From positions 832,001-896,000 of the forward strand of contig JBBCGK010000001.1 in the NCBI GenBank assembly GCA_037200965.1: a stretch of DNA of 64,000 nt. The letters run 5' to 3'. A program made the position numbers and the translations under genes. The notes beneath the pieces were generated by a model. That model saw only the letters and a list, made by a program, of their open reading frames with translations. It did no database searches and was not told the origin of the DNA. Source of the DNA: a bacterium. Its GTDB lineage: Bacteria > Patescibacteriota > Minisyncoccia > Phycocordibacterales > Phycocordibacteraceae. Of the stretch, positions 1-64,000 are shown piece by piece (the stretch's first letter is position 1; the number at the start of each line of letters is the position of its first letter).

Positions 1-7
1 GAACGGC

Positions 8-1468
8 GTGGAATATTATGACGGCCTCAAACTTACGAACGGATCGGGCTTCGTCTTCGACGGAAGCCATGTCGGCATCGGAACGACGACGCCGGCGTTT
101 CCGTTCGTGCTTTCTGGAGCAAATTCCTCGACGACGTACCTTGATCCGAGCATCGGGGTTCCTGTCGTCCCGCAGGCGCTCCTTTCGACTTCGTATTCCG
201 CCCCGGGCACCACCAATTTCGCAAATCTCTTTGTCGACACGACCGAGCGATACACCACCGCACAGGCGGGCGGCACCAACTACGGCATTTACGACAGCGT
301 TACGATTCCCGCATCCGCGACGGTCGCCCAGCCTTCCATCGCGGCTCTTGGCGTATTTGCGAACCACCGGGGATCGGCGCCGATGTCGACCCTCTACGGC
401 GCGAATCTGATTGCACGGTCAAGCGGGAGTGCGACGATAGCGAGCATGAACGGCTTTTTAGGATCGGTGCAGATAGCCGGCGGCACGGGCGCAACGTCGA
501 CGAACGCGTCGGGCGTGACCGGAATCGTCGCGGTCACGTCTCCTTATAGCCGCATCACGAACGCCCAGGCCCTCTCCGCATCGCTTACGCTCGGCAACGC
601 GAACGCGTCGTTTACGAACGGCTACGGGCTCAAGATCAACGACCTCATCAATACCGGAAGCATTACGAGCACCTACGGCGTCTATGTCGGGGATATAACC
701 GCAGGCACGCAGACTAACCGGCCGTACTCCTTCTATGCGTTCGACGCGTCCGCGTACAATTATTTTGCCGGCAATACCGGCATCGGTACCTCAAGCCCGG
801 CAACGGCGCTTGAAGTCGGCGGCGACGTCACCATCGACGCCATACTGAACTGCAACGGCCTTACCCAGGCGGTCGTCACCGACGCGAACGGGAAGCTGCA
901 GTGCGGCGCGCTTACCCCTTCTGATAAGCGTCTCAAGACCAACATCGAACCGCTTGACGCGGCTTCCGGCCTTTCGCTTATCGAGAAACTCAGGCCGGTT
1001 TCGTACGACTGGAAAGATCCGCGGGTATACGGCAATTCGCCGCAGCTCCAGTACGGCTTCATCGCGCAGGAGGAGCGGGAGGTTGCGCCGAACCTGGTCG
1101 CCACCACGGCGCCGACCGCGCTTACGCCCGGCGAGACTTACGTATTCAATTATTTCGGCCTCATCGCGCCGATCGTAAAGGCTATTCAGGAACTTGACGC
1201 GCGCATCGTTGCGTTCGGAGAATCGTTTTCCTCGGCCGTGGCAACGTTTGGAGCGGTTACGACGCGCGACATAACGGTCGAGCAGGCGCTCTGCATCGGA
1301 AGCACCTGCGTTACGGAAGACGATCTCAAAGCGATTCTGTCGAATAACCGGATGCAGGCGCCGGCGCCTCCCCCGCCGCCCGCAGAGGAATCGGCCCCGG
1401 ATACCGCTTCGCCGGAAGAAGAAAGCGCGGATACGCCAAAGGACAGCGCGGATATCCCCGTTCCATGA
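8..1468 (+). CDS. Gly/Ser/Thr-rich surface (tail-fibre-like) protein with a C-terminal peptidase S74 intramolecular-chaperone domain; partial, the 5' end runs off the window
   Basis: C-terminal segment DKRLKTNIEPLDAASGLSLIEKLRPVSYDWKD...YGFIAQEEREVAPNLV matches the endosialidase/tail-spike chaperone (S74) signature. It is followed by a Pro/acidic tail. The ORF begins at the window edge. Confidence 0.6.
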   Translation: MEYYDGLKLTNGSGFVFDGSHVGIGTTTPAFPFVLSGANSSTTYLDPSIGVPVVPQALLSTSYSAPGTTNFANLFVDTTERYTTAQAGGTNYGIYDSVTIPASATVAQPSIAALGVFANHRGSAPMSTLYGANLIARSSGSATIASMNGFLGSVQIAGGTGATSTNASGVTGIVAVTSPYSRITNAQALSASLTLGNANASFTNGYGLKINDLINTGSITSTYGVYVGDITAGTQTNRPYSFYAFDASAYNYFAGNTGIGTSSPATALEVGGDVTIDAILNCNGLTQAVVTDANGKLQCGALTPSDKRLKTNIEPLDAASGLSLIEKLRPVSYDWKDPRVYGNSPQLQYGFIAQEEREVAPNLVATTAPTALTPGETYVFNYFGLIAPIVKAIQELDARIVAFGESFSSAVATFGAVTTRDITVEQALCIGSTCVTEDDLKAILSNNRMQAPAPPPPPAEESAPDTASPEEESADTPKDSADIPVP

Positions 1469-2235
1469 GCTGCGCAAACGCCATGCGGGCGGTTGCCGGG
1501 ATAGCCATTGTCCTCGTTTTATCTCTCGGCGGCACACCCTTCGCGTTTGCCGCCGCCATCGATACGAGCTATCCGTATGCCTGGAGCGAGAATGTGGGAT
1601 GGATAAACTTCGCGCCTCCTTCCGGGGACGTCGAGGTAACCGATACCGGGCTTACCGGCTATGCCTGGAGCGGGAATGACGGCTGGATAAGCCTGCATCC
1701 GTCGGACGAAACCTACGTGCATAACGACGGCGGGGGCAATCTCTCGGGCTACGCGTGGGGAGAAAACCTCGGCTATATCGACTTCGCCGGCGTTTCGATA
1801 GATGCGGACGGTTTCTTCCACGGATACGCGAGCTCGACCGCCGCCGGACGCATCAGTTTTAACTGCGGGAATACCGGTTCCTGCGCCGCCGCTGACTTTA
1901 AGGTGCGTACGTTCTGGAGCACGGATATGGAGGCTGTCCCGCATTCATCCGGACGCGGGGGTTCCCCGTTTTTTCCGAACGCACCCGTTCTTTCTCCGGA
2001 GCGTTCTTCCGGCGCCGCGCTTACGGCGTATGGCCCGGTGTCCGGTTCGTTAGCCAGTGCGACGCCCCGTTTTGCCGAAGGAGGGACACGGCTCGCGCCG
2101 CAAACGCTCTTCGATATCGGCGTTCTTCCGCTCGTTTCTTCCCCGTCGTTCATCATTCCGGCATTCGCGCTCGGCGGCATCGCGCTCGCGTTTTTCTTTT
2201 TTGCTTTGCGGCGTTCCCGAAAGCGGGAGTCGTAG
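1465..2235 (+). CDS. Secreted repeat protein with a C-terminal hydrophobic anchor and basic tail (sortase-type sorting-signal-like)
   Basis: N-terminal signal peptide. Three repeats of GYAWSxNxGWIxF. The C-terminus is a TM helix followed by RRSRKRES. The start overlaps the upstream stop by 4 nt. Confidence 0.5.
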   Translation: MSCANAMRAVAGIAIVLVLSLGGTPFAFAAAIDTSYPYAWSENVGWINFAPPSGDVEVTDTGLTGYAWSGNDGWISLHPSDETYVHNDGGGNLSGYAWGENLGYIDFAGVSIDADGFFHGYASSTAAGRISFNCGNTGSCAAADFKVRTFWSTDMEAVPHSSGRGGSPFFPNAPVLSPERSSGAALTAYGPVSGSLASATPRFAEGGTRLAPQTLFDIGVLPLVSSPSFIIPAFALGGIALAFFFFALRRSRKRES

Positions 2236-2544
2236 CGCGGGATTTTTCTGCCTCGATTTAAATCGGCGGTATTTCATATCATGGAGCTACGTTAAATTCC
2301 GTGTTGGTCAAAATACGCAAAAAAGCTTGAGGTATCGAGCCCTTTTGCCTGTTTTGAACGCGAATATACAAACACTTGTTTAATTGGCGGGAAAAACGTA
2401 TTTTTCAAGAACCTCTCCGGGAGCAACGGACCTGTTCCGGCTCGTATGTACGGGCTGGAATTTTCGCATTTAAAGGAATACCGCTTTCTCCGGTACGGAA
2501 AGATACCAACACGAATGGTTACTTAACTCAATCTTCTTATCCTT

Positions 2545-3519
2545 ATGAAGCATTGCCCGTATTGCCAGCATTCCGTTCAGCGCTGGGGTCATACCGAGAG
2601 CGGCGCGAGCCGTTTCTTCTGCCCGTCCTGCCGGAGGACGATAACCCGGAGGAAGCGCAAGGACGTGCGCGAGCGGCATTTACGCCATGAGCTCGACTTG
2701 TGGCTCGGGGGCAAGGACAACCTCAGGGAGATCAGTGAGAAGCGGCACGAGACGCGGCAGACGTTTTGGAAGCACATGCGCCCGCTCCTCAGTTTTCCGT
2801 TCGAGCCCGCGATACCCCGCGATCCGGTCCATACGCTCATCCTCGACGCGACGTACATCCACGGGAACGAGCTCTGCGCTTTGGTGGCGATCGACGAGAA
2901 CGACCGCATTTTCTGGCGTTTCGCGCCGCATGAGTCGTATACGGAGTGGTATGAATTCCTGAAGCTCTTTCCGCGGCCCAAAATCCTCGTCATGGACGGG
3001 CAAAAGGGACTCTTTCTCGCCGCAAGAAGCCTGTGGCCGCTGGTTCCGATACAGCGCTGCCAGTTCCACGTCATCGCCTTCTGCACACAATACACCGGCC
3101 GCCGTCCCAAGGACGACGCGTCCCGGTCCGTCCTCGACCTCCTCTATGAGCTCAAATACGCGAAGACTCCCGAGAGCCGCGACCAATGGATACGGCAGTA
3201 CAAGAAATGGGAGAGCAAATACGACCTCTTCCTCTATGCCCGCGGAAACTCCGGCGGGTACCGGTATCCGAAGCTCAGGAGTATCCGCTACGTCATCCGC
3301 AAGGCGCTGCCGAACCTCTTCACCTTCATCGATCACCCCGGGACCCCGAACACCACGAACCTCGTCGAGGGATGGGTGAACGCGGCGGTTGCTGAGGCGA
3401 TACGGCGGCACCGGGGAATCAAGGACTATGAGAAGAAGGTGCTCGTGTCGATCATCCTCACGCATCTCGTGCGCGGGGGCGACGGGAAGGTGAAGAAGTC
3501 TTTTTACGATTCGCTGTAA
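2545..3519 (+). CDS. DDE transposase with N-terminal zinc ribbon (IS1595/ISL3-like)
   Basis: N-terminal CPYC...CPSC zinc ribbon. Acidic residues sit in LILDATYI and LVMDGQKGL, and there is a C-terminal TTNLVEGW motif typical of IS1595/ISL3-type DDE transposases. Confidence 0.6.
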   Translation: MKHCPYCQHSVQRWGHTESGASRFFCPSCRRTITRRKRKDVRERHLRHELDLWLGGKDNLREISEKRHETRQTFWKHMRPLLSFPFEPAIPRDPVHTLILDATYIHGNELCALVAIDENDRIFWRFAPHESYTEWYEFLKLFPRPKILVMDGQKGLFLAARSLWPLVPIQRCQFHVIAFCTQYTGRRPKDDASRSVLDLLYELKYAKTPESRDQWIRQYKKWESKYDLFLYARGNSGGYRYPKLRSIRYVIRKALPNLFTFIDHPGTPNTTNLVEGWVNAAVAEAIRRHRGIKDYEKKVLVSIILTHLVRGGDGKVKKSFYDSL

Positions 3520-3543
3520 CCGTTTTTTGGTATACTTTGGCGG

Positions 3544-4314
3544 ATGCTCAAAGGACCGCCGCTCGACAAGATATGTCTCGACTTGAAGGGGGTGGATCGG
3601 TCCGGCTATCCTTTTTCGCTCCCTATTTTGGAGAATACGGAAGAAATATTCTTTCCCTCGCAAGTCACGTTCTTTGTGGGCGAGAACGGTACCGGCAAGT
3701 CCACAATTCTCGAGGCGATAGCTGTCATAGCTGGATTCGGGCCGGAAGGGGGAAGCAGGAATATTCATTTCAGCTCCTCCGAGGAACGTTTCCACGATGA
3801 TGCAAGGAAACTCGCCGCGCGCATGCGGCCTTCCTGGAGGAAAAAGCCCGCAGACGGAAACGGGTACTTCTTTCGGGCGGAGAGTTTCTTCAGCTTGGCC
3901 AATCATATCGACACGATCGCCCGTGAAGGCGGACAGGGGCCGGGGGCAGCATATGCGCCGTACGGAGGAAAGTCGCTCCATGAGCAGTCGCACGGCGAGA
4001 GCTTCCTCTCGTTCTTCATTAACCGGATACGTTCAGGCGGGTTTTTCGTCTTTGACGAACCGGAAGCCGCGTTATCTCCGCAGCGCCAGCTTTCGCTCCT
4101 GACAATCATTCACGATCTCTGCGAGGATCCCGATTCGCAATTCGTCATCGCGACTCACTCACCGATCTTGCTTGCGTATCCAGGCGCCACGATTTATTCG
4201 TGCGACAGCGGATCGCTCAGGCAAGTCGGTTATAAGGAAACGAGCCACTACGAGATCACCAGGGAATTTCTGGATAATCCCGAGCGGTATTTCGCGCAAT
4301 TGTTTAAGAAATAA
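3544..4314 (+). CDS. AAA/ABC-type ATPase (COG3910-like predicted ATPase)
   Basis: Walker A GENGTGKST, Walker B FFVFDEPEAALSP, H-loop ATHSP. A ~250-aa standalone ATPase located 25 nt after the transposase. Confidence 0.65.
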   Translation: MLKGPPLDKICLDLKGVDRSGYPFSLPILENTEEIFFPSQVTFFVGENGTGKSTILEAIAVIAGFGPEGGSRNIHFSSSEERFHDDARKLAARMRPSWRKKPADGNGYFFRAESFFSLANHIDTIAREGGQGPGAAYAPYGGKSLHEQSHGESFLSFFINRIRSGGFFVFDEPEAALSPQRQLSLLTIIHDLCEDPDSQFVIATHSPILLAYPGATIYSCDSGSLRQVGYKETSHYEITREFLDNPERYFAQLFKK

Positions 4315-4378
4315 CGAATTCGACTTTTCGGATACCGCATGGCATCCTGCGCTCGGGAAACAGTCCGGGGAGGACGCC

Positions 4379-4801
4379 ATGAAGCTTGCAAAAAGCGTTG
4401 TGGCGGCCTACCACAATGCATTCAATATCAAGTTTGCGCTGCCGTCAGCCGTTTGTAACGGCGCGATCGTGCTTGCGATCAACTGGCCGCATGGATCGAG
4501 CGAAGCCGCGTACGCGGGCCTGTGGCAGGCCTTCGCGTCGTTCTTCTCGACGGGTTTTACGGCGCGCGTCGTCCAGCACTTCTCGCCGATACAATCGCCG
4601 CTACCCGCGTACGCCTTGGGAAGCCTGATTCCCGCGGCGCTTACGTTCGGGATGAGCTTTGCCGCCCATTCCTATAACGGCACTAACGATCCGGTACTAA
4701 GCTCTTTGCCGGCAACGGCGATCAGCCTGGTCACGAGCGTCGGAACGAACTGGCTCACGCGCCGCGGATATCTGCTTCCGGGCAACTATCCGGAATCTTG
4801 A
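4379..4801 (+). CDS. Hypothetical membrane protein
   Basis: Hydrophobic ORF. The internal ATG at 4379 (MKLAKS...) was chosen because the longer ORF overlaps the upstream ATPase gene. Confidence 0.4.
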   Translation: MKLAKSVVAAYHNAFNIKFALPSAVCNGAIVLAINWPHGSSEAAYAGLWQAFASFFSTGFTARVVQHFSPIQSPLPAYALGSLIPAALTFGMSFAAHSYNGTNDPVLSSLPATAISLVTSVGTNWLTRRGYLLPGNYPES

Positions 4802-4885
4802 AGGTCGATCACCCCGCCGGGCCAAAATCCGGCGGGGCATCAGTATATTTTATGCAGGACAGGTTGTATACGTTAAACTGCCTAA

Positions 4886-5410
4886 ATGGAAACCCCGGAA
4901 GCCATTCGCGAATTCGGTATCAAGCGGGAGAACGAAGAACGCCGGGACGGCGGGTGCGGCGTTGTCTTTGACCCCGCGACCCAGCGATACGCTATCGGCA
5001 AGCGGGATATGGACGGGCTGTTTCTTCTGTTTTCCGGCGGCGTTGCGGACGATGAGGATATGGAACAGGGCGTCCTGCGAGAAGTGAGGGAAGAGAGCGG
5101 CCTTCATGATTTTCTGTACGTGGAGAAGATCGCCGAAGCTTTTACGCACTATCACAACAAAGCCAAGAACGTGAACCGGGTTGCCAAGGCCACCTGCTTT
5201 CTCGTTATTCTGAGGAGTTCCGATCTCATACCGACGCAGCTTGAAGCGCATGAGCAGTTCTCGCTCGCGTGGGTTACGACCGAAGATATCCTTTCGAACT
5301 GGCGGGAGCGCAACCAAGACCAGGGTCTCGATCACTGGGTATGGTTCCTCGAAAAGTCAGTCGCACGCGCGATCGAGCTTGGGTACGACACCTCCCGTTC
5401 CGTTGCGTGA
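4886..5410 (+). CDS. NUDIX hydrolase
   Basis: Nudix box GGVADDEDMEQGVLREVREESGL (Gx5Ex7REUxEExGU). Confidence 0.75.
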   Translation: METPEAIREFGIKRENEERRDGGCGVVFDPATQRYAIGKRDMDGLFLLFSGGVADDEDMEQGVLREVREESGLHDFLYVEKIAEAFTHYHNKAKNVNRVAKATCFLVILRSSDLIPTQLEAHEQFSLAWVTTEDILSNWRERNQDQGLDHWVWFLEKSVARAIELGYDTSRSVA

Positions 5411-5527
5411 AGAAAGCCGGTAGTTGCGCGTTATTTCGTTCACCGCCGGTTCACGGCGCGTTTCATACCATACGGGCCGGTGCGGTGTCTCAGTACCGAG
5501 ACGCACCGCATGCGATTAGCAGTCTAA

Positions 5528-6763
5528 TTGCACGAACCTATGCACACCATTGCAGCAAAACTCGGAGCGATGGCGATTGCGCCGTTCATGCTGTTCTCCG
5601 CACACGCGCAGACGCAGCATGCGCCGCCCAAGACGCCCGCGCCCGAACATCCTAAGCCCGAGCTCTCCTGCACGACGCTCGAGCACAATCTTTCCTTCGG
5701 CTCCAGGGACTCGAACACCGACGGGGAAGTGAGCGAACTGCAGGCGTTCCTTCGGGCCGACGGCTATCTGAAGGCCGCCGTCTCGGGGACGTATGGCGCG
5801 GCGACCGCGCGCGCCGTGGCGAGCTTCCAGCGCGACGAGCATATCGCCGCGACCGGCTCCGCGGGTCCTAAGACGCGCGCCGCGATCGAGTCGGCAAGCT
5901 GCGGCGAAGCGTCCGCGGACCTCTCGATCTCCGGGATCGACGCGCCGACCGCCCTTGCGATAGGCGCGGAAGGTACGTGGATCGTGAACGTCGATCAGAA
6001 GGGCGACGGCAATCTCCGCTACTCGGTCAAATGGGGCGACGAGGGCAAGGCGAGGATGATGGCGCTTTCCGCTTCGGAAGAGACCTCTTCTTCCGCGACA
6101 TTCACCCACGCCTATGACAGCGCGGGTACGTACGCGCCCGAGTTCACCGTGACCGACGAGAGCGGCCATACGGCCACCAAAGTCGCGGCTACGGTGACGG
6201 TCGGAAGCGAAGCGGCGGCAGCGCACATCGCGTCGATCGCTCCGAAGTACGGGTATGCGGGAGCAACCGCGACCCTTACGGGCACCGGCTTCCTCGCGGA
6301 TAGCAAGGTGAGCTTCGGCGGCACCGATGCGGAGAACGTCACGGTCATAAGCGACACGTCCGTGACCTTTACCGTCCCGGCGGTCGACCCCGGCACCTAC
6401 GACGTCGCCCTTACGAACGGGAACGGCACGAGCAACGCGGTTTCCTTCAAAGTAATCGCGAAGCCCGCGGCCAAGCTCTCGATCTCGGGAATCGACGCTC
6501 CGGTGAAGCTCTCGGTTGATCAGGAGGGGACGTGGACGGTCCATGCGGATACGAACACGTCCGGCAGCCTCCACTACAGCGTGACATGGGGCGACGAAGG
6601 GGCCATGCGCTCGATGCTTGCGTCGAAGGGTACGGTTCAGACTTCCTCGACCTTCACCCACAGCTACGCGAAGGCGGGGACGTATGCCCCGAAGTTCACG
6701 GTTTCTGACGACAGCGGCAAGAGCGCGTCCGTAAGCGCGACGGTCGTCGTCCGAGCGAAGTAA
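5528..6763 (+). CDS. Secreted protein with a peptidoglycan-binding domain, PKD-like repeats and an IPT/TIG-like domain
   Basis: Signal peptide. PG_binding_1-like segment (GEVSELQAFLRADGYL...ARAVASFQRDEHI). Two repeats LSISGIDAP...GTW...YSVxWGDEG...TFTHxYxxAGTYAP.FTVxDxSG typical of PKD domains. Confidence 0.6.
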   Translation: MHEPMHTIAAKLGAMAIAPFMLFSAHAQTQHAPPKTPAPEHPKPELSCTTLEHNLSFGSRDSNTDGEVSELQAFLRADGYLKAAVSGTYGAATARAVASFQRDEHIAATGSAGPKTRAAIESASCGEASADLSISGIDAPTALAIGAEGTWIVNVDQKGDGNLRYSVKWGDEGKARMMALSASEETSSSATFTHAYDSAGTYAPEFTVTDESGHTATKVAATVTVGSEAAAAHIASIAPKYGYAGATATLTGTGFLADSKVSFGGTDAENVTVISDTSVTFTVPAVDPGTYDVALTNGNGTSNAVSFKVIAKPAAKLSISGIDAPVKLSVDQEGTWTVHADTNTSGSLHYSVTWGDEGAMRSMLASKGTVQTSSTFTHSYAKAGTYAPKFTVSDDSGKSASVSATVVVRAK

Positions 6764-6782
6764 GTTCTTAGTGTTCTTTAAA

Positions 6783-6823
6783 GCGGAAACCCCGCGCGGC
6801 CCCTGGCCGCGCGGGGTTTCCGC
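6783..6823 (+). terminator. GC-rich hairpin (19-bp stem, 3-nt loop) downstream of the PKD-protein gene; no U-tract
   Basis: gcggaaaccccgcgcggcc-cct-ggccgcgcggggtttccgc is a perfect inverted repeat, 20 nt after the stop. Confidence 0.4.
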
Positions 6824-6855
6824 TGCGCATAAAGGCCATAGAGTAGAATGGCGGG

Positions 6856-7218
6856 ATGGACAGCTTTGCATTTGGCGACAGCCCGGCAATGGCCGATGAA
6901 CTCCTCGGTCTCGTACTAAGCGGCAAGAAGACCGCTACGGCCTGGGCTGCAAGCCAGGGAATCAAAGGGACGGAAGTAGGAAAGCGCGAAGTTATTAAGG
7001 ATGGCGCGGGAAGAGAGCGCGTGATTATTGAAACCACGGAGATCGTACCCCGTCCATTCTCTGAGGTCGACGCGAGCTTCGCGCGCGATGAAGGCGAAGG
7101 TGACCTGTCCCTCGCGTATTGGCGGCAGGCGCACAAGAGATACTTCACCCGCGAAGGCACGTATGCGGATGATATGGAGGTGTATTGCCAGCGTTTCCGC
7201 ATCGTGGAGGTTTTGTAG
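6856..7218 (+). CDS. ASCH domain protein
   Basis: Size and motifs typical of the ASCH/PUA-like fold (LGLVLSGKKTATAW... tail). Confidence 0.55.
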   Translation: MDSFAFGDSPAMADELLGLVLSGKKTATAWAASQGIKGTEVGKREVIKDGAGRERVIIETTEIVPRPFSEVDASFARDEGEGDLSLAYWRQAHKRYFTREGTYADDMEVYCQRFRIVEVL

Positions 7219-7235
7219 GGGAAGGTTATACTTAT

Positions 7236-7646
7236 CCCATGGCCGAGGCATTCAACCATCAGGCGCTTGGTTTGAGCAAAGACCGCCCGCTGGTCTATAC
7301 GGCGATGTCCAAGCATCTTTTCTATTACCGCATGTTCATTTCGAAATATGTTCTCGAGAACGGTGCCGTCCCGCTCAATCCTTTCATGGTGTTCGATTAT
7401 TTTTTGCTTGATGCCGTCGACCGCGACCTTGTCCGGGAGGGGAATAACAATCTCGTAAAAAGATGCGACGAGTTTTGGGTCTTTGGGGCCGTGAGCAACG
7501 GCGTTCTCGCGGAAATCAAGATCGCCCGCGCGAAAGGGAAACCCGTCAAGTATTTCAAGATAGAAAAGCCGCACAAAATCGTGCCGGTCGAGAAAGAACA
7601 GGTAGAACTCGAAGCGGATATAGAAGCATTCAGGTCAGAATTGTAG
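7236..7646 (+). CDS. Nucleoside 2-deoxyribosyltransferase-like (DUF4406-like) Rossmann protein
   Basis: C-terminal SNGVLAEIKIARAKGKPV resembles the S.G..E.G.A.A.GKPV motif of the Ndt-like family. Start chosen at the internal MAEAF. Confidence 0.35.
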   Translation, partial: PMAEAFNHQALGLSKDRPLVYTAMSKHLFYYRMFISKYVLENGAVPLNPFMVFDYFLLDAVDRDLVREGNNNLVKRCDEFWVFGAVSNGVLAEIKIARAKGKPVKYFKIEKPHKIVPVEKEQVELEADIEAFRSEL

Positions 7647-7653
7647 CCGCGCC

Positions 7654-8067
7654 ATGGGTACCATTACTTTCACGGTCTCCCTCAAAGAGGTACGACCATC
7701 GGATCTCTCCGGATTTTTCGTCGGCTGGCAGACTCCGCCTTCACCGGAAAAGTTCCTGCGGTTGCTGACCAACAGCGAATACCGGGTACTGGCGCTCGAC
7801 GGCGAGAAAGTCGTCGGTTTCATCACCGCCATAACGGACAAGACACTTGCCGCATACATCCCGTTTCTCGAAGTACTGCCTGAATATCAAGGCAGAGGAA
7901 TAGGGCAGAAACTCGTAAAACAAATGCTCGATCTTCTAAGCGAGTATTACATGGTTGATCTGCTCTGTGATGCGGAACTCCAGCCTTTTTACGAGAAGCT
8001 CGGCATGAAAAAGACGGCAGGGATGATGGTACGGAATTATGCAAAACAGAGCGGCTTGGATATATAA
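7654..8067 (+). CDS. GNAT family N-acetyltransferase
   Basis: Acetyl-CoA binding motif QGRGIGQKLV. Confidence 0.7.
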   Translation: MGTITFTVSLKEVRPSDLSGFFVGWQTPPSPEKFLRLLTNSEYRVLALDGEKVVGFITAITDKTLAAYIPFLEVLPEYQGRGIGQKLVKQMLDLLSEYYMVDLLCDAELQPFYEKLGMKKTAGMMVRNYAKQSGLDI

Positions 8068-8095
8068 AACCCGAGAAGATCCGTCTTCCTGTCCT

Positions 8096-8527
8096 TTATA
8101 GGGCCGCTTTAATTGTGCCAGCAATCTCAACCAACTCTTCGTCAGGACTTTTAGCGCGGCTTCCGGGACGATACAGGAAGACCCGCGGATCGTACCGATG
8201 AATACCCGCATCACCTTCTGTGCGGGGAACGACGTGAAGATGGAAATGAGGAACCGCCTGGCCGCCCATTTCTCCGTGATTCCATGCAAAGTTAAACCCC
8301 TTCGCGTCAAAGACTTTTTCCAGTGCCGTCTGCAGCTTATTCCTAAGATCCTCGATTGCCAGCTGTTCGTATGAAGTCAGCTCCCCATAATATTCAACGT
8401 GGCGTTTGGGAGAAACGAGGAGATGGCCGGGAGTAATCGGCAGGTTCGTCGGAAAAGCAAATGCGAGTTCGTTTTCAACCACGATCTGTTTCTGGATTTC
8501 GGGATTTTCACAAAATACGCAGCTCAT
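8096..8527 (-). CDS. HIT family (histidine triad) protein
   Basis: HIT motif HFHLHVVPR. N-terminal CxxC. Confidence 0.8.
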   Translation of the reverse strand: MSCVFCENPEIQKQIVVENELAFAFPTNLPITPGHLLVSPKRHVEYYGELTSYEQLAIEDLRNKLQTALEKVFDAKGFNFAWNHGEMGGQAVPHFHLHVVPRTEGDAGIHRYDPRVFLYRPGSRAKSPDEELVEIAGTIKAAL

Positions 8528-8611
8528 GCAGGGAGTATACAGTAAACGATCCCGACGCTCTGCTCCGGATTATGTATCTGCAGCGGCTGTCTTGGTATAA
8601 AATGTCCTTCT

Positions 8612-9286
8612 ATGCAGTTGTCGGAATTGCAGGGAAATCTATATCGAGATACGTATCTTTTCGATCCGGTATCGTACGGAAGGATATTCGCATTCGTGGA
8701 TTTCGCGAATGTCCGGCACTGGGCAAAGAGTTTTTGGCCTATAGAGAACAGGCTCTTCCTCCAAAAGGAGATTGATATCAGCAAGGTGGGGAAAGTCATA
8801 GACACTGTTAAGCCAAGCAGAAAGTTCTTCTACTATGGATACCACCGGGAACATCCCGAGCTCTCTGCACAGCATGAATTAAATAAGAAGCATCGGAAAT
8901 CGTGGTACCGTATAGCTAAAGCACAGGACTGCGGGTTCTCCACACGCCAGAAAGAGATAAAGGAGATCAACGATTTCGACGAGGACGGAAAATTCGTCGG
9001 CGTGCGTAGGAAGTGCAATTTCGATATCGAGATGGCTATGGACATGCTGCGACATGTCGAGCAATACGATACGGTATTCCTACGGTCCGGCGACAGCGAC
9101 TTCCATAAGCTTCTTCTCTATCTGAAGGAAAAGAAAAAGAAGCAGGTCATTACGGTTTGCGCACGGGACTTCGTAAGCAAGGAGGTGGATGAGTGTTCTG
9201 ATCTTTTCATTCCCGCAGATCCATTCAAGGATATTCTCGAGTATGTAAAAGACACCTCCCCCGGCTTGCGCCAGGGGAGGGCATAA
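8612..9286 (+). CDS. NYN/LabA-like (PIN-fold) domain protein
   Basis: FDIEMAMDM ... VFLRSGDSDFHKLLLYLKEKKKQVITV is the characteristic NYN acidic-residue pattern. Confidence 0.55.
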   Translation: MQLSELQGNLYRDTYLFDPVSYGRIFAFVDFANVRHWAKSFWPIENRLFLQKEIDISKVGKVIDTVKPSRKFFYYGYHREHPELSAQHELNKKHRKSWYRIAKAQDCGFSTRQKEIKEINDFDEDGKFVGVRRKCNFDIEMAMDMLRHVEQYDTVFLRSGDSDFHKLLLYLKEKKKKQVITVCARDFVSKEVDECSDLFIPADPFKDILEYVKDTSPGLRQGRA

Positions 9287-9319
9287 ATACGATCCTAATT
9301 ACCTCTAGGTAAGGATAGC

Positions 9320-9366
9320 TTGCGCTATAGGCAACAGTATACACTGATAGCAGTGTATAGGCAACT
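9320..9366. promoter_or_regulatory. Operator-like element: direct repeat TATAGGCAAC x2 flanking the inverted repeat TATACACTG-ATAG-CAGTGTATA
   Basis: Read directly in the intergenic region ~120 nt upstream of the 9487 gene. Confidence 0.25.
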
Positions 9367-9486
9367 TTTCCACATGCCGCACCACGGCAAAGAACAAGGC
9401 TAAAAACAGGAACTGCAGACCGTTCACCGTTTCTTTAATGTCGCTTTACGACGTCAGAGTAAAGCAGGTCGTAGTAAGATAATTCT

Positions 9487-10221
9487 ATGTCCGAGCAGAC
9501 ATATTTCGATATCAACAAATTCCCCAAGGATTGGGGGATCATCGTGTTTCCGATCTCGATGAGCCGGATCGGAAACGCGCAGTCGCCGCAGGCCTGCATC
9601 GACGCGATGCGTTTTTTCCTGGATAAGATGACGGCGAACAGGGTAGGGGCGAATTTTATCTATTCCGAAGGCCTCTATATGAACTTCGAGCGCGACGCGT
9701 TCGAGACCAAGAACCGGTTCGCGAATACCGCGGTATCGCATATGGGCGGCGTGAGGAATCTCTTTCTCAAGAGCAGCAGGGAGCTGCAGATCGATTCCGC
9801 GCTGTCCTTCGAATCCTGGTTCCAGATGTATCTCTCGTACAAGGATTTTTTCAGCGCGTTCAAGAGCGTGCGAAAACTCTATGAGGACGACGCGGACTTC
9901 CGGAACTACGTCGCTTCGGACGCGAAGGCGGCAGGCAAGGAACTCACGGAAGAGCAGCTGAGTTTCTATCTCGAGGAACATACGTTTGCCTACCTTCTTA
10001 TGAACCGCCAGCTCCGGCTGCGCAATGATTTCGTGAACGACCGGGAACAATGGGTTCTTCTGGCATATCCCGGCATGCCGCTCCTCGGGCAGGTTTATCT
10101 GGTACAAAAAGATCCGCTCGGCATTAACGATGATTCGAACCCGTATAAGGGACAGTACAATCTCGAGAAGAAAGTGTTCATTCCATACCTCAAGGTCGAT
10201 CTGGAGAATCCGAATCTATAG
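9487..10221 (+). CDS. Hypothetical protein
   Basis: Long ORF with host-like composition. No family recognised. Confidence 0.4.
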   Translation: MSEQTYFDINKFPKDWGIIVFPISMSRIGNAQSPQACIDAMRFFLDKMTANRVGANFIYSEGLYMNFERDAFETKNRFANTAVSHMGGVRNLFLKSSRELQIDSALSFESWFQMYLSYKDFFSAFKSVRKLYEDDADFRNYVASDAKAAGKELTEEQLSFYLEEHTFAYLLMNRQLRLRNDFVNDREQWVLLAYPGMPLLGQVYLVQKDPLGINDDSNPYKGQYNLEKKVFIPYLKVDLENPNL

Positions 10222-10296
10222 CATCTCCCCTCTTAATCCTTTCTACACCCACCCCGTGGAAATGTATAAGCATTATCAGCCTAACCATCCGGAGAA

Positions 10297-10488
10297 ATGG
10301 CACGGTACGGAAAGAAAGCGCAGAGCAAGAAGCGCGCGATGCACGAGATGAAGCGCGGGAAACTGAAGTCGGGAAAAAGCGGCAAGAAAGTCACGAGCCG
10401 TAAGCAGGCGATAGCCATAGGACTTTCCGAAGCCCGGAAAGCGGGCGGCAAGGTGCCGCGCAAACGGGCCCGGAAATCAGGGAAGTAG
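10297..10488 (+). CDS. Small lysine/arginine-rich protein (conserved small basic protein family)
   Basis: 63-aa ORF. MHEMKRGKLKSGKSGKKVTSRKQAIAIGLSEARKAG resembles a widespread small basic protein family. Confidence 0.4.
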   Translation: MARYGKKAQSKKRAMHEMKRGKLKSGKSGKKVTSRKQAIAIGLSEARKAGGKVPRKRARKSGK

Positions 10489-10521
10489 AAGGGCGGCCCA
10501 GCCCGGGGTATACTGCTTGGC

Positions 10522-11103
10522 ATGAAACCAACAATCGTCGTGCCAATCGCAGTCCTAGGAGTCCTTATCGTCATCGGAGCCGCCGCCCTTATCTTCATCC
10601 CTGCGGCCCACGCTCCGGTGCCCGAAGCCGCAACGACAACGTCCGCTGCGGGAACAGCTACTTCGACTCCTCTTCCTGCCGCGCAGGCTCCCGCTCCGAT
10701 GGTGCCGCTTAAGGCTACGAATGTAAGCAACGAGACGGTCTGGCGCGAGTTTACGGGACTAGGCTGGACGCTTCCGTTCTCTTTCCAGCCCTCATGGGCG
10801 GTCGCGGCCGACAAAAACCAGAACAGCATGGTGACGCAGGTAAGGCTCGCCGCAAGCGATACCAGCATTCTCATCAGCAAGAACCAACGCATCGGCATGC
10901 CTTCGAAGGTCGCGTTCTCGACCTCGACGCGCTCCATTGCCGGACAGAACGTAACGGTGACGCGCTTCGACAACCCGAATCCGAAGTACGCGTACTACCT
11001 GTACTTCGACGTTCCGGTCGGCACCGACACGTATTATTTCTCCCTCGACAGCGCGACGACTTCGATGAAGGTCGCGAACGACTTCATCAGTCTTATCAAA
11101 TAA
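10522..11103 (+). CDS. Secreted/membrane-anchored hypothetical protein
   Basis: N-terminal TM/signal segment and Thr/Ala-rich linker. Confidence 0.45.
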   Translation: MKPTIVVPIAVLGVLIVIGAAALIFIPAAHAPVPEAATTTSAAGTATSTPLPAAQAPAPMVPLKATNVSNETVWREFTGLGWTLPFSFQPSWAVAADKNQNSMVTQVRLAASDTSILISKNQRIGMPSKVAFSTSTRSIAGQNVTVTRFDNPNPKYAYYLYFDVPVGTDTYYFSLDSATTSMKVANDFISLIK

Positions 11104-11104
11104 G

Positions 11105-11338
11105 ATGGCTACGGAAGAATTCAAGGTAAGCGGGGAGGAACTCATCAGGAAAGTGAAGGAGCTTATCAAAGCCGGGAACGCCAGGCGCATTATCATCAAG
11201 AACGAGAAGGGAAAGACGGTGATCGAGATTCCCCTTACGGTCGGCGCCGTCGGCGCGCTCATAGCTCCCGCGCTCGCGGCCGTGGGTGCTATCGCAGCCC
11301 TTGTCACCAAATGCACGATCGTCGTTGAACGGCGGTAA
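11105..11338 (+). CDS. DUF4342 domain protein
   Basis: FKVSGEELIRKVKELIKAGNARRIIIKNEKG...TKCTIVVE matches the DUF4342 pattern. Confidence 0.6.
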   Translation: MATEEFKVSGEELIRKVKELIKAGNARRIIIKNEKGKTVIEIPLTVGAVGALIAPALAAVGAIAALVTKCTIVVERR

Positions 11339-11347
11339 ACAAAGCGG

Positions 11348-11935
11348 TTGATGAAGAGAATCGCGTACATCATTCCGGGGTACGGCGAATCTCACACAAG
11401 GCAACGCGGGTATGATGCTCTCGCCGAGATGTTCAAGGCGAAGGGAATTGTGCCCGTACATATAGAAATCGATTGGCACGGGAAGAAGCCATCCCGGTTC
11501 GGCGAATACGCCAAACAATTTCTGCAGCAGTACGAAAAGCCGCGGCAGACCGAAACATACATACTTGGCTTCTCGTTCGGGGCGATTATCGCGCTTATAA
11601 GCGCGAAGCAGGCGAAACCGACGAATCTTATCTTATGCTCGCCTTCTCCCTTTTTCACGGAAGATATGAAAACCTTCAAGCCCGCTTTGCGTAAATGGTG
11701 GAAAGAAAACTTCGTCGAAAGCGACTATTCATTCGACGCAATTGCCCCGATGATACGACAGAAGACCTATGTGATAGTGGGTGATAAGGAGGACGTCGAA
11801 TGCGGGAAGCGGGCGAGAGCTGCCAAGCGAAACATCAGGAACAGCCAGCTCGTAACTGCCAAAGGGGCGAAACACAATATAAGCCAGAAAGAGTACCTGG
11901 CAGCGGTTTGGAAGGTCGTCTCAAAACTGCGATGA
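11348..11935 (+). CDS. Alpha/beta hydrolase
   Basis: Nucleophile elbow GFSFG (GxSxG). Confidence 0.6.
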   Translation: MMKRIAYIIPGYGESHTRQRGYDALAEMFKAKGIVPVHIEIDWHGKKPSRFGEYAKQFLQQYEKPRQTETYILGFSFGAIIALISAKQAKPTNLILCSPSPFFTEDMKTFKPALRKWWKENFVESDYSFDAIAPMIRQKTYVIVGDKEDVECGKRARAAKRNIRNSQLVTAKGAKHNISQKEYLAAVWKVVSKLR

Positions 11936-12297
11936 AAACCTACAAAGCCATCTCGCTCAAGCAGCCGTTCGCGAACTGGGTCGCGGAAGGGAAGAAAACG
12001 ATCGAGACGAGGAAGTGGAATACGAAATACCGGGGCGACCTGGTAATTTGTTCTTCAAAAAAGCCCGCTATCGATCCGGCGGGCTATGCGCTTTGCCTCG
12101 TCGAGCTCTACGACACGTGGCCGATGCGCAAGGAAGACGAGACGGGCGCCTGCTGCAAGCTCTACGACGGCGCATACGCCTGGCTCATCCGGAATGTCCG
12201 GCCCATACATCCGCCGGTGCCCGTAAAAGGGCAGCTGAGTATCTTCGACTTCGAGCTTCCCCTGGGGTATGATGGAGTAAATAAAAACCCGGTTTAG
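11932..12297 (+). CDS. ASCH domain protein
   Basis: ISLKQPFANWVAEGKKTIETRKW. Start ATG overlaps the upstream stop (ATGA). Confidence 0.55.
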   Translation: MKTYKAISLKQPFANWVAEGKKTIETRKWNTKYRGDLVICSSKKPAIDPAGYALCLVELYDTWPMRKEDETGACCKLYDGAYAWLIRNVRPIHPPVPVKGQLSIFDFELPLGYDGVNKNPV

Positions 12298-12299
12298 CT

Positions 12300-12656
12300 A
12301 TGCCGTCTCTCAGAACTCCCGAAGTAGTCGCCAAATATCTTGCGCATCGGGAAAGCCGCAAAGGCAGTGATTCGTGCGAGCTATGCGAGAAGCTCGCGAC
12401 CAAAGAGTTTACCTATTGGAAAGTTGTTGAAAACGACTTCCCTTACGGACAGATCGCCAAGACGCACCATATGCTCGTGCCGCTCAGGCATACGACAGAA
12501 GACGGTCTCACCGACAGCGAGCTGGCGGAACAGAAGCTTATCAAACGCGGATTCGTGAACGAGGGATACGACTGGATCATCGAAGCGACGCACAAGAACA
12601 GGTCGATCCCGTCGCATTTCCATCTGCACCTTATCGTCCAGAAAGAATCCGCATGA
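12300..12656 (+). CDS. HIT-like hydrolase
   Basis: HFHLHLI histidine triad. CxxC near the N-terminus. Confidence 0.6.
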   Translation: MPSLRTPEVVAKYLAHRESRKGSDSCELCEKLATKEFTYWKVVENDFPYGQIAKTHHMLVPLRHTTEDGLTDSELAEQKLIKRGFVNEGYDWIIEATHKNRSIPSHFHLHLIVQKESA

Positions 12657-13270
12657 CCAAGCCGAAAGCCGTAATCTATGACAACGACGGCATGCTTATG
12701 CACGGAGGCCGTTTCAGCGAACAGTATTCAAGAGAGTTCGGCGTTGATCTCGCCGTGATGTCCCGATTTTTCGAGACCTCCTTCAAGCTATGTCTCATAG
12801 GGAAAGCGGATTTAAGGGAAGAACTAGCAAAGGTACTTGAGGACTGGGAATGGAAAGGAACGGCCGATGAACTTATGCGTTACTGGTTTTCTATCGGCGA
12901 TACGCTATACGAAGATACGCATGCGTCTGTCGGCAAACTCAAGGAACAAGGCGTGGTCGTATGTCTTGCGACGAACCAGGAGAAGTATCGACTTCAATAT
13001 CTAACGAAGAAGTTTTCATACGATTCGCTATTTGACGAAATATTCTCCTCATCCGAACTCGGAGCGCTTAAGCATAGCGAGGAAGGACTGGAGAAGATAT
13101 CCCGGAAACTAAAGGAGGCGCATTCCATCGCCGACAGGGGCGAGGTTATGTACTGGGATGACCGGGAAAGCCAAATCAAGAACCTTGGTGAGGGAGGGTT
13201 CAATGCGCAGCTTTATACAGACTATCCCGCTTTCAGAAAGACGCTGGAAGAATACGGGCTTCGATTGTAG
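12653..13270 (+). CDS. HAD family hydrolase
   Basis: DxD motif IYDNDGML. ATGA overlap with the upstream gene. Confidence 0.65.
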   Translation: MTKPKAVIYDNDGMLMHGGRFSEQYSREFGVDLAVMSRFFETSFKLCLIGKADLREELAKVLEDWEWKGTADELMRYWFSIGDTLYEDTHASVGKLKEQGVVVCLATNQEKYRLQYLTKKFSYDSLFDEIFSSSELGALKHSEEGLEKISRKLKEAHSIADRGEVMYWDDRESQIKNLGEGGFNAQLYTDYPAFRKTLEEYGLRL

Positions 13271-13303
13271 TCCACCGTTTTCATTTCTTGCTACAATACC
13301 CGT

Positions 13304-14689
13304 ATGGAAGACATCAAGGAGAAGTGCGGCGTCTTCGGGGTCTATGGCAGAGGACTCGAGGCCGCACGCCTTACCTTCTTCGGCCTCTTCGCGCTTCAGC
13401 ACCGCGGACAGGAAAGTTCGGGAATAACGGTTTCCGGCGGCGAGCGCCTCTTCTCGCACAAGGGCATGGGGCTCGTGATGCAGGTATTCGCGGAGAAGGA
13501 TATCGAGAATCTTGCGGGGCATGCGGCCATAGGCCATAACCGGTATTCGACGACGGGCGGGTCGCTTCCGGAGCATATCCAGCCGTTCGTGGTGCGCTCG
13601 GGTACGCTCGCACTCGCGCATAACGGCAACCTTCCGTCGACGAAGGCGCTTGAGGAGTTCCTCGCGAGCCGCGGAAAGAATGCCGCGGGCTTTTCCGATT
13701 CGAAGCTCATCATCGAGGCGATATCGGTATATATGGACGACGGGCTTTCCGTCGAGGATGCGATAGCGAAGACGTATCCCTTGATGACGGGCGCTTTTTC
13801 GATTGTTATCCTTACGCCCGACAAGTTGATCGCGCTTCGGGACAGCTACGGCATCCGCCCGCTCTCGCTTGCCCGCCTCAACGGCGGGTTTCTCGTCGCG
13901 TCGGAAACGTGCGCTTTTAATCCGATGGGCGCGGTCTTCGAGCGCGACGTGCGCCCGGGGGAAATGCTGGTGATAAGCGAAGCGGGGCTTATGAGCCGCC
14001 AGCTTGCGGAAGGGAAGGAACAGCTCGACGCGTTCGAATTCGTCTACTTCTCCCGCACCGACAGCGTGCTTATGGGCCGGTCGGTATACGAAGCGCGGCG
14101 GCGCTTCGGTGAAATACTCGCGCGAGAGGCGGACATCGAGGTCGATATCGTCGTGCCCATCCCCGAAACGGGAATTCCGGTCGCCGCGGGTTATGCCGCC
14201 GCGGCAGGCATCACGTATGAGCCCGCGCTCGCTAAAAGCCGCTATATCCAGCGCACGTTCATCGCGCCCGACCAGCATCTGCGCGAGCAGGGCGTGAAGA
14301 TGAAGCTGTCGGCGGTCGCTGATGCGATCAGGGGGAAGCGTGTCGCGATCGCCGACGACTCCATCGTGCGCGGCACGACCTCGAAGCAAATCGTCGCGAT
14401 GCTTTTTGAGGCCGGGGCGAAGGAGGTGCACTTCCTCGTCTCGTCGCCCCCGGTCCGTTTCCCTGATTTCTATGGCATCGATACCCCCAGGCAGGACAAG
14501 CTTCTCGCGGCGAACCATTCGATAGAGGAGATGCGGGAGTATCTTGGCGCGACGTCGCTCCATTTCCTCTCGGTCGGAGGGCTTATCGAAGGCATCGGTC
14601 TCCCGCGGGAAAGTCTCTGCCTCTCCTGCTTTACGGGCGAGTATCCCATAGACCTCGGGGAGAGAGCGGGCGAAGTGTCGTATCGGTAA
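13304..14689 (+). CDS. purF: Amidophosphoribosyltransferase (glutamine-PRPP amidotransferase)
   Basis: N-terminal Cys nucleophile MEDIKEKCGVFGV, FALQHRGQESSGI, and a PRTase domain. Confidence 0.9.
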   Translation: MEDIKEKCGVFGVYGRGLEAARLTFFGLFALQHRGQESSGITVSGGERLFSHKGMGLVMQVFAEKDIENLAGHAAIGHNRYSTTGGSLPEHIQPFVVRSGTLALAHNGNLPSTKALEEFLASRGKNAAGFSDSKLIIEAISVYMDDGLSVEDAIAKTYPLMTGAFSIVILTPDKLIALRDSYGIRPLSLARLNGGFLVASETCAFNPMGAVFERDVRPGEMLVISEAGLMSRQLAEGKEQLDAFEFVYFSRTDSVLMGRSVYEARRRFGEILAREADIEVDIVVPIPETGIPVAAGYAAAAGITYEPALAKSRYIQRTFIAPDQHLREQGVKMKLSAVADAIRGKRVAIADDSIVRGTTSKQIVAMLFEAGAKEVHFLVSSPPVRFPDFYGIDTPRQDKLLAANHSIEEMREYLGATSLHFLSVGGLIEGIGLPRESLCLSCFTGEYPIDLGERAGEVSYR

Positions 14690-14715
14690 AGCCTGAAAGG
14701 TTGTATCCTGTACGC

Positions 14716-15819
14716 ATGGCTGGCGCGAAGAAATCTCAAGGCGTAACCAAGACGCGGGCAATCTCTATTTTGGGAGGCGTGCTGTGCCTCGTGCTGATCT
14801 ATATCCTCGGCTTCAGCAATTTCCACGGGGTCGAATACAACAAGGCGGACGCGGAAGGGAGGCATGCGACGACGACCGCGGCAACGCCCAAGGCGCCCGC
14901 ATTGCCGCCTCTCGATAAGGCCGCATATGATAAGAAACTCCTTTCGCTCGCCAACCGTCCCGTACTTGCAACCACGACCGCGAGCACCACGACCAACTAT
15001 CTTTGGCCCGTGACGGCCGCGTACCCGAATCCGGGAGCGATTCTGCCGTTTAAGCGCATCGTCGCCTATTACGGCAACTTCTATTCGAAAGGCATGGGCG
15101 TGCTTGGCGAGTATCCGCTTGACCAGGTCGCGGCGAAGCTCCGGGCCGCGGTCGCCGAGTGGCAGGTGGCTGATCCGGCGACTCCCGTCGTGCCCGCGAT
15201 CGACTATATCGCCATTACGGCACAGGCAAGTCCCGGCGCGGACGGCAAATACCGCTTCCGGATGCCCGACAGCCAGATACAGATCGCGCTCGACCTCGCA
15301 AGCCAGGTGAACGGCATCGTATTCCTCGATCTTCAGGTGGGCCTGAGTTCGCTTCCGGTCGAGCTGCCGCTCATCGAGAAATACCTCAAGATGCCGCAAG
15401 TGCATCTCGCGCTCGATCCGGAGTTCGCGATGCATAACGGCGCGAAGCCCGGCACGGTCGTCGGCACCATGAGCGCGAGCGATATCAACTATGCCGCGGA
15501 CTATCTCGCGAAGCTCGTGCGCGAGAACAATCTTCCGCCCAAGGTCCTCGTTATCCATCGCTTCACGCACGACATGGTGACCGGATACAAGTCCATCAAG
15601 CCTTTGCCTGAGGTGCAGATGGTGATGGATATGGACGGATGGGGCTCCCCGGCAAAGAAGATCGGCACGTATACGCGCGTCATCGCTCCGGAGCCCGTCC
15701 AGTTCACCGGATTCAAAATTTTCTATAAGAACGACCTGAAACCGCCCTCGACCCGCATCATGACGCCTGCGGAACTCCTGAAGCTTTCTCCGCAGCCGTC
15801 GTACATCCAATACCAGTAA
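14716..15819 (+). CDS. Membrane-anchored hypothetical protein (extracytoplasmic)
   Basis: N-terminal TM helix, Thr/Ala-rich linker, large globular domain. No family assigned. Confidence 0.45.
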   Translation: MAGAKKSQGVTKTRAISILGGVLCLVLIYILGFSNFHGVEYNKADAEGRHATTTAATPKAPALPPLDKAAYDKKLLSLANRPVLATTTASTTTNYLWPVTAAYPNPGAILPFKRIVAYYGNFYSKGMGVLGEYPLDQVAAKLRAAVAEWQVADPATPVVPAIDYIAITAQASPGADGKYRFRMPDSQIQIALDLASQVNGIVFLDLQVGLSSLPVELPLIEKYLKMPQVHLALDPEFAMHNGAKPGTVVGTMSASDINYAADYLAKLVRENNLPPKVLVIHRFTHDMVTGYKSIKPLPEVQMVMDMDGWGSPAKKIGTYTRVIAPEPVQFTGFKIFYKNDLKPPSTRIMTPAELLKLSPQPSYIQYQ

Positions 15820-15889
15820 GTTTCTGGATACGAGGAAAGAACCCTCCACAACTTGCCCAATAAGAAAGCTCCGTCCATACTAAATATGC

Positions 15890-16354
15890 ATGGAAAGTCG
15901 GCAATCGGTTACCGTCCTTAGCTTCGCACTGAACGGGATTCGCGAGCGGATTAAGGCGTGGAAGAACAACGGCGGAGAACCGGACTCGCTTGAATGGAAA
16001 ATCGTTAATGCAAGCCTTGCCACGACAGATCTCGGTTCGGTTATCGGTTCGGTACTTCCTTGTATTTCCATCGCTCTTATCCGGGTCACTGGAAATATCG
16101 CACCGCATAAACACCTGCTTTCCAACTCCGCGGGAGTGTTGCTCGGCGAGGCCGAAGGTTTCAGTTTTCCGCCCGATCCTATTGAAACCTTGCTTGATGA
16201 CGGCTGGCACTCAGTGCATGTGGGGGATCTGTTGGTTCTTACGGCGGGCAGCCCTCATGGGTTCCGAGGCGTCTTGTCTGCGCCTCTGTTCGCGCTTTTT
16301 CTCGATAGTCCGCCGATCGACGATGCTACCGATCATATTTTAGTGGAGATATGA
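15890..16354 (+). CDS. Cupin-like domain protein
   Basis: GNIAPHKH...E...G and GDLLVLTAGSPHGF resemble the two cupin motifs. Confidence 0.4.
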   Translation: MESRQSVTVLSFALNGIRERIKAWKNNGGEPDSLEWKIVNASLATTDLGSVIGSVLPCISIALIRVTGNIAPHKHLLSNSAGVLLGEAEGFSFPPDPIETLLDDGWHSVHVGDLLVLTAGSPHGFRGVLSAPLFALFLDSPPIDDATDHILVEI

Positions 16355-17076
16355 GCAATGATACATTCCCACTTGCGTATCAATCAGAGGAAGCAAACCG
16401 CTATTTTGAATTCGAAAAGCAACAGCATCCGGCGGATACGTTTATAGCGGATGCGCTGCGCGGTATTGGTATTCACGGTCACAAGATACTCGATTACGGA
16501 TGCGGTTCCGGTCTTATGGTACCGCCGCTACTTAAACTCGGAGCTTCGCAAGTGATCGGGTGCGACCCGAGTGCAGCCATGATACGCGAGGCAAACCGCC
16601 GATTTGCCGGTGCTTCTGCCATGTCCGCTATGACTCGTTTCGATCTTCTCACGGGATTGCCACTACCATACCCGAGTTCAAGTTTCGACGGCGTGCTGCT
16701 CCGTTTCGTACTTCATTACATACCCGATACCCAATCCGCTTTCAGGGAGTTTGCCCGGATATTGAAGCCGAACGGATGGGTGGTGGCCGTTTCGAGCGAT
16801 GTGTCCCTAAAGCCTGGGAGGGAGTACCTCGCAAATACAATGATGCCGCTTATCTTTCAGGATATGTTGACGGTACGGACGCTGATAAAGCAGGGAAAAG
16901 AAATCACCGAGAGCGCCGGGAATGCGGGGCTCGAAATCGAACGGTACGAGCGTATTTCCGACGCGACTCTCGCCTCGGTCGATACGACGTACGAACATGC
17001 GCGCGAAATTGAGCAATTCAGCACCGGCTTGCTGGTCGCACGAAAACCATTGGATAAGCGCAAACCTACGGTCTAG
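16351..17076 (+). CDS. Class I SAM-dependent methyltransferase
   Basis: Motif I ILDYGCGSG. Overlaps the cupin gene by 4 nt. Confidence 0.7.
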   Translation: MSNDTFPLAYQSEEANRYFEFEKQQHPADTFIADALRGIGIHGHKILDYGCGSGLMVPPLLKLGASQVIGCDPSAAMIREANRRFAGASAMSAMTRFDLLTGLPLPYPSSSFDGVLLRFVLHYIPDTQSAFREFARILKPNGWVVAVSSDVSLKPGREYLANTMMPLIFQDMLTVRTLIKQGKEITESAGNAGLEIERYERISDATLASVDTTYEHAREIEQFSTGLLVARKPLDKRKPTV

Positions 17077-17096
17077 CCAGAGAGTCGCTATCTGCT

Positions 17097-17819
17097 ATGC
17101 TTCGGGCCATGGCTGCCCGCAAACGTCCCGGTACCATAAGCTTTCTCCTCGCGGTTCTTGCGGCGGGCGTTACGCTCACCGGCGTCTATTTCGCCCTCGC
17201 TCCGGCTATCGTCCCGAACCCGGATCTTCGCGCGACCGTGATACCGACGGGCGTGCTCGCAAGAACCAACAGCGACCGCGCCGCAAACGGCCTTCCGGCG
17301 CTCCGGGGAAACTATCTGCTTGATAAAGCGGCGCAGATGAAGGCCGACGACATGGCGGAGCGCGGCTATTTCGCGCACATAAGCCCCGACGGGCAGAGCC
17401 CGCTCTACTGGCTCGACAAGGTCGGATACCAATACCTGAACGTGGGCGAGAACCTGGGGCGTAACTATCCGGACGCGCGGGCGCTTGAAACCGGCTGGAT
17501 GAATTCTCCGGAGCACCGGGAGAACGTGCTCCGGCCCGAATTCACCGAAGCGGGCGTCGGGACCGCAAGCGGCATGTACAAAGGGGAAATGACGACATTC
17601 GCCGTCGAGATATTCGCGACGCCGCTTCCTTCCGCCAAGGGAAACTCTTCGGGTAGCGGTACTGAAGTTGTTCCCATTCCCGACCTTATTTCGTCCAAGC
17701 CGCTCGCCTCGACAAGCGACGAAGACGCGCTCTACCGTGCGACGCTCGGCGCGCTCATCCTCGATCTCAAGCGCCAGATAGCGGAATTGGTCGCGCGCCT
17801 TGCGCTTAAGCCGGGCTAG
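17097..17819 (+). CDS. CAP (SCP/PR-1-like, YkwD-like) domain secreted protein
   Basis: RAANGLPAL...ADDMAERGYFAH.SPDG...GENL...GWMNSPEHRENVL is the CAP domain signature. N-terminal TM. Confidence 0.7.
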   Translation: MLRAMAARKRPGTISFLLAVLAAGVTLTGVYFALAPAIVPNPDLRATVIPTGVLARTNSDRAANGLPALRGNYLLDKAAQMKADDMAERGYFAHISPDGQSPLYWLDKVGYQYLNVGENLGRNYPDARALETGWMNSPEHRENVLRPEFTEAGVGTASGMYKGEMTTFAVEIFATPLPSAKGNSSGSGTEVVPIPDLISSKPLASTSDEDALYRATLGALILDLKRQIAELVARLALKPG

Positions 17820-17838
17820 GCCTGCTATTATTGCCGGT

Positions 17839-18099
17839 ATGAATCCCGACGTAGCCGAGGAAGGTATCGAGCACTTGGAGCGGATCGAAACGGAACTCGA
17901 GGAAATAAGGAAGCGCACGGGCGGCACGACCCGCGCGTTCGTAAACGGATTGTTTCAGGGCGGCGGGGCGATCATCGGCGGCGTTCTCGCGATACTCCTC
18001 ATCGGCGCTATCCTCGCGTTTCTCGGGCTCATTCCGGGTCTGGGGGATGTCGCCGCATACATCCATTCCGCGGTCGAAGAGCTGCGTTACGCGCGATGA
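17839..18099 (+). CDS. Small membrane protein
   Basis: C-terminal Gly-rich TM helix. Internal ATG chosen as start. Confidence 0.35.
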   Translation: MNPDVAEEGIEHLERIETELEEIRKRTGGTTRAFVNGLFQGGGAIIGGVLAILLIGAILAFLGLIPGLGDVAAYIHSAVEELRYAR

Positions 18100-18371
18100 C
18101 GGCAGGGAAGCGAATCGTTCGCGCTTCGCGCCATCACGTCTATATCCTCGAGTGCGCCGACGGGACGCTCTACACAGGAAGCACGAGCGACCTTGTCCGA
18201 AGGCTTCGGGAGCATAATCACGCCAAATCAGGGGCGCATTATACGAAGATCAGGAGGCCTGTCGTGCTCCGTTATGCCGAATCCGCAAAGACGCTCGGGG
18301 AGGCAAGAAGCCGGGAAGCCGCTCTTAAGCGCCTTACGAGGCAGGAGAAGCTCGCGCTTATCGGGAAATAA
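18096..18371 (+). CDS. GIY-YIG nuclease family protein
   Basis: YVYILECADGTLYTGSTSDLVRRLREHN is the GIY-YIG motif. Confidence 0.75.
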   Translation: MTAGKRIVRASRHHVYILECADGTLYTGSTSDLVRRLREHNHAKSGAHYTKIRRPVVLRYAESAKTLGEARSREAALKRLTRQEKLALIGK

Positions 18372-18383
18372 GTCCGGGTACAT

Positions 18384-19219
18384 TCAAGAAGTAATTGCAC
18401 CACCTCCGAAGAGTGCTAATGGTGTCTTGTACCCGAACCGCTTTCTCGGCCGCTCGTTCAGAGCCAGCTCAATCTCCCGTATCCGTGCCTCCGATACTGT
18501 TGCGAAGTCCGTGCCTTTGGGCAGGTACCATCGTATCAAGCCATTGACGTTCTCATTCGCCCCACGCTCCGATGATGTGTATGGGTGAGCGAAATACACC
18601 TGTACGCTTCTGCCGTCTTGCGGGGTATCTTCTCAATCGCCACGTACCCGCTCTTGCGCTCAAGCAGGGTGACCAAGGCAACCGATGATGCACGCGAGAC
18701 GATGAGGTCGCCCTCCCAGTCGCCAAGACGACTTCGGCGATCCACTGCCTTCGGACGTGCCTCGATCGAGCGTTTGTGTGGGTTCGGGAGACGCTGATGC
18801 TTCCTGAAGCCCTTCCGGTGCCTCGTTTTGTGGCGGCGTTTGAGAAGCGAGCGCAGGTCCTCGCCACCATTCTTCCATTCATCGTATACAAACTGGTATA
18901 TCGTCTCGTGCGACACGCCGCCCACGGTGCCAGCGACTTGTTCGGGCGACCACCCACGCCTCAAGCCAGCGGCAATCTTTTCTCGAAGACCGGCAGTTCG
19001 TATGCGCCCCTGTGTCTCGTGTCGTTTCGACTGTGCTCTCGCCTCCGCAAGCCGGGGCGTATATCGCCGCACTAACGCGGGCATGTTCTTGTTCACCTCG
19101 CGCGACACTGAGGACGGAGACCGTCCAAGGCTCTGGGCGATGGCCCGAATTGACCGCTTCTCCCAGAGTCCTTGCTGTATTTGCTCACGCTCTTCAATAC
19201 CGAAATGCCTGTGTGCCAT
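18384..19219 (-). pseudogene. IS30-family transposase, disrupted by at least two frameshifts
   Basis: N-terminal 227-aa frame (HTH ... DWEGDLI) ends at 18536. A third frame near 18700-18760 reads TLDRGTSEG (DDE second Asp region). The C-terminal frame (18384..18599) reads HPYTSSERGANENVNGLIRWYLPKGTDF...NERPRKRFGYKTP. A degenerate IR TGTTGCGTTT... lies at ~19233. Confidence 0.7.
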
Positions 19220-19282
19220 GCCGCTAGATTAGCGGAAGTGTTGCGTTTACTTGTTGAACTCAGGCGGTGCTAAAATTGCGCA

Positions 19283-20092
19283 ATGCGCAATTTCTGCTTT
19301 ACCGACTCCAGCGGGATATTGAGAAGCGATCGTTTCTTCGGAACCGGTCTTTTGGTGGTAAAGAACGTAGGGGACTTGGGCGACAAGCTCTATAAGAACA
19401 GCCAGCCGGCGAAGGCTCTCGCCAAGGAAGGAAAAAACCGACAGATCGAGCAGCTGCTTGCCGCCGGGAACAAAGACGAGGTCATACGGATGCTGCGGGG
19501 CAATTATCGTTTCGAGATGAAATTCGACAATGTCGGGAACCCTGCCCTGGCCCCGTATTACGACGGCATGGTTGACATCTTCTTTTCCGATTCCGACAAC
19601 CGCTTCTCCGCGATGGTCGTTGACCGCCAGAACCCCCGTTTTGACCACGGCGGCATGGAAGACTCGTGGGAAACCTATACGAAATACATCGCCATGCTGG
19701 TGGTGCGGGAAATGAGTCACATGCCGGACGACGAAATCTGCCTCGTTGTCGACGAGATAACCAAGCCCCGCACGAAGGCCTTGTCTTTGGAGGATGCTAT
19801 TTTGAGCAAAATTAGGGAAGAGACCGCGACCGTCGAGGGCCTCGATTTCGACAAGGTATTCGGTGCGCTTACCATCGAGTCGCATTCGAATCTCCCCATG
19901 CAGCTGTGCGATGTTCTTATGGGAGCCGTCATGTACGAGTACAAGAAGAAAAACGGTTTGAACAGTGTTCGGACAGAGGCGAGGAAAGAGCCGCTCGTGC
20001 GAAAAATACGCGCCGCGCTCGGCGAGCCGACCTTGGCGAAGGAATTCACCGCCAACTCAACGGCATACTTCAACGTTTTCGAGTGCGTATAG
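19283..20092 (+). CDS. DUF3800-like protein
   Basis: N-terminal FTDSSG and C-terminal ESHSNLPMQLCDVLMGAV resemble DUF3800. Confidence 0.45.
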   Translation: MRNFCFTDSSGILRSDRFFGTGLLVVKNVGDLGDKLYKNSQPAKALAKEGKNRQIEQLLAAGNKDEVIRMLRGNYRFEMKFDNVGNPALAPYYDGMVDIFFSDSDNRFSAMVVDRQNPRFDHGGMEDSWETYTKYIAMLVVREMSHMPDDEICLVVDEITKPRTKALSLEDAILSKIREETATVEGLDFDKVFGALTIESHSNLPMQLCDVLMGAVMYEYKKKNGLNSVRTEARKEPLVRKIRAALGEPTLAKEFTANSTAYFNVFECV

Positions 20093-20307
20093 GAAAAAAG
20101 GAAAACGGCCCGCACGAGGCGGACCGCTTCCCTTCATGGGTCATCGACAAGAAACCGACACCCACTACTTTTGCCAGTCTATACCAGGCCGCGTGACGGG
20201 TCAATGAATATGAAGATTATACGGCCTACCTAAGCCATGCACTTTTCCCCTGCATGCATCGGTTTCCGAACGAAAAAGCAAAAAATACGGGTTGCTTGAC
20301 ATGACTG

Positions 20308-20357
20308 CCACATGGGAGTACGCTTGCCGTAATTACGGCAAGCGTACTCCCATGTGG
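20308..20357. repeat. Perfect 50-bp palindrome (25-bp arms, no spacer) between a TTGACA (20296-20301) and a TATAAT (20369-20374)
   Basis: CCACATGGGAGTACGCTTGCCGTAA | TTACGGCAAGCGTACTCCCATGTGG, an exact reverse complement, read directly. Confidence 0.85.
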
Positions 20358-20428
20358 CTTATATGTGTTATAATACATCTCTGCCGCCCGAGTTCCGAGA
20401 TGCCTTGCCGAGTTGGTATACTGACAGC

Positions 20429-21145
20429 ATGCAAGACCAACCACATTTCGGCATCGTTATCGCGATCTGCGCGGGCATCGCCGCGCTCGCCGTCCTCTTT
20501 TACGTCTGGAATGCGGGACAACCGGAAAACCCTCTCATTCCGCCACTTTCCCCTGAAGCTACGTCGACGGACGGCGTAGCTAGTACCACTTCCGAAGTCC
20601 CCGTGTATGCGCCGGAACCCGCCGCCGACCCGGTGCATGCATACGGAAGCGTGACGATCTCGCTCGGGCAGGTCGCCCGTTTCGCCGACCTCTACATCAG
20701 TCCGCTTTCGATCGAAGAGGACAGCCGCTGTCCCAAAGGGGTACAGTGCATTCAGGCGGGAACGGTACGGGTACAGCTTGAGATCGGAAGCGGACTTGGC
20801 AAGAGCACTCAAGTCACAAAGCTTGGGGATTCCGTTACTACCGAAGCCGAAACTATCACGTTCGTTGCGGCGAATCCCGAGCCTGTCGCGGGCATTACGG
20901 TCGCCCCTGCCGACTACCGCTTTACGTTCACGGTCACGAAGCGCCCGCCTGCCGCCGCGGGCGGCCCGTGCTTTGTCGGCGGTTGCTCGTCGCAGATCTG
21001 CAGCGACGAACCGGGCGCGATCTCCACGTGCGAATACCGCGACGCGTACGCCTGCTATAAGACGGCACGCTGCGAGCGGCAGCCGGGAGGCCAGTGCGGA
21101 TGGACGCAGACGCCGGAACTCGCCGCGTGCCTTGCGTCGTCATAG
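20429..21145 (+). CDS. Membrane-anchored secreted protein with a C-terminal Cys-rich domain
   Basis: TM helix after MQDQPHFGIVIAI. The C-terminus has 10 Cys (CFVGGCSSQICSDE...CEYRDAYACYKTARCERQPGGQCGW). Confidence 0.5.
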   Translation: MQDQPHFGIVIAICAGIAALAVLFYVWNAGQPENPLIPPLSPEATSTDGVASTTSEVPVYAPEPAADPVHAYGSVTISLGQVARFADLYISPLSIEEDSRCPKGVQCIQAGTVRVQLEIGSGLGKSTQVTKLGDSVTTEAETITFVAANPEPVAGITVAPADYRFTFTVTKRPPAAAGGPCFVGGCSSQICSDEPGAISTCEYRDAYACYKTARCERQPGGQCGWTQTPELAACLASS

Positions 21146-21164
21146 CCCGAGCCAAGGTATTCCA

Positions 21165-21683
21165 ATGAGCACTAACATTGTATGGGTTGACGAAAATGAT
21201 GCCGTTCTTGGGGAAACCACAAGGGAAAAGGCCCATGCCGAAGGCCTCCTGCACCGTATCGCGGTCACCTATCTTGTAAATGCTGAAGGGGAGATCCTGG
21301 TGAATGAACGGGCTGACGATGGGCGTTTCGACCATTCATCAGCGGGTCATGTCGATGCGGGCGAAAGCTATGTTGAGACGGCCCGCAGAGAGCTGAAAGA
21401 GGAACTCGGAATTGACGGTATTGATATAAAGGAGATCGGCGGTTCCATATCTCAAGATTTGATAAACGATCCGGGTCAGCCGTTCATGAACGCCCGGCAT
21501 ATATTCAAAGTATTTCTCGGAGTCCTGCTCCGGCCGGATTTGATCCGGATTGATCCTGATGAAGTAAAAAGCGTATTTTGGGCTGATCCGAATAAAGTTA
21601 TGGAAGATATGCGTAGTAATCCTTCAAGATATGCCGGAGGCTTTAAGAGCTCCCTGCCCGTATACCTGGATTCTCAAGGATAA
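21165..21683 (+). CDS. NUDIX hydrolase
   Basis: Nudix box GHVDAGESYVETARRELKEELGI. Internal start at 21165 chosen because the upstream ORF extension overlaps the neighbouring gene. Confidence 0.75.
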   Translation: MSTNIVWVDENDAVLGETTREKAHAEGLLHRIAVTYLVNAEGEILVNERADDGRFDHSSAGHVDAGESYVETARRELKEELGIDGIDIKEIGGSISQDLINDPGQPFMNARHIFKVFLGVLLRPDLIRIDPDEVKSVFWADPNKVMEDMRSNPSRYAGGFKSSLPVYLDSQG

Positions 21684-21687
21684 ACAC

Positions 21688-22158
21688 ATGAAAGAAAAGA
21701 AATTCATTCCGAGAAAGGGCCAAACGGACTTTACGAACATCCGCTATACGCCGGTTATCAATTGCGCCGTCCGCTATAAAGGCAGGATACTGCTCGTGAA
21801 GCGGGGTGCCGGAATGCGGTTGTATCCCGGGTATTGGAACGGGGTATCGGGGTTTCTCGATGACAAGAAGGAGCTTAAGGATAAGGTGCGCGAAGAACTC
21901 CGGGAGGAGCTTGGCCTTACGAAGAAGCAGATTGTTTCCATGAAGCTCGGCACGCTCCTGTATCAGGATGCTCCGAAGTATAAGAAGACGTGGCTCGTGC
22001 TCCCGGTATTGGTGGCTATAAATACTGACAAGGTGCGGCTTGACTGGGAGGGGGAAGAATACGGCTGGTTCAAGCCTTCCGGGATCAAGAAGCTCAGGCT
22101 TCTGCCGGGATTTAAGGAAACGCTTGAGAGCGCCCGTAAAGCCAGATACATCGTATAA
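21688..22158 (+). CDS. NUDIX hydrolase
   Basis: Nudix box GVSGFLDDKKELKDKVREELREELGL. Lies 4 nt after the previous NUDIX gene. Confidence 0.75.
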   Translation: MKEKKFIPRKGQTDFTNIRYTPVINCAVRYKGRILLVKRGAGMRLYPGYWNGVSGFLDDKKELKDKVREELREELGLTKKQIVSMKLGTLLYQDAPKYKKTWLVLPVLVAINTDKVRLDWEGEEYGWFKPSGIKKLRLLPGFKETLESARKARYIV

Positions 22159-22234
22159 ATGAAGGACGATATCCTGGAAAAGTGCAGGAGATTACGCGCG
22201 GCCTATGTAGAAGGCGGTCTTGGCCAGACCATAA

Positions 22235-22894
22235 ATGCCGGAGGATACACATCCGCAATTTGATGTCCCCGAGATAAGGCTTGCGTACTTTACGCTTCCC
22301 ATGGCGCTCAACTATCAGCGTGATAGTTATAAGTTATGGGAAGCTGCGCTAAAGACGCATGAAGATGCGCAGACCAGTTTCGTTTTTAATCTTTCGGAGG
22401 TATCCAAACGATCGGAAGAAGAGCTCAGAAAAGCTCTTGTAGCCCACAAGCTTGCCTTGCAGCCGAATAAGCATATCCGGACTTGGAGGACGATCACAGA
22501 TACTGTTAATCGCGAATGGGGTTCGTTTGAAGCCCTCATGCAAGCCTCAGGCGGTGATTTTCTTACGCTTAGGCACCTGGTTCAAGTCGCTCATAAACAG
22601 GGGTTTCCGTACCTCTCCGGTCCCAAAATCTTTAACTACTGGTCCTTTATTTTGAGTACTTACGGCGGCATACGTCTTAAAAATCGGCAACATATCAGTA
22701 TCGCCCCAGACACGCATATCACTCAATGCTCAATTCGATTGGGAGTTATTTCTCCTGAAGAAGCGGAGACACTATCAAAAGAAGTGATTTCTGAAAGATG
22801 GCATGATTTGCTTTCTGGAAGTGATATCGACGCTATCGACATGCATCCCCCTCTTTGGTTTTGGAGTAGAAACGGCTTCATATACCGTTTATAG
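22235..22894 (+). CDS. HhH-GPD superfamily DNA glycosylase-like protein (AGOG-like)
   Basis: ISIAPDTHITQCSIRLGVI resembles the helix-hairpin-helix VDTHIFRV.NRLG motif of EndoIII/Ogg-type glycosylases. Confidence 0.4.
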   Translation: MPEDTHPQFDVPEIRLAYFTLPMALNYQRDSYKLWEAALKTHEDAQTSFVFNLSEVSKRSEEELRKALVAHKLALQPNKHIRTWRTITDTVNREWGSFEALMQASGGDFLTLRHLVQVAHKQGFPYLSGPKIFNYWSFILSTYGGIRLKNRQHISIAPDTHITQCSIRLGVISPEEAETLSKEVISERWHDLLSGSDIDAIDMHPPLWFWSRNGFIYRL

Positions 22895-22917
22895 CCCTGA
22901 TGCTATAGTTTTTATAT

Positions 22918-23556
22918 ATGAACATCACGAAACTCGGGCACGCGTGCCTGGTAGTCGAAGAGAGCGGGGTGCGGGTCCTCGTCGATCCCGGAAGCTTCAC
23001 GACGGAACAAAACGAACTTTCCGGACTCGATGCGGTCGTGATAACGCACGAGCATCAGGATCATCTTAATATCGCGTCGCTCAAGAAAGTCATAGACAAT
23101 AATCCCGATATAGTCATCATCGCGAACGCTTCGATCGGTGCTGTGCTCGAGAAAGAAGGAATTGCCTATGCCAGGGTAGGCGACGGAGAAAAGATCGAAG
23201 TGAAAGGGCTGGCTATCACCGGTTCCGGCAAGGATCATGCGACCATCTGCGACGGCTTCGGCCTTGTCGAGAATACCGGCTATTTCATCGGCAGCCGCTT
23301 CTTCTATCCGGGCGATGCGTTTCATAATCCGGGCATACCGGTCGGGGTGCTCGCGCTTCCGGTCGCGGGCCCGTGGATGAAAATCAGCGAAGCGGTCGAC
23401 TATGTGAAAGCGGTACGCCCCGAAGTCTGCTTTCCGGTACATGACGGCATGTATAAGTCCGGCTTTAACATCGCCGATCGTATCGGCGAAGCACTCGTTA
23501 CGCCTCTTGGCATCGATTATGTGCCGATGAAGGACGGCGAGAACAGGGAATTCTGA
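22918..23556 (+). CDS. MBL-fold metallo-hydrolase
   Basis: HxHxDH motif ITHEHQDH. Confidence 0.75.
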   Translation: MNITKLGHACLVVEESGVRVLVDPGSFTTEQNELSGLDAVVITHEHQDHLNIASLKKVIDNNPDIVIIANASIGAVLEKEGIAYARVGDGEKIEVKGLAITGSGKDHATICDGFGLVENTGYFIGSRFFYPGDAFHNPGIPVGVLALPVAGPWMKISEAVDYVKAVRPEVCFPVHDGMYKSGFNIADRIGEALVTPLGIDYVPMKDGENREF

Positions 23557-24257
23557 TGAAAGCAGCCGTACACCGGGCTGACAGCAGGGGTGGCGCGGAT
23601 CACGGCTGGCTCAAGACCCGTCACAGCTTCAGTTTCGCGAACTGGCACGATCCGGAGCGCGACGGTTTCGGCGCGCTCCGGGTGTTGAACGACGATGTCA
23701 TCGCGCCCCACCAGGGCTTCGGTGCCCATCCGCACCGGGATTTCGAGATCGTTACGATTGTCACGCGCGGCGCGGTTACGCACGAGGACGGCCTCGGCAC
23801 GCGCGCGAAAGTCGCCGCGGGAGAGGTGCAGGTGATGAGCGCGGGAACCGGCGTCGTGCACTCCGAAAAGAACGAGGAAGACGAACCGCTCGAGCTTTTC
23901 CAGCTTTGGATCGTTCCTAAGGAGCGGGGAGTCGCCCCGCGCTATGACCGGAAGAGGTTTGACGAAGCCAGCCGGAAGAACGCGCTCCAGCTTCTGGTCT
24001 CCGACACCGGGGAAGACGGCTCGCTCATGATCCGTCAGGATGCGCGGATATATCTGGCCGACCTTGCCGCGGGAGCGGAAATTCCGTATCAGCTGCCACC
24101 CGGGCGCGGGGCGTATGTATTCGTAGTCGAAGGCGAAGTGAAAATCGGAGAAGTCCTGCTCAAGCGCCGCGACGCCCTTGCCGTTTCGGATAGTTCCTCC
24201 TTCTCCATAACGCCTGTCACGGCCGCAAACATCCTTGTCATCGACGTGCCGGTATGA
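23556..24257 (+). CDS. Pirin family protein
   Basis: GFGAHPHRDFEIVTIVTRGAVTHEDGLG is the pirin N-terminal metal-binding signature. ATGA overlap with the upstream gene. Confidence 0.8.
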   Translation: MKAAVHRADSRGGADHGWLKTRHSFSFANWHDPERDGFGALRVLNDDVIAPHQGFGAHPHRDFEIVTIVTRGAVTHEDGLGTRAKVAAGEVQVMSAGTGVVHSEKNEEDEPLELFQLWIVPKERGVAPRYDRKRFDEASRKNALQLLVSDTGEDGSLMIRQDARIYLADLAAGAEIPYQLPPGRGAYVFVVEGEVKIGEVLLKRRDALAVSDSSSFSITPVTAANILVIDVPV

Positions 24258-25504
24258 ACGGCGCGCATGACGTGATCGTCGTCGGGGGCGGAGCGTCGGG
24301 GATGATGGCCGCCGCGGTCGCGGCAAGGCGCGGCAAGCGCGTGCTTCTTCTCGAGAAGAACGCGCGGCTCGGGGAGAAGCTTTCGATATCGGGCGGCGGC
24401 CGCTGCAATATCACGAACGCGGAGTTCGATACGCGCGCGTTTCTTGCCCGCTACGGCGCCGCCGCGGATTTTCTCCATTCCGCCTTCGCGCAGTTTGGCG
24501 TGCAGGACACTTTTGATTTTTTCGAGGACCTCGGTCTTCCGCTCAAAGTCGAGGCCGGGAAGCGCGCGTTTCCGGCAAGCGAGCGCGCCACGGACGTCGT
24601 GCGCGCGCTCATCGAAGCGCTTCGCGCGGGCAGGGCCGAGGTTCGCACGGGCACGGCCGTCGGGCAGATCATCGCGAAGGACGGACGTATCGAAACGATT
24701 ATTGCGGGAGGGACAGAGTATCGCGCGGCTTCCTATGTTTTCTCGACCGGCGGCGTCTCGCATCCGGAGACCGGTTCGACGGGCGACGGTTTCGGATGGC
24801 TCCGGGAACTCGGGCATGCCGTAGCGGAGCCGACGCCGACCATCGTCCCTTTGGCCACCAAAGAAACGTGGGGGCGGGAGCTTTCCGGCGTCTCGATCGA
24901 CGGCGTGAAAATCGCGTTCGAGCGCGAGGCGTTCCCGGGAGAAAAGCCCAAGCGCTTCTCAAGGGAAGGAAGGGTGCTTTTCACGCATTTCGGCATCTCG
25001 GGTCCGACCGTGCTTAACGCGGCGGGGAAAGTGGCGGATCTTCTCCATGAGGGCGCGGTATCCGCGAGGATCGATCTCTATCCGGCGCTCGATGCCGGGC
25101 ATCTCGACCGGGAGATCACGGGCAGATTCGACGCGAACAAGAACAAATCGGCGCGAAACGCGCTCAAGGAATTCCTTCCGCCGGGCACCCCGCAGGTATT
25201 TTTGAAGCTTGCGGGCCTTGACCCGGAAAAGAAGGCGCACAGCGTGACGCGGGACGAGCGCCGGGCGCTCGCAAATCTCCTTAAATCCCTTCCGCTTACC
25301 ATCGCCGGGCTCATGGGATTCGAACGCGCCGTGGTCGCCGACGGCGGCGTTCCGCTTGTCGAAATCGATATGCGTACCATGCGTTCGAAGAAGACCGGGA
25401 ACCTTTTCGTCACCGGCGATCTTTTGAATATTGAGAGGCCTTCAGGCGGCTATTCGCTCCAGCTGTGCTGGACCACCGGGTACGTGGCGGGGAGCGCGGT
25501 ATAA
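24254..25504 (+). CDS. HI0933-like NAD(P)/FAD-dependent flavoprotein (YhiN/aminoacetone oxidase family)
   Basis: DVIVVGGGASGMMAA dinucleotide fold, GGGRCNITN, and a GISGP motif. Confidence 0.8.
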   Translation: MNGAHDVIVVGGGASGMMAAAVAARRGKRVLLLEKNARLGEKLSISGGGRCNITNAEFDTRAFLARYGAAADFLHSAFAQFGVQDTFDFFEDLGLPLKVEAGKRAFPASERATDVVRALIEALRAGRAEVRTGTAVGQIIAKDGRIETIIAGGTEYRAASYVFSTGGVSHPETGSTGDGFGWLRELGHAVAEPTPTIVPLATKETWGRELSGVSIDGVKIAFEREAFPGEKPKRFSREGRVLFTHFGISGPTVLNAAGKVADLLHEGAVSARIDLYPALDAGHLDREITGRFDANKNKSARNALKEFLPPGTPQVFLKLAGLDPEKKAHSVTRDERRALANLLKSLPLTIAGLMGFERAVVADGGVPLVEIDMRTMRSKKTGNLFVTGDLLNIERPSGGYSLQLCWTTGYVAGSAV

Positions 25505-25511
25505 TCGGTCT

Positions 25512-26114
25512 ATGAAAAGGACCTGTATCGTGCTGTTTCTTCCTGCTCTGTTTGTTGTCGCAGCCGTCTCAAGCCCGCTTGCCGCCTCGGCCCACGTATT
25601 CAAGGAGGACGGGGCGATCGGAGCGCTCATGTATACCGACCTCGGCCATACGCCCCCCGCGGGCGTGCCGGTGAAATTCTTCCTCCAGTTCCGGGATTCG
25701 CAGGTACCGCTCCAGCTGCAGCACGATTACGAATTCACCATATCCTTTACGGATTCGGATAACGCTTCGAGCACGGTGCCGTCCGACGATTTCCGCTACG
25801 TCGCCGCAACCGAACTCGACTTCTATCATACGTTCCCCGGAAAAGGAGAATACACGCTGACCGTCTCGGGCGCGCCGCTTGCCGAAGGGCTTGCCCCTTT
25901 CACGCTTCGCTACGATCTTCCCGTTGCGGAGGCGGGGGAAGCCGTAGCGGATGATTCCCACGAAGGCATGGATAGCATGCACCACGACCACAGCCTGTTT
26001 GGCGAGCATGCCGTACACTTCATCCTCTTCGGGGGCGTTATCGTCCTCGTCGTATTCCTCATCGCCCGCGATCTGTGGCGCAGGCGGCGGGAGCCCGGAA
26101 AGCATACGGACTAG
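25512..26114 (+). CDS. Secreted His-rich protein with a C-terminal TM anchor
   Basis: Signal peptide. HEGMDSMHHDHSLFGEHAVH precedes the C-terminal TM plus RRRRE tail. Confidence 0.45.
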   Translation: MKRTCIVLFLPALFVVAAVSSPLAASAHVFKEDGAIGALMYTDLGHTPPAGVPVKFFLQFRDSQVPLQLQHDYEFTISFTDSDNASSTVPSDDFRYVAATELDFYHTFPGKGEYTLTVSGAPLAEGLAPFTLRYDLPVAEAGEAVADDSHEGMDSMHHDHSLFGEHAVHFILFGGVIVLVVFLIARDLWRRRREPGKHTD

Positions 26115-26123
26115 AATGTTAGA

Positions 26124-27875
26124 GTGAAACCCATGCAGCTGTTTGCCAAAAAAGAAAAGCCTGTACATACGAGTTTCGGCCCGCCATATGCCGTGCTCAA
26201 TCTCTCCAAAGTCGGTCTGCGGTATTTCCGTTTCATGATCAAGTCGTCTCACGCTTCGAGGGATCGGCTCGTGCAGAAGTTCATAGACCATCCGAACGTC
26301 GGCTGGATATTCTCTGCGGAGGGCTGGTTCAATCTCGCCGTGGGCGTTTGGGCAAAGGACAATGCGGAAATCAACGATATCAGTTCCTCGATTCGCGCAA
26401 CGTTGAATCCGGGCGACGAGATTGTGTACCAATCCGAGCTCACGAGCCTCTACGGCTTCGGGAACCGGCCAGTCGCGGGAGAGGTCCGCGCGATGGCCAT
26501 AGTCGATGCCGTTTATACTCCGGTCGATCTCGACCATCTTACATTTGATTATCTTAAACTTGTCGCGCTCGACAGTTCGCTCCCGGAACGTGATGCCGCA
26601 GAAATCCTTGGAATAACGGAGGAAGCACTAACGCGGTTGCGAAGTGAGCTCGAGGCCGCGGGTGTCATAGTCGGGTACCAGGACCGGCTCAACTACACGG
26701 GTACGTATTACAAAGTATTCATCGATACGCTCCGTGCCAAGACGCCCGATGCGGTCCAGAAGCTTACCGATCGGCTCTGGGGAGATATGCGGTGCATTTA
26801 CATAGAACGCGCCAACGGAAAATACGATTTCGAATTCGAACTTGTGCTTGAGCACAAGGCGGCTATATGGGAATATGTCAGGGATTTTCCGGAGCACAAA
26901 ATAGCGGTCCTGACGAAGAACTTGTATACCAATCTCTACCCGCTCAATAAAATCGCGAACTTGCGGGAGATTAAGGATTCGATTCTCGCGCAAAGTGGAA
27001 GCGTTATCGATCTGCGCAACTCGAAACTCTGGTATCTGAATCCGAGAGGCGCGAACGCATATCTGAACATATATGAAAACAGGAACTATTTCGAGGCGAT
27101 GGAAAAGAGCGAACTCGATCTGTTCAGCGATATAACCGCTCATATCCGGGAGAAAAGCGGTGCGGAAAGCTACAGCCTCATAGACATCGGCAGCGGGGAC
27201 GGGCTCAAGGCAAGAATTTTCATAGAAAAGCTCGGAGAAGAAAAGATAAAAGCCTATTATCCGGTCGATATACAACCGATCGAACTTGCGGCCGCCCTTA
27301 AGTCGCATGCGGCCGGCGCATACGCGAAACATCCGGTGCTTCTGGATATCGAAAATCTATCGGCACGGTTTCCCTTAAAGCTTCACCCCGGCGAAGGACA
27401 GATAACCATTTTCCTTGGCGGCACATATGGAAACTTCAAGAACGAACGGATCAACGCGTATCTGAAACCGCTATTGCGCGATCCGTCTGCCGTGGTGCTC
27501 GTTTCGATGCCGATTGTGTCCGGGAAAACCGATGCCGATATGATCGAACTCTATTCGGGGAAACAGATGGAAGATATGGCCTTTGGTCCTCTGCTCCAGA
27601 TAGGCTTCGCGCTTGGCGACTTCGAGGCGAATCCGGCGCATCCCGATCTGCGCATACAGCCGGTCGTCGAGGATTCCAGGCTTGTTACCACATTTACCCT
27701 TAAAAACGATAAGATAATTCTTGGAAAGCGTTTTGATAAAGGGACTGTTTTCAAGATGACCACTTCGTGGAAGCCGACGCTTGAGGAAGTTCGTGCCGCG
27801 CTCGAACGTGATTTTGTTATCGAGAAGATGTTCCACAACAGCGAGATGTCCATTTCCATTATTAGGGCAAAATGA
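26124..27875 (+). CDS. Fusion protein: tandem AsnC/Lrp-like (HTH+RAM) units fused to an EgtD-type (Methyltransf_33) SAM-dependent methyltransferase
   Basis: Residues ~140-260 read LDHLTFDYLKLVALDSSLPERDAAEILGITEEALTRLRSELEAAGVIVGY (AsnC-type HTH) followed by a RAM-like segment. Residues ~345-583 read SLIDIGSGDGLKAR...YYPVDIQP...IFLGGTYGNFKNERINAYL, matching the EgtD/histidine-N-methyltransferase family. Confidence 0.55.
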   Translation: MKPMQLFAKKEKPVHTSFGPPYAVLNLSKVGLRYFRFMIKSSHASRDRLVQKFIDHPNVGWIFSAEGWFNLAVGVWAKDNAEINDISSSIRATLNPGDEIVYQSELTSLYGFGNRPVAGEVRAMAIVDAVYTPVDLDHLTFDYLKLVALDSSLPERDAAEILGITEEALTRLRSELEAAGVIVGYQDRLNYTGTYYKVFIDTLRAKTPDAVQKLTDRLWGDMRCIYIERANGKYDFEFELVLEHKAAIWEYVRDFPEHKIAVLTKNLYTNLYPLNKIANLREIKDSILAQSGSVIDLRNSKLWYLNPRGANAYLNIYENRNYFEAMEKSELDLFSDITAHIREKSGAESYSLIDIGSGDGLKARIFIEKLGEEKIKAYYPVDIQPIELAAALKSHAAGAYAKHPVLLDIENLSARFPLKLHPGEGQITIFLGGTYGNFKNERINAYLKPLLRDPSAVVLVSMPIVSGKTDADMIELYSGKQMEDMAFGPLLQIGFALGDFEANPAHPDLRIQPVVEDSRLVTTFTLKNDKIILGKRFDKGTVFKMTTSWKPTLEEVRAALERDFVIEKMFHNSEMSISIIRAK

Positions 27876-28993
27876 GCAATTCAGCAGTACACGACCACAT
27901 CATCATCGGCGCCGGAATAGCCGGACTCTCGGCCGCGTACCACTTCGCCAAAGACGGCCATTCCGTCGTCGTGCTCGAGGCGACTGACGGCAAGAGCGGC
28001 GCGAGCTTCGCCTCGACCGCGGAAATGAATCATGATCCGGACGCGAAGTGGGAGAAGGTCGTGGAGCGGTTCGGCATTGAAGGCGCGCGGGAAGTCTGGG
28101 AACTGTCCGACTTCGCCATGGAGAAGCTCGCGGATTTCGCGCACCGCCCCGGAGAAGAGCATTTCGGCACCGAGCGGCTTCCCGCGCACCTGTTCTCGTA
28201 CAAAGACGGAGACGCGGGCATGCTTCGCGGCAAGTACGAGTTTTATAAGAGCATCGGCGCGAACGCAGAATTTACGGAAAACGGAAGCGCCCTCCATGAA
28301 AGCTTCAAAGCCGTCCTTACGATCAGGGACGAAGGCGCAACTAACAATCAGATGATACTCAAGGAACTCGCGCACGGCATGCGGGAATTGGGAGGAGAAA
28401 TCCACCATCACCGCCGCGCAGTCCGTATCGAAGAAAGCGCAGACGCCGTGCGTGTTGAGACCGAAAGCGGCGAACTTGTTTCCGGAAGAAGCGTACTTAT
28501 CGCCACGGGCGACGGCCGCGGGCTCGTACCCAAGGATCTTCTCATAGGGCGCATCCGCACGTTCGTCATCGCCTATGAAAAGCATGGTATGCGGGATATT
28601 TTCCGCGACTCGCTCATGTGGGATACCGACGAGCCGTTCCACTATGTCCGTCCCTTCGACCACACGCGGTTATGGGTGGGCGGGGAAGATGCGGATGAAA
28701 GCGCATACGACCCGAAAGACGAAAAAGAAAAGTATGCCGCGCTCGAGGACTATTCCAAAAACGTTCTGCATGTCGACGATGCATACAAACGGGACGGGCA
28801 GTGGAGCGGCGTCTTCTTCCCGAGCGATCGCGGCCTTCCGTATATCGGCGAGGTGCCGGGCAGCCGGATACGGCTGAGCCTCGGCTTCGGGGGCTCCGGC
28901 ATCCTCACGAGCTTCATCTCCGGCTATCTGCATGCCGCATGGCTTCGGGGCGAACTCCCCGAATACCGGCGGCTGTTTGCGGTGGGGTGGTAA
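27872..28993 (+). CDS. FAD-dependent oxidoreductase (DAO family)
   Basis: N-terminal HIIIGAGIAGLSAAYHF GxGxxG fold. ATGA overlap with the upstream fusion gene. Confidence 0.7.
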   Translation: MSNSAVHDHIIIGAGIAGLSAAYHFAKDGHSVVVLEATDGKSGASFASTAEMNHDPDAKWEKVVERFGIEGAREVWELSDFAMEKLADFAHRPGEEHFGTERLPAHLFSYKDGDAGMLRGKYEFYKSIGANAEFTENGSALHESFKAVLTIRDEGATNNQMILKELAHGMRELGGEIHHHRRAVRIEESADAVRVETESGELVSGRSVLIATGDGRGLVPKDLLIGRIRTFVIAYEKHGMRDIFRDSLMWDTDEPFHYVRPFDHTRLWVGGEDADESAYDPKDEKEKYAALEDYSKNVLHVDDAYKRDGQWSGVFFPSDRGLPYIGEVPGSRIRLSLGFGGSGILTSFISGYLHAAWLRGELPEYRRLFAVGW

Positions 28994-29036
28994 TACGGGA
29001 AAACTTCCCGGGCACGGCGTGCCCGGGAAGTCAGCG

Positions 29037-29570
29037 CTATACGTCGCGCACCTTGCGGACGATAGGTATGCGGACGCGAAGCATGCTTTCGCCTCGATTG
29101 CCGTATTTCACCCGAAACCCCTGCACGCCGTCGGTAAAGGTCTTGGCGTAGATGCCCATCGCGTTGAAGTTGAGCGTATACGCCCATACGACCAGGGTGA
29201 CGTGGCTCTCGATGCGCGTGTTCGTTTCTTGCGTCCACGCGATCACTTCGCGCAGACTTGCTTCGGTAAGCTTCGGGCCGAGCTTTTGGCCTTGGAACCG
29301 AGGGTCGATGCCGATCTGCTCGAGCTCGACGGCGGGTTCGGCCCGATGAAAACCGCCATGCGTTTGCCATCCCGCGTATCCGGCAACTTCGCCGTCGATT
29401 TCGATGACGAAATACTGATACAGCGGGAAGGACTTGAACCAACACGTCGCCCATTGGAGAGCGCCATCCGGCAAGTCCCGGTCGCCAAGGAATACGCCCG
29501 CATTGATCGCCGCTATACGTGGCAAGTCTTTTTCTTCGGCCCTGCGGACCGTTGCCTGTTGTTCACTCAC
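29037..29570 (-). CDS. GNAT family N-acetyltransferase
   Basis: ELEQIGIDPRFQGQKLGPKL acetyl-CoA binding motif. Confidence 0.7.
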   Translation of the reverse strand: MSEQQATVRRAEEKDLPRIAAINAGVFLGDRDLPDGALQWATCWFKSFPLYQYFVIEIDGEVAGYAGWQTHGGFHRAEPAVELEQIGIDPRFQGQKLGPKLTEASLREVIAWTQETNTRIESHVTLVVWAYTLNFNAMGIYAKTFTDGVQGFRVKYGNRGESMLRVRIPIVRKVRDV

Positions 29571-29632
29571 GCTCTCTGCTCCTATAAGGTTCGCCCCATC
29601 ACTGAGAACTTGTTTCCCGTATGCGAAGTTGC

Positions 29633-30337
29633 TTATCCAATCCCTAATGCTTTCAAAAATCCCTTGAGCGGCGGACCCTCGATCGGTCGGAACGCCCCGG
29701 ACGGGAGGCTCCCGAGTGCGATGTTCATCACCTTGGTGCGTTTGAGTTCGACCGTGTCGTTATGGAGCATCGAGACCATCCGGCGTATCTGGTGCTTCTT
29801 GCCTTCGGTGAGGGTGACGGCGAAGGCCTTTTCGCCAAGCAGCTTCACCTTTGCGGGCTTGGTCACATAGCCGTCTTCGAGTTCGACGCCTTTCTCCATG
29901 TGCTCCTTAAAGCTGGGCCGCAGCTTGTCGCGCGTCTTCACGACATATTCTTTCTCGTGGTCGTGATCGGGATTCAGCAGCCGATCGGTCACGCGCCCGT
30001 CGTTCGTGAGGATGATGAGGCCGTGCGAAGCCTTATCAAGACGGCCCACGGGGAAGACATCCGCAAGCTCGGGGAAGCTGCTCAAGGCGCCTTTTATGTC
30101 TTCTTCGTCTTCTTCCTGCGGCGAGTGGGTAATGACGCCCTTGGGCTTATGGTACGCGAAATATTTGTATTCCTTGGGCTTGTGGCCCGAGCGGAGTTCT
30201 ACTTTGTCGCCCTCCTCCACCTTGTCGCCAAGCACGGCGATGCGGTCGTTGAGGAGCACCTTCTTGGCTTCGATAAGCTCGTCGGCACCGCGCCTTGTCG
30301 CGTGGCCCTGGCGGGCGAGGTATTTATTGATGCGCAT
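29633..30337 (-). CDS. Pseudouridine synthase, RsuA/RluB family, with an S4 domain
   Basis: MRINKYLARQGHATRRGADELI (S4) and the catalytic motif PVGRLDKASHGLIILTNDG. Confidence 0.85.
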   Translation of the reverse strand: MRINKYLARQGHATRRGADELIEAKKVLLNDRIAVLGDKVEEGDKVELRSGHKPKEYKYFAYHKPKGVITHSPQEEDEEDIKGALSSFPELADVFPVGRLDKASHGLIILTNDGRVTDRLLNPDHDHEKEYVVKTRDKLRPSFKEHMEKGVELEDGYVTKPAKVKLLGEKAFAVTLTEGKKHQIRRMVSMLHNDTVELKRTKVMNIALGSLPSGAFRPIEGPPLKGFLKALGIG

Positions 30338-30439
30338 CGGGTATTCGGACGCGCTTTCTTTTTTCGGTGGCGGTTTTATCCCTTGACTATACCATGACTC
30401 TAATGGTATATCTAGCGCGGGTTGTTTCAGGAGTCAGAT

Positions 30440-30703
30440 ATGTCTAAGACGCTGAATGAGCATATGGATGAAGTCTTTCCACATGCTGGTGGCTTTGACC
30501 ACCTCCAAAACTACATCACACGATGGGCGCAGACGCTTCCGGAAAATGGACGAGGCGGTGAAGGGAAGTTCCCGCCCGCCGCGGCCGAAAAAATCGACCA
30601 AGTCTTCGCTCTTCTTGAGGGCGACGAACTTGCTCGGGCTCTGCTCGCCCACTACCTCAAATTCGCCCAACTGAATGCCCCTGCTTATCTTTTTCTGTGC
30701 TAA
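30440..30703 (+). CDS. Hypothetical small protein
   Basis: Short ORF with host-like codon usage. No family recognised. Confidence 0.3.
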   Translation: MSKTLNEHMDEVFPHAGGFDHLQNYITRWAQTLPENGRGGEGKFPPAAAEKIDQVFALLEGDELARALLAHYLKFAQLNAPAYLFLC

Positions 30704-30801
30704 CGCGCCAGAGAACAAGGCCGACCCTGATTAATACTCAGGGTCGTTTTGTTTTGCCCATACTCGCGAAATGCTCGTCCGACTGATAAGGTAACCGAAT
30801 C

Positions 30802-32253
30802 ATGGCGCGCGAAGAAACCGTCGTCCGGTTCGAAGACGTTTCGTTTGAATACGGGCACAACAAGCCGATCCTCGAGGAGGTGAATTTCGGCGTGCGCACG
30901 GGTATGAAGGTCGCGGTAATGGGCCAGAACGGCGCGGGGAAGACGACGCTCTTCGAACTTATCGCGGGCACCAAGTCGCCCGAGAGCGGACGCGTGCTCC
31001 TTTCTTCCGGCGCCACCATCGCCACCGCGAAGCAGGTGATACCGCGCGGGGACCTTGATCTTAGCGTCCGCGCCTTTTTCGAGAAGTGCTTCCCGAAGAA
31101 GGTATACGACATCGACCCCAAGATTGAGACCGTACTTGATGCCGTAGGCCTCAAGGCGCCGCTTGACCGCACTCTTCGCACGTTTTCCGGCGGCCAGCAG
31201 GCGAGACTCCTCCTTGCTTACGCGCTTATCCAAAGCCCCGACATCCTCCTTCTTGACGAGCCCACGAACAATCTCGACGCGGGCGGAATCAGGCACCTGA
31301 CGGAGTTCCTCACCGGATACCCGAAGACCGTGGTCGTGATCTCGCACGACGCGGAGTTCCTCAACGCCTTCACCGAAGGCGTCCTCTATCTCGACGCGTA
31401 CACGCGGAAGGTCGAGCAGTATTTCGGAAACTATAACGACGTACAGCGGGACATCGAGGCCCGCATCGAGCGCGAGAACCGCAAGAACGCGCTGCTCGCC
31501 AAGGAAATACAGGCGAACAAGGACAAGGCGAACTTCTTCGCGCAGAAAGGAGGCAAGATGCGGCTTGTCGCGAAGAAGATGCGGAACCTCGTCGAGGAGA
31601 TGGAGGAAGAGAAAGTCGATGTGCGAAAGGAAGACAAGACTATCCGGCCCTTCACCATTCCCGCCCAGCAGGGTCTTACCGGGGAGATTCTCAACATCAG
31701 TTCCTTCATGCGCACGAAGAATCATAAGGCGGTGAAGCACAAGGCGCGGGTGATTCTCTCCCGCGGCCAGCATCTTCTCGTTAAAGCCCCGAACGGGTAC
31801 GGGAAGACGACGCTTCTTGAAGCGATCGCGTCGGGGAAGGCGGAAGGAGCGAATGTGCAGGAAGGAGTGAAGATCGGCTATTATCGGCAGGATTTCTCGA
31901 CGCTCAATTTCGAACACACCGCATACGAGTCGCTTATGAAAGGAATGGGCCAGCCGGATGAGCAGAAGCTCCGGGCCGTCGCCGCAGGCTTTCTCATTAC
32001 GGGCGAGGCGCTCAAAAACAAGATCGGCAGCCTCTCGGAAGGGCAGAAGGGCCTGGTCGCGTTTGCGGGGCTGGTGCTTTCCTCGCCCGGCCTCCTCATC
32101 CTCGACGAGCCGACGAACCATATCAATTTCCGGCACTTGCCGGTGATTGCAAAAGCCTTAAGCGAGTATGCGGGCGCGATGGTGCTTGTCAGCCACGCGG
32201 AAGAGTTCATGGCGCAGATACGGATAGACGAGATTCTTGATATGGAGAAATAA
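30802..32253 (+). CDS. ABC-F family ATPase (tandem ABC domains, no TM domain)
   Basis: Two Walker A sites (GQNGAGKTT, APNGYGKTT), two LSGGQ-like signatures (FSGGQQ, LSEGQK), two Walker B sites (LLLDEPTN, LILDEPTN). Confidence 0.8.
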   Translation: MAREETVVRFEDVSFEYGHNKPILEEVNFGVRTGMKVAVMGQNGAGKTTLFELIAGTKSPESGRVLLSSGATIATAKQVIPRGDLDLSVRAFFEKCFPKKVYDIDPKIETVLDAVGLKAPLDRTLRTFSGGQQARLLLAYALIQSPDILLLDEPTNNLDAGGIRHLTEFLTGYPKTVVVISHDAEFLNAFTEGVLYLDAYTRKVEQYFGNYNDVQRDIEARIERENRKNALLAKEIQANKDKANFFAQKGGKMRLVAKKMRNLVEEMEEEKVDVRKEDKTIRPFTIPAQQGLTGEILNISSFMRTKNHKAVKHKARVILSRGQHLLVKAPNGYGKTTLLEAIASGKAEGANVQEGVKIGYYRQDFSTLNFEHTAYESLMKGMGQPDEQKLRAVAAGFLITGEALKNKIGSLSEGQKGLVAFAGLVLSSPGLLILDEPTNHINFRHLPVIAKALSEYAGAMVLVSHAEEFMAQIRIDEILDMEK

Positions 32254-32269
32254 CCCCGTCGGATTCTGT

Positions 32270-33265
32270 CTATAAAATGCCCCTGAATAAATGAACCGTA
32301 TGGCCAACCGGAATCCCTTGATGGTAGAGCTCCGCGGCTTCTCCCGCGGAGACCTTGAAAGGAGTGAGTAGTTTCTTCACTTCCTCGCCGCTTACCTGAA
32401 AGGATGGATTCTCGATACCTGCCTGATGCAGCGCTTCTTTGCTTTCCGTATACCGATAGAAATCGAAGCTGGTACCATATGCCTCCTCAAGACGGTGATA
32501 ACCCTCGAAATCTATGAGCGCTTCCGTTTGTTCCTTGAACCCCACCACCACTTCCTCCATACGGTATCCGCATGCGGCGAAGAGCTTCCGTACTTCTTCG
32601 AGCGGCATCCTGCCGCCGAGTTCCGTGATGATTGAACCCCCTTCAACAAGTATATTCTTCGCGCTTTGGAGAAAAGCATATTGCGCGCCAAGGGCCCATC
32701 CCAGGAATTCTTCCGGGGGATGATAGCCCTCGTACGTACCGACCATAAGGAACGTCCCCTTTTCCGCGCCCTTTGTCAGATCTTCTTCGCCGGTAGCGGG
32801 GAGATTCGGGATATTACCATGAACGAACTCGACTTTCTTTCCGGTCTTTTCAATAGGTTCGCAAAACGACCCGACGACAGGAGTGATCGTAAGATCTTTG
32901 TTCGTAATCGTATGGTGTAAGTTGTAGATCGTACCCTCGAGTATCCCTTCATCTATATCGGTGACGATGAGTTCTTTTACGTCTTGGTCGAAGATCCTGG
33001 CGATAGCGATTGCTTCTACCCCGCTGCAGATACCGACGATGCTAATGCGCTCCGGCTGACGTCCTTCTTGTTCGAGCATTGTCCTGAAATGCTTCATGCC
33101 TACTGCGGTGTAATAGGCCCAGTTGTCTTCGATATCGGTCTTGTAGGGATACATGCCGTCCGTCTCAACAATAGTTGTCGGAGTATCTCCGATGCCAGCC
33201 ATATAAAGAAGCGGGGCTATATCCACTGACCGACCTTCAAGCGCATCAAGATTTTTCATATCCAA
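32270..33265 (-). CDS. Hypothetical protein, possible class I methyltransferase fold
   Basis: ISIVGICSGVEAIAIARIF ... LIVTDID resemble MTase motifs I/II. Weak. Confidence 0.4.
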   Translation of the reverse strand: MDMKNLDALEGRSVDIAPLLYMAGIGDTPTTIVETDGMYPYKTDIEDNWAYYTAVGMKHFRTMLEQEGRQPERISIVGICSGVEAIAIARIFDQDVKELIVTDIDEGILEGTIYNLHHTITNKDLTITPVVGSFCEPIEKTGKKVEFVHGNIPNLPATGEEDLTKGAEKGTFLMVGTYEGYHPPEEFLGWALGAQYAFLQSAKNILVEGGSIITELGGRMPLEEVRKLFAACGYRMEEVVVGFKEQTEALIDFEGYHRLEEAYGTSFDFYRYTESKEALHQAGIENPSFQVSGEEVKKLLTPFKVSAGEAAELYHQGIPVGHTVHLFRGIL

Positions 33266-33325
33266 ATATTATCCTGCCTGGTTGAGTTAATCCAGCCTTC
33301 ACCTCCCGCGCGGTACAAAGGACGT

Positions 33326-33781
33326 ATGCCAAACGCCATAAGCATCATCAAGCGGGACCATCGGGCGGTCGAGAAGGATTATAAAACCTATAAGCGGGCG
33401 AAGGACAAGGACCAGAAACGCAGGATCGCAGAGCGCATCTTCGACGCGCTCGACGCGCACGCGAAAATGGAAGAAGAGGTGTTTTATCCGGCGGTGACGG
33501 AAGCGGGAGGGCCGGAACTGCAGAAGATGATTGTCGAGGCGCTTGAGGAGCACGGCGAAATGAAGCATCTCGTCGCGCGTTTCCGCGCCCCGAACGCCGA
33601 GGAGCGGGCGGGAATGGGCATGCGCATCGACGAGCTTCTCGCGGGCGTGATGCATCACGTGAAGGAAGAGGAGAAATCGCTTCTTCCAAAATCCGCACGG
33701 GCGCTCGGAAAAGCCCGTATCACGGCGCTTGGAGAGCGGATGGAGCCAATGTCGCCGAGCGCGAAGCTTCCGAAACCCTAG
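33326..33781 (+). CDS. Hemerythrin HHE cation-binding domain protein
   Basis: IKRDHRAVEKDY...EEEVFYP...HGEMKHLV...MHHVKEEE are His/Glu pairs typical of the hemerythrin-like fold. Confidence 0.65.
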   Translation: MPNAISIIKRDHRAVEKDYKTYKRAKDKDQKRRIAERIFDALDAHAKMEEEVFYPAVTEAGGPELQKMIVEALEEHGEMKHLVARFRAPNAEERAGMGMRIDELLAGVMHHVKEEEKSLLPKSARALGKARITALGERMEPMSPSAKLPKP

Positions 33782-33841
33782 CCACGCCGCCGCATACGGC
33801 GCGGTATACTGGGCATAGCCTTATCCATTATCGCCCGCCGT

Positions 33842-34747
33842 ATGGAAAAACCCGCCTCAACGCTTTGGACCGGAGTCGTCGTGCTTGCCGTCGCGATCCT
33901 CGCCGCTTTTCTCTATGCGTACTCGATGCATCAGCCGCCGGCGTTCGTGATGCCCGGCGGAGAGAGCGTTTCGTATTCCTGCGGCGGACAGAAAGGGATC
34001 GCCGCGGCATACGCGAGTTCGACCGTTGCGCTCGCGCTTTCCGACGGGCGGAGCATAAACCTGCCGCAAGTCCCGTCGGGCTCCGGCATACGGTACGAGG
34101 GCACGGCGGAGGATGGGAGCGATATCACGTTCGTCTCAAAAGGCGACAACGCGTTTCTTGAAGAGAACGGATCGGTGACGTACTCGGACTGCCTTGCGGG
34201 TACGAGCGCCGCTTCCGCTTCGGGGACGCTTTTCACCGACGCGGGCAAGACCTTCAGCTTCGAATACGCTCCGCCGATTACGGTTTCCGGCGGGGGAGTC
34301 GGCTATTCGACGGACTGGATGGTGAACGCGACGGCTTCGGGCCTCGTGCTCGCGGTCGCGACGCTCCCGGATTCCTTCGAGCCTTCGACCAATTTCCGGG
34401 GAGCGAAACTCACCGTCGGCACGAGCGCGGATCCTTCGGCCGTCGCGACCTGCCTTACTTATGAACCGACCGGGGGACCGGCGGCAACGACCACTACCTC
34501 GCTCATCAACGGCACGTCCTACCGGGTCCTCCATACAAGCGACGCGGGCGCCGGGAATTTCTACGAGACGACGAGCTACCGCACCGTACGTGATAACCAG
34601 TGCTATGCGATCGAATACACCATCCACACTACCAACATCGGCAATTATTCGCCTGACCAGGGAATCACCGCCTATGATCAGGCGAAAGTGACGCATCTCC
34701 TCGGCGACGTGGTGCAGAGCTTCAGGTTCCTCGCGCCCGGCTCATAA
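33842..34747 (+). CDS. Membrane-anchored protein with an N-terminal MliC-like domain and a C-terminal domain of unknown function
   Basis: SYSCGGQKGIAAAY...LSDGRSINLPQVPSGSGIRYEG...FVSKGDNAFL...YSDC matches the MliC pattern (C...SGSG.RY...KGD.A.L...C). Confidence 0.5.
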   Translation: MEKPASTLWTGVVVLAVAILAAFLYAYSMHQPPAFVMPGGESVSYSCGGQKGIAAAYASSTVALALSDGRSINLPQVPSGSGIRYEGTAEDGSDITFVSKGDNAFLEENGSVTYSDCLAGTSAASASGTLFTDAGKTFSFEYAPPITVSGGGVGYSTDWMVNATASGLVLAVATLPDSFEPSTNFRGAKLTVGTSADPSAVATCLTYEPTGGPAATTTTSLINGTSYRVLHTSDAGAGNFYETTSYRTVRDNQCYAIEYTIHTTNIGNYSPDQGITAYDQAKVTHLLGDVVQSFRFLAPGS

Positions 34748-34748
34748 G

Positions 34749-35471
34749 ATGAGGCTCACGCTCGCGATCGTGCTCCTTGAGCTCGCCGTCGCGGCGCTTC
34801 TTTTGTGGGGTGCCGGAAGTTTCCTGTATCGCGCAAGCATTTCGCTCGGGCTTGTGCGCGCCGCAAAACCCTTCGAACTTGGCGGAACTAATTATGCCAA
34901 GACGCTTCTCGTACTTGGCGACAGCACGGGCGTCGGGGTCGGTGCCGCAAGGCCCGAAGAGACGGTCGCAGGGCTTCTTGGGAAAGGCATCGGAGCGACA
35001 TACGTCGAGAATCATGCCGTATCGGGCGCGGTCTCGAAGGATCTCAAAAAGCAGATGGCACAGACGAAGCTCGGCCGCTACGACGCGATACTTCTCCAGA
35101 TCGGCGCGAATGATATCATCGCCTGGCGAAGCGCCCCGGATACGGCAGCTACGCTCGCGCCCCTGCTTGAGGAGCTTTCGAAACGAGGCGGCCGCGTCTA
35201 CTGGATGTCCGCGGGGAATGTGGGCGGGGCGACCATCTTTCCGTTTTTCCTTCGCCCCTTCTATACCGCACTTAACCTGAAATATCACTCGGCCTTTGCC
35301 GCGCTTGCGCAGGAAAAGGGAATTACGTACGTGAATTTATATACGCCGCCTGCCAAGGATCCGTTCGCAAAGCATCCGGAAATATATCTTGCCAAGGACG
35401 GCCTCCATCCTTCTTCCGCGGGCTATGCGCTCTTCTACCAACGCCTTAAGGAAAGCGCAGGTATACAATAG
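34749..35471 (+). CDS. SGNH/GDSL hydrolase
   Basis: LVLGDSTGVG (GDS block) and DGLHPS (catalytic His block). Confidence 0.7.
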   Translation: MRLTLAIVLLELAVAALLLWGAGSFLYRASISLGLVRAAKPFELGGTNYAKTLLVLGDSTGVGVGAARPEETVAGLLGKGIGATYVENHAVSGAVSKDLKKQMAQTKLGRYDAILLQIGANDIIAWRSAPDTAATLAPLLEELSKRGGRVYWMSAGNVGGATIFPFFLRPFYTALNLKYHSAFAALAQEKGITYVNLYTPPAKDPFAKHPEIYLAKDGLHPSSAGYALFYQRLKESAGIQ

Positions 35472-35477
35472 CGGCAT

Positions 35478-36161
35478 ATGGAAGCGGCGGAATACGGCGG
35501 AGGGGCGCTCTCATGGCTTCGAACATGCGCATGGTATAGCGGAGGATTGGTAGCGGTTCTGGCGCTTCTCATTCTCCTCGTTCCGATCGGAATGCGGGAG
35601 AGCACCGCGCCGTATATTTATACGTCGATCGAAGGCGCGCCGGAGGTCGAGACCGCGCTCGTGCTTGGCGCCTCGGTCATTCGCGGCGAGCCGTCGCCGA
35701 TTCTTGAAGCCAGGACCGACAGCGCGATCGAGCTTTATAAGGCGGGGAAGGCGGGGAAAATCCTGGTCACGGGCGACAACGGCGCGCTCAATCACGACGA
35801 GGTGACGCCCGTCAGGAAATACCTCATCGACGCGGGGGTCGCCGCCGAAGACATCTTCCTCGACCATGCGGGATTCGACACCTACAGCAGCATGTACCGC
35901 GCGCGAAGCGTGTTTGGCGTGACTTCCGTGATCGTGGTGACGCAGGATTTCCATCTTCCGCGCGCGGTATTCATCGCGCGCGCCCTTGGCCTTCCCGCCT
36001 ACGGCTTCCCCGCACGCGAGGAGCGCGGTACCTTCTATAACTATCTGAGGGAAGTTCCGGCGTCCGTAAAGGCGGCGCGGGACCTGCTTATGCGCCGCGT
36101 TCCCGAATATCTGGGCCCGGCAATTCCCATTTCGGGAGACGGTTCGACGACGTGGTATTAA
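35478..36161 (+). CDS. SanA/YdcF (DUF218) family protein
   Basis: N-terminal TM. ILVTGDNGALNHDEV core of DUF218. Confidence 0.65.
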   Translation: MEAAEYGGGALSWLRTCAWYSGGLVAVLALLILLVPIGMRESTAPYIYTSIEGAPEVETALVLGASVIRGEPSPILEARTDSAIELYKAGKAGKILVTGDNGALNHDEVTPVRKYLIDAGVAAEDIFLDHAGFDTYSSMYRARSVFGVTSVIVVTQDFHLPRAVFIARALGLPAYGFPAREERGTFYNYLREVPASVKAARDLLMRRVPEYLGPAIPISGDGSTTWY

Positions 36162-36248
36162 CTCTTCATGAACCCTTCAGGCAGGCAAGGTATACTGGAG
36201 CGCGAGTGCGTATAGATTACCGGACCTAACTCTTACTTCTACACCAAC

Positions 36249-37064
36249 ATGACCAAATACCTCAGTTCTCCGGCGCTGGCCCTCGCGCTCGCGCTTCTCG
36301 CTGTAACTCCGGCAGCAGCGGCAACCATTGACGTTGACGCTTCCGGAAGCACGGCCGCAGGAAGCGCCGTAAGCGTTTCTTCCGATTCATCGGCAGGAGC
36401 AAGCACCGATATCGTCACACCCGTTAAGGCGGACGTGCAGGTAACGACTTCGCAGGCTGTCGTGCAGCCGGGAGCCCGCGGCACGACGACCGGGAGCGGT
36501 ACTATCGACACAGGCAGCGGAATGCAGGGCTCGGTTTCCGCAGACGGCGGCGTACAAGCCGGTCTCGGCATCCTGAACGTCACCCGCGCGAACGCCGACA
36601 GCATGCTGTCGGCAGGCGCGGAGGTTGGTAGCTCAGGGATGGTCAGCGACCGCCAGAGCCTCTCAACCTACGCGGCGGCTACGCTTAAGGGCGACACCGA
36701 TCTCGAAGGCGTGGAGTTTTCGGGCGATCACGTGGCCGTAAGCTATAAGGAACGGGCTCATCTCTTCGGCTTCATCCCGCTGTGGGTTACGGCCCGCGCG
36801 CAGGCGAACGCCGACGGGAGCGTGAAAGTCTCGTACCCGTGGTACGGCTTCCTTATGTCGACCGCGTCCGATGACATAGAAGCGCAAGTCAAGGCTGATG
36901 CGACCGCGACGCTTTCCGGAAGCGGAGCGTCGGCAATGCTCTCTGCGACGACACAGGCCAAACTCTTCGACCAGCTCCGCCGCGCGATGAAAGCGGCGCA
37001 TGACACGGAGGTAAGTGCGGATGTTGACGCAAGCGCGAGCGGCAGTGCGGCAAGCGGCTACTAA
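36249..37064 (+). CDS. Secreted hypothetical protein
   Basis: Signal peptide ending AAAATIDVDA. Ser/Ala/Thr/Gly-rich. Confidence 0.5.
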   Translation: MTKYLSSPALALALALLAVTPAAAATIDVDASGSTAAGSAVSVSSDSSAGASTDIVTPVKADVQVTTSQAVVQPGARGTTTGSGTIDTGSGMQGSVSADGGVQAGLGILNVTRANADSMLSAGAEVGSSGMVSDRQSLSTYAAATLKGDTDLEGVEFSGDHVAVSYKERAHLFGFIPLWVTARAQANADGSVKVSYPWYGFLMSTASDDIEAQVKADATATLSGSGASAMLSATTQAKLFDQLRRAMKAAHDTEVSADVDASASGSAASGY

Positions 37065-37134
37065 ATCCCCGAAGTTCATAAAACAACACGGCGCCTTTGG
37101 CGCCGTGTTGTTTTCATAGTGGTACACTGCCTCT

Positions 37135-37638
37135 ATGACTTCCTCCAAAGCGGCCCGGGCCCTTTTCCTTCGAAACGTGATATTCGGCGTCGAAGACAGC
37201 CTGGTCTCGACCGTGGGGCTCCTCTCCGGCATTACGCTTGGCGCGACGCCGCGTTCCATCGTCCTTCTCACGGGCCTCGTCTATGTGTTCGTCGAAGGGT
37301 TCTCGATGGCGGTGGGGAGTTTCCTGTCGGAAGAAGGCGCGCAGGAGTATGCGGGTAATAAGAAGTCGGCGCTCGGAAGCTCCATCTTCGGCGCGTTCGT
37401 GATGCTCGTCTCGTTTGTGATTGCCGGGTTCATTCCGCTTATCCCGTACATCCTCCTTGCCGACCAGAGCGCCATCTGGGTATCGGTCGCCGCTTCGATC
37501 CTCGCGCTCTTTCTTCTTGGAGTTGCGGGAGGGAAGCTCGCGGGTACGGGGATGATAAGCCGGGGGCTTCGCATGGCGCTTCTTGGAGGCTTCGCGATCG
37601 CTATCGGCGTTCTCGTATCTCATTTCTTCAGGGTATAA
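37135..37638 (+). CDS. VIT1/CCC1 family iron/manganese transporter
   Basis: FGVEDSLVSTVGLLSGI ... FSMAVGSFLS are conserved VIT family motifs. Confidence 0.7.
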   Translation: MTSSKAARALFLRNVIFGVEDSLVSTVGLLSGITLGATPRSIVLLTGLVYVFVEGFSMAVGSFLSEEGAQEYAGNKKSALGSSIFGAFVMLVSFVIAGFIPLIPYILLADQSAIWVSVAASILALFLLGVAGGKLAGTGMISRGLRMALLGGFAIAIGVLVSHFFRV

Positions 37639-37874
37639 GGCCCCGGCCTCATTAATGGTGCTTGCGTTGAAATTAATTTTCGTTCGCAGTATAGTAAGTG
37701 CATATGGCAGTTAATGAAAAAAGACAAAGGGTCAATTTCACCGCTACAAAGATTATTTCAAAGCCTGCGGTAATTCGTTTCCAAACAAAAAATGGGCAAT
37801 TGGTGACCTTCAAGGGACATAAGGACATACCCGCGCCCGTTCGTGTGAGTTTTATGAGAAAGGGAAGATAGGAT

Positions 37875-38333
37875 ATGCGCCTACGGGCATTGAAACCCGA
37901 GATTGTTCATATCGAAGGAAATGCCTTGGTTCCGGCCAAGGCCGTTTCTTATGTGCTCGATGCGAACGGGAAGATCGTCGAAACGGTTAAACCGAGAACC
38001 CATGCATTTGAGAACGAACTAAAGGCGAAAATGAGAAGTGAACTCAAAGGAATCTCTCTATTCCCTACGAAGAATAAAGTATTTGTATCGATTATATGCG
38101 GACTTAATTCCAGCCATGAATATGAGAATCTTGACTTGGACAACAGAGTGAAAACCATTCTGGATGCATTGAAAGAGGTAGTATATGAGGATGATAAGCA
38201 GGTTAAGGTCTTACTGGCCGACAAGATATTTTTAAAGCACAAGCCGGAGAGCTACTTTCAGTTCAGTATCAAAGTGTTGGACGAGAAGACCGAGCGATTG
38301 TTATACAGGCATCTGTCGAAGATAGGCAGGTAA
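37875..38333 (+). CDS. RusA-like Holliday junction resolvase family protein
   Basis: NLDLDNRVKTILDALKEVVYEDDKQV matches the RusA catalytic core DLDN..K...DAL......DD.QV. The gene and its flanks are AT-rich relative to the surroundings. Confidence 0.6.
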   Translation: MRLRALKPEIVHIEGNALVPAKAVSYVLDANGKIVETVKPRTHAFENELKAKMRSELKGISLFPTKNKVFVSIICGLNSSHEYENLDLDNRVKTILDALKEVVYEDDKQVKVLLADKIFLKHKPESYFQFSIKVLDEKTERLLYRHLSKIGR

Positions 38334-38639
38334 GACACAATATTCCGATTCGAGATACTTCTTGAGAAAAAGAACCTGAGTCGGAGACGACCATGCTCCA
38401 ATGTCGTCTTCCCAACTGCCACCTTCGCTTTCGCTGTTATGCAGGGTCAGCGAACGGATGCGTGCTAACTCGGGCCGTTTCTACCTGCGTGGGCAGTCCG
38501 CGCGTTCCGATGTCTTTCGCCAAGCATAGGAGTCTGCCATGGCGACTGGTTTCGCTTCCCACAGACGACCGCCCGGCGACATTTCCACCTGCTCTTAATT
38601 CCAAGGAGATTCGAAATGTCGCTATTTGTTTATAAGACG

Positions 38640-38664
38640 GGCGTCCATCGGATAGATGGACGCC
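38640..38664. terminator. Perfect 10-bp stem/5-nt loop hairpin downstream of the minus-strand gene 38692..39387
   Basis: GGCGTCCATC-GGATA-GATGGACGCC. Only modest U-richness nearby. Confidence 0.3.
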
Positions 38665-38691
38665 CTGATCAGTTTCGATACTCGTCGTAGA

Positions 38692-39387
38692 TCATGCGGT
38701 CAGATGCGCGATTTCTTCCTCAAGTTGGCGACGGCGCTCCTCGATTACTCCCTGTCGCTGTTCGAGTGGAAGGACGCCGCCTGCCATCGCCTCCCTCGTT
38801 CTCCCAACCAATTCCACAGCGTCCTCAAAACCGATGATGCGTTCGATGAGAGCCCGTTCTGGCGACGGGTTGGGGAGGAACACTTTCCACGAACCGCTCA
38901 TGCGCAGCCCGTCGAGGCCGGTAATCCATTCCGGTGTGCTGTCGGCACGGAAGAGGCGGAAGTACGCTGTGGGACGCGGCTGTACTACTCTGTCTGCCGC
39001 AAAAAGCGCGTCTTTCCACGGCACGCCATCGGCGTCGACCGGCCCCATTTGGAAGGGAAGTGCAGCCAGTGCTTCATTTAGCTGCTTCTGCATCTCGTCA
39101 AGAACCTGGCCGTTGCGCACGTGCTGAAAAGGAACTTGCTCCGGGAAAGTCCACGGAAACTCGGAAAGGTCGATGATCGGATAGCTTTCCTTATTCCCCT
39201 TCATCTCGCCATGATAGGTGCTGCCCGTCCACAGGCTTTCGCCGTCGCGCACCAAATCGGTCCGCACCGACGAGCTGCTGACAGACTCTAGCTTTGCGGA
39301 CAAGTGGATCGGGGCGAACGCAGGATCGCGAGTGCCGCGATTGATGAAGTGAAGGATCATTTCCTTCGAACTCGCTATGGTTGTCAT
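38692..39387 (-). CDS. Hypothetical protein
   Basis: 231-aa ORF with GC-rich host-like composition. No family recognised. Confidence 0.45.
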   Translation of the reverse strand: MTTIASSKEMILHFINRGTRDPAFAPIHLSAKLESVSSSSVRTDLVRDGESLWTGSTYHGEMKGNKESYPIIDLSEFPWTFPEQVPFQHVRNGQVLDEMQKQLNEALAALPFQMGPVDADGVPWKDALFAADRVVQPRPTAYFRLFRADSTPEWITGLDGLRMSGSWKVFLPNPSPERALIERIIGFEDAVELVGRTREAMAGGVLPLEQRQGVIEERRRQLEEEIAHLTA

Positions 39388-39533
39388 GGATTGTTCTCCC
39401 TAATGGGCTGCCACCGTGGCAGGGTCACCCGACGGAACTAAAACACAATCCATCCTCTTTTGCAATCCGCAGGAGAGATGAGCGCACGGTCGGCGAGAAT
39501 GCTATCCTAAGGGCATAGAAGTAACCGATACGT

Positions 39534-40232
39534 ATGCATACCGAAGACAATGACTTCCTTAAATACCTAACGCCGATCGCCGTCGTCCTCGCAGGCGGGC
39601 TGATCGCGCTTGCGGTCTTTTACAATGGAACCGGAGCGGGCACCACTACCAATGGCCAGCCGCAGGCGGCAGCCGTAAACATCAAAGACGTGAATATTGA
39701 AAACGAGCCGTTCATCGGCGACGCGAACGCGCCCGTCACCATCGCCGAGTGGTCCGACTACCAGTGCCCGTACTGCAAGCAGTTCGAGGAGCAGACACTG
39801 CTCCAGATCATCAAGGACTATGTCGACGCGGGGAAGGTCAAGGTCGTCTTCAAGGCGTATCCGTTCCTCGGTGCCGACTCCGATACCGCCGACATGTATG
39901 CCCGCTCGGTCTGGCACCTTTATCCGGCCCAGTACTTCGCCTGGAGGAACGCCATGTTCGCCGCGCAGGACGCGGAGGACGACCAGGGATTTGGCGACGC
40001 GGCATCGATCGACAAGATGAATGCGACCGTCGCGGGCCTTGATGCCGCAAAGATCGCCGCGGACGTGAAGGCTAACGCCCCGGCCTACCAGGCCGAGATC
40101 GACGCCAACAAGGCGGAGGCGGCGAAGCTCGGCATCTCGGGCACGCCTGCCTTTATCATCGGCAAGACCCTCCTTCCGGGCGCGTATCCGTACGCGAACT
40201 TCAGGCCGCTCATCGACGCGGAGCTGAAATAA
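39534..40232 (+). CDS. DsbA-like thiol:disulfide oxidoreductase (thioredoxin fold), membrane-anchored
   Basis: N-terminal TM. Active-site CPYC (WSDYQCPYCKQF). Confidence 0.7.
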   Translation: MHTEDNDFLKYLTPIAVVLAGGLIALAVFYNGTGAGTTTNGQPQAAAVNIKDVNIENEPFIGDANAPVTIAEWSDYQCPYCKQFEEQTLLQIIKDYVDAGKVKVVFKAYPFLGADSDTADMYARSVWHLYPAQYFAWRNAMFAAQDAEDDQGFGDAASIDKMNATVAGLDAAKIAADVKANAPAYQAEIDANKAEAAKLGISGTPAFIIGKTLLPGAYPYANFRPLIDAELK

Positions 40233-40375
40233 CGGAAAAGGGATCGACTTCCAACCTTTCACAAGTCGCCGCTTGCGAATTGCTGACACGAGTCAGGGTG
40301 TATCCCTCAAAACCCATGAAATTATTCGGAGAATAACCAGCAAAAAGAGCAGCAGCCTCGGCTGCCGCTCTTTTG

Positions 40376-40966
40376 CTATACCGTTTCTTCCGGAACCGCC
40401 TTAAGTTTCTTGAATCTCGCGTGGCCTATGAAGAAGGCGATTCCCGCGACGAGAAGCACGATAGGCCAGCGGAAAACTCCGAGCCAGCCGAAGGTGAAGA
40501 AGCCGAAGAGGTAGGCGATCGTGAACAGCACCACCGACCACAGCACGTCCGAAATGAAGACGATCGGCGCGAACCGCTTCCACGGCACCCCGAAGAATCC
40601 GCAGGCGAGGAATATCGGAAGCCGGAAACCCGGAAGGAAGCGGGCCGTAAGCACGGTCGTCAGGAGTTCGTCGTGGATCCAGTTCTTGAAAGGGGCAGCG
40701 CGCTCGTGCTCGACGAAGCTCTGGAGCCAGGGATGGGTCCTGGCATAGCTTCCGATGCCGTAGAAGAGGAAGTCCGTGACCGCGACACCAAAGATTACGG
40801 CGGGCACCGCGACGAGCGGGGAGATATAGCGGTCCGCGGCCATCACCCCCGCAAAGACGACCGATACGTCCTCGAGGAGCATGCTGCCGAGGGCGATAAA
40901 GAGGGGCAGGTACCCGCTGTGCGCCCCCGCCTCGAGCATGTGGTGGATAAGGAACGAGAGATGCAT
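40376..40966 (-). CDS. DedA/VTT family membrane protein
   Basis: Multi-TM with the conserved FLPGFR motif of the DedA family. Confidence 0.7.
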   Translation of the reverse strand: MHLSFLIHHMLEAGAHSGYLPLFIALGSMLLEDVSVVFAGVMAADRYISPLVAVPAVIFGVAVTDFLFYGIGSYARTHPWLQSFVEHERAAPFKNWIHDELLTTVLTARFLPGFRLPIFLACGFFGVPWKRFAPIVFISDVLWSVVLFTIAYLFGFFTFGWLGVFRWPIVLLVAGIAFFIGHARFKKLKAVPEETV

Positions 40967-41090
40967 TGTTTTTATATTACCTTGATATCACTGGTATATC
41001 ATTCTAACGTTCTTTACAAACACCTCATTCATACCTGTTTGAAATTTTCTAGTTTTAGTAGATTCTCTTTCCGTTGAACAGAACTAGTCC

Positions 41091-41117
41091 CTTATAAGCG
41101 TTTGCATTCCTTATAAG
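41091..41117. promoter_or_regulatory. Two copies of the palindrome CTTATAAG spaced 19 bp apart, overlapping a TTGCAT-17-TACACT promoter-like element upstream of the island operon
   Basis: cCTTATAAGcgtttgcattcCTTATAAGgagatagtacact, read directly. The ATG of the 77-aa ORF lies ~20 nt downstream. Confidence 0.3.
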
Positions 41118-41136
41118 GAGATAGTACACTTTAAAT

Positions 41137-41370
41137 ATGAACAAGGAAAAGATTAAAGGAGAGTCATCTAGGGATAGATTTAAGCGTTTAGCAACGCTTC
41201 GTACCAACGGAGTACTCAGTCGGCTTAAAATACTTGGAAATTGTTCCAATCGTCATGTCTATGAATACGACGAGGAAGATATAGATAAAATCTTTTTTGA
41301 AATTGAACGCAAACTTAAGGAAGTAAAGGCTAAGTTTCATTTTCCAAAGCAGCGTGATTTTAAATTATAG
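41137..41370 (+). CDS. Small basic hypothetical protein (77 aa) coupled to the downstream large gene
   Basis: AT-rich ORF. Its stop is 5 nt before the 41376 start. No recognisable HTH. Confidence 0.45.
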   Translation: MNKEKIKGESSRDRFKRLATLRTNGVLSRLKILGNCSNRHVYEYDEEDIDKIFFEIERKLKEVKAKFHFPKQRDFKL

Positions 41371-41375
41371 AAACT

Positions 41376-43889
41376 ATGTCGCGGCCTCTAAAAAATAGAG
41401 AAGTCTTTTCGAAACTACTCAGCGCAGTTTCTTCAGAAGAGATAGCGTCTTTAATCGAAAACGAAGTCTTTTTTAAACCAGAAAATTGCAGATGGATTCC
41501 TTATGGAAGACGTGAGCTGAATGCCCCACAGATCGAGGGACAAATGAAAAGCTCAAGTAATGCGTTGGTAGAAAAAATCACCAATTCAACAGATGCTCTC
41601 CTAATGAGGCGATGCTATGAAGTCGAAGGGGTGGCACCTAATAGCGAAGACAAACGATTACCCAAGACTCTTTCTGAAGCAATTACAAAATATTTTGGAA
41701 GCGAAGAAGAAATAAATAAAAATCGAAGCGCATGGGCAAGACAGCATCTCATGGTTTTGGCTGAGGGTGATAAAAAGAGGCCAACAATTACTGTTATTGA
41801 TCGAGGCGAAGGACAAACTCCCAATAGAATTCAGGATACAATCGTTGGCTTGAGCGAGAGCATAAAGGAGAAAATAAATTTTGTTTTTGGTAAATACCAT
41901 CAAGGAGGGTCAGCCGCTATACGTTTTGCAGGTAGCAAAGCTAAGTGCTACCAGCTTGTCCTGTCCCGGCGCGCGGAGAGTATTGCCGATAAAGGTAAAG
42001 AAAATCCGTGGGGATTTACGTTGGTAAGGAAAAGTTTTAAAAACAGAGTTCCTTATTACGAATACTGCACAGACAAGGATGAAAACACCTTTTCTTTCCC
42101 GTACGATAAACCAATAAAAATTGATGGTCTGGAACTGGACTTTATCGATGGGTCACTTATCCGTATGTACGATTACTACTTGGATAATCCATCAAATATC
42201 ACTTTCGGGTTTCATTCACTGGCCTTCGATTTTGATCAAAAGTTACAGAAACCGCCACTCCCTATCTTTCTGCAAGATAAGAGAGGATGGAAAGGAGACA
42301 CTAAATATACAATTGCAGGCTTACTAAGGCGAATTGAGGATAATAAAAATATTATCAGCGATGATATTACCCTTCCTGCAGGTTTAGGAGAGATCGGAAC
42401 TCGCAATATCCGCTGCATTCGCTTGAAGCATATAAGCGATGCGGAAGGAGTAAAATCCTATAAAGAATTAAATCAGAAAATATTCTACCTGGAAAACGGT
42501 TTGGCTTTGGGATATGAGACCGAATCTTTTGTGCGAACAGATTGTCAGCTTCCCGCTCTGGCCCCCTATCTCCTCTGTTATATCGATATGTCTGATATTC
42601 CAGTTGAGTTGGTAAATATCTTTCACTCTGGAAGAGAAGAATTGGCTCGAACCGAGGATTATCACATCTTAAAAGATCGCCTAAAAAAGTTCTTTGAGAA
42701 TGAAGTCTTTGAGAAGTGGGATAGAGAATACCAAGAAAAAAGCTTGATCAATTCCAATGAGGATAATAAGGAACTCGATAAGCTCATTGAGAAGGCCATC
42801 GTCGATGATCCGGAACTCAAGGAGTTACTGGGTATTGGTGAAGAAATCAAGATCCCGAAGGGGAAAGAGGAGAATAAGGAGAAGTACATTGGCGAGGAAC
42901 ATCCAAAAATGTTTGAGCTTGTAGGGAGTCAACCAAAAGAGGTTGATAAATCTTCTTACGCCCTTATATCTTTTAAGACCGAGGCAGAAGATAAACTCTT
43001 TACTAGAAAAAAGAGCCGCTATTATATTGATTGGTCCAAAGATTCAACCATCCTTGATGTGGTGGTTCGTAGTATGAATAAAGGTATTGTGTCTTTGCGC
43101 GTGGATTGCAGGGAACATGCCAGCGTTGGCGATCAGGATAAGATTACTTTCACTCTGCTGGATTCTGAAAAAGTAAAAAAGTTTGAACAAATCGTTACAT
43201 TTAACGTAATTGAAACACCGCCTTATGAAGGTTCATATTTCCCAACGTACTTTAAGCCATTGAAGAAAACGCTGAAGATTCCATCGAAAACAAACAAAAA
43301 GTTTAGTTTTGCTACAGACGTTGCAAATGATTATTTCTCCAGAGAGGATGATCCTGGATTGTTTGAATTTGAAGATCGTGATGATCTGCGTTTAAAAAAG
43401 TCCCGTTTAAATGATGGCGTTCTCGAAATTACCTTTTATGCCGCTACTGAAAAGTTGGGGAAACTACCGGATGCTAAAGTAGTAATTAGCGATACTTCAA
43501 ATCATACGTTTGATATCTCTATACCCATCGAGATCGTCTCTCCCGAGGAGAGTTCCAGGCTTAACGAACCAAAGAGAAATCCTGTATATGAAAGAGACTG
43601 GCCCACTCACGGCTGGGATGAACATAGTATTGCCAGTGTTGATTCGTCCAGGACACAAGGCTTAATAGTAAATTTGAACGTAGATTCTAAGCCCTTGAAG
43701 GATTTAAAGAAAATGGTTGGCCTTGATAAAGTCGGAAGCGCAGAGAATAAATATATTGCCGATATTTACATTTATTCCCTCTATCTTTATTTTGAACTAA
43801 AAAATGATCCTGACAAGGATCGGGTTCTAGGTTCTGCAATGAAGGCTATTGGGAAGGCCCTTCCCGGAATGATAAGAAAAATCATTTAA
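41376..43889 (+). CDS. Large (837 aa) protein with an N-terminal GHKL (MutL/MORC/HATPase_c-like) ATPase domain; C-terminal ~600 aa unassigned
   Basis: Bergerat-fold motifs: N-box LVEKITNSTDAL (E..NS.DA), G1 box ITVIDRGEGQTP (DxGxG), G2-like FGKYHQGGSAAI. The gene is AT-rich and convergent with a DNA MTase. Confidence 0.6.
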   Translation: MSRPLKNREVFSKLLSAVSSEEIASLIENEVFFKPENCRWIPYGRRELNAPQIEGQMKSSSNALVEKITNSTDALLMRRCYEVEGVAPNSEDKRLPKTLSEAITKYFGSEEEINKNRSAWARQHLMVLAEGDKKRPTITVIDRGEGQTPNRIQDTIVGLSESIKEKINFVFGKYHQGGSAAIRFAGSKAKCYQLVLSRRAESIADKGKENPWGFTLVRKSFKNRVPYYEYCTDKDENTFSFPYDKPIKIDGLELDFIDGSLIRMYDYYLDNPSNITFGFHSLAFDFDQKLQKPPLPIFLQDKRGWKGDTKYTIAGLLRRIEDNKNIISDDITLPAGLGEIGTRNIRCIRLKHISDAEGVKSYKELNQKIFYLENGLALGYETESFVRTDCQLPALAPYLLCYIDMSDIPVELVNIFHSGREELARTEDYHILKDRLKKFFENEVFEKWDREYQEKSLINSNEDNKELDKLIEKAIVDDPELKELLGIGEEIKIPKGKEENKEKYIGEEHPKMFELVGSQPKEVDKSSYALISFKTEAEDKLFTRKKSRYYIDWSKDSTILDVVVRSMNKGIVSLRVDCREHASVGDQDKITFTLLDSEKVKKFEQIVTFNVIETPPYEGSYFPTYFKPLKKTLKIPSKTNKKFSFATDVANDYFSREDDPGLFEFEDRDDLRLKKSRLNDGVLEITFYAATEKLGKLPDAKVVISDTSNHTFDISIPIEIVSPEESSRLNEPKRNPVYERDWPTHGWDEHSIASVDSSRTQGLIVNLNVDSKPLKDLKKMVGLDKVGSAENKYIADIYIYSLYLYFELKNDPDKDRVLGSAMKAIGKALPGMIRKII

Positions 43890-45202
43890 TTCTTCTCCAT
43901 TACGACTATATATTCAAATTCATACGCACGAGTTTTTGAAGGATTGTCCATTCCAGTAAACTTTCCGCTTTCAGTATCACGCCACGGAGTTATCATTTTA
44001 TTTGGTATTTCCCGCTTAATAAAGTCTACGTTCGTAAAACCAGCGGCCTGCATCTGTTCTGCCGCCACCTGTGCGTTCTGAATTTCTACACCCCGAAGAC
44101 TTGTGTTTCCAATAATTACGCAAGCCTTCCCGCCCTTCTTAAGAATTCGATGAGCCTCGGCGAAGACTTTTTTCATATCTAGGAAGTAATTAGCAACGTC
44201 GATAGCAAGCGGGCGTTCAACTAGCATGAGATCGTCGACAATTTTCGCCCCTATGATGCTATTAAAATTGCCGGCCTTTTTGGTCTTTGAACTCGTACCA
44301 ATAAAAGTTCTGCGAAAATCTATGAAACTATTACTGAAGTGATGCCATTTCTTGAAGTGTTTAGCATCGTCCCCGAACCACAGCAACGTAAGCTGATGAA
44401 GATCAGCATACTCATAGGAAGTCACATAAGGCGGAGAAGTCACTATCAAGTCGATAGATTCGGATTTAATTGGGAATGTTTTGGTCGAATCTCGACGATA
44501 CATTTTTGTCGGGATGCTGATGCGTTTTGCTTCAGCTAGGTTGTTGTAAAATAAATCATTCTTTCTAATCATTGAATCCAGATGTCGAAGAAAGGACTGT
44601 TTAGGGACCGGTATGATCTTGTCTTTGTCAACTGTCGGCTTGATACTTTTCATTAACCATCGAGAGCAGTTTTTCAGGTTATGTGAGAAAGCGCACAAGA
44701 AAAATCTACGAACGTGCGGACTCTTAATTTTCTTTATTGCAAAGTAAATTCTATCGAGCTCAATAACGGTTTCCGCATCGAACCAATAAGTAATTCGAGC
44801 ATGATGTGGGCGAGAGACGCTCGGAGCTGCATCATAGTATTCCAAGAATCTCTCTTTATGATTTGCAAGTGTACGCGGCTTAATCGCGGTGGTCTTTGTT
44901 TGAGTGATTAACTTCGCAACTGGATTTATATCAAAGCCGATACTCGGATGTCCTAGTAACTTTGCTTCCACCAAAGTCGTGCCACACCCACCGAATGGAT
45001 CACAAACGACTTGTGTAGTATGCGGCGCGTAATCTTCAATCAATTTACGAACAATTTGCGGAATAAACTTTGCCGGGTAACGATGATAGTCGTGGGAAAA
45101 GGCAGTAGTTTGTGAGCGACCAATATCTCGAAAAGACCACTCTTCACGCGGTTGCAGGCTTAAAAAAGTATTTCGGATGTTTTCGATATCAACAGTGGCC
45201 AT
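43886..45202 (-). CDS. N6-adenine/N4-cytosine DNA methyltransferase
   Basis: Motif X/I YPAKFIPQIVRKLIEDYAPHTTQVVCDPFGGCGTT and motif IV LIVTSPPY. AT-rich. Start taken at MATVDIEN; the longer ORF runs to 45277. Confidence 0.8.
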   Translation of the reverse strand: MATVDIENIRNTFLSLQPREEWSFRDIGRSQTTAFSHDYHRYPAKFIPQIVRKLIEDYAPHTTQVVCDPFGGCGTTLVEAKLLGHPSIGFDINPVAKLITQTKTTAIKPRTLANHKERFLEYYDAAPSVSRPHHARITYWFDAETVIELDRIYFAIKKIKSPHVRRFFLCAFSHNLKNCSRWLMKSIKPTVDKDKIIPVPKQSFLRHLDSMIRKNDLFYNNLAEAKRISIPTKMYRRDSTKTFPIKSESIDLIVTSPPYVTSYEYADLHQLTLLWFGDDAKHFKKWHHFSNSFIDFRRTFIGTSSKTKKAGNFNSIIGAKIVDDLMLVERPLAIDVANYFLDMKKVFAEAHRILKKGGKACVIIGNTSLRGVEIQNAQVAAEQMQAAGFTNVDFIKREIPNKMITPWRDTESGKFTGMDNPSKTRAYEFEYIVVMEKN

Positions 45203-45352
45203 ACTAAGAGGTAGTATAAGGGCAGGCCGGAGACGATTCAAGCACATGTCGTGTGTTCTTTGGCCCGGAGGAGCCACAGCAGATTCCGAAGTACATACAA
45301 GCGGTATCTTCGGTTTATTCGATAATTATCACCACGCGCGTATAATGGCTGC

Positions 45353-46354
45353 ATGGCTAAACGGAAAAAGGACTCAGAGATACATATGCCCGTCGATGTC
45401 GTCGTGTACCAGGCCAAAAGCGGAGCTATCGAGCTGCGCGGCGATTTCAGCAGGGAAACGGTCTGGGCGACGCAGGCACAGATTGCAGAGGTTTTCGGCG
45501 TTGAGCGATCCGTCGTGACCAAGCACATCCGGAATATTCTCAAGGACAAGGAACTTGAGGAACGTTCAGTACGTGCAAAACTTGCACATACTGCCGGGGA
45601 CGGCAAGACGTACCAAGTCGAGCATTATAACCTCGATGCCATCATTTCCGTTGGATATCGCGTGAACTCAAAGACAGCCACGGCGTTCCGCCAGTGGGCG
45701 ACGAAGACCCTGCGCTCGCATATCGTCGAGGGCTATACGATCAACCGCGCCCGCGTCGCGAAGAACTACGACGCGTTCATACGCGCGGTCGGTGAGATCA
45801 AGGCGCTTTTGCCCTCCCGTGCCGCGATCGGGGACGCAGGCGTCCTTGAGCTTGTCGCATTTTTCGCAGACACCTGGCTGTCGCTCGATGCGTACGATCG
45901 CGAGCGCTTCGTCCCGGTCCGCACGACCCGCAAGAAGGTCGCGCTTACCGCCGACATCCTCATGCGGAGCGTCTCGGTCCTTAAGTCGGAACTCATCGCG
46001 CGCGGCGAAGCGTCGGAACTCTTCGCCGCCGAGCGGGAGGTGAAGGCCCTTGAAGGGATCGTCGGCAACGTCTTGCAGTCGTTTGGCGGAAAAGAGCTCT
46101 ATCCGAGCGTCGAGGAGAAGGCGGCGCACCTTCTTTATTTCATCGTGAAAAACCATCCGTTCGCAGGCGGCAATAAACGCACGGGCGCATACGCGTTCGT
46201 CTGGTTCCTTGACCGTGCGAAGGTACTGGACCGGGAACGCATTACCCCGAGCGCACTCACCGCGCTCACGCTGCTCGTCGCGGAGAGCGATCCGAAGGAG
46301 AAAGAACGCATTACCGGCCTCGTGACGATGCTTCTCGGGCTCTCAAAGAAATGA
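45353..46354 (+). CDS. RhuM-family N-terminal domain fused to a Fic/Doc domain
   Basis: The N-terminal IELRGDFSRETVWATQAQIAEVFGVERSVVTKHIRNI...YNLDAIISVGYRVNSKTATAFRQWAT matches RhuM. The C-terminal HPFAGGNKRTGAYAF matches the Doc-type HxFx(D/N)(A/G)NKR motif. Confidence 0.75.
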   Translation: MAKRKKDSEIHMPVDVVVYQAKSGAIELRGDFSRETVWATQAQIAEVFGVERSVVTKHIRNILKDKELEERSVRAKLAHTAGDGKTYQVEHYNLDAIISVGYRVNSKTATAFRQWATKTLRSHIVEGYTINRARVAKNYDAFIRAVGEIKALLPSRAAIGDAGVLELVAFFADTWLSLDAYDRERFVPVRTTRKKVALTADILMRSVSVLKSELIARGEASELFAAEREVKALEGIVGNVLQSFGGKELYPSVEEKAAHLLYFIVKNHPFAGGNKRTGAYAFVWFLDRAKVLDRERITPSALTALTLLVAESDPKEKERITGLVTMLLGLSKK

Positions 46355-46361
46355 CGGGTAT

Positions 46362-48041
46362 ATGACGCAAGGCGAAGCGCTCAATATCCTCAAGACAGGC
46401 GCGAACGTCTTTCTCACGGGCGAGCCTGGGAGCGGCAAGACCCACACCGTAAACGAATATGTCGCATGGCTCCGTTCCCATGACATCGAGCCCGCGATCA
46501 CGGCTTCGACCGGGATAGCCGCCACCCATATCCAGGGAATGACGATCCACTCATGGAGCGGCATCGGGATAGCGGAATCGCTGTCGGAAGCCGATCTCGA
46601 CCGGATCGCAAGCAAGGAGCACGTCGCGCGGAGAATCGCGAAGACGCATGTTCTCATTATCGACGAGGTGTCGATGCTATCGGGCGAAGTGCTCCGGATG
46701 GCGGACCGGGTATGCCGGGAAGTGCGCAGAAGGCCGGAGCCGTTCGGCGGGCTGCAGGTGGTTCTCGTGGGCGATTTCTTCCAGCTGCCGCCCGTGACCC
46801 GGGGGGGAAAGGAAGTAAGCTTCGCCTTCGATTCGCCTTCGTGGCGGGAGCTCAACCCGATCATCTGCTATCTCACCGAACAGCACCGGCAGGACGACGC
46901 GAAGTTCACCGCCGTGCTCTCGGCGATACGCGCGGGAGACTGGGACCAGTCGCATGTTTCGGCGATCACATCCCGCGAGACCGACGGCGACGAGCTCGGG
47001 GACGAGACGCCCCGGCTCTTCACGCACAATGCGGACGTGGACCGTATCAACGGCGACAAGCTCGCGGGCATTAAAGGAAACGCGAAGACGTACGAAATGG
47101 AGTCGAGCGGATCCCCGGTCCTCATCGAGGCGCTTAAGCGCGGCTGCCTTTCGCCCGAAACTCTTACGCTTAAAGAAGGCGCGATCGTGATGTGCACTAA
47201 GAATAACCAGGCCGCGGGATACGTGAACGGGACCCTGGGAACCGTGATCGGCTTCTCGACAGGCTGGGGCGCCTCCGCGAGCCCCATAATCGAGACGAAA
47301 GACGGCCGCGAACTCACCATAGAGCCCGCGGACTGGGCGGTCGAAGAAAACGGCAAGGTACGGGCGAAAGTAACTCAGGTGCCGCTCCGCCTTGCCTGGG
47401 CGATCACGGTCCACAAAAGCCAGGGGATGAGTATGGACAGTGCGGCTATGGACCTCTCGAGGGCATTTGAATACGGGCAAGGATATGTGGCGCTCTCGCG
47501 TGTACGGTCGCTCGACGGACTCCACCTCCTTGGCTGGAGCGAGGAAGCGCTCAGGGTACATCCGGCCGTGGCCGCGAGGGATGCGGAATTCCGCGAGGCT
47601 TCGCTTGAAGCGGGCGCGGCATTTTCAGCGCTCGAAGAAGACGGGAGCCGTGAGACTATGGAGCGCAATTTCATCAAGGCCTCGGGCGGCACGCTTGAGG
47701 CGCGGGAAGCGGGGAAGCCCAAACCACCAAAGAGAAGCACGTACGAAGAAACCCTCGCGCTTATCGAAGCGGGGAAGACGATCGAGGGAGTGGCAGCCGC
47801 CCGCGCGCTCACGTTCGGCACCATCACGGACCACGTGGAGAAGCTCGTGAAGGGCGGGAAGCTCGATACGGAAGACGTGCGGCGCATTATCCCGGTCAGA
47901 CTCCACGATGCGCTCCCGGATATTTTCGAGGTATTCCGGGCCGTGGGCGCAGAGAAGCTCGCGCCCGCATTCGCGCGGCTTGGGAGCGAGCACGGCTACG
48001 ACGACCTGCGTCTCGCGCGGCTTCTCTATGAACGAAAGTAG
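46362..48041 (+). CDS. PIF1/RecD-like SF1B DNA helicase with a C-terminal HTH-like domain
   Basis: Walker A GEPGSGKTH, Walker B IIDEVSML, FGGLQVVLVGDFFQLPPV (PIF1 signature), and a C-terminal KTIEGVAAARALTFGTITDHVEKLVKGG. Confidence 0.8.
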   Translation: MTQGEALNILKTGANVFLTGEPGSGKTHTVNEYVAWLRSHDIEPAITASTGIAATHIQGMTIHSWSGIGIAESLSEADLDRIASKEHVARRIAKTHVLIIDEVSMLSGEVLRMADRVCREVRRRPEPFGGLQVVLVGDFFQLPPVTRGGKEVSFAFDSPSWRELNPIICYLTEQHRQDDAKFTAVLSAIRAGDWDQSHVSAITSRETDGDELGDETPRLFTHNADVDRINGDKLAGIKGNAKTYEMESSGSPVLIEALKRGCLSPETLTLKEGAIVMCTKNNQAAGYVNGTLGTVIGFSTGWGASASPIIETKDGRELTIEPADWAVEENGKVRAKVTQVPLRLAWAITVHKSQGMSMDSAAMDLSRAFEYGQGYVALSRVRSLDGLHLLGWSEEALRVHPAVAARDAEFREASLEAGAAFSALEEDGSRETMERNFIKASGGTLEAREAGKPKPPKRSTYEETLALIEAGKTIEGVAAARALTFGTITDHVEKLVKGGKLDTEDVRRIIPVRLHDALPDIFEVFRAVGAEKLAPAFARLGSEHGYDDLRLARLLYERK

Positions 48042-48071
48042 CAAATCGGATTTGTTACGATATACGCATAC

Positions 48072-49142
48072 ATGTATCGCACGCTAACAAACATCGGCGT
48101 CATAGTAGTCGCCTTCGTTCTCCCGCGCATCGTCTCCGCGCACGAGATGTACGTGCTTTCCGCCGAGGAAGTACGGACGGCGCTCGCGTCTCCTTCCTTT
48201 GACATGCTCGCGGTGCTGCAAGCCGACCTCATGCATTTTATCTATTGGGCCTGCATAGGGATGGCCACGGTTATCGCCGTCTTTTTCGTTTCCGTCTCAA
48301 GGAGCCTCGAGCGCCGGTGCGATCCGTTCTTCCTGCGGGTGCGGCGCTATGCAGCGCCCGTCGCCCGCATCACCATAGGCCTGTCTTTCCTCGCCGCCGC
48401 CTATTACCAGGCGACCTACGGCCCCGAGCTTCCGCTTTCGGCCGCGTACGGCGCATACGCGTCCTTTGCGACCGCTCTTCTCGTCCTTATCGGCGTCCTC
48501 ACCATTCTTGGTTTCTATGTGCGGTTTGCCGCCCTTGTTGCGCTCCTTTTCTTCGCATACGCGGCATACCGCAACGGCATCTATATGCTCACGTACGCGA
48601 ACTACCTCGGCGAGATACTCGTGCTTCTCATCCTCGGAAGCCATCACGGGGCAAGCCCGAAGGTCTGGCTCAAGGGCGAGTTCGGGAAGCTCGAGCATAT
48701 GTATGTGCGGTTCGCAAAAAAACTCGCGCCATATTCTTTTGCGGTGCTCCGCATCTGCTTCGGCATCTCGCTCCTCTATTCCTCGCTCTATGCGAAGATC
48801 CTCCACAACAACCTCGCGCTTACGGTCGCGAACCTGCCGCTCCCCGGCCGGGTCATAAGCGTCGCGGGAGCGCTTGGCTTCGAGCCTCATTTCCTCGTCC
48901 TTGGCGCGGCCATCATCGAGATAGTGCTCGCGCTCTTCTTCATCTTCGGCATCGAGCTCCTTTTCACCTCGTTTTTCCTTCTGTTCTGGCTTATGCTTTC
49001 GCTCCTTTATTTCGGCGAGGCGGTCTGGCCGCACATCATCCTCATCGGGCTTCCGATAGCATTCATCCTCTCCGGATACGACAAGTACAGTCTTGAGGGG
49101 AAGTTCTTCAAGAAGAAGGGCGGCTGGGAACCGGTGTTGTAG
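48072..49142 (+). CDS. Polytopic integral membrane protein (hypothetical)
   Basis: At least 8 predicted TM helices. No family assigned. Confidence 0.5.
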   Translation: MYRTLTNIGVIVVAFVLPRIVSAHEMYVLSAEEVRTALASPSFDMLAVLQADLMHFIYWACIGMATVIAVFFVSVSRSLERRCDPFFLRVRRYAAPVARITIGLSFLAAAYYQATYGPELPLSAAYGAYASFATALLVLIGVLTILGFYVRFAALVALLFFAYAAYRNGIYMLTYANYLGEILVLLILGSHHGASPKVWLKGEFGKLEHMYVRFAKKLAPYSFAVLRICFGISLLYSSLYAKILHNNLALTVANLPLPGRVISVAGALGFEPHFLVLGAAIIEIVLALFFIFGIELLFTSFFLLFWLMLSLLYFGEAVWPHIILIGLPIAFILSGYDKYSLEGKFFKKKGGWEPVL

Positions 49143-49147
49143 GGGGG

Positions 49148-50152
49148 TTGAATTCTAGCTTGAAACGCAACAACCCGTATTGAAAAGCGCATACCCGCAG
49201 GTACGCTAGGAGTGTTGAATCACCTAAGCACCAACGGGTATGCATACACACAATACGCGCGACATGCGCGTTTCGCTAGGCGCGCTCCTGCGCGCTGGTG
49301 TGAAGAAAGCTGGGATCGCGCGGCAACTGGGCGTCCACCGCTCGACCATCTCAAGGGAGTTGAAACGGAACGCGAAGAAGAACGGGCGGTATCACGCCAC
49401 GCACGCGGACGTGCGTGCGAAGGCACGCCGCATGAAGAGCAAGGAGGCGGGACGCCTCCTTGCAAACAATCAGCAGTTGGCTGACCTTGTCGAGGCACTC
49501 CTTGACCCACTCGTCTCTCCAGAGGTGATCGCACACCTTCTCGACATATCGCACGAGACGATATACGCGTGGCTATATCGCACCCGTCCTGATCTGTTGG
49601 CTCGTCTGCCGCAGCGAGGAAGGAAGCGCCGCCGATATGGCTCAAAGCGTACGCAGAAACAAGGATGGACCAAGAACGTGCGTTCCATTGAGGAGCGCAC
49701 AGAACCTGGCTGGGAGGGCGATACCGTCAAAGGCGCAGGTCGTGAACGCATCCTCACCCACGTGCACCAGAGCTTGTATCTCGTTGCCGACCTAATCCCG
49801 AACGGCACGGCAGATGTCGTGCATGCGGTACTGAAGTCGCATCAGAAAGTCACCGGGACCATCACGTACGACCGCGGGAGCGAGTTCGCACTCTGGCAGT
49901 TCATTGAACGTGATACCGATGCCACCGTGTACTTCGCACACGCACACCATCCGTGGGAGCGCGGGAAGAACGAGAATACCAATGGCCGCCTGCGGCGACC
50001 ATTCCCCAAACGGCTGAACCTGGGTACCATATCCAAAGACGACCTTGCGGACGTGGTGGACCTCATGAACCACACGCCGCGGAAGTCTCTCTCCTGGCAG
50101 ACCTCGTGCGTGCGCTTTGGGAAGGCGTGTTGCGTTTCAGATTAGAATTCAA
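49148..50152 (+). mobile_element. IS30-family insertion sequence, apparently intact, with 25-26 bp imperfect terminal inverted repeats and possible GGG target duplication
   Basis: IRL 49148- TTGAATTCTAGCTTGAAACGCAACA. IRR, read as the reverse complement of 50128-50152, is TTGAATTCTAATCTGAAACGCAACA (22/25 identical). GGG runs flank both ends. Confidence 0.75.
49240..50145 (+). CDS. IS30 family transposase
   Basis: HTH ([20 protein letters not shown]). DDE core: [42 protein letters not shown]. Confidence 0.85.
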
Positions 50153-50222
50153 GGGGTCCTGTTGCGAGGATAGGCTATCTGTCGTATATTCAAGAGAACG
50201 GCCCGCGGGCCATTTTATTTTC

Positions 50223-52022
50223 ATGGAAATCCGAAACATCGCCATCATCGCGCACGTGGACCACGGCAAGACCACGCTCACTGACGCCCTCATGCGCCAG
50301 ACGGGGGCCGTGTCCGACGCGACGGTGTCGATGGACAACAACGCGCTCGAGCGCGAGCGAGGGATCACCATCTACGCGAAGAACACTTCGATCGAATACA
50401 AGGGAACGAAGATCAATATCGTCGACACCCCGGGACACGCGGACTTCGGCTCGGAAGTGGAGCGCGTGCTCCGCTCGATCGACTCGGTGCTTCTCGTCGT
50501 CGACGCCCAGGAAGGGCCGATGCCCCAGACGCGCTTCGTGCTCAAGAAATCGCTTGAACTCGGCCTCAAGCCGATCGTCGTGCTTAATAAGATCGACAAA
50601 CCGGCGGCTGATGCGGCGCGGGCCGAAGAGCAGGTTTTGGAACTCTTTCTTGAGCTCGGAGCCTCAGATGAACAGGCCAATTTCCCGGTCGTATACGCGA
50701 TCGGCCGCGAAGGCGTCGCGATGCGCAAACTTACCGACGAGAAGAAGGACCTCAGCCCGCTTCTCGACGTCGTCCTTGAGCACGTGCCTGCGACCTCTTC
50801 AACGGAGCTTTCCACGAAACCTTTGATACTCCAGCCGTTCAACCTCGGCTATGACAACTTCCTCGGCCGCATGGCCGTGGGCCGCATATACGAAGGAACG
50901 GTGCATCCGGGCGATGCCGTATTTGTCAAGAAGCCCGACGGCGCGACCAGGAGCGGCAAGCTCACCAAGGTTTTCACCTTCGTCGGTACCGAAAAGAAGG
51001 ACGTTCCCGAGGCGGTTGCGGGCGACATCGTCATGATCGCCGGACTGCCGGATATTTTCATCGGAGAAACCGTTACGACGAACGCGGATCAGGCTCCGCG
51101 TGCGGCAATCTCCATCGACGAGCCCACCATCACCCTTAACTTCCTCGTCAATAACTCGCCGTTCGCCGGGAAGGAAGGGAAGTACGTGACGAGCCGCCAG
51201 CTTCGCGAATACCTCGAGCGCGAGCTTGAGGTGAACGTCGGGCTCAAGGTCGACTTCATCTCCCCCGACAATTTCAAGGTCTCGGGCCGCGGCGAGCTCC
51301 ATATCGCCATCCTCCTTGAGAACATGCGCCGCGCCGGGTATGAAATGCAGGTCTCGCAGCCGCAGGTCATCATCCGCGAAGAGAACGGCGTGAAGCTCGA
51401 GCCGTTTGAGGAAGTGATCATCGATACCCCGAGCGAATATCAGGGAGCGATCATCGAGCGCCTCGGTACCCGCGCCTTCGTCCTCCAGAACCTCGTGCAG
51501 CACGACCAGAGCGTGCGCCTCACGCTCCTTGGCCCGACGCGCGGGCTTCTCGGATACCGGAACCAGTTCGTGATCGATACGCGCGGGGAAGGCATTCTCT
51601 CTTCGAGAGTCGTCGGATTCCAGCCGTACGCGGGCGAGATCAAGAAGCGGCAGGTGGGTTCGATGATCTCCATGGCCGGGGGAAAGACGCTCGGTTACTC
51701 GCTCGCGACGCTCCAGGAGCGCGGTGTGCTGTATGTCACTCCGGCAACGGAAGTGTATGAGGGCCAGGTGATCGGCAACACCTCGAAGGGCGAGGAGATG
51801 ATGGTGAACCCGACCAAGGGCAAGAACCAGTCGAACGTCCGCTCTTCGGGCACCGATGAGGCGATCAGCCTCGTGCCGCCATTCCTTATTACGATCGAGC
51901 GCGGACTCGAGATCATGGCCGAGGACGAATATCTCGAGATCACTCCCGAGAGCGTGCGCCTCCGGAAGCAATTTCTTACCGAGAACGACAGGGCCAAGGC
52001 GAAGCGGACGGATATCAAATAG
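50223..52022 (+). CDS. typA: Translational GTPase TypA/BipA
   Basis: G1 [26 protein letters not shown]-like C-terminal domains. Internal ATG at 50223 chosen because the upstream extension overlaps the IS30 element. Confidence 0.9.
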
Positions 52023-52078
52023 ATCGCTCATTTCCGGGTTTTAGAGAATCTTTATCTCCCGGTGGTATACTGTCCGAC

Positions 52079-52507
52079 ATGATTTCTGACGAAGATATCG
52101 TCAAGCTCAAGAGAGAATTCGCTCCGGTCTTCGCCGGTCGGGAAGAATTTCTTGAGGTGAAGGCCGATGTCGGAGTGCTTAAGGTCGACGTTTCCGTGCT
52201 CAAGACCGATGTTGCCGTACTTAAGACGGATGTTGCCGAGCTTAAGACTGATACCGCGACCCTCAAGACCGACGTCGCAGAACTTAAGGTCGATGTCTCT
52301 ATTCTCAAAACCGACGTGGCGGACCTCAAGGTCGAAGTCGGAGAGATTGCCGATAAAATGGATACACTCCTTACGATGACGGACAAGATCGTGGGCGGAC
52401 TCGAACATGAACGGATGGAGAACGCCGCGGGCAATGAAATACTGTTCCGTCATACTCGCCAGATACAGGAACTTGCGCAGAAAACAGGCACCGCTCTTTC
52501 GGAATAG
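52079..52507 (+). CDS. Coiled-coil protein containing eight tandem heptad repeats (consensus xLKTDVA)
   Basis: VLKVDVS VLKTDVA VLKTDVA ELKTDTA TLKTDVA ELKVDVS ILKTDVA DLKVEVG, read from the translation. Confidence 0.55.
   Translation: MISDEDIVKLKREFAPVFAGREEFLEVKADVGVLKVDVSVLKTDVAVLKTDVAELKTDTATLKTDVAELKVDVSILKTDVADLKVEVGEIADKMDTLLTMTDKIVGGLEHERMENAAGNEILFRHTRQIQELAQKTGTALSE
52163..52330 (+). repeat. Imperfect 21-bp tandem repeat x8 inside the coiled-coil gene
   Basis: Units like gtgctcaagaccgatgttgcc / gtacttaagacggatgttgcc, read directly. Confidence 0.7.
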
Positions 52508-52587
52508 TTCTTCATCATTTCTTCCTGAAGGGAGGGTACACTAGAAGGGTGTGCCACAAGACTTACCCGCATTAAATTCCTTATCCT

Positions 52588-52740
52588 ATGCTCGTCACTA
52601 TCGCAGTCGTGCTTCTCGTTCTCTGGCTTCTCGGCCTCGTTACTTCCTACACCATCGGTGGCTTCATCCATATCCTCCTCGTGGTCGCCGTCATCATGAT
52701 CCTCATCCGGCTTATCCGGGGCGAAAATCCGATCGCCTAG
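52588..52740 (+). CDS. lmo0937-family small membrane protein (50 aa), below the ORF-track length cut-off
   Basis: MLVTIAVVLLVLWLLGLVTSYTIGGFIHILLVVAVIMILIRLIRGENPIA matches the small hydrophobic lmo0937/DUF5670 family pattern. Confidence 0.5.
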   Translation: MLVTIAVVLLVLWLLGLVTSYTIGGFIHILLVVAVIMILIRLIRGENPIA

Positions 52741-52942
52741 TTGCCAAAAGGGGCCTGTCCTGCTATACTCAGGGCACAACTTGCTTCAACGGTTTTCACC
52801 CCGGAATTCCCGGGAACCAGCTAGATAGCGCTCCACACTAGGGCGCAGAGCCCGAAAACTCACGAGACGGTTGTTTATTCTCGCGTTTTCGGGCTTTTGC
52901 GTTTTCATACGCTGCCCATTGGCGCATTCACCACACACAATC

Positions 52943-54289
52943 ATGTATCAACAGAATCCGAGCTACGGGAACTCCAGTCCCCGCCGCTCTTCGGGAGGAC
53001 GCCCCCAGGGAGGCAGCCGCTTCGGCGGAAACCGCGGAGGCGCGCCAAGCCACGGCAACAGAGGCTACGGAAGCAACCGCAGCGGCGCAAGCTACGGCGG
53101 AAGGCCTTCGTTTGGCGGCCGCCCGGGCGGCTCCCGCGGCGGCAAGGGCTTCCAGGAAATGCGCGTCGACCTCTCGAAGCTCATCAACAAGGCGGTCATC
53201 ACCGAGGAGGTCGAGCACTTCGTGCCCGAACACAAGTTCGCGGATTTCGACGTGGACCAGCGCCTCAAGGACAATATCGCGAAGAAGGGATACGAGCTCC
53301 CGACGCCGATCCAGGACCGCTCCATCCCGCACGTGCTTCGCGGCGAGGATATCGTCGGCATCGCAAACACCGGCACCGGAAAGACGGCGGCCTTTCTCAT
53401 CCCGCTCATCGACAAGGTACTCAAATCCCGCGCGCACGGCAGAAGAAGCTCGCGCGTCCTTATCATGGTGCCGACCCGCGAGCTCGCGCTCCAGATCGAC
53501 GCCGAATTCCTCGGCTTCACGAAGGGCCTCGGCCTCTATTCGGTCTGCTGCGTGGGCGGGGCGAACATCATGCCCCAGATCCGCGTGCTTAGGCGCGACC
53601 CGTCGTTTGTGATCGGCACTCCCGGACGCCTCAAAGACCTCATGGAGCGCAAGGAACTCGAGCTCCAACACTTCGGCACCGTCGTCCTCGACGAGGCGGA
53701 CCGCATGCTCGACATGGGTTTCATCCAGGACATGCGCTTCATCATGGCGAAGATGGAGAAGGAGCGGCACACGCTCTTCTTCTCCGCGACGCTCTCTTCG
53801 GAGATCGAGCGACTCATCGGCGAATTCCTCAAGTCGCCCGCGCGCGTCTCCGTCAAGACCCGCGACACGTCGAAGAATATCGACCAGGATGTCGTGCGCG
53901 TCTCCGAGGGCCAGTCGAAGATCGACGTGCTCCACGAGCTCGTCGCGCAGCCGGAATTCGAGAAGGTGCTTGTCTTCGGACGCACCAAGCACGGCGTCGA
54001 GAAGCTCATGGACGAGCTTAACCGACGCGGATTCCGCGCGGTCTCGATCCACGGCAACAAGACGCACGGCAACCGCCAGCGGGCCCTTGGCGACTTCAAG
54101 AGCGGCAAGGCGCAGATTATGGTGGCGACGGATGTCGCGGCCCGCGGCCTCGATATCCCGGATGTCTCGCACGTGATCAACTTCGACCTCCCCGGCACCT
54201 ACGAGGACTACGTCCACCGCATCGGCCGCACCGGACGCGCAAGCAAGAAAGGGAAGGCGCTGACCTTCATCGGGGGCGGGAAGTATTAA
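52943..54289 (+). CDS. DEAD-box ATP-dependent RNA helicase with an N-terminal Arg/Gly-rich (RGG-like) extension
   Basis: Q-motif region, AxTGTGKT-like GTGKTAAF, DEAD (VVLDEADRM), SAT, HRIGRTGRA. The N-terminal ~75 aa are RGG/GNRGG-rich. Start at the internal ATG 52943. Confidence 0.85.
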   Translation: MYQQNPSYGNSSPRRSSGGRPQGGSRFGGNRGGAPSHGNRGYGSNRSGASYGGRPSFGGRPGGSRGGKGFQEMRVDLSKLINKAVITEEVEHFVPEHKFADFDVDQRLKDNIAKKGYELPTPIQDRSIPHVLRGEDIVGIANTGTGKTAAFLIPLIDKVLKSRAHGRRSSRVLIMVPTRELALQIDAEFLGFTKGLGLYSVCCVGGANIMPQIRVLRRDPSFVIGTPGRLKDLMERKELELQHFGTVVLDEADRMLDMGFIQDMRFIMAKMEKERHTLFFSATLSSEIERLIGEFLKSPARVSVKTRDTSKNIDQDVVRVSEGQSKIDVLHELVAQPEFEKVLVFGRTKHGVEKLMDELNRRGFRAVSIHGNKTHGNRQRALGDFKSGKAQIMVATDVAARGLDIPDVSHVINFDLPGTYEDYVHRIGRTGRASKKGKALTFIGGGKY

Positions 54290-54435
54290 ACTTCACTGAT
54301 GTTATCAGGCGTCATAGGGTCATAATCAGACCCTTTTCGTATTTGAAAAGAATCTGATTCACATATCTTGCCTAATTGTGCTAAAGTCTTTCCGGAAGTC
54401 TCTTGCACTGGGTAGGGGGCAACAGGAGAATCGAT

Positions 54436-55326
54436 ATGATTCCGATGACAAATGCTGCGGGACAAGTGAAGCTTCCGCATGAAGTGGAACCGCTCCTTGC
54501 GCTTCCGTCCGACATTCTCCGCGCAGTCACGCTTGGTTCGTACACTCTCGAACCGCGCGCTGGCAATTCCGGCAACGTGTTTTGGGACGACGGCCTGAAC
54601 GACCCGACGTCGCTCAGTGCTCTTGGCTTGCCGAATCCAGGCATCGGGGAGGCGCTACGATTCCTGCCCGACCTCATCGACAAGATTCGGGCAAGCGGTA
54701 AGCGCGTACGTGTGAACATCGCGGGTTTCGATGTCGACGAATACCATGAACTTATCAAGGCGTGCGTCGGGATCCGGGTGGACGAGATTGAAATCAATCT
54801 CGGCTGTCCGAACGTGCGAAACGAAGGCGTTCAGAAGCCCATTTTCGCCTTCGATCCGGAACGTATCGCCGAGATCCTCACCATGGCGCACCGGGTATCC
54901 GGGACGCTTGGAGAACCGGATATTGCCGTTAAGCTCTCGCCGTACAGCGATCCGTTCTTTCTCGCGAAAGTCGCCGCAGTGCTGAGAACGCATCTGCACG
55001 CATACATGAAACTCGTGACGTGCAATACGTTTCCGAATGCGTATGGTTTCATCCGGCCGATGACGCCAGCGATTGACGCGAACGACGGGTATGCAGGGCT
55101 TGCCGGTCATGCCATGAAGCACGTTGCGCTCGGGCAGGTTCGGCAATTCTCGAGGCTCTTGCCGTCATTCGATATTGTCGGTGTCGGCGGGATAAGCGGC
55201 GGACGCGATCTTCGCGAGATGGAACTCGCGGGTGCGAAAGAGGCGCAGGTGGGTACGGCGTTTTTCACGCACGGCCCAAAGGCATTCCAGCGCGTCGCGA
55301 TGGAATACGCCGATCTGGTCGATTAG
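54436..55326 (+). CDS. pyrD: Class 1 dihydroorotate dehydrogenase family protein
   Basis: INLGCPNV, VKLSPY, KLVTCNT, GVGGISGG...QVGTAF align with DHOD 1A conserved blocks. AGGAG SD 8 nt upstream. Confidence 0.65.
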   Translation: MIPMTNAAGQVKLPHEVEPLLALPSDILRAVTLGSYTLEPRAGNSGNVFWDDGLNDPTSLSALGLPNPGIGEALRFLPDLIDKIRASGKRVRVNIAGFDVDEYHELIKACVGIRVDEIEINLGCPNVRNEGVQKPIFAFDPERIAEILTMAHRVSGTLGEPDIAVKLSPYSDPFFLAKVAAVLRTHLHAYMKLVTCNTFPNAYGFIRPMTPAIDANDGYAGLAGHAMKHVALGQVRQFSRLLPSFDIVGVGGISGGRDLREMELAGAKEAQVGTAFFTHGPKAFQRVAMEYADLVD

Positions 55327-55451
55327 ACCTTATGCGGCCATGTGGTGCGGCAGATCCCTCGGGATTGCCGCACCCTCTCTTTTTGTCTTTGCTTGTGATA
55401 AGGTGCATGCGGTCATAAGACCTTTTCGCAATCCAACCACAGGAGGCTCAG

Positions 55452-56058
55452 GTGGCTTTGCAACCGATCACTATCAGGCGTCCCGCGGACATGCACGTTG
55501 CATTTCCGCGAAGGCCGTGTCCTCACATCGGTCGTGCCGGAGACGGCGCGGCACTTCGACATTGCAGTCGCGATGCCGAACCTCGTTCCTCCGATCACCG
55601 ATCCGGCAGCGGCGCGGGCATATTGCGACGGGATCCGGGCCGCGGCGCGGGATCTCAATGAGAATTTCCGTCCGCTCGGCATCGCATACCTTACGGACAA
55701 TCTCCCGGCTGAGGTTCTTCGGGATGGTTTCCGCATTCATAACAACGAGGGCGATCGCAGCTGGTATGCCGCCAAGCTCTATCCCGCGAACGCGACGACC
55801 AACTCGGCACTCGGCGTCTCGGGTATCGAGAATATCTATCCGTTGCTTGAAACCATGGAAGAGATCGTCCCGTTCTACCACAGAGATCTCGGATTCGCGC
55901 CGAAGTTCCCGCGCGTGGTCGGTTACGTTCGCAATTCTGGGTTAAGGAACAAAGCGTGCGAGTGGAGCCGCCCGGCAGTCCCGGACGGCTTCTCGCTTTT
56001 AGGTTTAAAAGATTCTTTCATCCACTATACTCCGGAAAGCCTCAGCGTATCTTCATGA
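55452..56058 (+). pseudogene. pyrC: Dihydroorotase (E. coli-type pyrC) remnant: frameshifted near codon 15 and truncated after ~200 aa
   Basis: Frame A reads LQPITIRRPADMHV, then frame B continues HFREGRVLTSVVPETARHFDIAVAMPNLVPPITD...AAKLYPANATTNSALGVSGIENIYPLLETMEEI. This matches PyrC IRRPDDWHLHLRDG...AIVMPNLAPPVTT...AAKLYPANATTNSSHGVTS. A 1-nt insertion lies at ~55497. The C-terminal ~150 aa are absent. Confidence 0.6.
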
Positions 56059-56092
56059 ACATGGGGTATACTTTCCTGACAGCCCCGGGACC

Positions 56093-56365
56093 ATGGACCA
56101 ATTCCTCAAGATGGACATCTTCTTCTTCGTGACGACCGTCGTGGTCCTCGCGGCTGGCGTGCTCCTGTGCTTCGCGCTCTACTACCTCGTCCGCATTCTC
56201 CGGAACGTCGAGAAGGTCTCGGAAGAGATCGAGGAGGAAACGAGAGCGGTGCGCGAAGATATTCGCGATGCGCGGGCAAACATCAGAAACGAGGGCTTCA
56301 AGCTGAAGCACCTCACTGCGCTTGCGCGCAAGGCGGGCGAACGGCTCTTCAAAGCGAAAAAATAG
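56093..56365 (+). CDS. Small membrane protein
   Basis: One TM helix followed by a charged helix. Confidence 0.4.
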   Translation: MDQFLKMDIFFFVTTVVVLAAGVLLCFALYYLVRILRNVEKVSEEIEEETRAVREDIRDARANIRNEGFKLKHLTALARKAGERLFKAKK

Positions 56366-56404
56366 GAGTGCGCTTATTTTTACTTATCTAGAACTTCCAT
56401 CACC

Positions 56405-56833
56405 ATGGCTACGAAAAAGAAGACCTCGAAGGGAATGCTTGCCGCCGAAATAGGGGCGGCGACGCTCGCGGCCGCTGCCGCTGCGGGAGCCGGCTACTAT
56501 TTCTACGCAAGCAAGGACGCGAAGAAACACCGCAAGGCCGCCGTGAAGTGGGCGGAGGACCTTCGCCGCGATGTCATGAAAGAGGCGAAGAAGCTGAAGA
56601 CGCTCGACGCGAAGACCATGGCGCTTATCGTCGACGAGGCGTCGCAGGCATACCAGGCTGCGCGCGGCATCGACCGTAAGGACCTCAAGCGCGCCGCGGA
56701 CGAGCTCAAGGCAAACTGGCAGCGCGTCGTGCTTGCGAAGCTTCCCGCGAAAGCGAAGAAGGCTGTCCGCAAGGCGAAAAAGGCGGTCAAGAAAACAGTG
56801 AAGCGCGCAAAGAAGGCAGTGAAACGCCGATAG
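56405..56833 (+). CDS. Hypothetical protein with an N-terminal TM and a Lys/Ala-rich C-terminus
   Basis: KAKKAVRKAKKAVKKTVKRAKKAVKRR tail. Confidence 0.45.
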   Translation: MATKKKTSKGMLAAEIGAATLAAAAAAGAGYYFYASKDAKKHRKAAVKWAEDLRRDVMKEAKKLKTLDAKTMALIVDEASQAYQAARGIDRKDLKRAADELKANWQRVVLAKLPAKAKKAVRKAKKAVKKTVKRAKKAVKRR

Positions 56834-56847
56834 CCGTTTTCTTTGAA

Positions 56848-56869
56848 ACGCGGGCGCATGCGCCCGCGT
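56848..56869. promoter_or_regulatory. Perfect 22-bp palindrome ACGCGGGCGCATGCGCCCGCGT between the upstream gene and the ECF sigma factor gene (terminator hairpin or operator)
   Basis: Read directly. Lies 15 nt after the 56833 stop and 21 nt before the 56890 start. Confidence 0.4.
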
Positions 56870-56889
56870 AGTACTTCCTGCGGCCCTCC

Positions 56890-57465
56890 ATGGACGCACA
56901 CCCGCTTACCGATGAAGAAGCCGCCCGCCGGTCGCTTGAGGATAAGGAGCAGTTCGCGCTCCTTATCAGGCGCTACGAGGCCCCCTTGGGACGCTACCTG
57001 GAGCGCCTTGGCGTTCGCGTACGCGAAGACCGGGAAGACCTCCTGCAGAACGCGTTTCTCAAGGCATACCGGAATCTCAACAGTTTCGACCCGACGCTCG
57101 CATTCTCTTCCTGGATGTACCGCATCGCGCATAACGAGGCTATGAGCTTCTTTAGGGCCAAGAAAGCGCGTCCGCAGGTGGTGCTGGGGGAGGAAGGGCA
57201 GCTTCTGTTGACCGAGCTCCGGGATGAACGCGCCGATACGGGGGCGCTCGCGGAAGAGCGCCTCACCGCAGGCGAGCTCGCGCAGGCGCTTGAGAAGATA
57301 GACCCGAAATACCGCGACGTACTCACGCTCCGCTTCTTCGAGGAGCGTTCGTATGCGGATATTTCCGACATCCTGGAGCTTCCGGTCGGCACGGTCGCGA
57401 CCCTGATCCACCGGGCGAAGAAAGCGCTTCGCGCAGCCGTTTCCGACCGCCTTATAGCGCCATGA
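56890..57465 (+). CDS. ECF-type RNA polymerase sigma-70 family factor
   Basis: Region 2 (LLQNAFLKAYRNL...WMYRIAHNE) and region 4 (LTLRFFEERSYADISDILELPVGTVATLIHRAKKAL). Confidence 0.8.
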   Translation: MDAHPLTDEEAARRSLEDKEQFALLIRRYEAPLGRYLERLGVRVREDREDLLQNAFLKAYRNLNSFDPTLAFSSWMYRIAHNEAMSFFRAKKARPQVVLGEEGQLLLTELRDERADTGALAEERLTAGELAQALEKIDPKYRDVLTLRFFEERSYADISDILELPVGTVATLIHRAKKALRAAVSDRLIAP

Positions 57466-58376
57466 ACCACGACTCTATGCGAGAGCAATCCGAAGACCGC
57501 GATCCCGTATCGCGCCGCGTGCTTGAGCACATCGAACGCGAACAGGTCCGGCCGCTCCCGCGCTCCCGCTTCGTGCTGCAGAACGTCGCCCTCTGGGTAT
57601 TCGGCATCCTTTCCATACTTTTCGGCGCCATCGCAGCCGCCGCCGCGCTCTTCGCGCTTGCGAACGCCGGCTGGCGCTATTACGTCGCGACGCACGACAC
57701 GTTCCTGACGTTTCTCATAGAAACCGCGCCGCTCCTTTGGATCGTGACGCTCGCGTTCTTCGTGCTTATCGGCTATCAGATATTCCGCCGCACCCGCCGC
57801 GGGTACCGCTATCCGTTTATCGCCGTCGCCGCGACATCGGTCGCGGCGAGCCTTTTGCTTGGCGCCGCGCTTTACGGCGCGGGATTCGGGGAAGTCATCG
57901 AGGAAGGACTCGGCGCGCACGTGCCGTTCTATCGGCCTGCGCTTCAGGCGGAGCAGGTGATCTGGGCGCATCCGGAGCGGGGCCTTCTCGCCGGAAGGGT
58001 AACGGGCCTCGCGCCCGACTTTTCGAGCTTCACGCTCCTTGGTTTCGACGGGAAGCTTTGGAATGTCGAGGGGAGCGATCTGCGGCGCTTTGACGAGGCG
58101 ACGCTTGCGCATGGCGGCCTCGTACGGATTGTCGGCGTGCCGCTCGCAAGCACGACGGAAGATGCTGCATTCCACGCATGTTTTGTTTTCCCGTGGGAGA
58201 TATATGGCTCCTTTGCGGAGCGCCGCGCGCCGATGCCGTTCCCGTATGCCGGAGGTGAAAGAAAGATTGCCGCGGAACGTAGTGAAGAGTGTAAGGGCGT
58301 ACGACCTTACGCGCCTCTGCGGGCGCTCGAAGAACAAGGGCACGCGAGCAGCACCGAGTTCACGAACGGCTCATAG
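57462..58376 (+). CDS. Putative anti-sigma factor (membrane protein) cotranscribed with the ECF sigma
   Basis: ATGA overlap with the sigma gene. Cytoplasmic N-terminus, 3-4 TM helices, extracytoplasmic C-terminus. Confidence 0.5.
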   Translation: MNHDSMREQSEDRDPVSRRVLEHIEREQVRPLPRSRFVLQNVALWVFGILSILFGAIAAAAALFALANAGWRYYVATHDTFLTFLIETAPLLWIVTLAFFVLIGYQIFRRTRRGYRYPFIAVAATSVAASLLLGAALYGAGFGEVIEEGLGAHVPFYRPALQAEQVIWAHPERGLLAGRVTGLAPDFSSFTLLGFDGKLWNVEGSDLRRFDEATLAHGGLVRIVGVPLASTTEDAAFHACFVFPWEIYGSFAERRAPMPFPYAGGERKIAAERSEECKGVRPYAPLRALEEQGHASSTEFTNGS

Positions 58377-58515
58377 CGCCGGTCCCGGTAAGCGGGCGCT
58401 AGCGCGGTCGGTACGCGCCCGCAGGGTTTGGGAACTATTCGAAAGAGCCATGCGCGGCGTACGCCGCGCATGGCATTTATCGTTCACCCTGCCTTCACCG
58501 CGTATGCGCTAGGGT

Positions 58516-59136
58516 GTGCCCATGTTTCTCCGCATCCTCGCTCTCCCGTTTTTTGCCGTTGCCGTGGTCGCGGCTTCCTACACCGGCTGGCAGCACCCCG
58601 GCACCGTTTCAAACGTGCGGGCGAACGAAGGGGTCGTTCCCCCGGCCTCTATCGCTCCGGCTCCTTCGGGCGCAGCCTACTTCACGTACACAAACCGCCC
58701 GTTCGGTTTCTCCCTCACATATCCGCGCACTTTTATCCGCGATACGAGCGCGGGGCTTGGCTGGAGCTACGGCGCTGAGCGCGGAAGCGGCGCGACCGTG
58801 CTCACACTCTATCTTCCGCCGCAGACGGCGCTCGTGCGCGCGGGAGGGGAAGGAGTCCTTCGCGTGGGCGTCGCAAATGACGCGGCAAGCATGGAAACGT
58901 GCCTCTCGCCCGAGCGGCCGGGTACATACCAGGGAACCGTGACGCTCGGGAGCGAAACATTCACGCGCTACGACTATCCGGAAACCGGCATCGAAAGCTA
59001 TCGCACGTTCCATGCCGGAGCCTGCTACGCCGTTGAAATAGGGGTGCGCCTTGAAGAAGGGGCGGGAACAGGCCCTACAGCGGAAGAGGCACGAACGATG
59101 CTTCGGGATGCGGCTTCGACATTCAGCTTTTCTTGA
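58516..59136 (+). CDS. Secreted hypothetical protein
   Basis: Signal peptide (MPMFLRILALPFFAVAVVAAS). Confidence 0.45.
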   Translation: MPMFLRILALPFFAVAVVAASYTGWQHPGTVSNVRANEGVVPPASIAPAPSGAAYFTYTNRPFGFSLTYPRTFIRDTSAGLGWSYGAERGSGATVLTLYLPPQTALVRAGGEGVLRVGVANDAASMETCLSPERPGTYQGTVTLGSETFTRYDYPETGIESYRTFHAGACYAVEIGVRLEEGAGTGPTAEEARTMLRDAASTFSFS

Positions 59137-59244
59137 ATCAGGCGGGTTGTGCACAGTTCGTCCGCAAAGATGCCCCGAAGGGTTTCAAAAAGGGTATCCT
59201 GTACCTAAGCGGCAACCGCCGCTTTTAGCAGATAACACGCGGCA

Positions 59245-59613
59245 ATGGCTAAAACGCTCGCAATCGTGTTCGGTATCGTGTTCGTGCTCGTAGGGCTTCT
59301 CGGGTTCGTATCGAACCCGCTCGTTGGTATGGGCGCGTTCTTCGAGACTAATGCGCTCCATAACGTCGTGCACCTCCTGATCGGCCTTATTCTTCTCGCG
59401 GTCGCATTCTGGAGCCCGATGCAGTCATCGATGTGGCTCAAGATCATGGGCGTCGTGTACCTCGTGATCGCCGTTCTCGGTTTCCTTCTCGTTTCGGGCA
59501 CGGGGGAACTGTTCGGCCTTGTGACGCTGAATCCCGCAGATCACTGGCTCCATGTCGTGCTCGGCGTCGTGCTTCTCGCTGCCGGCTTCATGTACGGCGA
59601 CGAGCCGATGTAG
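59245..59613 (+). CDS. DUF4383 domain membrane protein
   Basis: LVGMGAFFETNALHNVVHLLIG conserved core. 4 TM helices. Confidence 0.6.
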   Translation: MAKTLAIVFGIVFVLVGLLGFVSNPLVGMGAFFETNALHNVVHLLIGLILLAVAFWSPMQSSMWLKIMGVVYLVIAVLGFLLVSGTGELFGLVTLNPADHWLHVVLGVVLLAAGFMYGDEPM

Positions 59614-59648
59614 CGCACGGATTTGTAAGGGCTGGTTGCCCCCTTGTG

Positions 59649-59679
59649 AAAAACCGCCGCGTTTTGCGCGGCGGTTTTT
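59649..59679. terminator. Rho-independent terminator, bidirectional-looking
   Basis: aaaaaCCGCCGCG-tttt-gCGCGGCGGttttt lies 36 nt after the 59613 stop. Confidence 0.6.
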
Positions 59680-60124
59680 CATGTATGAAACAATACCGAC
59701 CGCCAAAGTATTGTGCGGTCGGCGCGGAGAATTAGTGCGGTATCGAGCCTGCTACTGACGCGATTTGACCTGCGGCGGTAAAGGCAAGCTGCGCACTGTG
59801 GAGGAAGACGATTACGGTCTTCGAAAGTTCTGAAAAGATCCCGGGGACAAGGACCTCAAGGACGATGATCGTCATCCCCAATCCGATGGCTTGCAACATG
59901 GCGAGCAGCATGTCGGGGAAGACGGTTAGGTGAGATGCGTGCGACCACACATCTGACGATAATCTCGTCCTGTCCTCCCCCGAGCGCGCGCCAAGCCTTG
60001 GCCCGTCCTCGGGAGGGGTGTCCTGTCCTTCTGCCCTCTATAACCTGATCCTCTCGGAGGAGGTTTCAATACGGCAAGCATTTTGGTGATACAATTCCCC
60101 CATATTAAATAACACCAGCACCAT

Positions 60125-60418
60125 ATGGCAACCGCGACCGTTCAAGCCGTAGAGAATCTGAAGCGTGAGATCGACAAGGAAAACAGGGCGCTTCTGGTCG
60201 CTGCGCGCGAGCGCATAGCTGTGCTCGCCGAAGTGGCAAGGAAAAAGCAAGTCATTCAAAAACTGGAAGCAGAGCTGGCCAAAGCGGAAAAAGAACTCGG
60301 AAAGGCTGAAGAGGAGGCAAAAGCCGCAGAACGGGAAGTCGATACGCTTCAAAGGGGCCGGGGAGACCACGAAAGAGAACTTATCAAAATGGCGGCTGAG
60401 CTTAAAAGGGCCGCATAG
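60125..60418 (+). CDS. Coiled-coil hypothetical protein
   Basis: Ala/Glu/Lys-rich heptad pattern. Confidence 0.4.
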   Translation: MATATVQAVENLKREIDKENRALLVAARERIAVLAEVARKKQVIQKLEAELAKAEKELGKAEEEAKAAEREVDTLQRGRGDHERELIKMAAELKRAA

Positions 60419-60432
60419 AAAGGACTTGTCGG

Positions 60433-60505
60433 AGCCGCCTCTCGGATTCGAACCGAGGACCCACACTTTACAAAAGTGTTGCTCTACCAACTGAGCTAAG
60501 GCGGC
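60433..60505 (-). tRNA. tRNA-Thr (anticodon UGU); CCA not encoded
   Basis: The reverse complement folds as GCCGCCT-TA-GCTC-AGTTGGTA-GAGC-A-ACACT-TTTGTAA-AGTGT-GGGTC-CTCGG-TTCGAAT-CCGAG-AGGCGGC-T. All four stems are canonical. Confidence 0.8.
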
Positions 60506-60566
60506 GTGTGCGCACTATACCAGAATGTGCTAGGCTTTTCCCGAAACGAACCTTACGGGGGCTTGC

Positions 60567-60776
60567 ATGTTTGGAATGATTCTCGCAGCGCTTTTCTTCG
60601 TGCTCAATGCGGCGGCGTTCGTCCTAGTCTTTGCCGCGGTGCTCGTGGCTCTGTTTTTGGCATGGTTTGCGCTGCGGCTCCGTTTCAGCGAGCCGCGGGA
60701 CGAAGTCCGGCGGATCGGAAGGAGGCGTCTCGAAGACGCATTCTTCAAGGGATGGTGGAGCTTTTCCGAAGGATAA
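60567..60776 (+). CDS. Small membrane protein
   Basis: Single long hydrophobic segment. Weak. Confidence 0.3.
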   Translation: MFGMILAALFFVLNAAAFVLVFAAVLVALFLAWFALRLRFSEPRDEVRRIGRRRLEDAFFKGWWSFSEG

Positions 60777-60821
60777 GCGACACGACGAAGCGATGCGGCG
60801 GCCATAATCGGCCGCCGCTTC

Positions 60822-61529
60822 CTATTGCTTCCGTGTCGTCGAAGCCGTGGCAGCCGTGGGGCTCGCCTCCTCGTCAAGAAGACGCTTCGGAAGATAGCTC
60901 TTCAGCGTGGCAAGGGAGTCGAAGCCATAGTGCGTCTCGCCGTCGATCACGAACACGGGCGGCGCGGGCTTTATCTTGAGAAGCGAAATAAGGGTTTCGA
61001 GCGCGCCGAGCGGGAGGTTATAGTCGAAGGAATAGACGCGAAGCGACGGAAACTCCTGGCGGAGCGCGTCGAGCGCGTAGCCCGCATCGGTGCAGTCGCT
61101 GCAGTCGCCCTGGTTCGAATAAAAATAGAGGACCGAAACCGGGGCTTTCCCCTCGCCGCAGCGTTCCTTCACGCGCTCGGTGATGAGATAATCCTTGATC
61201 TCAAGGAGCGAATACTGCTCCTTGAGCTGTATCACGCGCTCGTTGTCGGCCCCGAGCGACTGCTCGGCGCTTCCGAGGCGGCTCGCGAGCGTGTTGATTT
61301 CGCTCGGGAGCACGGCATGGCTTTCAAGCGCCGAGCACGCGACATCGCTTATAAGGTCGAACTGGGTCTCAAGCGAGATGATGTCGATCGATATCTTGTC
61401 CGCCGTGTTCTGGATGCTCTCGACCCGCGCGCGGTCGAACAACGTGCTTACATAAAATGCGGTCGCGAAAATGGCCGCGGTAATGATGAACGCGAACGCA
61501 TATTTCATCCAGTCGGGTCGCTCTCTCAT
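60822..61529 (-). CDS. Membrane-anchored thioredoxin-fold-like protein with a CxxC motif
   Basis: N-terminal TM. VLYFYSNQGDCSDC ... PPVFVIDGETHYG resembles a thioredoxin-like beta-alpha-beta with a CxxC active site. Confidence 0.4.
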   Translation of the reverse strand: MRERPDWMKYAFAFIITAAIFATAFYVSTLFDRARVESIQNTADKISIDIISLETQFDLISDVACSALESHAVLPSEINTLASRLGSAEQSLGADNERVIQLKEQYSLLEIKDYLITERVKERCGEGKAPVSVLYFYSNQGDCSDCTDAGYALDALRQEFPSLRVYSFDYNLPLGALETLISLLKIKPAPPVFVIDGETHYGFDSLATLKSYLPKRLLDEEASPTAATASTTRKQ

Positions 61530-61532
61530 ACG

Positions 61533-62795
61533 CTATTCGGGGCCTTTGCGGCGCTCGTCGATTTCCTGCCGCCAGCTCTTCTGCCTCGCGGACGCGACGT
61601 TATACACCGCCCGCCCGAGCCACCACGGCGCGAACACGCCGTAGAGGGCGAGGTAGAGGAAAAGGTTGATGCCGAGATTTTTCTCCGCCACGAGGCGCGA
61701 ACCCATAATGATGATGGCGATGGTGCAAAGGAACAGGAGCCAGCTGAGGAAGAGAAACGGGTGCGTATCGAAATAGAAAAGGTCGAATGACGGCATATGG
61801 AACGACGAGAAACCGACGACGCGGAGGCGGTCCGCGGCCTTAAGCGCGTCAGATCCCGCATAGGCTATGGAAACGGCGGTGAAGTAAATAGCGGGGAAGA
61901 TGGTGAAAAGGCCCATAGGGAGGAGAAACATGCCGAGCGTGCCGTATTTGCGGTTGAAGAACATGAAGCGATAGTCTTTGGCGTTTCGCATGAACCCGTA
62001 CGACCAGCGCACCCGCTGCTTGAAAAGCGCCTTATAGGAGCGCGGCGTCTTGGTGTACACGTGGGCGGTCGGGGCGTTCTCGATCTTCATGTTATGCGAC
62101 TGCATGCGAAGCGCGATCTCCATATCTTCCGTCATGTACGCCTCCTTATACGGCCCGAGCTGGAGGAATACCTCCCGGCGGAATATGGAGAATGGGCCGG
62201 GCGTGATGAAGAGCGCGTCAAGCCAGGCGAACGTGCGGCGGATAAATGCAGACAGCGCATACTCCGCCTGCTGCACCCTTTGCACGATGCTCGCGGGCTT
62301 TGAAACCTTGATGCCGGGCGTGACCGCCATAACGCTTTTGTCCGCGAAATACCGCGCGATCTCCCGGAGCGCATCGGGGGCGACGGTCGAGTCGGCGTCG
62401 AGGCAGCCGACGAGCTCGCTCGTCGCGTGCGAAAGGCCGAGATTGAGGGCGGAGAATTTTCCGCCGCCGTTCTCTTTCGTGAAGACGCGCACGCGCGGCT
62501 CGCCCGCGTAGCGCGCGAGCGCGTCGGCCGTCCCGTCGGTCGAACCGTCGTTTATGGCGAAGATGTTGAGCTTGTCATGCGGATAGTCGAGCGCGAGAAG
62601 CGAGTCGAGCGTCCTCGCGACCGTCTTCTCCTCGTTATAGCAGGGGATGAATATGGTAGACGTCGGAAGGTCCTCATCCGCCACCGCCCCGGGCTCCTTT
62701 TTCGTGCGCTTGCCTTCGAGGAAGGACAAAAGGAGAAACACCTCGAAGAAGAGGGAAACGAAAAGCACCGGATATATGAATACCATCCCGCTCAC
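61533..62795 (-). CDS. Family 2 glycosyltransferase, processive synthase type (cellulose/chitin/PNAG synthase-like)
   Basis: DGSTD, DAD, TED and QRVRWSYG (Q(Q/R)xRW) motifs. Multiple TM helices. Confidence 0.8.
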   Translation of the reverse strand: MSGMVFIYPVLFVSLFFEVFLLLSFLEGKRTKKEPGAVADEDLPTSTIFIPCYNEEKTVARTLDSLLALDYPHDKLNIFAINDGSTDGTADALARYAGEPRVRVFTKENGGGKFSALNLGLSHATSELVGCLDADSTVAPDALREIARYFADKSVMAVTPGIKVSKPASIVQRVQQAEYALSAFIRRTFAWLDALFITPGPFSIFRREVFLQLGPYKEAYMTEDMEIALRMQSHNMKIENAPTAHVYTKTPRSYKALFKQRVRWSYGFMRNAKDYRFMFFNRKYGTLGMFLLPMGLFTIFPAIYFTAVSIAYAGSDALKAADRLRVVGFSSFHMPSFDLFYFDTHPFLFLSWLLFLCTIAIIIMGSRLVAEKNLGINLFLYLALYGVFAPWWLGRAVYNVASARQKSWRQEIDERRKGPE

Positions 62796-62839
62796 AGCTC
62801 CAGTATAGCAAATATGAAGGAGAACCGTATACTGGCCCT

Positions 62840-63559
62840 ATGGAAGGGAGGTTGCATCCGATAAGCGTCGCGTCGCGGGAGATCGCCGATATTTTCGGCC
62901 GCATGGGGTTTGGCATCGCGTATGGCCCCGAACTTGAGACTGAACACTACAATTTCGATGCGCTTAATATGCCCGCGACGCATCCGGCACGCGACATGCA
63001 GGATACGTTTTGGACGAAAGAGAATCCTCCCCGCGTTCCCCGCACCCAAACGTCGCCGGTGCAGGTCAGGTATATGGAAGAGCAGATGAAACGGGGAATG
63101 CTCCCCCCATACCGCATCATCGCCCCGGGAAAGGTGTACAGGAACGAGGCTACGGACGCCACGCACGAAGCGCAGTTCTATCAGAACGAGGGGCTGGCGA
63201 TAGGCGAGGATATCACGCTCGCGCATCTCAAGGGAACGCTCGAACGGTTTTTCAAGGAGTATCTTGATGAGAACGCGAAAGTGCGGTTTCGTCCCTCGTT
63301 TTTCCCATTCGTCGAGCCAGCGGTCGAAGTCGACGTGTGGTTCGATGTAAAAGGGCAGTGGCTTGAGGTTATGGGCGCAGGCATGGTGCACCCGAAGGTT
63401 CTCGAGAACTCCGGAGTGGACCCGAAAAAATATCAAGGGTTCGCATTCGGCGGCGGGCTCGAGCGCCTTATCATGGTGAAATACGGCGTGCCGGATGTGC
63501 GCCTCTTCCATTCGGGCGATACGCGTTTCGTGCACGGCTTCGCGGAAATCGAGCCATGA
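62840..63559 (+). CDS. pheS: Phenylalanine--tRNA ligase alpha subunit, short form lacking the N-terminal helical domain
   Basis: Class II motifs incl. FRPSFFPFVEPAVEVDV and GFAFGGGLERL. Only 239 aa. Confidence 0.8.
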   Translation: MEGRLHPISVASREIADIFGRMGFGIAYGPELETEHYNFDALNMPATHPARDMQDTFWTKENPPRVPRTQTSPVQVRYMEEQMKRGMLPPYRIIAPGKVYRNEATDATHEAQFYQNEGLAIGEDITLAHLKGTLERFFKEYLDENAKVRFRPSFFPFVEPAVEVDVWFDVKGQWLEVMGAGMVHPKVLENSGVDPKKYQGFAFGGGLERLIMVKYGVPDVRLFHSGDTRFVHGFAEIEP

Positions 63560-63960
63560 ACTGTGTCTTTTGTTCCGTCGTCGAGAAGAACGAACCGCAC
63601 CATGAGATTGTGTGGTCGGATAAGCGCCATATCGCATTCCTCAATATAAAACCGGCACAACCCGGCCATGTGCTCGTGATACCCCGGAAGCATGTTGACG
63701 ACGGATTCGATCTTTCATCCGAAGAGTTCGGCGCGCTTATGGAGGCGAGCCGGCGTCTTGCGGTGCCGCTTAAAGCAGTCCTCAACCCTTCCCGCGTCGC
63801 ACTGGCCCTTGAAGGTTTTCATGTGCCGCATGCGCATGTTCACCTGATTCCAGTGAATAAAAGCGGCGATATGATGAACGAAACCAAAGAACCGGTGCCA
63901 AGCGAAGAACTTGTGCCAATAGCTGAAGCGTTGCGGGCCGCTATCGCATCAACATTATGA
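63556..63960 (+). CDS. HIT family protein
   Basis: HVPHAHVHLIP histidine triad. ATGA overlap with pheS. Confidence 0.75.
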   Translation: MNCVFCSVVEKNEPHHEIVWSDKRHIAFLNIKPAQPGHVLVIPRKHVDDGFDLSSEEFGALMEASRRLAVPLKAVLNPSRVALALEGFHVPHAHVHLIPVNKSGDMMNETKEPVPSEELVPIAEALRAAIASTL

Positions 63961-64000
63961 AAATCTCCCGCTCCTGGCTTCAGAAGTATTTCGAAGCGCC

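Follow-up and report, generated by a model that had tools for sequence, protein, structure and literature searches.

Within the window analysed here, a stretch of 64,000 nucleotides, composition profiles, nucleotide homology and the gene calls of an independent assembly of the locus (L103) delimit a low-GC island of exactly three genes (40967..45210). The island spans 4.2 kb and has about 40% GC (35-47%), against about 58% in its flanks; its point of insertion lies between a minus-strand gene of the VTT/DedA family (40376-40966) on one side and a RhuM-Fic gene (45353-46354) on the other. Its largest gene encodes an 837-aa ATPase and runs from an ATG at 41376 to a stop codon at 43887-43889. It is the sole long ORF there, and the extent given for it in an initial annotation (41376-43889) was verified; the identical 837-aa gene is called in L103. 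The gene for a small basic protein (77 aa, pI 9.8; 41137..41370, plus strand) ends 5 nt ahead of the ATPase start, and translational coupling is therefore likely. On the other side, a 438-aa N6_N4-family DNA methyltransferase (43886..45202, minus strand, ATG at 45202), likewise called as 438 aa in L103, is convergent with the ATPase gene, the two overlapping by 4 nt at their stop codons. Scans for promoters and terminators returned background levels, and no direct repeats of the kind left by target-site duplication were found flanking the island.

Nucleotide homology to a Saccharibacteria MAG locus (79%) is limited to positions 41173-45153, that is, to the three genes. Of 23 distinct close loci, most of them from Patescibacteria, all have the methylase next to the ATPase and 22 have the small protein there. 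A serine recombinase is adjacent to an ATPase-family locus in at least nine loci, some of the close ones included. The small basic protein, the ATPase and the methyltransferase form a horizontally mobile cassette of which the ATPase is the large subunit.

The initial annotation had recognised a GHKL head in the ATPase, and alignments and modelling bear this out. The N-terminal segment (residues 1-55; 41376..41540, plus strand) consists of two helices and a strand according to alignments and AF2 secondary structure; W40, G44 and N49 are invariant in it, and it is possibly a dimerisation strap as in GHKL ATPases. The GHKL (Bergerat-fold) ATP-binding domain (residues 56-295; 41541..42260, plus strand) contains an N-box (E66-K-I-T-N70-S-T-D73-A), a G1 box (D142-R-G144-E-G146-Q), a lid with the G2 box (G172-K-Y-H-Q-G177-G178) and motif IV (G213-F-T215-L-V-R218). 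Across 31 and 29 diverse homologues, E66, N70 and D73 are invariant and the other three motifs are invariant or nearly so. In hydrolysing GHKL ATPases the catalytic Glu lies four residues ahead of the Mg-binding Asn, and E66 is placed in the same way relative to N70. The AF2 model of the 837-aa protein is confident (pLDDT 83.9), and its head shows the Bergerat fold.

The 837-aa protein itself has no Pfam HATPase_c or HATPase_c_3 match even at E<1; a sub-threshold DUF6200 is all that Pfam returns, and PADLOC and NCBIfam return nothing. HATPase_c_3 is reached by 8 of 29 distant relatives, weakly (best E 1.4e-5). Searching PDB sequences with the protein alone and with two family profiles yielded chance matches (malic enzyme, phospholipase) or nothing, and when the family profile was compared by hhalign with a neighbouring paraMORC/HEF_HK protein, the G1 box alone was aligned (probability 1.9%). 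At the level of sequence, its ties to known GHKL families are weak. Its motifs and predicted structure identify it as a GHKL ATPase of the MORC/MutL/Hsp90 type, with the ATPase motifs intact.

Beyond the head, the initial annotation had described an unrecognisable tail, while pointing to the MutL/MORC order of an ATPase followed by an S5-like transducer and to a structural model as the way to look for it. The model does contain such a domain, and the order holds structurally: by structural match, a transducer of the S5-like or Hsp90-middle-like type (residues 296-420; 42261..42635, plus strand) lies directly 3' of the GHKL domain. Its conserved residues are R303, G315, N374-G375, D404 and R420; by alignment, the near-invariant R303 and the invariant R420 are candidates for the basic residue that reaches the gamma-phosphate. 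Inspection of the translation found no MORC motif GhXhhpXXRhl (PMC2292703) in residues 296-420. An acidic helical linker follows (residues 421-487; 42636..42836, plus strand), as delimited by AF2 secondary structure, pLDDT and domain charge, and then a loop modelled with low confidence by AF2 (residues 488-505). The first of two Ig-like beta-sandwiches (residues 506-616; 42891..43223, plus strand) bears the family-wide motif FxT(D/E)AxDxxxxR (T535, R544). The second (residues 617-724; 43224..43547, plus strand), assigned from the AF2 model and tandem-Ig matches, is missing in short family forms of ~760 aa, where the alignment has a gap (P0091-P0101). The C-terminal domain (residues 725-837; 43548..43886, plus strand) comprises 113 residues arranged as a three-stranded sheet and a long helical hairpin, with P732, W742 and N768 invariant. 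It is probably a constitutive dimerisation domain, and fold search found neither a fold match nor a recognisable nuclease in it. What stands of the unrecognisable tail is that no nuclease was found there; its transducer, linker and two Ig-like domains can now be assigned.

The initial annotation had gone on to consider a fused ATPase-nuclease and had proposed to look for metal-binding acidic clusters in a model. Classical type II restriction-modification resembles the cassette in having an adjacent methyltransferase, but searches of the three cassette proteins with Pfam, PADLOC, NCBIfam, PDB sequences and folds revealed no PD-(D/E)xK, HNH, GIY-YIG, PLD or half-pipe endonuclease. Those polar residues that are invariant in the tail (E451, Y452, Y504, T535, R544, K630, N768, Y798 and K827) are spread across four domains and form no D/E/H cluster. 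Because neither a nuclease fold nor a conserved acidic/His cluster was found, the fusion idea is unsupported. The ATPase might nevertheless be a single-polypeptide, ATP-dependent restriction enzyme with a new nuclease active site hidden in its tail: defending GHKL-nuclease fusions are known (paraMORC3/VcSduA, PMC12137116), MutL has a C-terminal endonuclease (PMC2292703), a C-terminal domain without a fold match leaves room for a new catalytic fold, and the rest of the cassette holds no nuclease. We consider this very unlikely, given the negative searches, the scatter of the invariant residues and the separate nucleases that sister clades encode beside the same tail architecture; the last observation fits an ATPase that works alongside nucleases instead of acting as one.

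The small protein, characterised by the motif RFKRLAxxRTNxxLxxLxxLGNCSNRxxYEY, is encoded immediately before the ATPase in 37 loci, distant clades included. Its homologues fall into at least 4731 clusters at 90% identity, all of about 72-77 aa and unannotated. It has no match in Pfam, NCBIfam, PADLOC or the PDB, and its profile retrieved nothing from the PDB beyond chance haemagglutinin coiled-coil matches. Sequence inspection and repeat scans revealed two copies of the palindrome CTTATAAG (within CCTTATAAG; 41089..41119, plus strand) just upstream of its gene, with starts 19 nt apart. The second copy overlaps the AAGGAG ribosome-binding site, and the pair is a possible operator. A TTATAAGG element flanked by promoter-like hexamers recurs ahead of the small gene at loci L012, L038, L026, L031, L019 and L020.

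Identification of the methyltransferase relies on Pfam (PF01555, 5.9e-19), PADLOC (MTase_II, 1.4e-49) and its translation, in which motif I (DPFGGCGTT) precedes motif IV (TSPPY), the alpha-type order. The SPPY motif suggests N4-cytosine as the predicted target base; the PDB sequence matches include a putative modification methylase and an N4-cytosine methyltransferase.

At least 361 species-representative genomes contain relatives of the wider ATPase family, which comprises 2781 clusters at 50% identity and is especially common in Patescibacteria; it has no PADLOC or NCBIfam match, and its Pfam match is a weak HATPase_c_3 alone. Among 149 neighbours within two genes of distant members, Pfam recognised GmrSD_N (8), DndB (6), YhcG nuclease (5), PAPS reductase (5), cysteine desulfurase (4), GIY-YIG (4) and HNH (3). 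Distant members also occur near DUF262 proteins and phosphorothioation genes, and within clusters of BrxC-like and PAPS-reductase genes. At L046, L047, L050, L052 and L054, the small protein and the ATPase are joined by a YhcG PD-(D/E)xK nuclease. At some distant loci the ATPase gene neighbours a protein kinase or SIR2, and a HEF_HK protein is a separate neighbour in only three (L013, L015, L075). Among the partners already known for phosphorothioation, SspFGH and PbeABCD were weighed and set aside: SspF carries Walker A, and SspH resembles a translocase. Two comparative-genomics papers on Dnd and BREX systems are silent on proteins of the GHKL, MORC or HATPase kinds.

These neighbourhoods bear on a reading without restriction, in which the ATPase and its small partner would regulate, direct or license the methyltransferase (and phosphorothioation enzymes elsewhere). 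Analogues exist: DndB limits phosphorothioation, and BREX components are required for PglX methylation. The association with the methylase fits control of methylation equally well, the cassette lacks a nuclease, and the family adjoins two chemistries, N6_N4 methylases and Ssp/BREX4-like PAPS reductase/cysteine desulfurase with DUF262/DUF4007, as well as DndB, a reported phosphorothioation regulator (PMC10853773). However, the examined flanks of the YhcG clade hold no modification gene, other family members adjoin GIY-YIG or HNH nucleases, and a 438-aa type II-like methylase with complete motifs normally requires no helper. We regard control of modification alone as rather unlikely.

The same data speak to abortive infection or addiction, in which an Hsp90-like chaperone or kinase-like switch would sense a phage protein via the Ig-like domains and arrest the cell, the methylase being an unrelated passenger or an addiction partner. 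The best Foldseek matches of the ATPase are indeed Hsp90 chaperones, Ig-like domains commonly bind proteins, and there are the kinase and SIR2 neighbours. Yet E66 is placed four residues before N70 as in hydrolysing enzymes, a methylase linked in 23/23 loci, its stop codon overlapping that of the ATPase gene, is too closely tied to be a passenger, and neighbours in the wider family are mainly DNA-directed enzymes; a switch of this kind is distinctly improbable. The tandem Ig-like domains could also prompt the reading of a structural phage or cell-surface protein, and the initial annotation had allowed for a match of the tail to a structural phage protein. We give this practically no credence: no homologue occurs in 50,697 GenBank phage records, 2.9 million viral contigs yield just 2 relatives, both distant, and the protein has no signal peptide or surface-family match, has an intact cytoplasmic-type ATPase head and lies in an operon with a DNA methylase.

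Compared with prokaryotic MORC and paraMORC proteins (Iyer, Abhiman and Aravind 2008, PMC2292703), the window ATPase lacks the MORC motif and a linked SF2 helicase. It is set apart from paraMORC1-5, by description only, through its two Ig-like domains, unique C-terminal domain and 77-aa partner, which are absent there. In paraMORC3, the type I-D Shedu protein VcSduA (PMC12137116), a GHKL ATPase is fused to a DUF4263 PD-(D/E)xK nuclease and acts against phage; the window ATPase has neither DUF4263 nor another nuclease domain, and whereas VcSduA is a stand-alone gene, here the gene is methylase-linked and has a small partner. MutL (with MutH/Vsr) and Hsp90/HtpG share with the window ATPase the GHKL-then-transducer class. 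It has, however, no match to the C-terminal endonuclease or dimerisation domain of MutL or to the C-terminal domain of Hsp90, and unlike both it carries a tandem Ig-like insert and is a non-housekeeping gene of a mobile island. A type II-like DNA methylase combined with a GHKL-superfamily ATPase is common to the window cassette, the HEF_HK/paraMORC loci (PMC8011034) and Ambrosia (XRE regulator, N6A methylase, HATPase, REC and HNH; bioRxiv 10.1101/2025.09.30.679545), but Ambrosia and HEF_HK loci have a histidine-kinase-like HATPase, a response regulator and HNH, and the window cassette is without REC or HNH. BREX, like the cassette as we propose it, marks self with a methylase and encodes no nuclease; by contrast, the cassette has no PglX, PglZ, BrxL or BrxC homologues and consists of three genes rather than six or more.

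Three observations strongly suggest a restriction-modification-type role for the ATPase: a methyltransferase invariably adjoins it, its island is mobile and low in GC, and the wider family has neighbours of defence type. In this respect the restriction factor of the initial annotation survives as a candidate, but as part of a pair rather than a single polypeptide, with its conserved 77-aa partner 5 nt upstream. To our knowledge, very few GHKL-plus-transducer ATPases have been characterised, and all those carry or adjoin a nuclease. GHKL ATPases with an S5 domain were predicted in 2008 to be restriction-modification components (PMC2292703), and defence has been shown for the GHKL-nuclease VcSduA (PMC12137116) and for the methylase and HATPase of Ambrosia (bioRxiv 10.1101/2025.09.30.679545). 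The window ATPase probably serves as the restriction component of a new defence module that is linked to methylation and has no nuclease.

As to mechanism, our belief and doubt are about evenly balanced that the ATPase is a DNA clamp which, with the small protein, engages unmethylated DNA, self being marked by the methyltransferase. In the scheme that we infer, the methyltransferase would mark the host's own sites, and the ATPase, a constitutive dimer through its C-terminal domain, would sense methylation by engaging unmarked DNA together with the small basic protein. As is the case for MutL and MORC proteins, ATP binding would then shut the N-terminal gate, and the DNA would be clamped. The clamp could defend the cell by blocking replication or compacting foreign DNA without cutting; alternatively, it might license a nuclease encoded elsewhere, as sister clades have YhcG, GIY-YIG, HNH or GmrSD adjacent. 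Counting against a clamp are the mildly acidic character of the whole protein (pI 6.0) and the lack of an obvious basic surface on the Ig-like domains, as judged by domain charge; counting against defence is the lack of an effector gene within the three-gene cassette. A more specific and speculative version, which we hold tentatively and would expect to be wrong sooner than right, is methylation-guided exclusion without a nuclease, in which a MORC-like clamp, with the small basic partner as its loader, entraps or compacts unmethylated incoming DNA, which is silenced and not cut.

If that version is true, bacteria would have in the cassette a counterpart of the MORC-mediated silencing of eukaryotes, and one ATPase core would read methyl marks as well as phosphorothioate marks. 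Part of the methylase excess of Patescibacteria, in which more methylases than restriction enzymes have been reported (bioRxiv 10.64898/2026.07.13.738296), would be explained too. The defence repertoire of these bacteria is poorly known, and the ATPase family, which here forms a minimal three-gene cassette with a methylase and no nuclease, is especially common among them. If the ATPase is the restriction side, the cassette would offer a compact, experimentally tractable system for studying the reading of an epigenetic mark by a MORC/MutL-type clamp and the exclusion of foreign DNA in the absence of a dedicated nuclease.

We analysed the gene at 41376-43889 on the forward strand, which is the single long ORF at that place; it is real, encodes 837 aa, and was also called in an independent assembly of the locus (L103). 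Because searches of Pfam, PADLOC, NCBIfam and PDB sequences with this protein returned nothing significant, the GHKL ATPase head proposed in the initial annotation was tested by other routes. A search of 5.8 billion proteins gave 108 homologues, many from Patescibacteria, all named "hypothetical" and none with a Pfam domain. When 31 diverse members were aligned, the invariant columns proved to be the GHKL motifs: the N-box (E66-K-x-x-N70-x-x-D73-A, with the catalytic Glu 4 residues ahead of the Asn), G1 (D142-x-G144-E-G146-Q), G2 (G172..G177-G178) and motif IV (G-x-T215-x-x-R218). They were still invariant in a second alignment, among members at just 22-39% identity. The AlphaFold2 model built from the alignment was confident (pLDDT 83.9), Foldseek matched Hsp90, GyrB, Topo VI and GRP94 at E ~1e-9, and 8 of 29 distant relatives matched Pfam HATPase_c_3, so that the GHKL head is borne out.

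The Foldseek aligned lengths span two domains, indicating that an S5-like transducer, which the MutL/MORC paradigm places after the ATPase and which had escaped the initial reading, is present at about residues 296-420. Its ID404-x-SD...F-x-S-x-R420-E motif presumably recalls the Hsp90 middle-domain catalytic loop. An acidic helical linker (residues 421-487) follows, then a disordered loop and two Ig-like beta-sandwiches (506-616 and 617-724), the second of which is missing from short forms of the family (~760 aa). These sandwiches match S-layer SbsC, intimin D00-D0, filamin and MSP domains, and we consider it extremely improbable that the protein is a structural one. The C-terminal domain would most simply serve constitutive dimerisation, as it does in Hsp90 and MutL. 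We are highly confident of the domain architecture. The tail had also been suspected of hiding a nuclease that would make the protein a single-polypeptide ATP-dependent restriction factor. Invariant polar residues past position 430 in the methylase-linked clade (E451, Y452, Y504, T535, R544, K630, N768, Y798 and K827) are dispersed across four domains, with no Asp/Glu/His cluster among them, which leaves the fused nuclease without support; that the tail conceals a nuclease of a new kind is very unlikely. The tail looks non-catalytic, and the MORC/MutL/Hsp90-type ATPase module is intact.

The ATPase gene is the middle one of three in a low-GC island (~40967-45210) with sharp borders, of 35-47% GC (about 40%) against ~58% in the flanks. 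Beyond the island, the window carries ordinary chromosomal genes (TypA/BipA, a DEAD-box helicase, an ABC-F protein, tRNA-Thr). Upstream, a 77-aa basic protein (41137-41370, pI 9.8) has its stop 5 nt ahead of the ATPase start; convergent with the ATPase gene, and overlapping it by 4 nt, lies an N6_N4 DNA methyltransferase gene (43886-45202, 438 aa). Motif I of this enzyme (DPFGGCGTT) precedes motif IV (TSPPY), whose SPPY is typically seen in N4-cytosine enzymes. A Saccharibacteria MAG locus (L020) shares 79% nucleotide identity over 41173-45153, that is, over the three genes alone, and this confinement of homology marks the cassette as a mobile unit, probably acquired from a low-GC donor. Taken together, the island and this match suggest that a high-GC bacterium received the genes horizontally from a donor that was Patescibacteria-like or of similarly low GC. 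Neither flanking direct repeats nor an adjoining recombinase was found for the island in the window; at least 9 loci have a large serine recombinase next to the cassette.

Among 23 distinct close-clade loci, the methylase adjoins the ATPase in all, convergent and downstream except in one, where it precedes the ATPase gene on the same strand; the small protein lies directly upstream of the ATPase in 22. Both partners are obligate for this mobile cassette. One locus (L039:4965-9889) holds an apparently decayed copy, its ATPase ORF cut to 284 aa and its methylase split in two ORFs. The small protein belongs to a very abundant and completely uncharacterised family. Its homologues, ~72-77 aa long without exception and bearing no annotation, form at least 4731 clusters at 90% identity; in JGI, two records are misnamed 'CHASE1-domain containing sensor protein' and 'YehS DUF1456'. 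Directly 5' of its gene, the palindrome CTTATAAG occurs in two copies 19 nt apart (41089-41119), the second overlapping the Shine-Dalgarno. Six Patescibacteria loci (L012, L038, L026, L031, L019 and L020) have a TTATAAGG element between promoter-like hexamers 5' of the small gene. This arrangement would fit a candidate operator of C-protein type. That the ATPase serves modification control is a reading we consider unlikely.

Immediately right of the island, at host GC, are a gene for a RhuM + Fic/DOC protein (45353-46354; PADLOC candidate system PDC-S23, E 3e-106) and one for a PIF1/RecD-like helicase with a C-terminal HTH_40 (46362-48041); with the cassette they look like a small defence or mobile-element hotspot. 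At the left border, a 234-aa ORF running into the island (40373-41077, forward strand) is probably spurious, the independent assembly calling there a minus-strand VTT/DedA-domain gene (40376-40966, 196 aa) whose start codon abuts the border. Further left, a lone RusA Holliday-junction resolvase gene (37875-38333), possibly a prophage remnant, sits amid housekeeping-type genes (VIT1, DUF218, DsbA-like thioredoxin).

When 1.84 billion representatives were searched exhaustively with a profile, 2781 ATPase-family clusters passed E<=1e-3 and 1027 passed E<=1e-30; most members are 750-870 aa and match profile positions 1 to ~615 plus the C-terminus. Two short peptide patterns alone picked out relatives in 361 bacterial and archaeal species-representative genomes, and no family member tested matched PADLOC or NCBIfam. 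Phages essentially lack the family: 50,697 GenBank phage records gave no member, and 2.9 million viral contigs gave 2 distant relatives. In five Bacteroidota loci (L046, L047, L050, L052, L054) the small protein and ATPase are joined by a YhcG/DUF1016 PD-(D/E)xK nuclease in the position of the methylase; other distant clades pair DndB with the ATPase, with or without a methylase. Homologues at 25-30% identity lie within Ssp/BREX type 4-like phosphorothioation clusters (L010, L013, L014, L015) containing a BrxC-like ATPase, PAPS reductase, DUF262 or DUF4007, and cysteine desulfurase, next to a protein kinase, SIR2 or HEF_HK/paraMORC 'sensor histidine kinase'. Among 149 neighbours lying within two genes of the ATPase in distant loci, the Pfam hits were GmrSD_N 8, DndB 6, YhcG 5, PAPS reductase 5, Aminotran_5 4, GIY-YIG 4, HNH 3, DUF4007 2 and Pkinase 2. 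In the superfamily as a whole, the genes next door encode nucleases, ParB/Srx-type proteins and DNA-modification enzymes.

GHKL-plus-transducer ATPases are ATP-gated dimeric clamps, as established for MutL, GyrB, Hsp90 and MORC. The best-supported role, to which we give an even chance, is that of the restriction-side subunit, as distinct from the methylase, in a compact defence or addiction cassette linked to methylation. The ATPase and its small partner would clamp DNA without the methyl mark; such DNA would be blocked or compacted directly, or the clamp would license a nuclease supplied in trans, as MutL licenses MutH. Separately encoded nucleases in sister clades fit the latter option. A protein-directed abortive-infection switch seems quite improbable.

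Among described kinds of protein, the nearest are the prokaryotic MORC/paraMORC ATPases, for which a role in restriction-modification systems was predicted in 2008 (PMC2292703); the comparison was made with the published description of paraMORC1-5. The window protein is not a strict-sense MORC, because the family-specific S5 motif is absent. It is also distinct from paraMORC3/VcSduA, in which GHKL is fused to a Shedu nuclease (PMC12137116), and from SspFGH, and the cassette differs from Ambrosia (methylase, HATPase, REC and HNH). GHKL proteins go unmentioned in two recent comparative-genomics surveys of Dnd and BREX systems. What is new here is how the tail is built, that a 77-aa partner is obligate, that no nuclease is present, and how widely this uncatalogued family extends; the family may be a common partner of methyl- and phosphorothioate-based systems.

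Follow-up and report, generated by a model that had tools for sequence, protein, structure and literature searches.

A RhuM-Doc fusion gene next to a PIF1 helicase gene in a Patescibacteria lineage: neighbours probably brought together by insertion and descent

Bacteriophage P1 Doc, a kinase of EF-Tu, is the toxin of the Phd-Doc type II toxin-antitoxin system, and enzymes of the Doc type are not regulated by an internal Fic inhibitory helix. The fusion of a DOC domain to a RhuM module, together with its occurrence in restriction-modification (R-M) and defence neighbourhoods, was described in 2013 (Anantharaman et al.; PMC3710099), and RhuM/DOC genes have been reported inside R-M loci (PMC3710099; PMC9881135). 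PADLOC treats the RhuM/Fic/DOC family as a single-gene phage-defence candidate, PDC-S23; our literature search found no experimental function for a RhuM-DOC or PDC-S23 family member, and by analogy its members may be toxins or defence proteins. Here we analyze a gene of this family, hereafter rhuM-doc, which lies immediately upstream of a gene for a PIF1-family SF1B helicase, hereafter pif1, in a 64-kb stretch of patescibacterial DNA (the window). The pair is real, and its two genes are probably functionally unrelated and not a new two-gene defence system.

A sequence-only reading of the window had described the two ORFs as adjacent, the second following 8 nt after the first, and host-like in GC, all of which holds. 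Both ORFs are present (table 1), the ATG of pif1 lying 8 nt past the final base of the rhuM-doc stop codon. Their GC content, 0.587 for rhuM-doc (GC3 0.73) and 0.622 for pif1 (GC3 0.76), is close to that of the flanking core genes (about 0.60, GC3 0.77-0.84), and the three genes of the neighbouring AT-rich cassette have a GC of 0.35-0.42. Because our scan predicted no promoter-like or terminator-like site in the short spacer between them, rhuM-doc and pif1 may well be co-transcribed. The independent assembly GCA_015655515.1 carries a 6.5-kb segment with both genes at 99.97% identity.

Table 1. Features of the rhuM-doc/pif1 locus (nucleotide positions of the window, or residues of RhuM-Doc where stated)
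Feature	Position	Strand	Remarks
rhuM-doc, RhuM/Fic/DOC family gene	45353..46354	+	333 aa ORF
pif1, PIF1-family SF1B helicase gene	46362..48041	+	559 aa ORF
rhuM-doc/pif1 spacer	46355..46361	+	7 nt
AT-rich three-gene cassette	41137..45202		context only; 77-aa ORF (+), 837-aa ORF (+), convergent N4/N6 DNA methyltransferase (-)
Promoter-like site TCGATA-16-TATAAT	45319..45346	+	consensus scan 10/12
Doc-type Fic active-site motif H268-P-F-A-G272-G-N-K275-R276	46154..46180	+	read from sequence
RhuM-Doc N-terminal beta + winged-HTH-like domain	residues ~17-126		
RhuM-Doc long linker helices	residues 128-182		
RhuM-Doc Doc-fold domain	residues ~200-329		

Pfam agrees with the earlier assignment of a RhuM N-terminus and a Doc-type Fic domain to the rhuM-doc product, Virulence_RhuM (PF13310) matching residues 73-137 at 73.6 bits (cut-off 33.7) and Fic/DOC (PF02661) residues 214-286 at 46.8 bits (cut-off 24). 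The N-terminal fold resembles that of DNA-binding domains, and the C-terminal domain shows the compact helical core of the Doc fold. Judged from its alignment with the PADLOC model PDLC04965 (PDC-S23), which pairs residues 15-328 with profile positions 6-323 of 327 (E=3e-106), the protein is a full-length member of the RhuM/Fic/DOC family. It has the length and end-to-end two-domain architecture of that family, in which all 120 top homologues carry the RhuM module and the Fic/DOC domain in one chain, as well as the same Doc-type motif context and the same solo gene without conserved partner. It differs in having Gly instead of the near-invariant Asp at motif position 5, in residues 44-100 (HTH and wing), which form a mosaic segment with respect to its closest relatives, and in its setting, which is the presumed transcription unit of pif1 rather than an R-M operon. 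With the RhuM-only proteins, namely Salmonella RhuM (SPI-3) and PADLOC PDC-S05, the window protein has in common the N-terminal module of ~125 residues (PDC-S05 HMMs match residues 15-138, E down to 1e-59), whereas positions 70-252 of the Pfam RhuM profile, its C-terminal two-thirds, have no counterpart, the linker and the Doc domain being found instead. Compared with P1 Doc, it possesses a DNA-binding and linker region of ~200 residues fused N-terminally and a Gly where Doc has D/N at motif position 5, and the locus carries no Phd-like antitoxin gene. Inspection of the RhuM-Doc sequence by eye revealed no internal Fic inhibitory helix motif of the form [S/T]xxxE[G/N].

The homologues of RhuM-Doc from very different phyla show 55-67% identity. 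A prophage-borne origin of rhuM-doc at this locus was rejected, given that a near-full-length homologue (34% identity) is present in only 1 of 50,697 phage records. Streptococcus satellite phages and Wolbachia phage WO carry the RhuM N-terminal module alone.

The motif of Doc proteins is HxFx(D/N)(A/G)NKR, the kinase type being defined by the Lys in the eighth position (PMC4177925), and in canonical Fic enzymes the acidic residue of the motif binds the substrate via Mg2+ (PMC5033356). The family consensus HPFxDGNKR conforms to this pattern, but the window copy (HPFAGGNKRTG, encoded at 46154-46186) retains H, F, G, N, K and R with Gly at position 5. One A-to-G transition separates the Asp codon of the family, GAC, from the Gly codon of the window copy (GGC, 46166-46168). 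The residue is Asp in 119 of the 120 closest homologues, at 76 of 76 genome loci and in 83 of 86 diverse representatives, among which the Lys equivalent to K275 is invariant. The degeneracy of the Fic motif that the earlier reading had named as a threat to its proposal is thus seen in the window copy, with its unique D272G, and not in the family, whose motif is intact and of the Doc type. Because a conserved acidic active-site residue is replaced, general Fic chemistry suggests that the D272G copy is probably attenuated or inactive; a literature search for mutants of Doc D70 found none.

The substitution could also mark a domesticated, catalytically dead Doc, the winged HTH of which would now bind DNA to regulate a gene such as pif1. 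The change is unique at a near-invariant position and fixed in two independent assemblies, the ORF is otherwise intact within the presumed pif1 transcription unit and the N-terminal fold is similar to those that bind DNA. However, H, N, K and R of the catalytic motif are all kept, the sister allele in a close relative (locus L166) retains Asp at the same genomic position, a single substitution fits recent neutral decay or residual activity equally well and the regulator role and its binding site are putative; we therefore hold domestication to be highly improbable. The wider scenario, in which rhuM-doc was captured into the pif1 unit, disarmed by D272G and co-opted so that the wHTH-Doc protein regulates or works with PIF1, appears extremely unlikely; were it true, the two genes would make up a functional operon specific to this lineage and not an insertion accident.

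The product of pif1 had been read as a PIF1-like SF1B helicase with a C-terminal HTH tail, and Pfam concurs: PIF1 (PF05970) scores 125 bits (cut-off 25.9), Pif1_2B (PF21530) 34.7 bits (cut-off 23.9) and HTH_40 52.7 bits over residues 460-553 (nt 47739-48020), the helicase core spanning residues 3-411. In the alignment with the structure of human PIF1 (6hpt, E=2e-69), the segments GEPGSGKT (Walker A), IIDEVSM (Walker B), HKSQGMS and YVALSRVRS all align, as does the Pif1 signature region PFGG.Q...GDF.QLPPV, which reads PFGGLQ..GDFFQLPPV in the window. The protein, a putative 5'-3' helicase, shares the full core, the 2B domain and all motifs with the PIF1-family SF1B helicases of known structure (human PIF1, yeast Pif1 and Bacteroides Pif1); unlike them it is devoid of an N-terminal extension, and it has a bacterial C-terminal HTH_40, a common architecture among Patescibacteria homologues. 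Homologues of pif1 number more than 8000, and the best 120 of them are 64-83% identical with the same architecture. The gene order with DoxX and BipA is maintained across relatives, and the upstream neighbours of pif1 orthologues are mostly housekeeping genes, for example ArgRS, with no Fic or RhuM gene among them. On this conservation of sequence and gene order, pif1 is a vertically inherited housekeeping gene of this Patescibacteria lineage.

Reciprocal surveys of gene neighbourhoods bear directly on the suggestion that RhuM-Doc and PIF1 cooperate, which fails because the pair is not conserved as neighbours. Adjacent PIF1 was found at none of the 80 RhuM-Doc genome loci, 68 of which extend 1 kb or more downstream, and just one of the 80 carries a PIF1, at a distance of 5.5 kb; conversely, no RhuM-Doc gene is present at any of the 82 helicase loci. 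Only one close relative, L166, repeats the arrangement, with 86% identity in the helicase and 73% in RhuM-Doc. The close RhuM-Doc homologues P0003, P0005 and P0007 are located among housekeeping genes with no helicase nearby. The 142 immediate neighbours of the 80 homologues distribute over 155 Pfam families, none of which occurs in more than five members, and their largest blastp cluster has three members. An antitoxin-like small ORF, the search for which had been proposed earlier, is not conserved beside RhuM-Doc in the window or among these clustered neighbour ORFs, nor does a Phd-type antitoxin gene lie immediately upstream of rhuM-doc. As far as its genomic neighbourhoods indicate, rhuM-doc is a single-gene unit with no obligatory partner.

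These data largely refute the reading of the pair as a two-gene system of defence or toxicity, where the helicase would sense or process foreign DNA and Doc would arrest translation. That reading draws on the common strand and the 7-nt gap, on the 4-nt overlap of the two ORFs in L166, the closest relative carrying RhuM-Doc, on the general background that SF1 helicases occur in some defence systems and on PADLOC RecD-like models, which give weak partial matches to the helicase (E~1e-16) confined to the P-loop region. Apart from the absence of the pair in both surveys and of a helicase near the closest other RhuM-Doc homologues, the helicase and its downstream synteny are equally conserved in L082, the P0123 contig and L083, all without RhuM-Doc, and the PADLOC candidate that represents the family consists of one gene. 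A two-gene system is consequently a most improbable explanation.

The methyltransferase of the AT-rich cassette, which matches Pfam N6_N4_Mtase and PADLOC MTase_II, is divergently adjoined by rhuM-doc at a distance of about 150 nt. Given the reports of RhuM/DOC genes inside R-M loci cited above, this vicinity could mean that RhuM-Doc functionally belongs to the cassette in a multi-level arrangement of R-M and toxin. However, rhuM-doc has a GC3 of 0.73 versus 0.32-0.42 in the cassette, and in L166, a fragment of 2.7 kb, a 141-aa ORF takes the place of the methyltransferase upstream of rhuM-doc and pif1. The gene order of the cassette (75-77 aa, 837-842 aa, methyltransferase) recurs at 42-75% identity in L171, L172 and L173, in unrelated contexts with neither RhuM-Doc nor PIF1 nearby, a result that also lends no support to the supposed role of the helicase as partner of the AT-rich island. 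Moreover, N6_Mtase and ResIII appear only 2 and 5 times, respectively, among the 142 neighbours of RhuM-Doc. The embedding and co-inheritance that characterize the R-M-embedded RhuM/DOC toxins of Anantharaman et al. (2013) are not observed here: since the composition differs, the cassette occurs without rhuM-doc, and rhuM-doc with pif1 occurs without an adjacent methyltransferase, rhuM-doc is not R-M-embedded, and we judge its membership in the cassette to be very unlikely. The 837-aa protein of the cassette has no sequence match in Pfam, NCBIfam, PADLOC, PHROG or PDB.

The region upstream of rhuM-doc provides clues on how the two genes became adjacent. Nucleotide homology to L082 begins at 46362, precisely at the ATG of pif1. 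Although the total of sites in the promoter and terminator scan of this region is not above shuffled expectation, one site has comparative support and only this was used (table 1); 6 nt separate the end of its -10 element from the ATG of rhuM-doc, and a leaderless or very short-leader transcript is therefore suggested. The sequence GCGTATAAT is found only once in the 64-kb window, and the arrangement GCGCGTATAAT-N6-ATG upstream of rhuM-doc is identical to that upstream of pif1 in L082. Among 28 pairs of 70-nt upstream regions, local similarity beats shuffles only in the three predicted pairs; the argument involves short identities of 11-14 nt, with p~0.003-0.03 before correction for the 28 comparisons. 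One relative carries different cargo in the interval from the VTT-domain gene to pif1, and in a further relative unrelated DNA lies directly upstream of pif1. The notion of the gene pair as a landing pad for the island is accordingly right in part, for it is this interval that varies. A search for island boundaries in the region of 40.8-46.5 kb yielded no direct or inverted repeats beyond short ones expected by chance, and the only tRNA gene lies at 60.4 kb.

Taken together, it is likely that rhuM-doc and pif1 are neighbours by insertion and descent and not partners. According to this explanation, rhuM-doc would be a stand-alone, horizontally spreading RhuM/Fic/DOC gene, the product of which combines in a single chain a winged-HTH-like, putatively DNA-binding domain, long helices and a domain of the Doc type, a predicted kinase. 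If P1 Doc is taken as the model, the family could represent a self-contained toxin or abortive-infection effector, in which the N-terminal domain would sense a trigger and the kinase would phosphorylate a translation GTPase such as EF-Tu, leading to translation arrest. In the ancestor of this strain and L166, the ORF would have landed exactly behind the pif1 promoter and ahead of the pif1 ATG, and because of this position it is probably transcribed from the pif1 promoter, as the first cistron before pif1. The insertion site would be part of the locally variable stretch between the VTT gene and pif1, in which cargo of the defence type accumulates; the AT-rich cassette would have entered later and independently, and the copy of this strain would have been attenuated or inactivated by D272G. 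The tight spacing (7 nt, or the overlap in L166) would also fit a functional operon, as would the retention of the pair in two lineages that have diverged by ~14% in the helicase protein.

The result is mostly negative, in that a plausible pair of toxin and helicase is removed from the candidates for defence systems. Where one of two neighbours is a syntenic core gene, close spacing and similar GC do not count as evidence for a system. The locus does offer a natural pair of alleles that differ in the conserved acidic residue of the motif, Asp in L166 and Gly in the window, within a family that is abundant in Patescibacteria and other small-genome or host-associated lineages. Apparently wedged exactly between a core gene's promoter and its start codon, rhuM-doc illustrates how solo defence or toxin genes may acquire expression.

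Both open reading frames lie where the sequence-only reading had placed them, separated by a spacer of 7 nt in the window sequence, and its assignment of a RhuM N-terminus fused to Fic/DOC and of a PIF1 helicase with an HTH tail agrees with the Pfam domains. The host-like composition that it noted for both genes (rhuM-doc, GC 0.59 and GC3 0.73; pif1, GC 0.62 and GC3 0.76) is also borne out, unlike the GC of 0.35-0.42 in the three genes of the AT-rich insert. The sequence comes from a MAG of Patescibacteria (Paceibacterota-like). Its two products are identical to NCBI MEJ0054074.1, named 'virulence protein RhuM/Fic/DOC family protein', and to MEJ0054075.1, on a contig of 960 kb, and the same 6.5 kb is present at 99.97% identity in the independent assembly GCA_015655515.1.

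Coordinates of the features considered (window positions unless a metagenome or genome locus is named)
Feature	Position	Strand	Content or product
IS30-like fragment, diverged	18387-19144	-	
VTT-domain gene	40376-40966		
AT-rich cassette	41137-45202		77-aa ORF, 837-aa ORF, convergent N4/N6 methyltransferase
Methyltransferase, longest ORF	43886-45277	-	463 aa, from GTG 45277
rhuM-doc ORF	45353-46354	+	333 aa
Mosaic segment of rhuM-doc	45482-45652		residues 44-100
pif1 ORF	46362-48041	+	559 aa
IS30-like transposase ORF	49240-50145	+	HTH_38/HTH_23 N-terminus
ORF directly 5' of pif1 in L082	L082:19-327	+	102 aa
ORF directly 5' of rhuM-doc in L166	L166:210-635	-	141 aa

The suggestion that the two products cooperate was followed up with reciprocal neighbourhood surveys, looking for PIF1 at RhuM-Doc loci and for RhuM-Doc at helicase loci. 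None of the 80 genome loci carrying RhuM-Doc homologues (52-67% identity; 68 with 1 kb or more of sequence downstream) has an adjacent PIF1, one having a PIF1 gene 5.5 kb off, and no RhuM-Doc gene is found in the 82 loci with helicase orthologues (48-83% identity), one of which gives a weak 80-aa match. The helicase ORF was delimited in 76 of these 82 loci, 52 of them extending 1.1 kb or more upstream of it, and the genes 5' of it are mostly housekeeping, including arginyl-tRNA synthetase in 9-11 of 65. Clustering of the 142 immediate neighbours of RhuM-Doc homologues yielded no sequence cluster larger than three members, while the 155 Pfam families matched occur in at most five members each; these neighbours are essentially random, so that the family has among them neither a conserved partner nor the conserved antitoxin-like small ORF that had been looked for. 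Housekeeping genes surround the close homologues P0003, P0005 and P0007. The sole exception to non-pairing is L166, a 2.7-kb metagenome contig with the closest RhuM-Doc homologue (P0002, 73% identity), in which the next gene, a PIF1 86% identical to that of the window, overlaps it by 4 nt. Since the helicases of the window, L166 and the related locus L082 are about equidistant (83-86% over the same 361 residues) and L082 is devoid of RhuM-Doc, the arrangement is a lineage-specific state inherited by descent, not a recurrent association. The proposed toxin-helicase pair is not a system.

The upstream regions suggest how the two genes came together. The window and L082 become homologous at the nucleotide level exactly at the ATG of pif1, and the 70 nt preceding rhuM-doc in the window and L166 are similar to the 70 nt preceding pif1 in L082. 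A -10-like element lies near the ATG, as GCGCGTATAAT-N6-ATG in the window and L082 and as CGCGTATACT-N8-ATG in L166, and the upstream regions of L166 and L082 have in common the blocks TTyCATCGGAATTT and TTTATCGCCA; of 28 pairs compared, only the three among the window, L166 and L082 exceed shuffled sequences in upstream similarity (p~0.003-0.03). No promoter-like or terminator-like site is predicted in the 7-nt spacer. On the basis of these short sequences, the rhuM-doc ORF would sit between the promoter and the start codon of pif1, within the pif1 transcription unit, and pif1 would now be the second cistron of the transcript. Within 60 nt upstream of pif1 (loci L082-L163), many of the Patescibacteria orthologues have a -10-like TAnAAT element, often TAGAAT or TATAAT and frequently preceded by TG-n, whose end is 6-8 nt before the start, and Shine-Dalgarno-like spacing is not evident. 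This proximity to the start codon suggests that mRNAs in these lineages are leaderless or have very short leaders.

The interval between the VTT gene and pif1 is variable. The contig (JGI 3300045391) encoding the helicase homologue P0123 (75% identical) has the same DsbA-VTT … PIF1 frame with other cargo (genes 1396-8974), namely a pair of small ORFs, a C5 DNA methyltransferase, 266- and 172-aa ORFs and a PD-(D/E)XK (Cas4-like) nuclease, so that in this lineage the interval acts as a defence/R-M hotspot. The 102-aa and 141-aa ORFs of L082 and L166, with no Pfam or PHROG match and no relative in the window, are more uncharacterised cargo at the same site. The AT-rich insert is a self-contained, conserved three-gene cassette, found in the same gene order and at 42-75% identity in three unrelated contexts (L171, L172, L173), where neither helicase nor RhuM-Doc was found next to it. 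The 837-aa product falls in a small family, represented by 108 database proteins that are mostly from Patescibacteria, and has no sequence match in Pfam, NCBIfam, PADLOC, PHROG or PDB; by eye, it contains the GHKL-like strings ALVEKITNSTDA and VIDRGEGQ. The start of the methyltransferase is ambiguous, public gene calls placing it at 45202 (438-aa product), and the choice shifts the divergent intergenic region with rhuM-doc between 75 and 150 nt. No methyltransferase immediately precedes rhuM-doc in L166, so the cassette and rhuM-doc are separate acquisitions into one hotspot. The earlier idea of a landing pad thus survives loosely, as one site with varied cargo, and cooperation with the island is disfavoured.

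The pif1 product is an ordinary PIF1-family helicase, with the Pfam domains PIF1, Pif1_2B and C-terminal HTH_40, and aligns with human PIF1 across all helicase motifs (E=2e-69). Its top 120 homologues (64-83% identity, the majority from Paceibacterota) have the PIF1+HTH_40 architecture throughout, and the 3' synteny (PIF1 … DoxX-like – BipA – DEAD-box helicase) is conserved in relatives. In the window, the DoxX-like gene and bipA are separated by an IS30-like transposase ORF; in L082 and the P0123 contig this ORF is absent and BipA directly follows DoxX. At another place the window has a second IS30-like fragment, which is diverged (28-37% identity).

The window rhuM-doc belongs, over its full length, to a large family already named. 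Pfam Virulence_RhuM matches residues 73-137, covering no more than positions 2-69 of the 252 in the profile, and Fic/DOC matches residues 214-286; three models of the PADLOC single-gene phage-defence candidate PDC-S23 match the protein end to end (residues 15-328, best E=3e-106), whereas those of the RhuM-only PDC-S05 cover just residues ~15-138. The protein search scored more than 8000 homologues, of which the 120 listed all have the RhuM+Fic architecture; among 50%-identity cluster representatives, searched exhaustively, 8614 reach E<=1e-10. Their presence, judged from the record titles of the 52-67% identical loci, in Patescibacteria, Saccharibacteria, Legionellales and other Gammaproteobacteria, Bdellovibrionales, Myxococcales, Nitrospirales and one Woesearchaeota MAG points to wide horizontal spread, notably in small-genome or host-associated lineages. 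The protein is also mosaic, since residues 44-100, a predicted HTH plus wing, show 35-48% identity to the overall closest homologues (P0002, P0003, P0005, P0007), which are 71-85% identical outside, versus 70-88% to more distant ones (88% for P0042); this suggests that recombination swapped the putative DNA-recognition segment between alleles.

The family motif, HPFxDGNKR, conforms to the Doc kinase consensus HxFx(D/N)(A/G)NKR, whose hallmark is Lys at position 8 (PMC4177925), with K275, N274 and G273 invariant and H268 and R276 nearly invariant in the family comparison. It is intact in alignments, but the window copy reads HPFAGGNKR: position 5 is Asp in 76/76 genome loci, in 83/86 diverse representatives and in 119/120 of the closest homologues listed, the sole exception being the protein of the window strain itself. 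The codon, GGC, is a single transition from GAC, and D272G is a real allele, not an assembly error, because both independent assemblies carry it. Considering that the acidic residue binds the nucleotide via Mg2+ in canonical Fic enzymes (PMC5033356), this copy is probably attenuated or inactive.

The genes rhuM-doc and pif1 represent two known, named families rather than a new two-gene system, the RhuM-DOC fusion and its occurrence in R-M/defence neighbourhoods having been on record since 2013 (PMC3710099); three points are of interest, all minor: an active-site substitution unique to this copy, an apparent capture of the pif1 promoter and the mosaic HTH/wing segment. The helicase is a housekeeping enzyme without relation to RhuM-Doc function. 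RhuM-Doc is a solo protein, a single chain combining a putative DNA-binding N-domain with a Doc-type kinase domain; its control would be intramolecular or trigger-dependent instead of relying on a Phd antitoxin. If P1 Doc (PMC4177925) is a guide, members of the family probably arrest growth by phosphorylating a translation GTPase, and their role would be an abortive-infection type of defence, consistent with the status of the family as a PADLOC candidate. The window copy, with D272G, may be disarmed.

Follow-up and report, generated by a model that had tools for sequence, protein, structure and literature searches.

The closest described systems for this locus are the class 1A dihydroorotate dehydrogenases (DHODs) and the E. 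coli-type class II homodimeric PyrC dihydroorotases (TIGR00856). Class 1A DHODs, such as L. lactis DHODA (1dor/1jqx) and T. cruzi DHODH (2e6f/3w1a), have a TIM-barrel DHO_dh domain, a catalytic cysteine (Cys130 equivalent) in an NLGCPN motif, and the residues Asn127, Asn132, Lys164, and Asn193, all of which have counterparts in the PyrD of the window (the whole 64-kb stretch of DNA that was analyzed), at an identity of only about 25–30%. Class 1A DHODs pass electrons from dihydroorotate to fumarate or O2. Their Asn67 is hydrogen-bonded twice to the ring of orotate, and in one such enzyme it is the residue whose hydrogen bonds add most to orotate binding (PMC4427443). E. coli-type PyrC aligns over residues ~8–133 to a remnant 3′ of pyrD at 49% identity, and the HxH motif, MPNL(V/A)PP, and AAKLYPANATTN with the carbamylated lysine occur in both. 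Unlike E. coli-type PyrC, the window gene has a frameshift in HxH, lacks 218 internal codons, and has lost its stop.

The gene order in the window is DEAD-box helicase gene, pyrD, pyrC pseudogene, and 90-aa gene, which places the pyrD–pyrC slot between the helicase and the 90-aa gene. The preferred reading, with a probability of about 0.9, is that this is a pyrD-then-pyrC pyrimidine cassette in a small Paceibacteria-type (CPR) genome and that its pyrC is a genuine, fairly recent pseudogene. As to the lineage, TypA gave its best named hits in Minisyncoccia, Paceibacterota, and Parcubacteria. Inactivation of pyrC beside a still-open pyrD, as the original prediction proposed, is borne out by multiple independent lesions in four assemblies and by an intact ortholog in a relative. 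This instance of gene decay is an ordinary one, though cleanly documented. The following parts of the former pyrC are retained:

55441..55446, + strand: Shine-Dalgarno sequence AGGAGG of the former pyrC (from the sequence; conserved in L005)
55452..55497, + strand: pyrC pseudogene segment 1, with GTG start, VALQPITIRRPADMH(V), and the first His of HxH (alignments)
55500..55866, + strand: pyrC pseudogene segment 2, HFREG...AAKLYPANATTN...LLETMEEI, corresponding to E. coli PyrC residues 18–133 (tblastn, TIGR00856)
55774..55776, + strand: retained AAG codon of the presumed carbamylated Lys (Lys102 equivalent; alignments)
55868..55941, + strand: native PyrC C-terminal tail in the reading frame, VPFYHRDLGFAPKFPRVVG followed by 6 codons that have diverged (17/19 aa identical to the L005 C-terminus)

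The DNA 3′ of pyrD is, as first proposed, homologous to E. coli-type PyrC: residues 18–133 of the E. coli protein match the window with 49% identity (tblastn, E=2e-24), and the NCBIfam model TIGR00856 (pyrC_dimer) matches over positions 12–126 of 341 (E=4e-24). The score of the remnant, 85.1 bits, lies below the equivalog cutoff of 292.95. With the frameshift corrected, the retained N-terminal part (segments 1 and 2, 138 codons) has 83% amino acid identity to the PyrC of the relative L005, where the start codon is ATG and not GTG. The motif AAKLYP is kept in the alignment to E. coli PyrC, and we take its lysine (codon 55774–55776) to be the equivalent of the carbamylated Lys102. Used as a protein query, the frame-repaired remnant retrieved only its own entry and PyrC proteins of ordinary length (~340 aa) at 51–58% identity; the L005 ortholog was not listed. 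No other PyrC-like sequence was found in the 64-kb window by tblastn with E. coli PyrC. Clear homology combined with disabling lesions relative to an intact ortholog marks the window pyrC, on sequence grounds, as a pseudogene derived from the TIGR00856 family and not a functional member of it. GenBank calls a 174-aa ORF (P0121) at this place, for which neither the source nor Pfam gives a name or domain.

The damage was judged against the intact 381-aa PyrC ortholog of the relative (L004/L005) and comprises three lesions, namely a T insertion in HxH, a 654-nt deletion, and a stop loss:

55498..55499, + strand: +1 frameshift in HxH, TT versus a single T in the intact ortholog (DNA alignment with L005)
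55857..55867, + strand: deletion junction GGAAGAGATCG, with 11-nt microhomology (two overlapping blastn segments)
55942..55944, + strand: stop-codon loss, TGA to TTA (codon-by-codon alignment of the last 8 codons)
55945..56058, + strand: read-through tail, 37 sense codons long and closed by a TGA stop at 56056–56058, former 3′ untranslated DNA (RNA fold, L094 homology)

The insertion splits HxH as originally described: the frame from the GTG at 55452 runs through MHV, HFREG follows in the next frame, and opposite ATGCATGT-GCATTTC of the intact relative the window has ATGCACGTTGCATTTC, with an extra T. Both histidine codons are therefore present, separated by the frameshift at 55498/55499, and the frame from the native start ends at 55661 after 69 codons. 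In place of the supposed truncation of the C-terminus, the gene has lost 654 nt (218 codons) from its interior, in frame, so that MEEI runs directly into VPFYHRDLGFAPKFPRVVG, the sequence with which the intact ortholog ends. In blastn, window positions 54411–55867 correspond to L005 2299–3765 and window positions 55857–55923 to L005 4409–4475, the two segments overlapping by 11 nt. The intact ortholog carries the junction motif twice, as GGAAGAGATCG and GGAAGAAGTCG, bordering the 654 nt that are absent from the window; loss between two imperfect 11-nt direct repeats may thus have occurred by slipped-strand or microhomology-mediated deletion. The deleted codons encoded the core of the barrel, and among them are the counterparts of the catalytic Asp250 and of two distal metal ligands, His139 and His177, all three of which are present in L005 and other relatives. 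The expectation that metal-site residues were missing thus held for these three positions and failed for the carbamylated lysine. Either the frameshift or the deletion alone would be expected to abolish the predicted dihydroorotase activity.

Because TGA has become TTA, the pyrC frame reads on to 56058. The stop loss would let it run through the old terminator: the tail crosses a terminator-like hairpin at 55958–55996, followed by TTTT (fold of 55945–56010, −26.0 kcal/mol), and ends within intergenic DNA common to L094. The gap from the ORF end at 56058 to the next ATG at 56093 is short, as had been noted, and counts 34 rather than 35 nt.

The lesions could be illusory if the frameshift were a consensus error and the deletion an assembly collapse in a genome that has a full-length pyrC. 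Single-base indels are frequent among consensus errors, the window is drawn from a 960-kb contig, and two Logan contigs stop near the cassette borders (54205/54211 and 56053), which indicates some assembly-graph complexity; a search of these borders for repeats as a possible cause of the contig ends found none. This scenario is nevertheless extremely improbable. The window sequence recurs without gaps in a second NCBI assembly, which differs from it at 3 SNPs in 8.9 kb, and in two Logan assemblies built independently from the short reads of different runs, and the extra T and the deletion junction are the same in all four (window, L001, L002, and L003), which argues against a sequencing error, the explanation that would have overturned the original prediction. 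The inserted base lengthens a single T to TT, at a site with no long homopolymer, and three lesions plus the divergent last codons would all need to be errors. Indirect cross-assembly agreement, with at least one assembly a different consensus, thus indicates that the lesions are real.

A second objection to the pseudogene reading is that the shortened ORF may encode a functional product, either a noncatalytic PyrC-derived protein or a new small protein made by frameshifting or from an internal start. In Pseudomonas, inactive PyrC′ subunits support aspartate transcarbamoylase. The Shine-Dalgarno sequence and start codon are kept, the deletion is exactly in frame with an in-frame C-terminal tail, dN/dS is 0.16, and GenBank calls the 174-aa ORF; given the good Shine-Dalgarno sequence, the start codon, and the low dN/dS, a peptide of 69 aa or of ~174–186 aa could be expressed. 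A function for it is very unlikely, however, since the frameshift brings a ribosome that began at the native start to a stop after 69 codons, visual inspection found no slippery heptamer at the frameshift site, two thirds of the TIM barrel are missing from the remainder, the tail arises by reading through a terminator hairpin, and the short form has no relative in the database except the same locus. The low dN/dS is itself expected of a young pseudogene across a long branch.

Comparison of the locus in relatives, which the original prediction had called for, revealed an intact 381-aa PyrC beside an 86%-identical PyrD in L004/L005, and all metal ligands of the L005 protein are in place when it is aligned to E. 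coli PyrC. The order pyrD then pyrC occurs in 5 of the 5 closer relatives examined. Over its full length, L005 PyrC is 47–49% identical to proteobacterial PyrC and 30–38% identical to other CPR PyrC proteins; these values would fit a foreign (proteobacterial) origin of pyrC but do not establish it, as the CPR copies are all mutually divergent. Relative to L005, dN/dS is 0.158 for the retained N-terminal part of pyrC and 0.084 for pyrD. The value for the remnant suggests that pyrC evolved mostly under constraint and died recently, and its inactivation was probably a recent event. A scan of public genome contigs for close relatives returned none closer than 42% among the matches listed, and in scans of metagenome contigs neither a DNA pattern spanning the frameshift nor the PyrD protein gave a match. 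Keyword searches of the literature on pyrD and pyrC in CPR bacteria found nothing specific.

The upstream pyrD is open and has its own candidate expression signals:

54358..54387, + strand: promoter-like site TTCACA-18-TAAAGT, with TG before the second hexamer (consensus scan, pattern match only)
54424..54429, + strand: Shine-Dalgarno sequence AGGAGA, 6 nt 5′ of the pyrD ATG (read from the sequence)
54436..55326, + strand: pyrD, a 296-aa open DHOD-family gene of a class-1A-like K12/G34 subfamily (Pfam, NCBIfam, and PDB matches)
54616..54618, + strand: AGT (Ser) as codon 61, aligned with the universal Asn that binds orotate (alignment to 1jqx)
55344..55390, + strand: terminator-like hairpin and U-tract between pyrD and pyrC (fold −24.8 kcal/mol, z=−2.8)

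The good Shine-Dalgarno sequence ascribed to pyrD is present as AGGAGA. The claim that the product has all class-1 DHOD blocks is correct as regards the DHO_dh domain and the class-1A matches and incorrect at two positions, where Gly replaces Lys43 and Ser replaces Asn67. Pfam DHO_dh recognizes the product at 113 bits (gathering cutoff 27), and its PDB matches are class-1A DHOD structures. The top NCBIfam match, the class-1A dihydroorotate oxidase PRK02506, reaches 132.5 bits against a cutoff of 301, and the product scores under every NCBIfam equivalog cutoff. The residues N121, C124, N126, K166, and N197, which are invariant across the DHOD family, are all in window PyrD. Unlike class 1A DHODs, window PyrD lacks the first N-terminal strand, its match to the Pfam profile beginning at position 14. 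The exact protein is present in 4 assemblies. A relative-rate test for pyrD, with 10 private changes against 4 (chi2 2.6), gave no significant acceleration on the window branch. The hairpin between pyrD and pyrC is kept in L005 (−33.4 kcal/mol, z=−5.2), where the stem bases differ and pairing is preserved. The gene is open and shaped by purifying selection; it has a promoter-like site to itself, and the terminator-like hairpin that sets it apart from pyrC is conserved.

In class 1A DHODs, Lys43 binds the orotate carboxylate; the corresponding residue of window PyrD is Gly34, and Gly is found here subfamily-wide. A near-invariant, compensating Lys at position 12 characterizes the subfamily and is not a feature of class 1A DHODs. 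All 27 other subfamily loci have Gly at the Lys43 position together with Lys at position 12, whereas nearly all canonical DHOD loci have Lys at the former and none at the latter. Besides CPR bacteria, some Actinomycetota and Alphaproteobacteria have the K12/G34 subfamily, and no published description of it was found, without a targeted literature search. Other members adjoin pyrB, pyrF, a pyrE-like phosphoribosyltransferase gene, or another dihydroorotase gene. Because these neighbors are pyrimidine genes, genomic context supports the assignment of the subfamily as true PyrD, with a putative role in dihydroorotate oxidation.

Window PyrD itself departs from the family at an otherwise near-universal position. 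Ser61 aligns to Asn67 of the L. lactis and T. cruzi enzymes, codon 61 being AGT in the window and AAT (Asn) in the relative. Asn occupies this position in 39 of 39 family members and, among 92 sequences (the window plus fetched loci), in 90, with Gln in 1 and Ser in the window genome alone. This private N61S change suggests that window pyrD may already be impaired or under relaxed selection, a reading that turns on one residue; a private change at an otherwise invariant column is also seen in 9 of 40 family members. A more far-reaching proposal would treat the family as an undescribed DHOD subfamily in which the carboxylate-binding lysine moved from the β2 position (Lys43) to the N-terminal loop (Lys12), with Asn61 to Ser, after the loss of pyrC, as a substrate change and early neofunctionalization rather than decay. 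This proposal is quite unlikely.

The preferred reading of pyrC as a pseudogene leaves several accounts of what the loss means for the pathway. Redundancy may have driven it: with another dihydroorotase elsewhere in the genome, pyrC would be dispensable, pyrD essential, and the pathway kept. An Amidohydro_1-type dihydroorotase does adjoin the same DHOD subfamily in L025 (Saccharibacteria), and the strong purifying selection on pyrD, its lack of significant acceleration, and its own promoter-like site and terminator fit such a scenario. This account is rather unlikely, as pyrB, pyrE(-like), pyrF, and Amidohydro_1-type dihydroorotase genes gave no matches at E<=0.01 in the 64-kb window, and the private N61S in pyrD speaks against strict constraint. 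Also against it, 93% of Patescibacteria genomes are reported to be without de novo nucleotide synthesis, the genes for which are scattered in distribution across the group (bioRxiv 10.64898/2026.06.21.733656). A wider loss of de novo pyrimidine synthesis in this genome is plausible. The purF gene said to be retained is represented by a purF-like gene at 13304–14689, and an Rfam scan of the 64-kb window returned tRNA-Thr only, with no pyrimidine leader or riboswitch found.

The surroundings of the cassette bear on another account:

54292..56035, no strand assigned: variable cargo segment with pyrD and the pyrC pseudogene (absent from L094 between syntenic flanks)

In blastn, the window matches L094 at 52509–54291 and 56040–56233 and not in between; homology restarts at ~56036–56040, 3′ of the pyrC remnant, and an aspartokinase-like gene takes the place of the pyrD–pyrC segment. 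Comparison of the alternative slot contents of the window and L094 found no similarity. L095 and L096 have different genes 3′ of the DEAD-box helicase than the window. The slot that holds pyrD and the pyrC pseudogene is variable between syntenic relatives, with unrelated genes in three of them (L094, L095, and L096), and homology to the intact L005 cassette extends only from window position 54411 to ~55957, the flanks being unrelated. The cassette may therefore have been relocated or transferred from a related Paceibacterium, never have been needed, and now be eroding, with no long-standing pathway lost; given the variable slot, decay of relocated or acquired cargo is as good a framing as pathway loss. 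At synonymous sites, core genes have diverged further from L094 (1.4–1.6) than the cassette has from L005 (0.9 and 0.57), a contrast that may simply reflect L004/L005 being a closer relative than L094. Neither mobile-element genes nor flanking repeats were found around the cassette, and pyrD overall is still under strong purifying selection, which leaves this account possible but, like redundancy, rather unlikely.

The locus offers a base-resolved example of a biosynthetic gene caught soon after inactivation in a Patescibacteria/CPR genome, and points to one concrete route of loss, by short-repeat deletion and small indels within a cargo slot of variable content. The public annotation is corrected in that the 174-aa ORF P0121 is a pyrC remnant, and the metabolic consequence of the pyrC loss hinges on the rest of the genome.

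Pseudogenes of reductive evolution in host-dependent bacteria have their classic cases in Mycobacterium leprae, Sodalis, and Rickettsia. As in those cases, a biosynthetic gene of the window has been broken through small indels and the loss of DNA between short direct repeats, beside a neighbor that stayed open, and the organism likewise belongs to a group mostly without de novo nucleotide synthesis. The window case differs from them in being a single locus, and one that sits in a variable cargo slot.

The PyrC-like sequence 3′ of pyrD is split over two overlapping frames: the one opening at GTG 55452 begins with VALQPITIRRPADMHV, and the one from 55498 reads HFREGRVL...MPNLVPPITD...AAKLYPANATTN...LLETMEEI. 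Residues 18-133 of E. coli PyrC align to this remnant with 49% identity (tblastn, E=2e-24), and the TIGR00856 match is confined to positions 12-126 of 341; as a sequence resemblance, this is far beyond chance. No other PyrC-like sequence was found in the 64-kb window with the same query. In the public annotation the remnant is a 174-aa ORF with no name or domain from the source or Pfam, which its assignment as a pyrC pseudogene (ΨpyrC) corrects.

Comparison with relatives, as the original prediction proposed, finds an 86%-identical PyrD followed by a full-length 381-aa PyrC in other metagenomes (L004-L007), but the shape of the truncation had been misread. In base-level alignment with the intact reference locus L005, ΨpyrC starts with GTG versus ATG, with an AGGAGG Shine-Dalgarno sequence kept in both. 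The features of the locus are:

5′ of pyrD, + strand: promoter-like site (pattern match)
54436-55326, + strand: pyrD ORF, 296 aa, with AGGAGA six bases upstream
55498/55499, + strand: one extra T (GTT versus GT in the ortholog) between the HxH His codons, by alignment to L005
55942-55944, + strand: stop loss (TTA versus TGA in the ortholog), by codon-for-codon alignment with L005
55958-55996, + strand: terminator-like hairpin followed by TTTT, crossed by the read-through frame

The extra T confirms the predicted location of the frameshift, inside HxH. Window 54411-55867 corresponds to L005 2299-3765 and window 55857-55923 to L005 4409-4475, which leaves ΨpyrC short of 654 internal nt, an in-frame loss of 218 codons. 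The deletion ends overlap in the 11-nt motif GGAAGAGATCG, which the ortholog has at both edges with 9/11 bases identical. In the protein alignment, MEEI is joined straight to VPFYHRDLGFAPKFPRVVG, the native PyrC C-terminus, and the presumed C-terminal truncation is thus an internal deletion. E. coli PyrC has a carbamylated lysine, the distal metal ligands His139 and His177, and the catalytic Asp250. The loss spans the equivalents of residues ~134-331, including these last three, as had been predicted, whereas the codon of the carbamylated lysine, also reported missing, is retained (55774-55776). With TGA changed to TTA, the frame runs on for 37 sense codons to TGA 56056-56058. The short ORF is unlikely to be functional, since its native frame ends at 69 codons, it lacks two thirds of the barrel, and its tail reads through a terminator. 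The evidence best supports a recent pseudogene that would have arisen by repeat-mediated internal deletion, 1-nt insertion, and stop-codon loss, in whichever order.

It is very unlikely that an assembly or sequencing artefact produced these changes, because three independent lesions are the same in four assemblies. A 960-kb contig, a second NCBI assembly (GCA_015655515.1), and two Logan assemblies each encode the exact window PyrD protein. The second assembly (L001) is 99.97% identical to the window over 8.9 kb, with three substitutions and zero gaps, and the Logan contigs (L002, L003), assembled independently from short reads of two separate runs, match it at 100% identity over 54205/54211-56053. 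The deletion junction is common to all three, as is the extra T, which makes the sequencing error that the original prediction had allowed for very unlikely. One of the three substitutions, at window 55493 (L001 position 5058; ATG to ATT), falls in the remnant five bases before the frameshift and is not statistically notable. Between the window and L005, dN/dS is 0.158 (dS 0.57) for the retained N-terminal part of pyrC and 0.13 for its short C-terminal tail; because the remnant still looks constrained over so long a branch, inactivation was probably recent relative to this divergence.

By the same comparison, pyrD is open and strongly constrained (dN/dS 0.084, dS 0.90), and a relative-rate test gave no significant acceleration on the window pyrD branch (10 versus 4 private changes, chi2 2.6). 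Both the window and L005 keep a hairpin and U-tract between pyrD and pyrC, in which stem bases differ but still pair; together with the promoter-like site, they imply that pyrD expression need not depend on pyrC. The protein scores 113 bits against Pfam DHO_dh (gathering score 27), and its best NCBIfam model is class-1A dihydroorotate oxidase, at 132 bits, far under the equivalog cutoff of 301. The nearest solved structures are class-1A dihydroorotate dehydrogenases (DHODs) of Streptococcus, Lactococcus, and Trypanosoma. Its good Shine-Dalgarno sequence is as predicted; the class-1 blocks, described as complete, depart at two sites, with Gly34 at the Lys43 position and Ser61 at that of Asn67.

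The counterpart of Gly34 in L. lactis DHODA is Lys43. Among 92 PyrD-family sequences (the window and fetched loci), two near-exclusive states occur: Lys12+Gly34, which the window shares with 27 other loci (L004-L029 and L040, set against L030-L093), and non-Lys12+Lys34, in nearly all canonical class-1A genes. The Lys12+Gly34 subfamily spans CPR bacteria, some Actinomycetota (Frankia and others), and Alphaproteobacteria, and lies below every NCBIfam equivalog cutoff; it looks like a distinct subfamily in which the substrate-carboxylate-binding lysine has migrated within the sequence. Intact pyrC is directly 3′ of pyrD in 5/5 closer relatives and adjoins it in 6/17 more distant subfamily loci, while others place the DHOD beside pyrB (L018, L023), pyrF (L022, L029), a pyrE-like phosphoribosyltransferase (L016), or an Amidohydro_1-type dihydroorotase (L025). 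By genomic context, these neighbors support the subfamily as true PyrD.

Ser61 (AGT; AAT in the closest relative) stands where each of the 39 family members aligned with it has Asn; the larger set of 92 sequences has 90 Asn, one Gln, and no Ser besides that of the window. Ser61 aligns with class-1A Asn67, which forms two hydrogen bonds with the orotate ring and, in T. cruzi DHODH, contributes the largest interaction energy (PMC4427443). The change is of the kind expected if selection on pyrD relaxed once pyrC died, although 9/40 members of the family differ privately somewhere among the otherwise invariant columns, and a single such change is weak evidence on pyrD decay.

The best named matches of TypA (49953-52022) belong to Minisyncoccia, Paceibacterota, and Parcubacteria, which marks the organism as a Patescibacteria/CPR bacterium. 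The syntenic relative L094 (TypA 95% identical) matches the window to the DEAD-box helicase stop (54291) and resumes from 56040, with an aspartokinase-like gene on the opposite strand in between (L094 14967-16424 versus window 54292-56035). This slot, between the helicase gene and a 90-aa membrane-protein gene, differs again in L095 and L096, the latter with a GDSL lipase and an Exo_endo_phos gene. Homology to the intact L004/L005 cassette is limited to 54411-~55957, with unrelated flanks. Given these differences, the pyrD-ΨpyrC pair is cargo in a variable slot, which shows neither mobile-element genes nor flanking repeats. Alternatively, and compatibly with pseudogenisation, the pyrD-pyrC cassette may have been relocated or acquired and be eroding; cassette dS versus L005 (0.9, 0.57) is lower than core-gene dS versus L094 (1.4-1.6), but L004/L005 and L094 are perhaps different organisms, so this contrast does not distinguish relocation from lateral transfer.

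Both Logan contigs stop at the same positions (54205/54211 and 56053), near the slot borders, where the assembly graph may branch because co-occurring strains carry different slot content. Directly after typA, L094 has an IS200-like (Y1_Tnp) transposase gene (11813-12496) that the window lacks; the window has there a 142-aa repeat-rich coiled-coil-like ORF (52079-52507). A low-GC block at 41376-46361 (39-49% versus ~58% elsewhere) encodes an 837-aa ORF without Pfam match, an N6/N4 DNA methylase (minus strand), and a RhuM/Fic protein; since L094 lacks all of it, the block probably represents a mobile or defence island. An endosialidase-chaperone (Peptidase_S74) domain ORF and a PKD/TIG/peptidoglycan-binding surface protein lie at 8-1468 and 5528-6763.

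The original observation stands with corrected anatomy, and its interpretation is supported in part: it is plausible that de novo pyrimidine synthesis is in the course of being lost. No other pyr genes lie within the 64-kb window; a second dihydroorotase encoded elsewhere in the genome may have made pyrC redundant, which is likewise compatible with pseudogenisation. A purF-like gene (13304-14689) and purC near typA in L096 indicate that parts of purine synthesis persist in this lineage. De novo nucleotide synthesis is reported absent from 93% of Patescibacteria genomes, with scattered genes (bioRxiv 10.64898/2026.06.21.733656).

ΨpyrC is an ordinary kind of feature in a fresh instance, and its modest interest lies mainly in the detail with which it captures gene loss in a CPR genome and in the corrected annotation. 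The L005 PyrC (3351-4496) is 47-49% identical to proteobacterial PyrC and only 30-38% identical to PyrC encoded next to Lys12+Gly34 DHODs of other CPR genomes, and has a C-terminal insertion and extension of ~20 residues; a xenologous replacement is possible. Compared with E. coli PyrC, this intact 381-aa protein has every metal ligand present.
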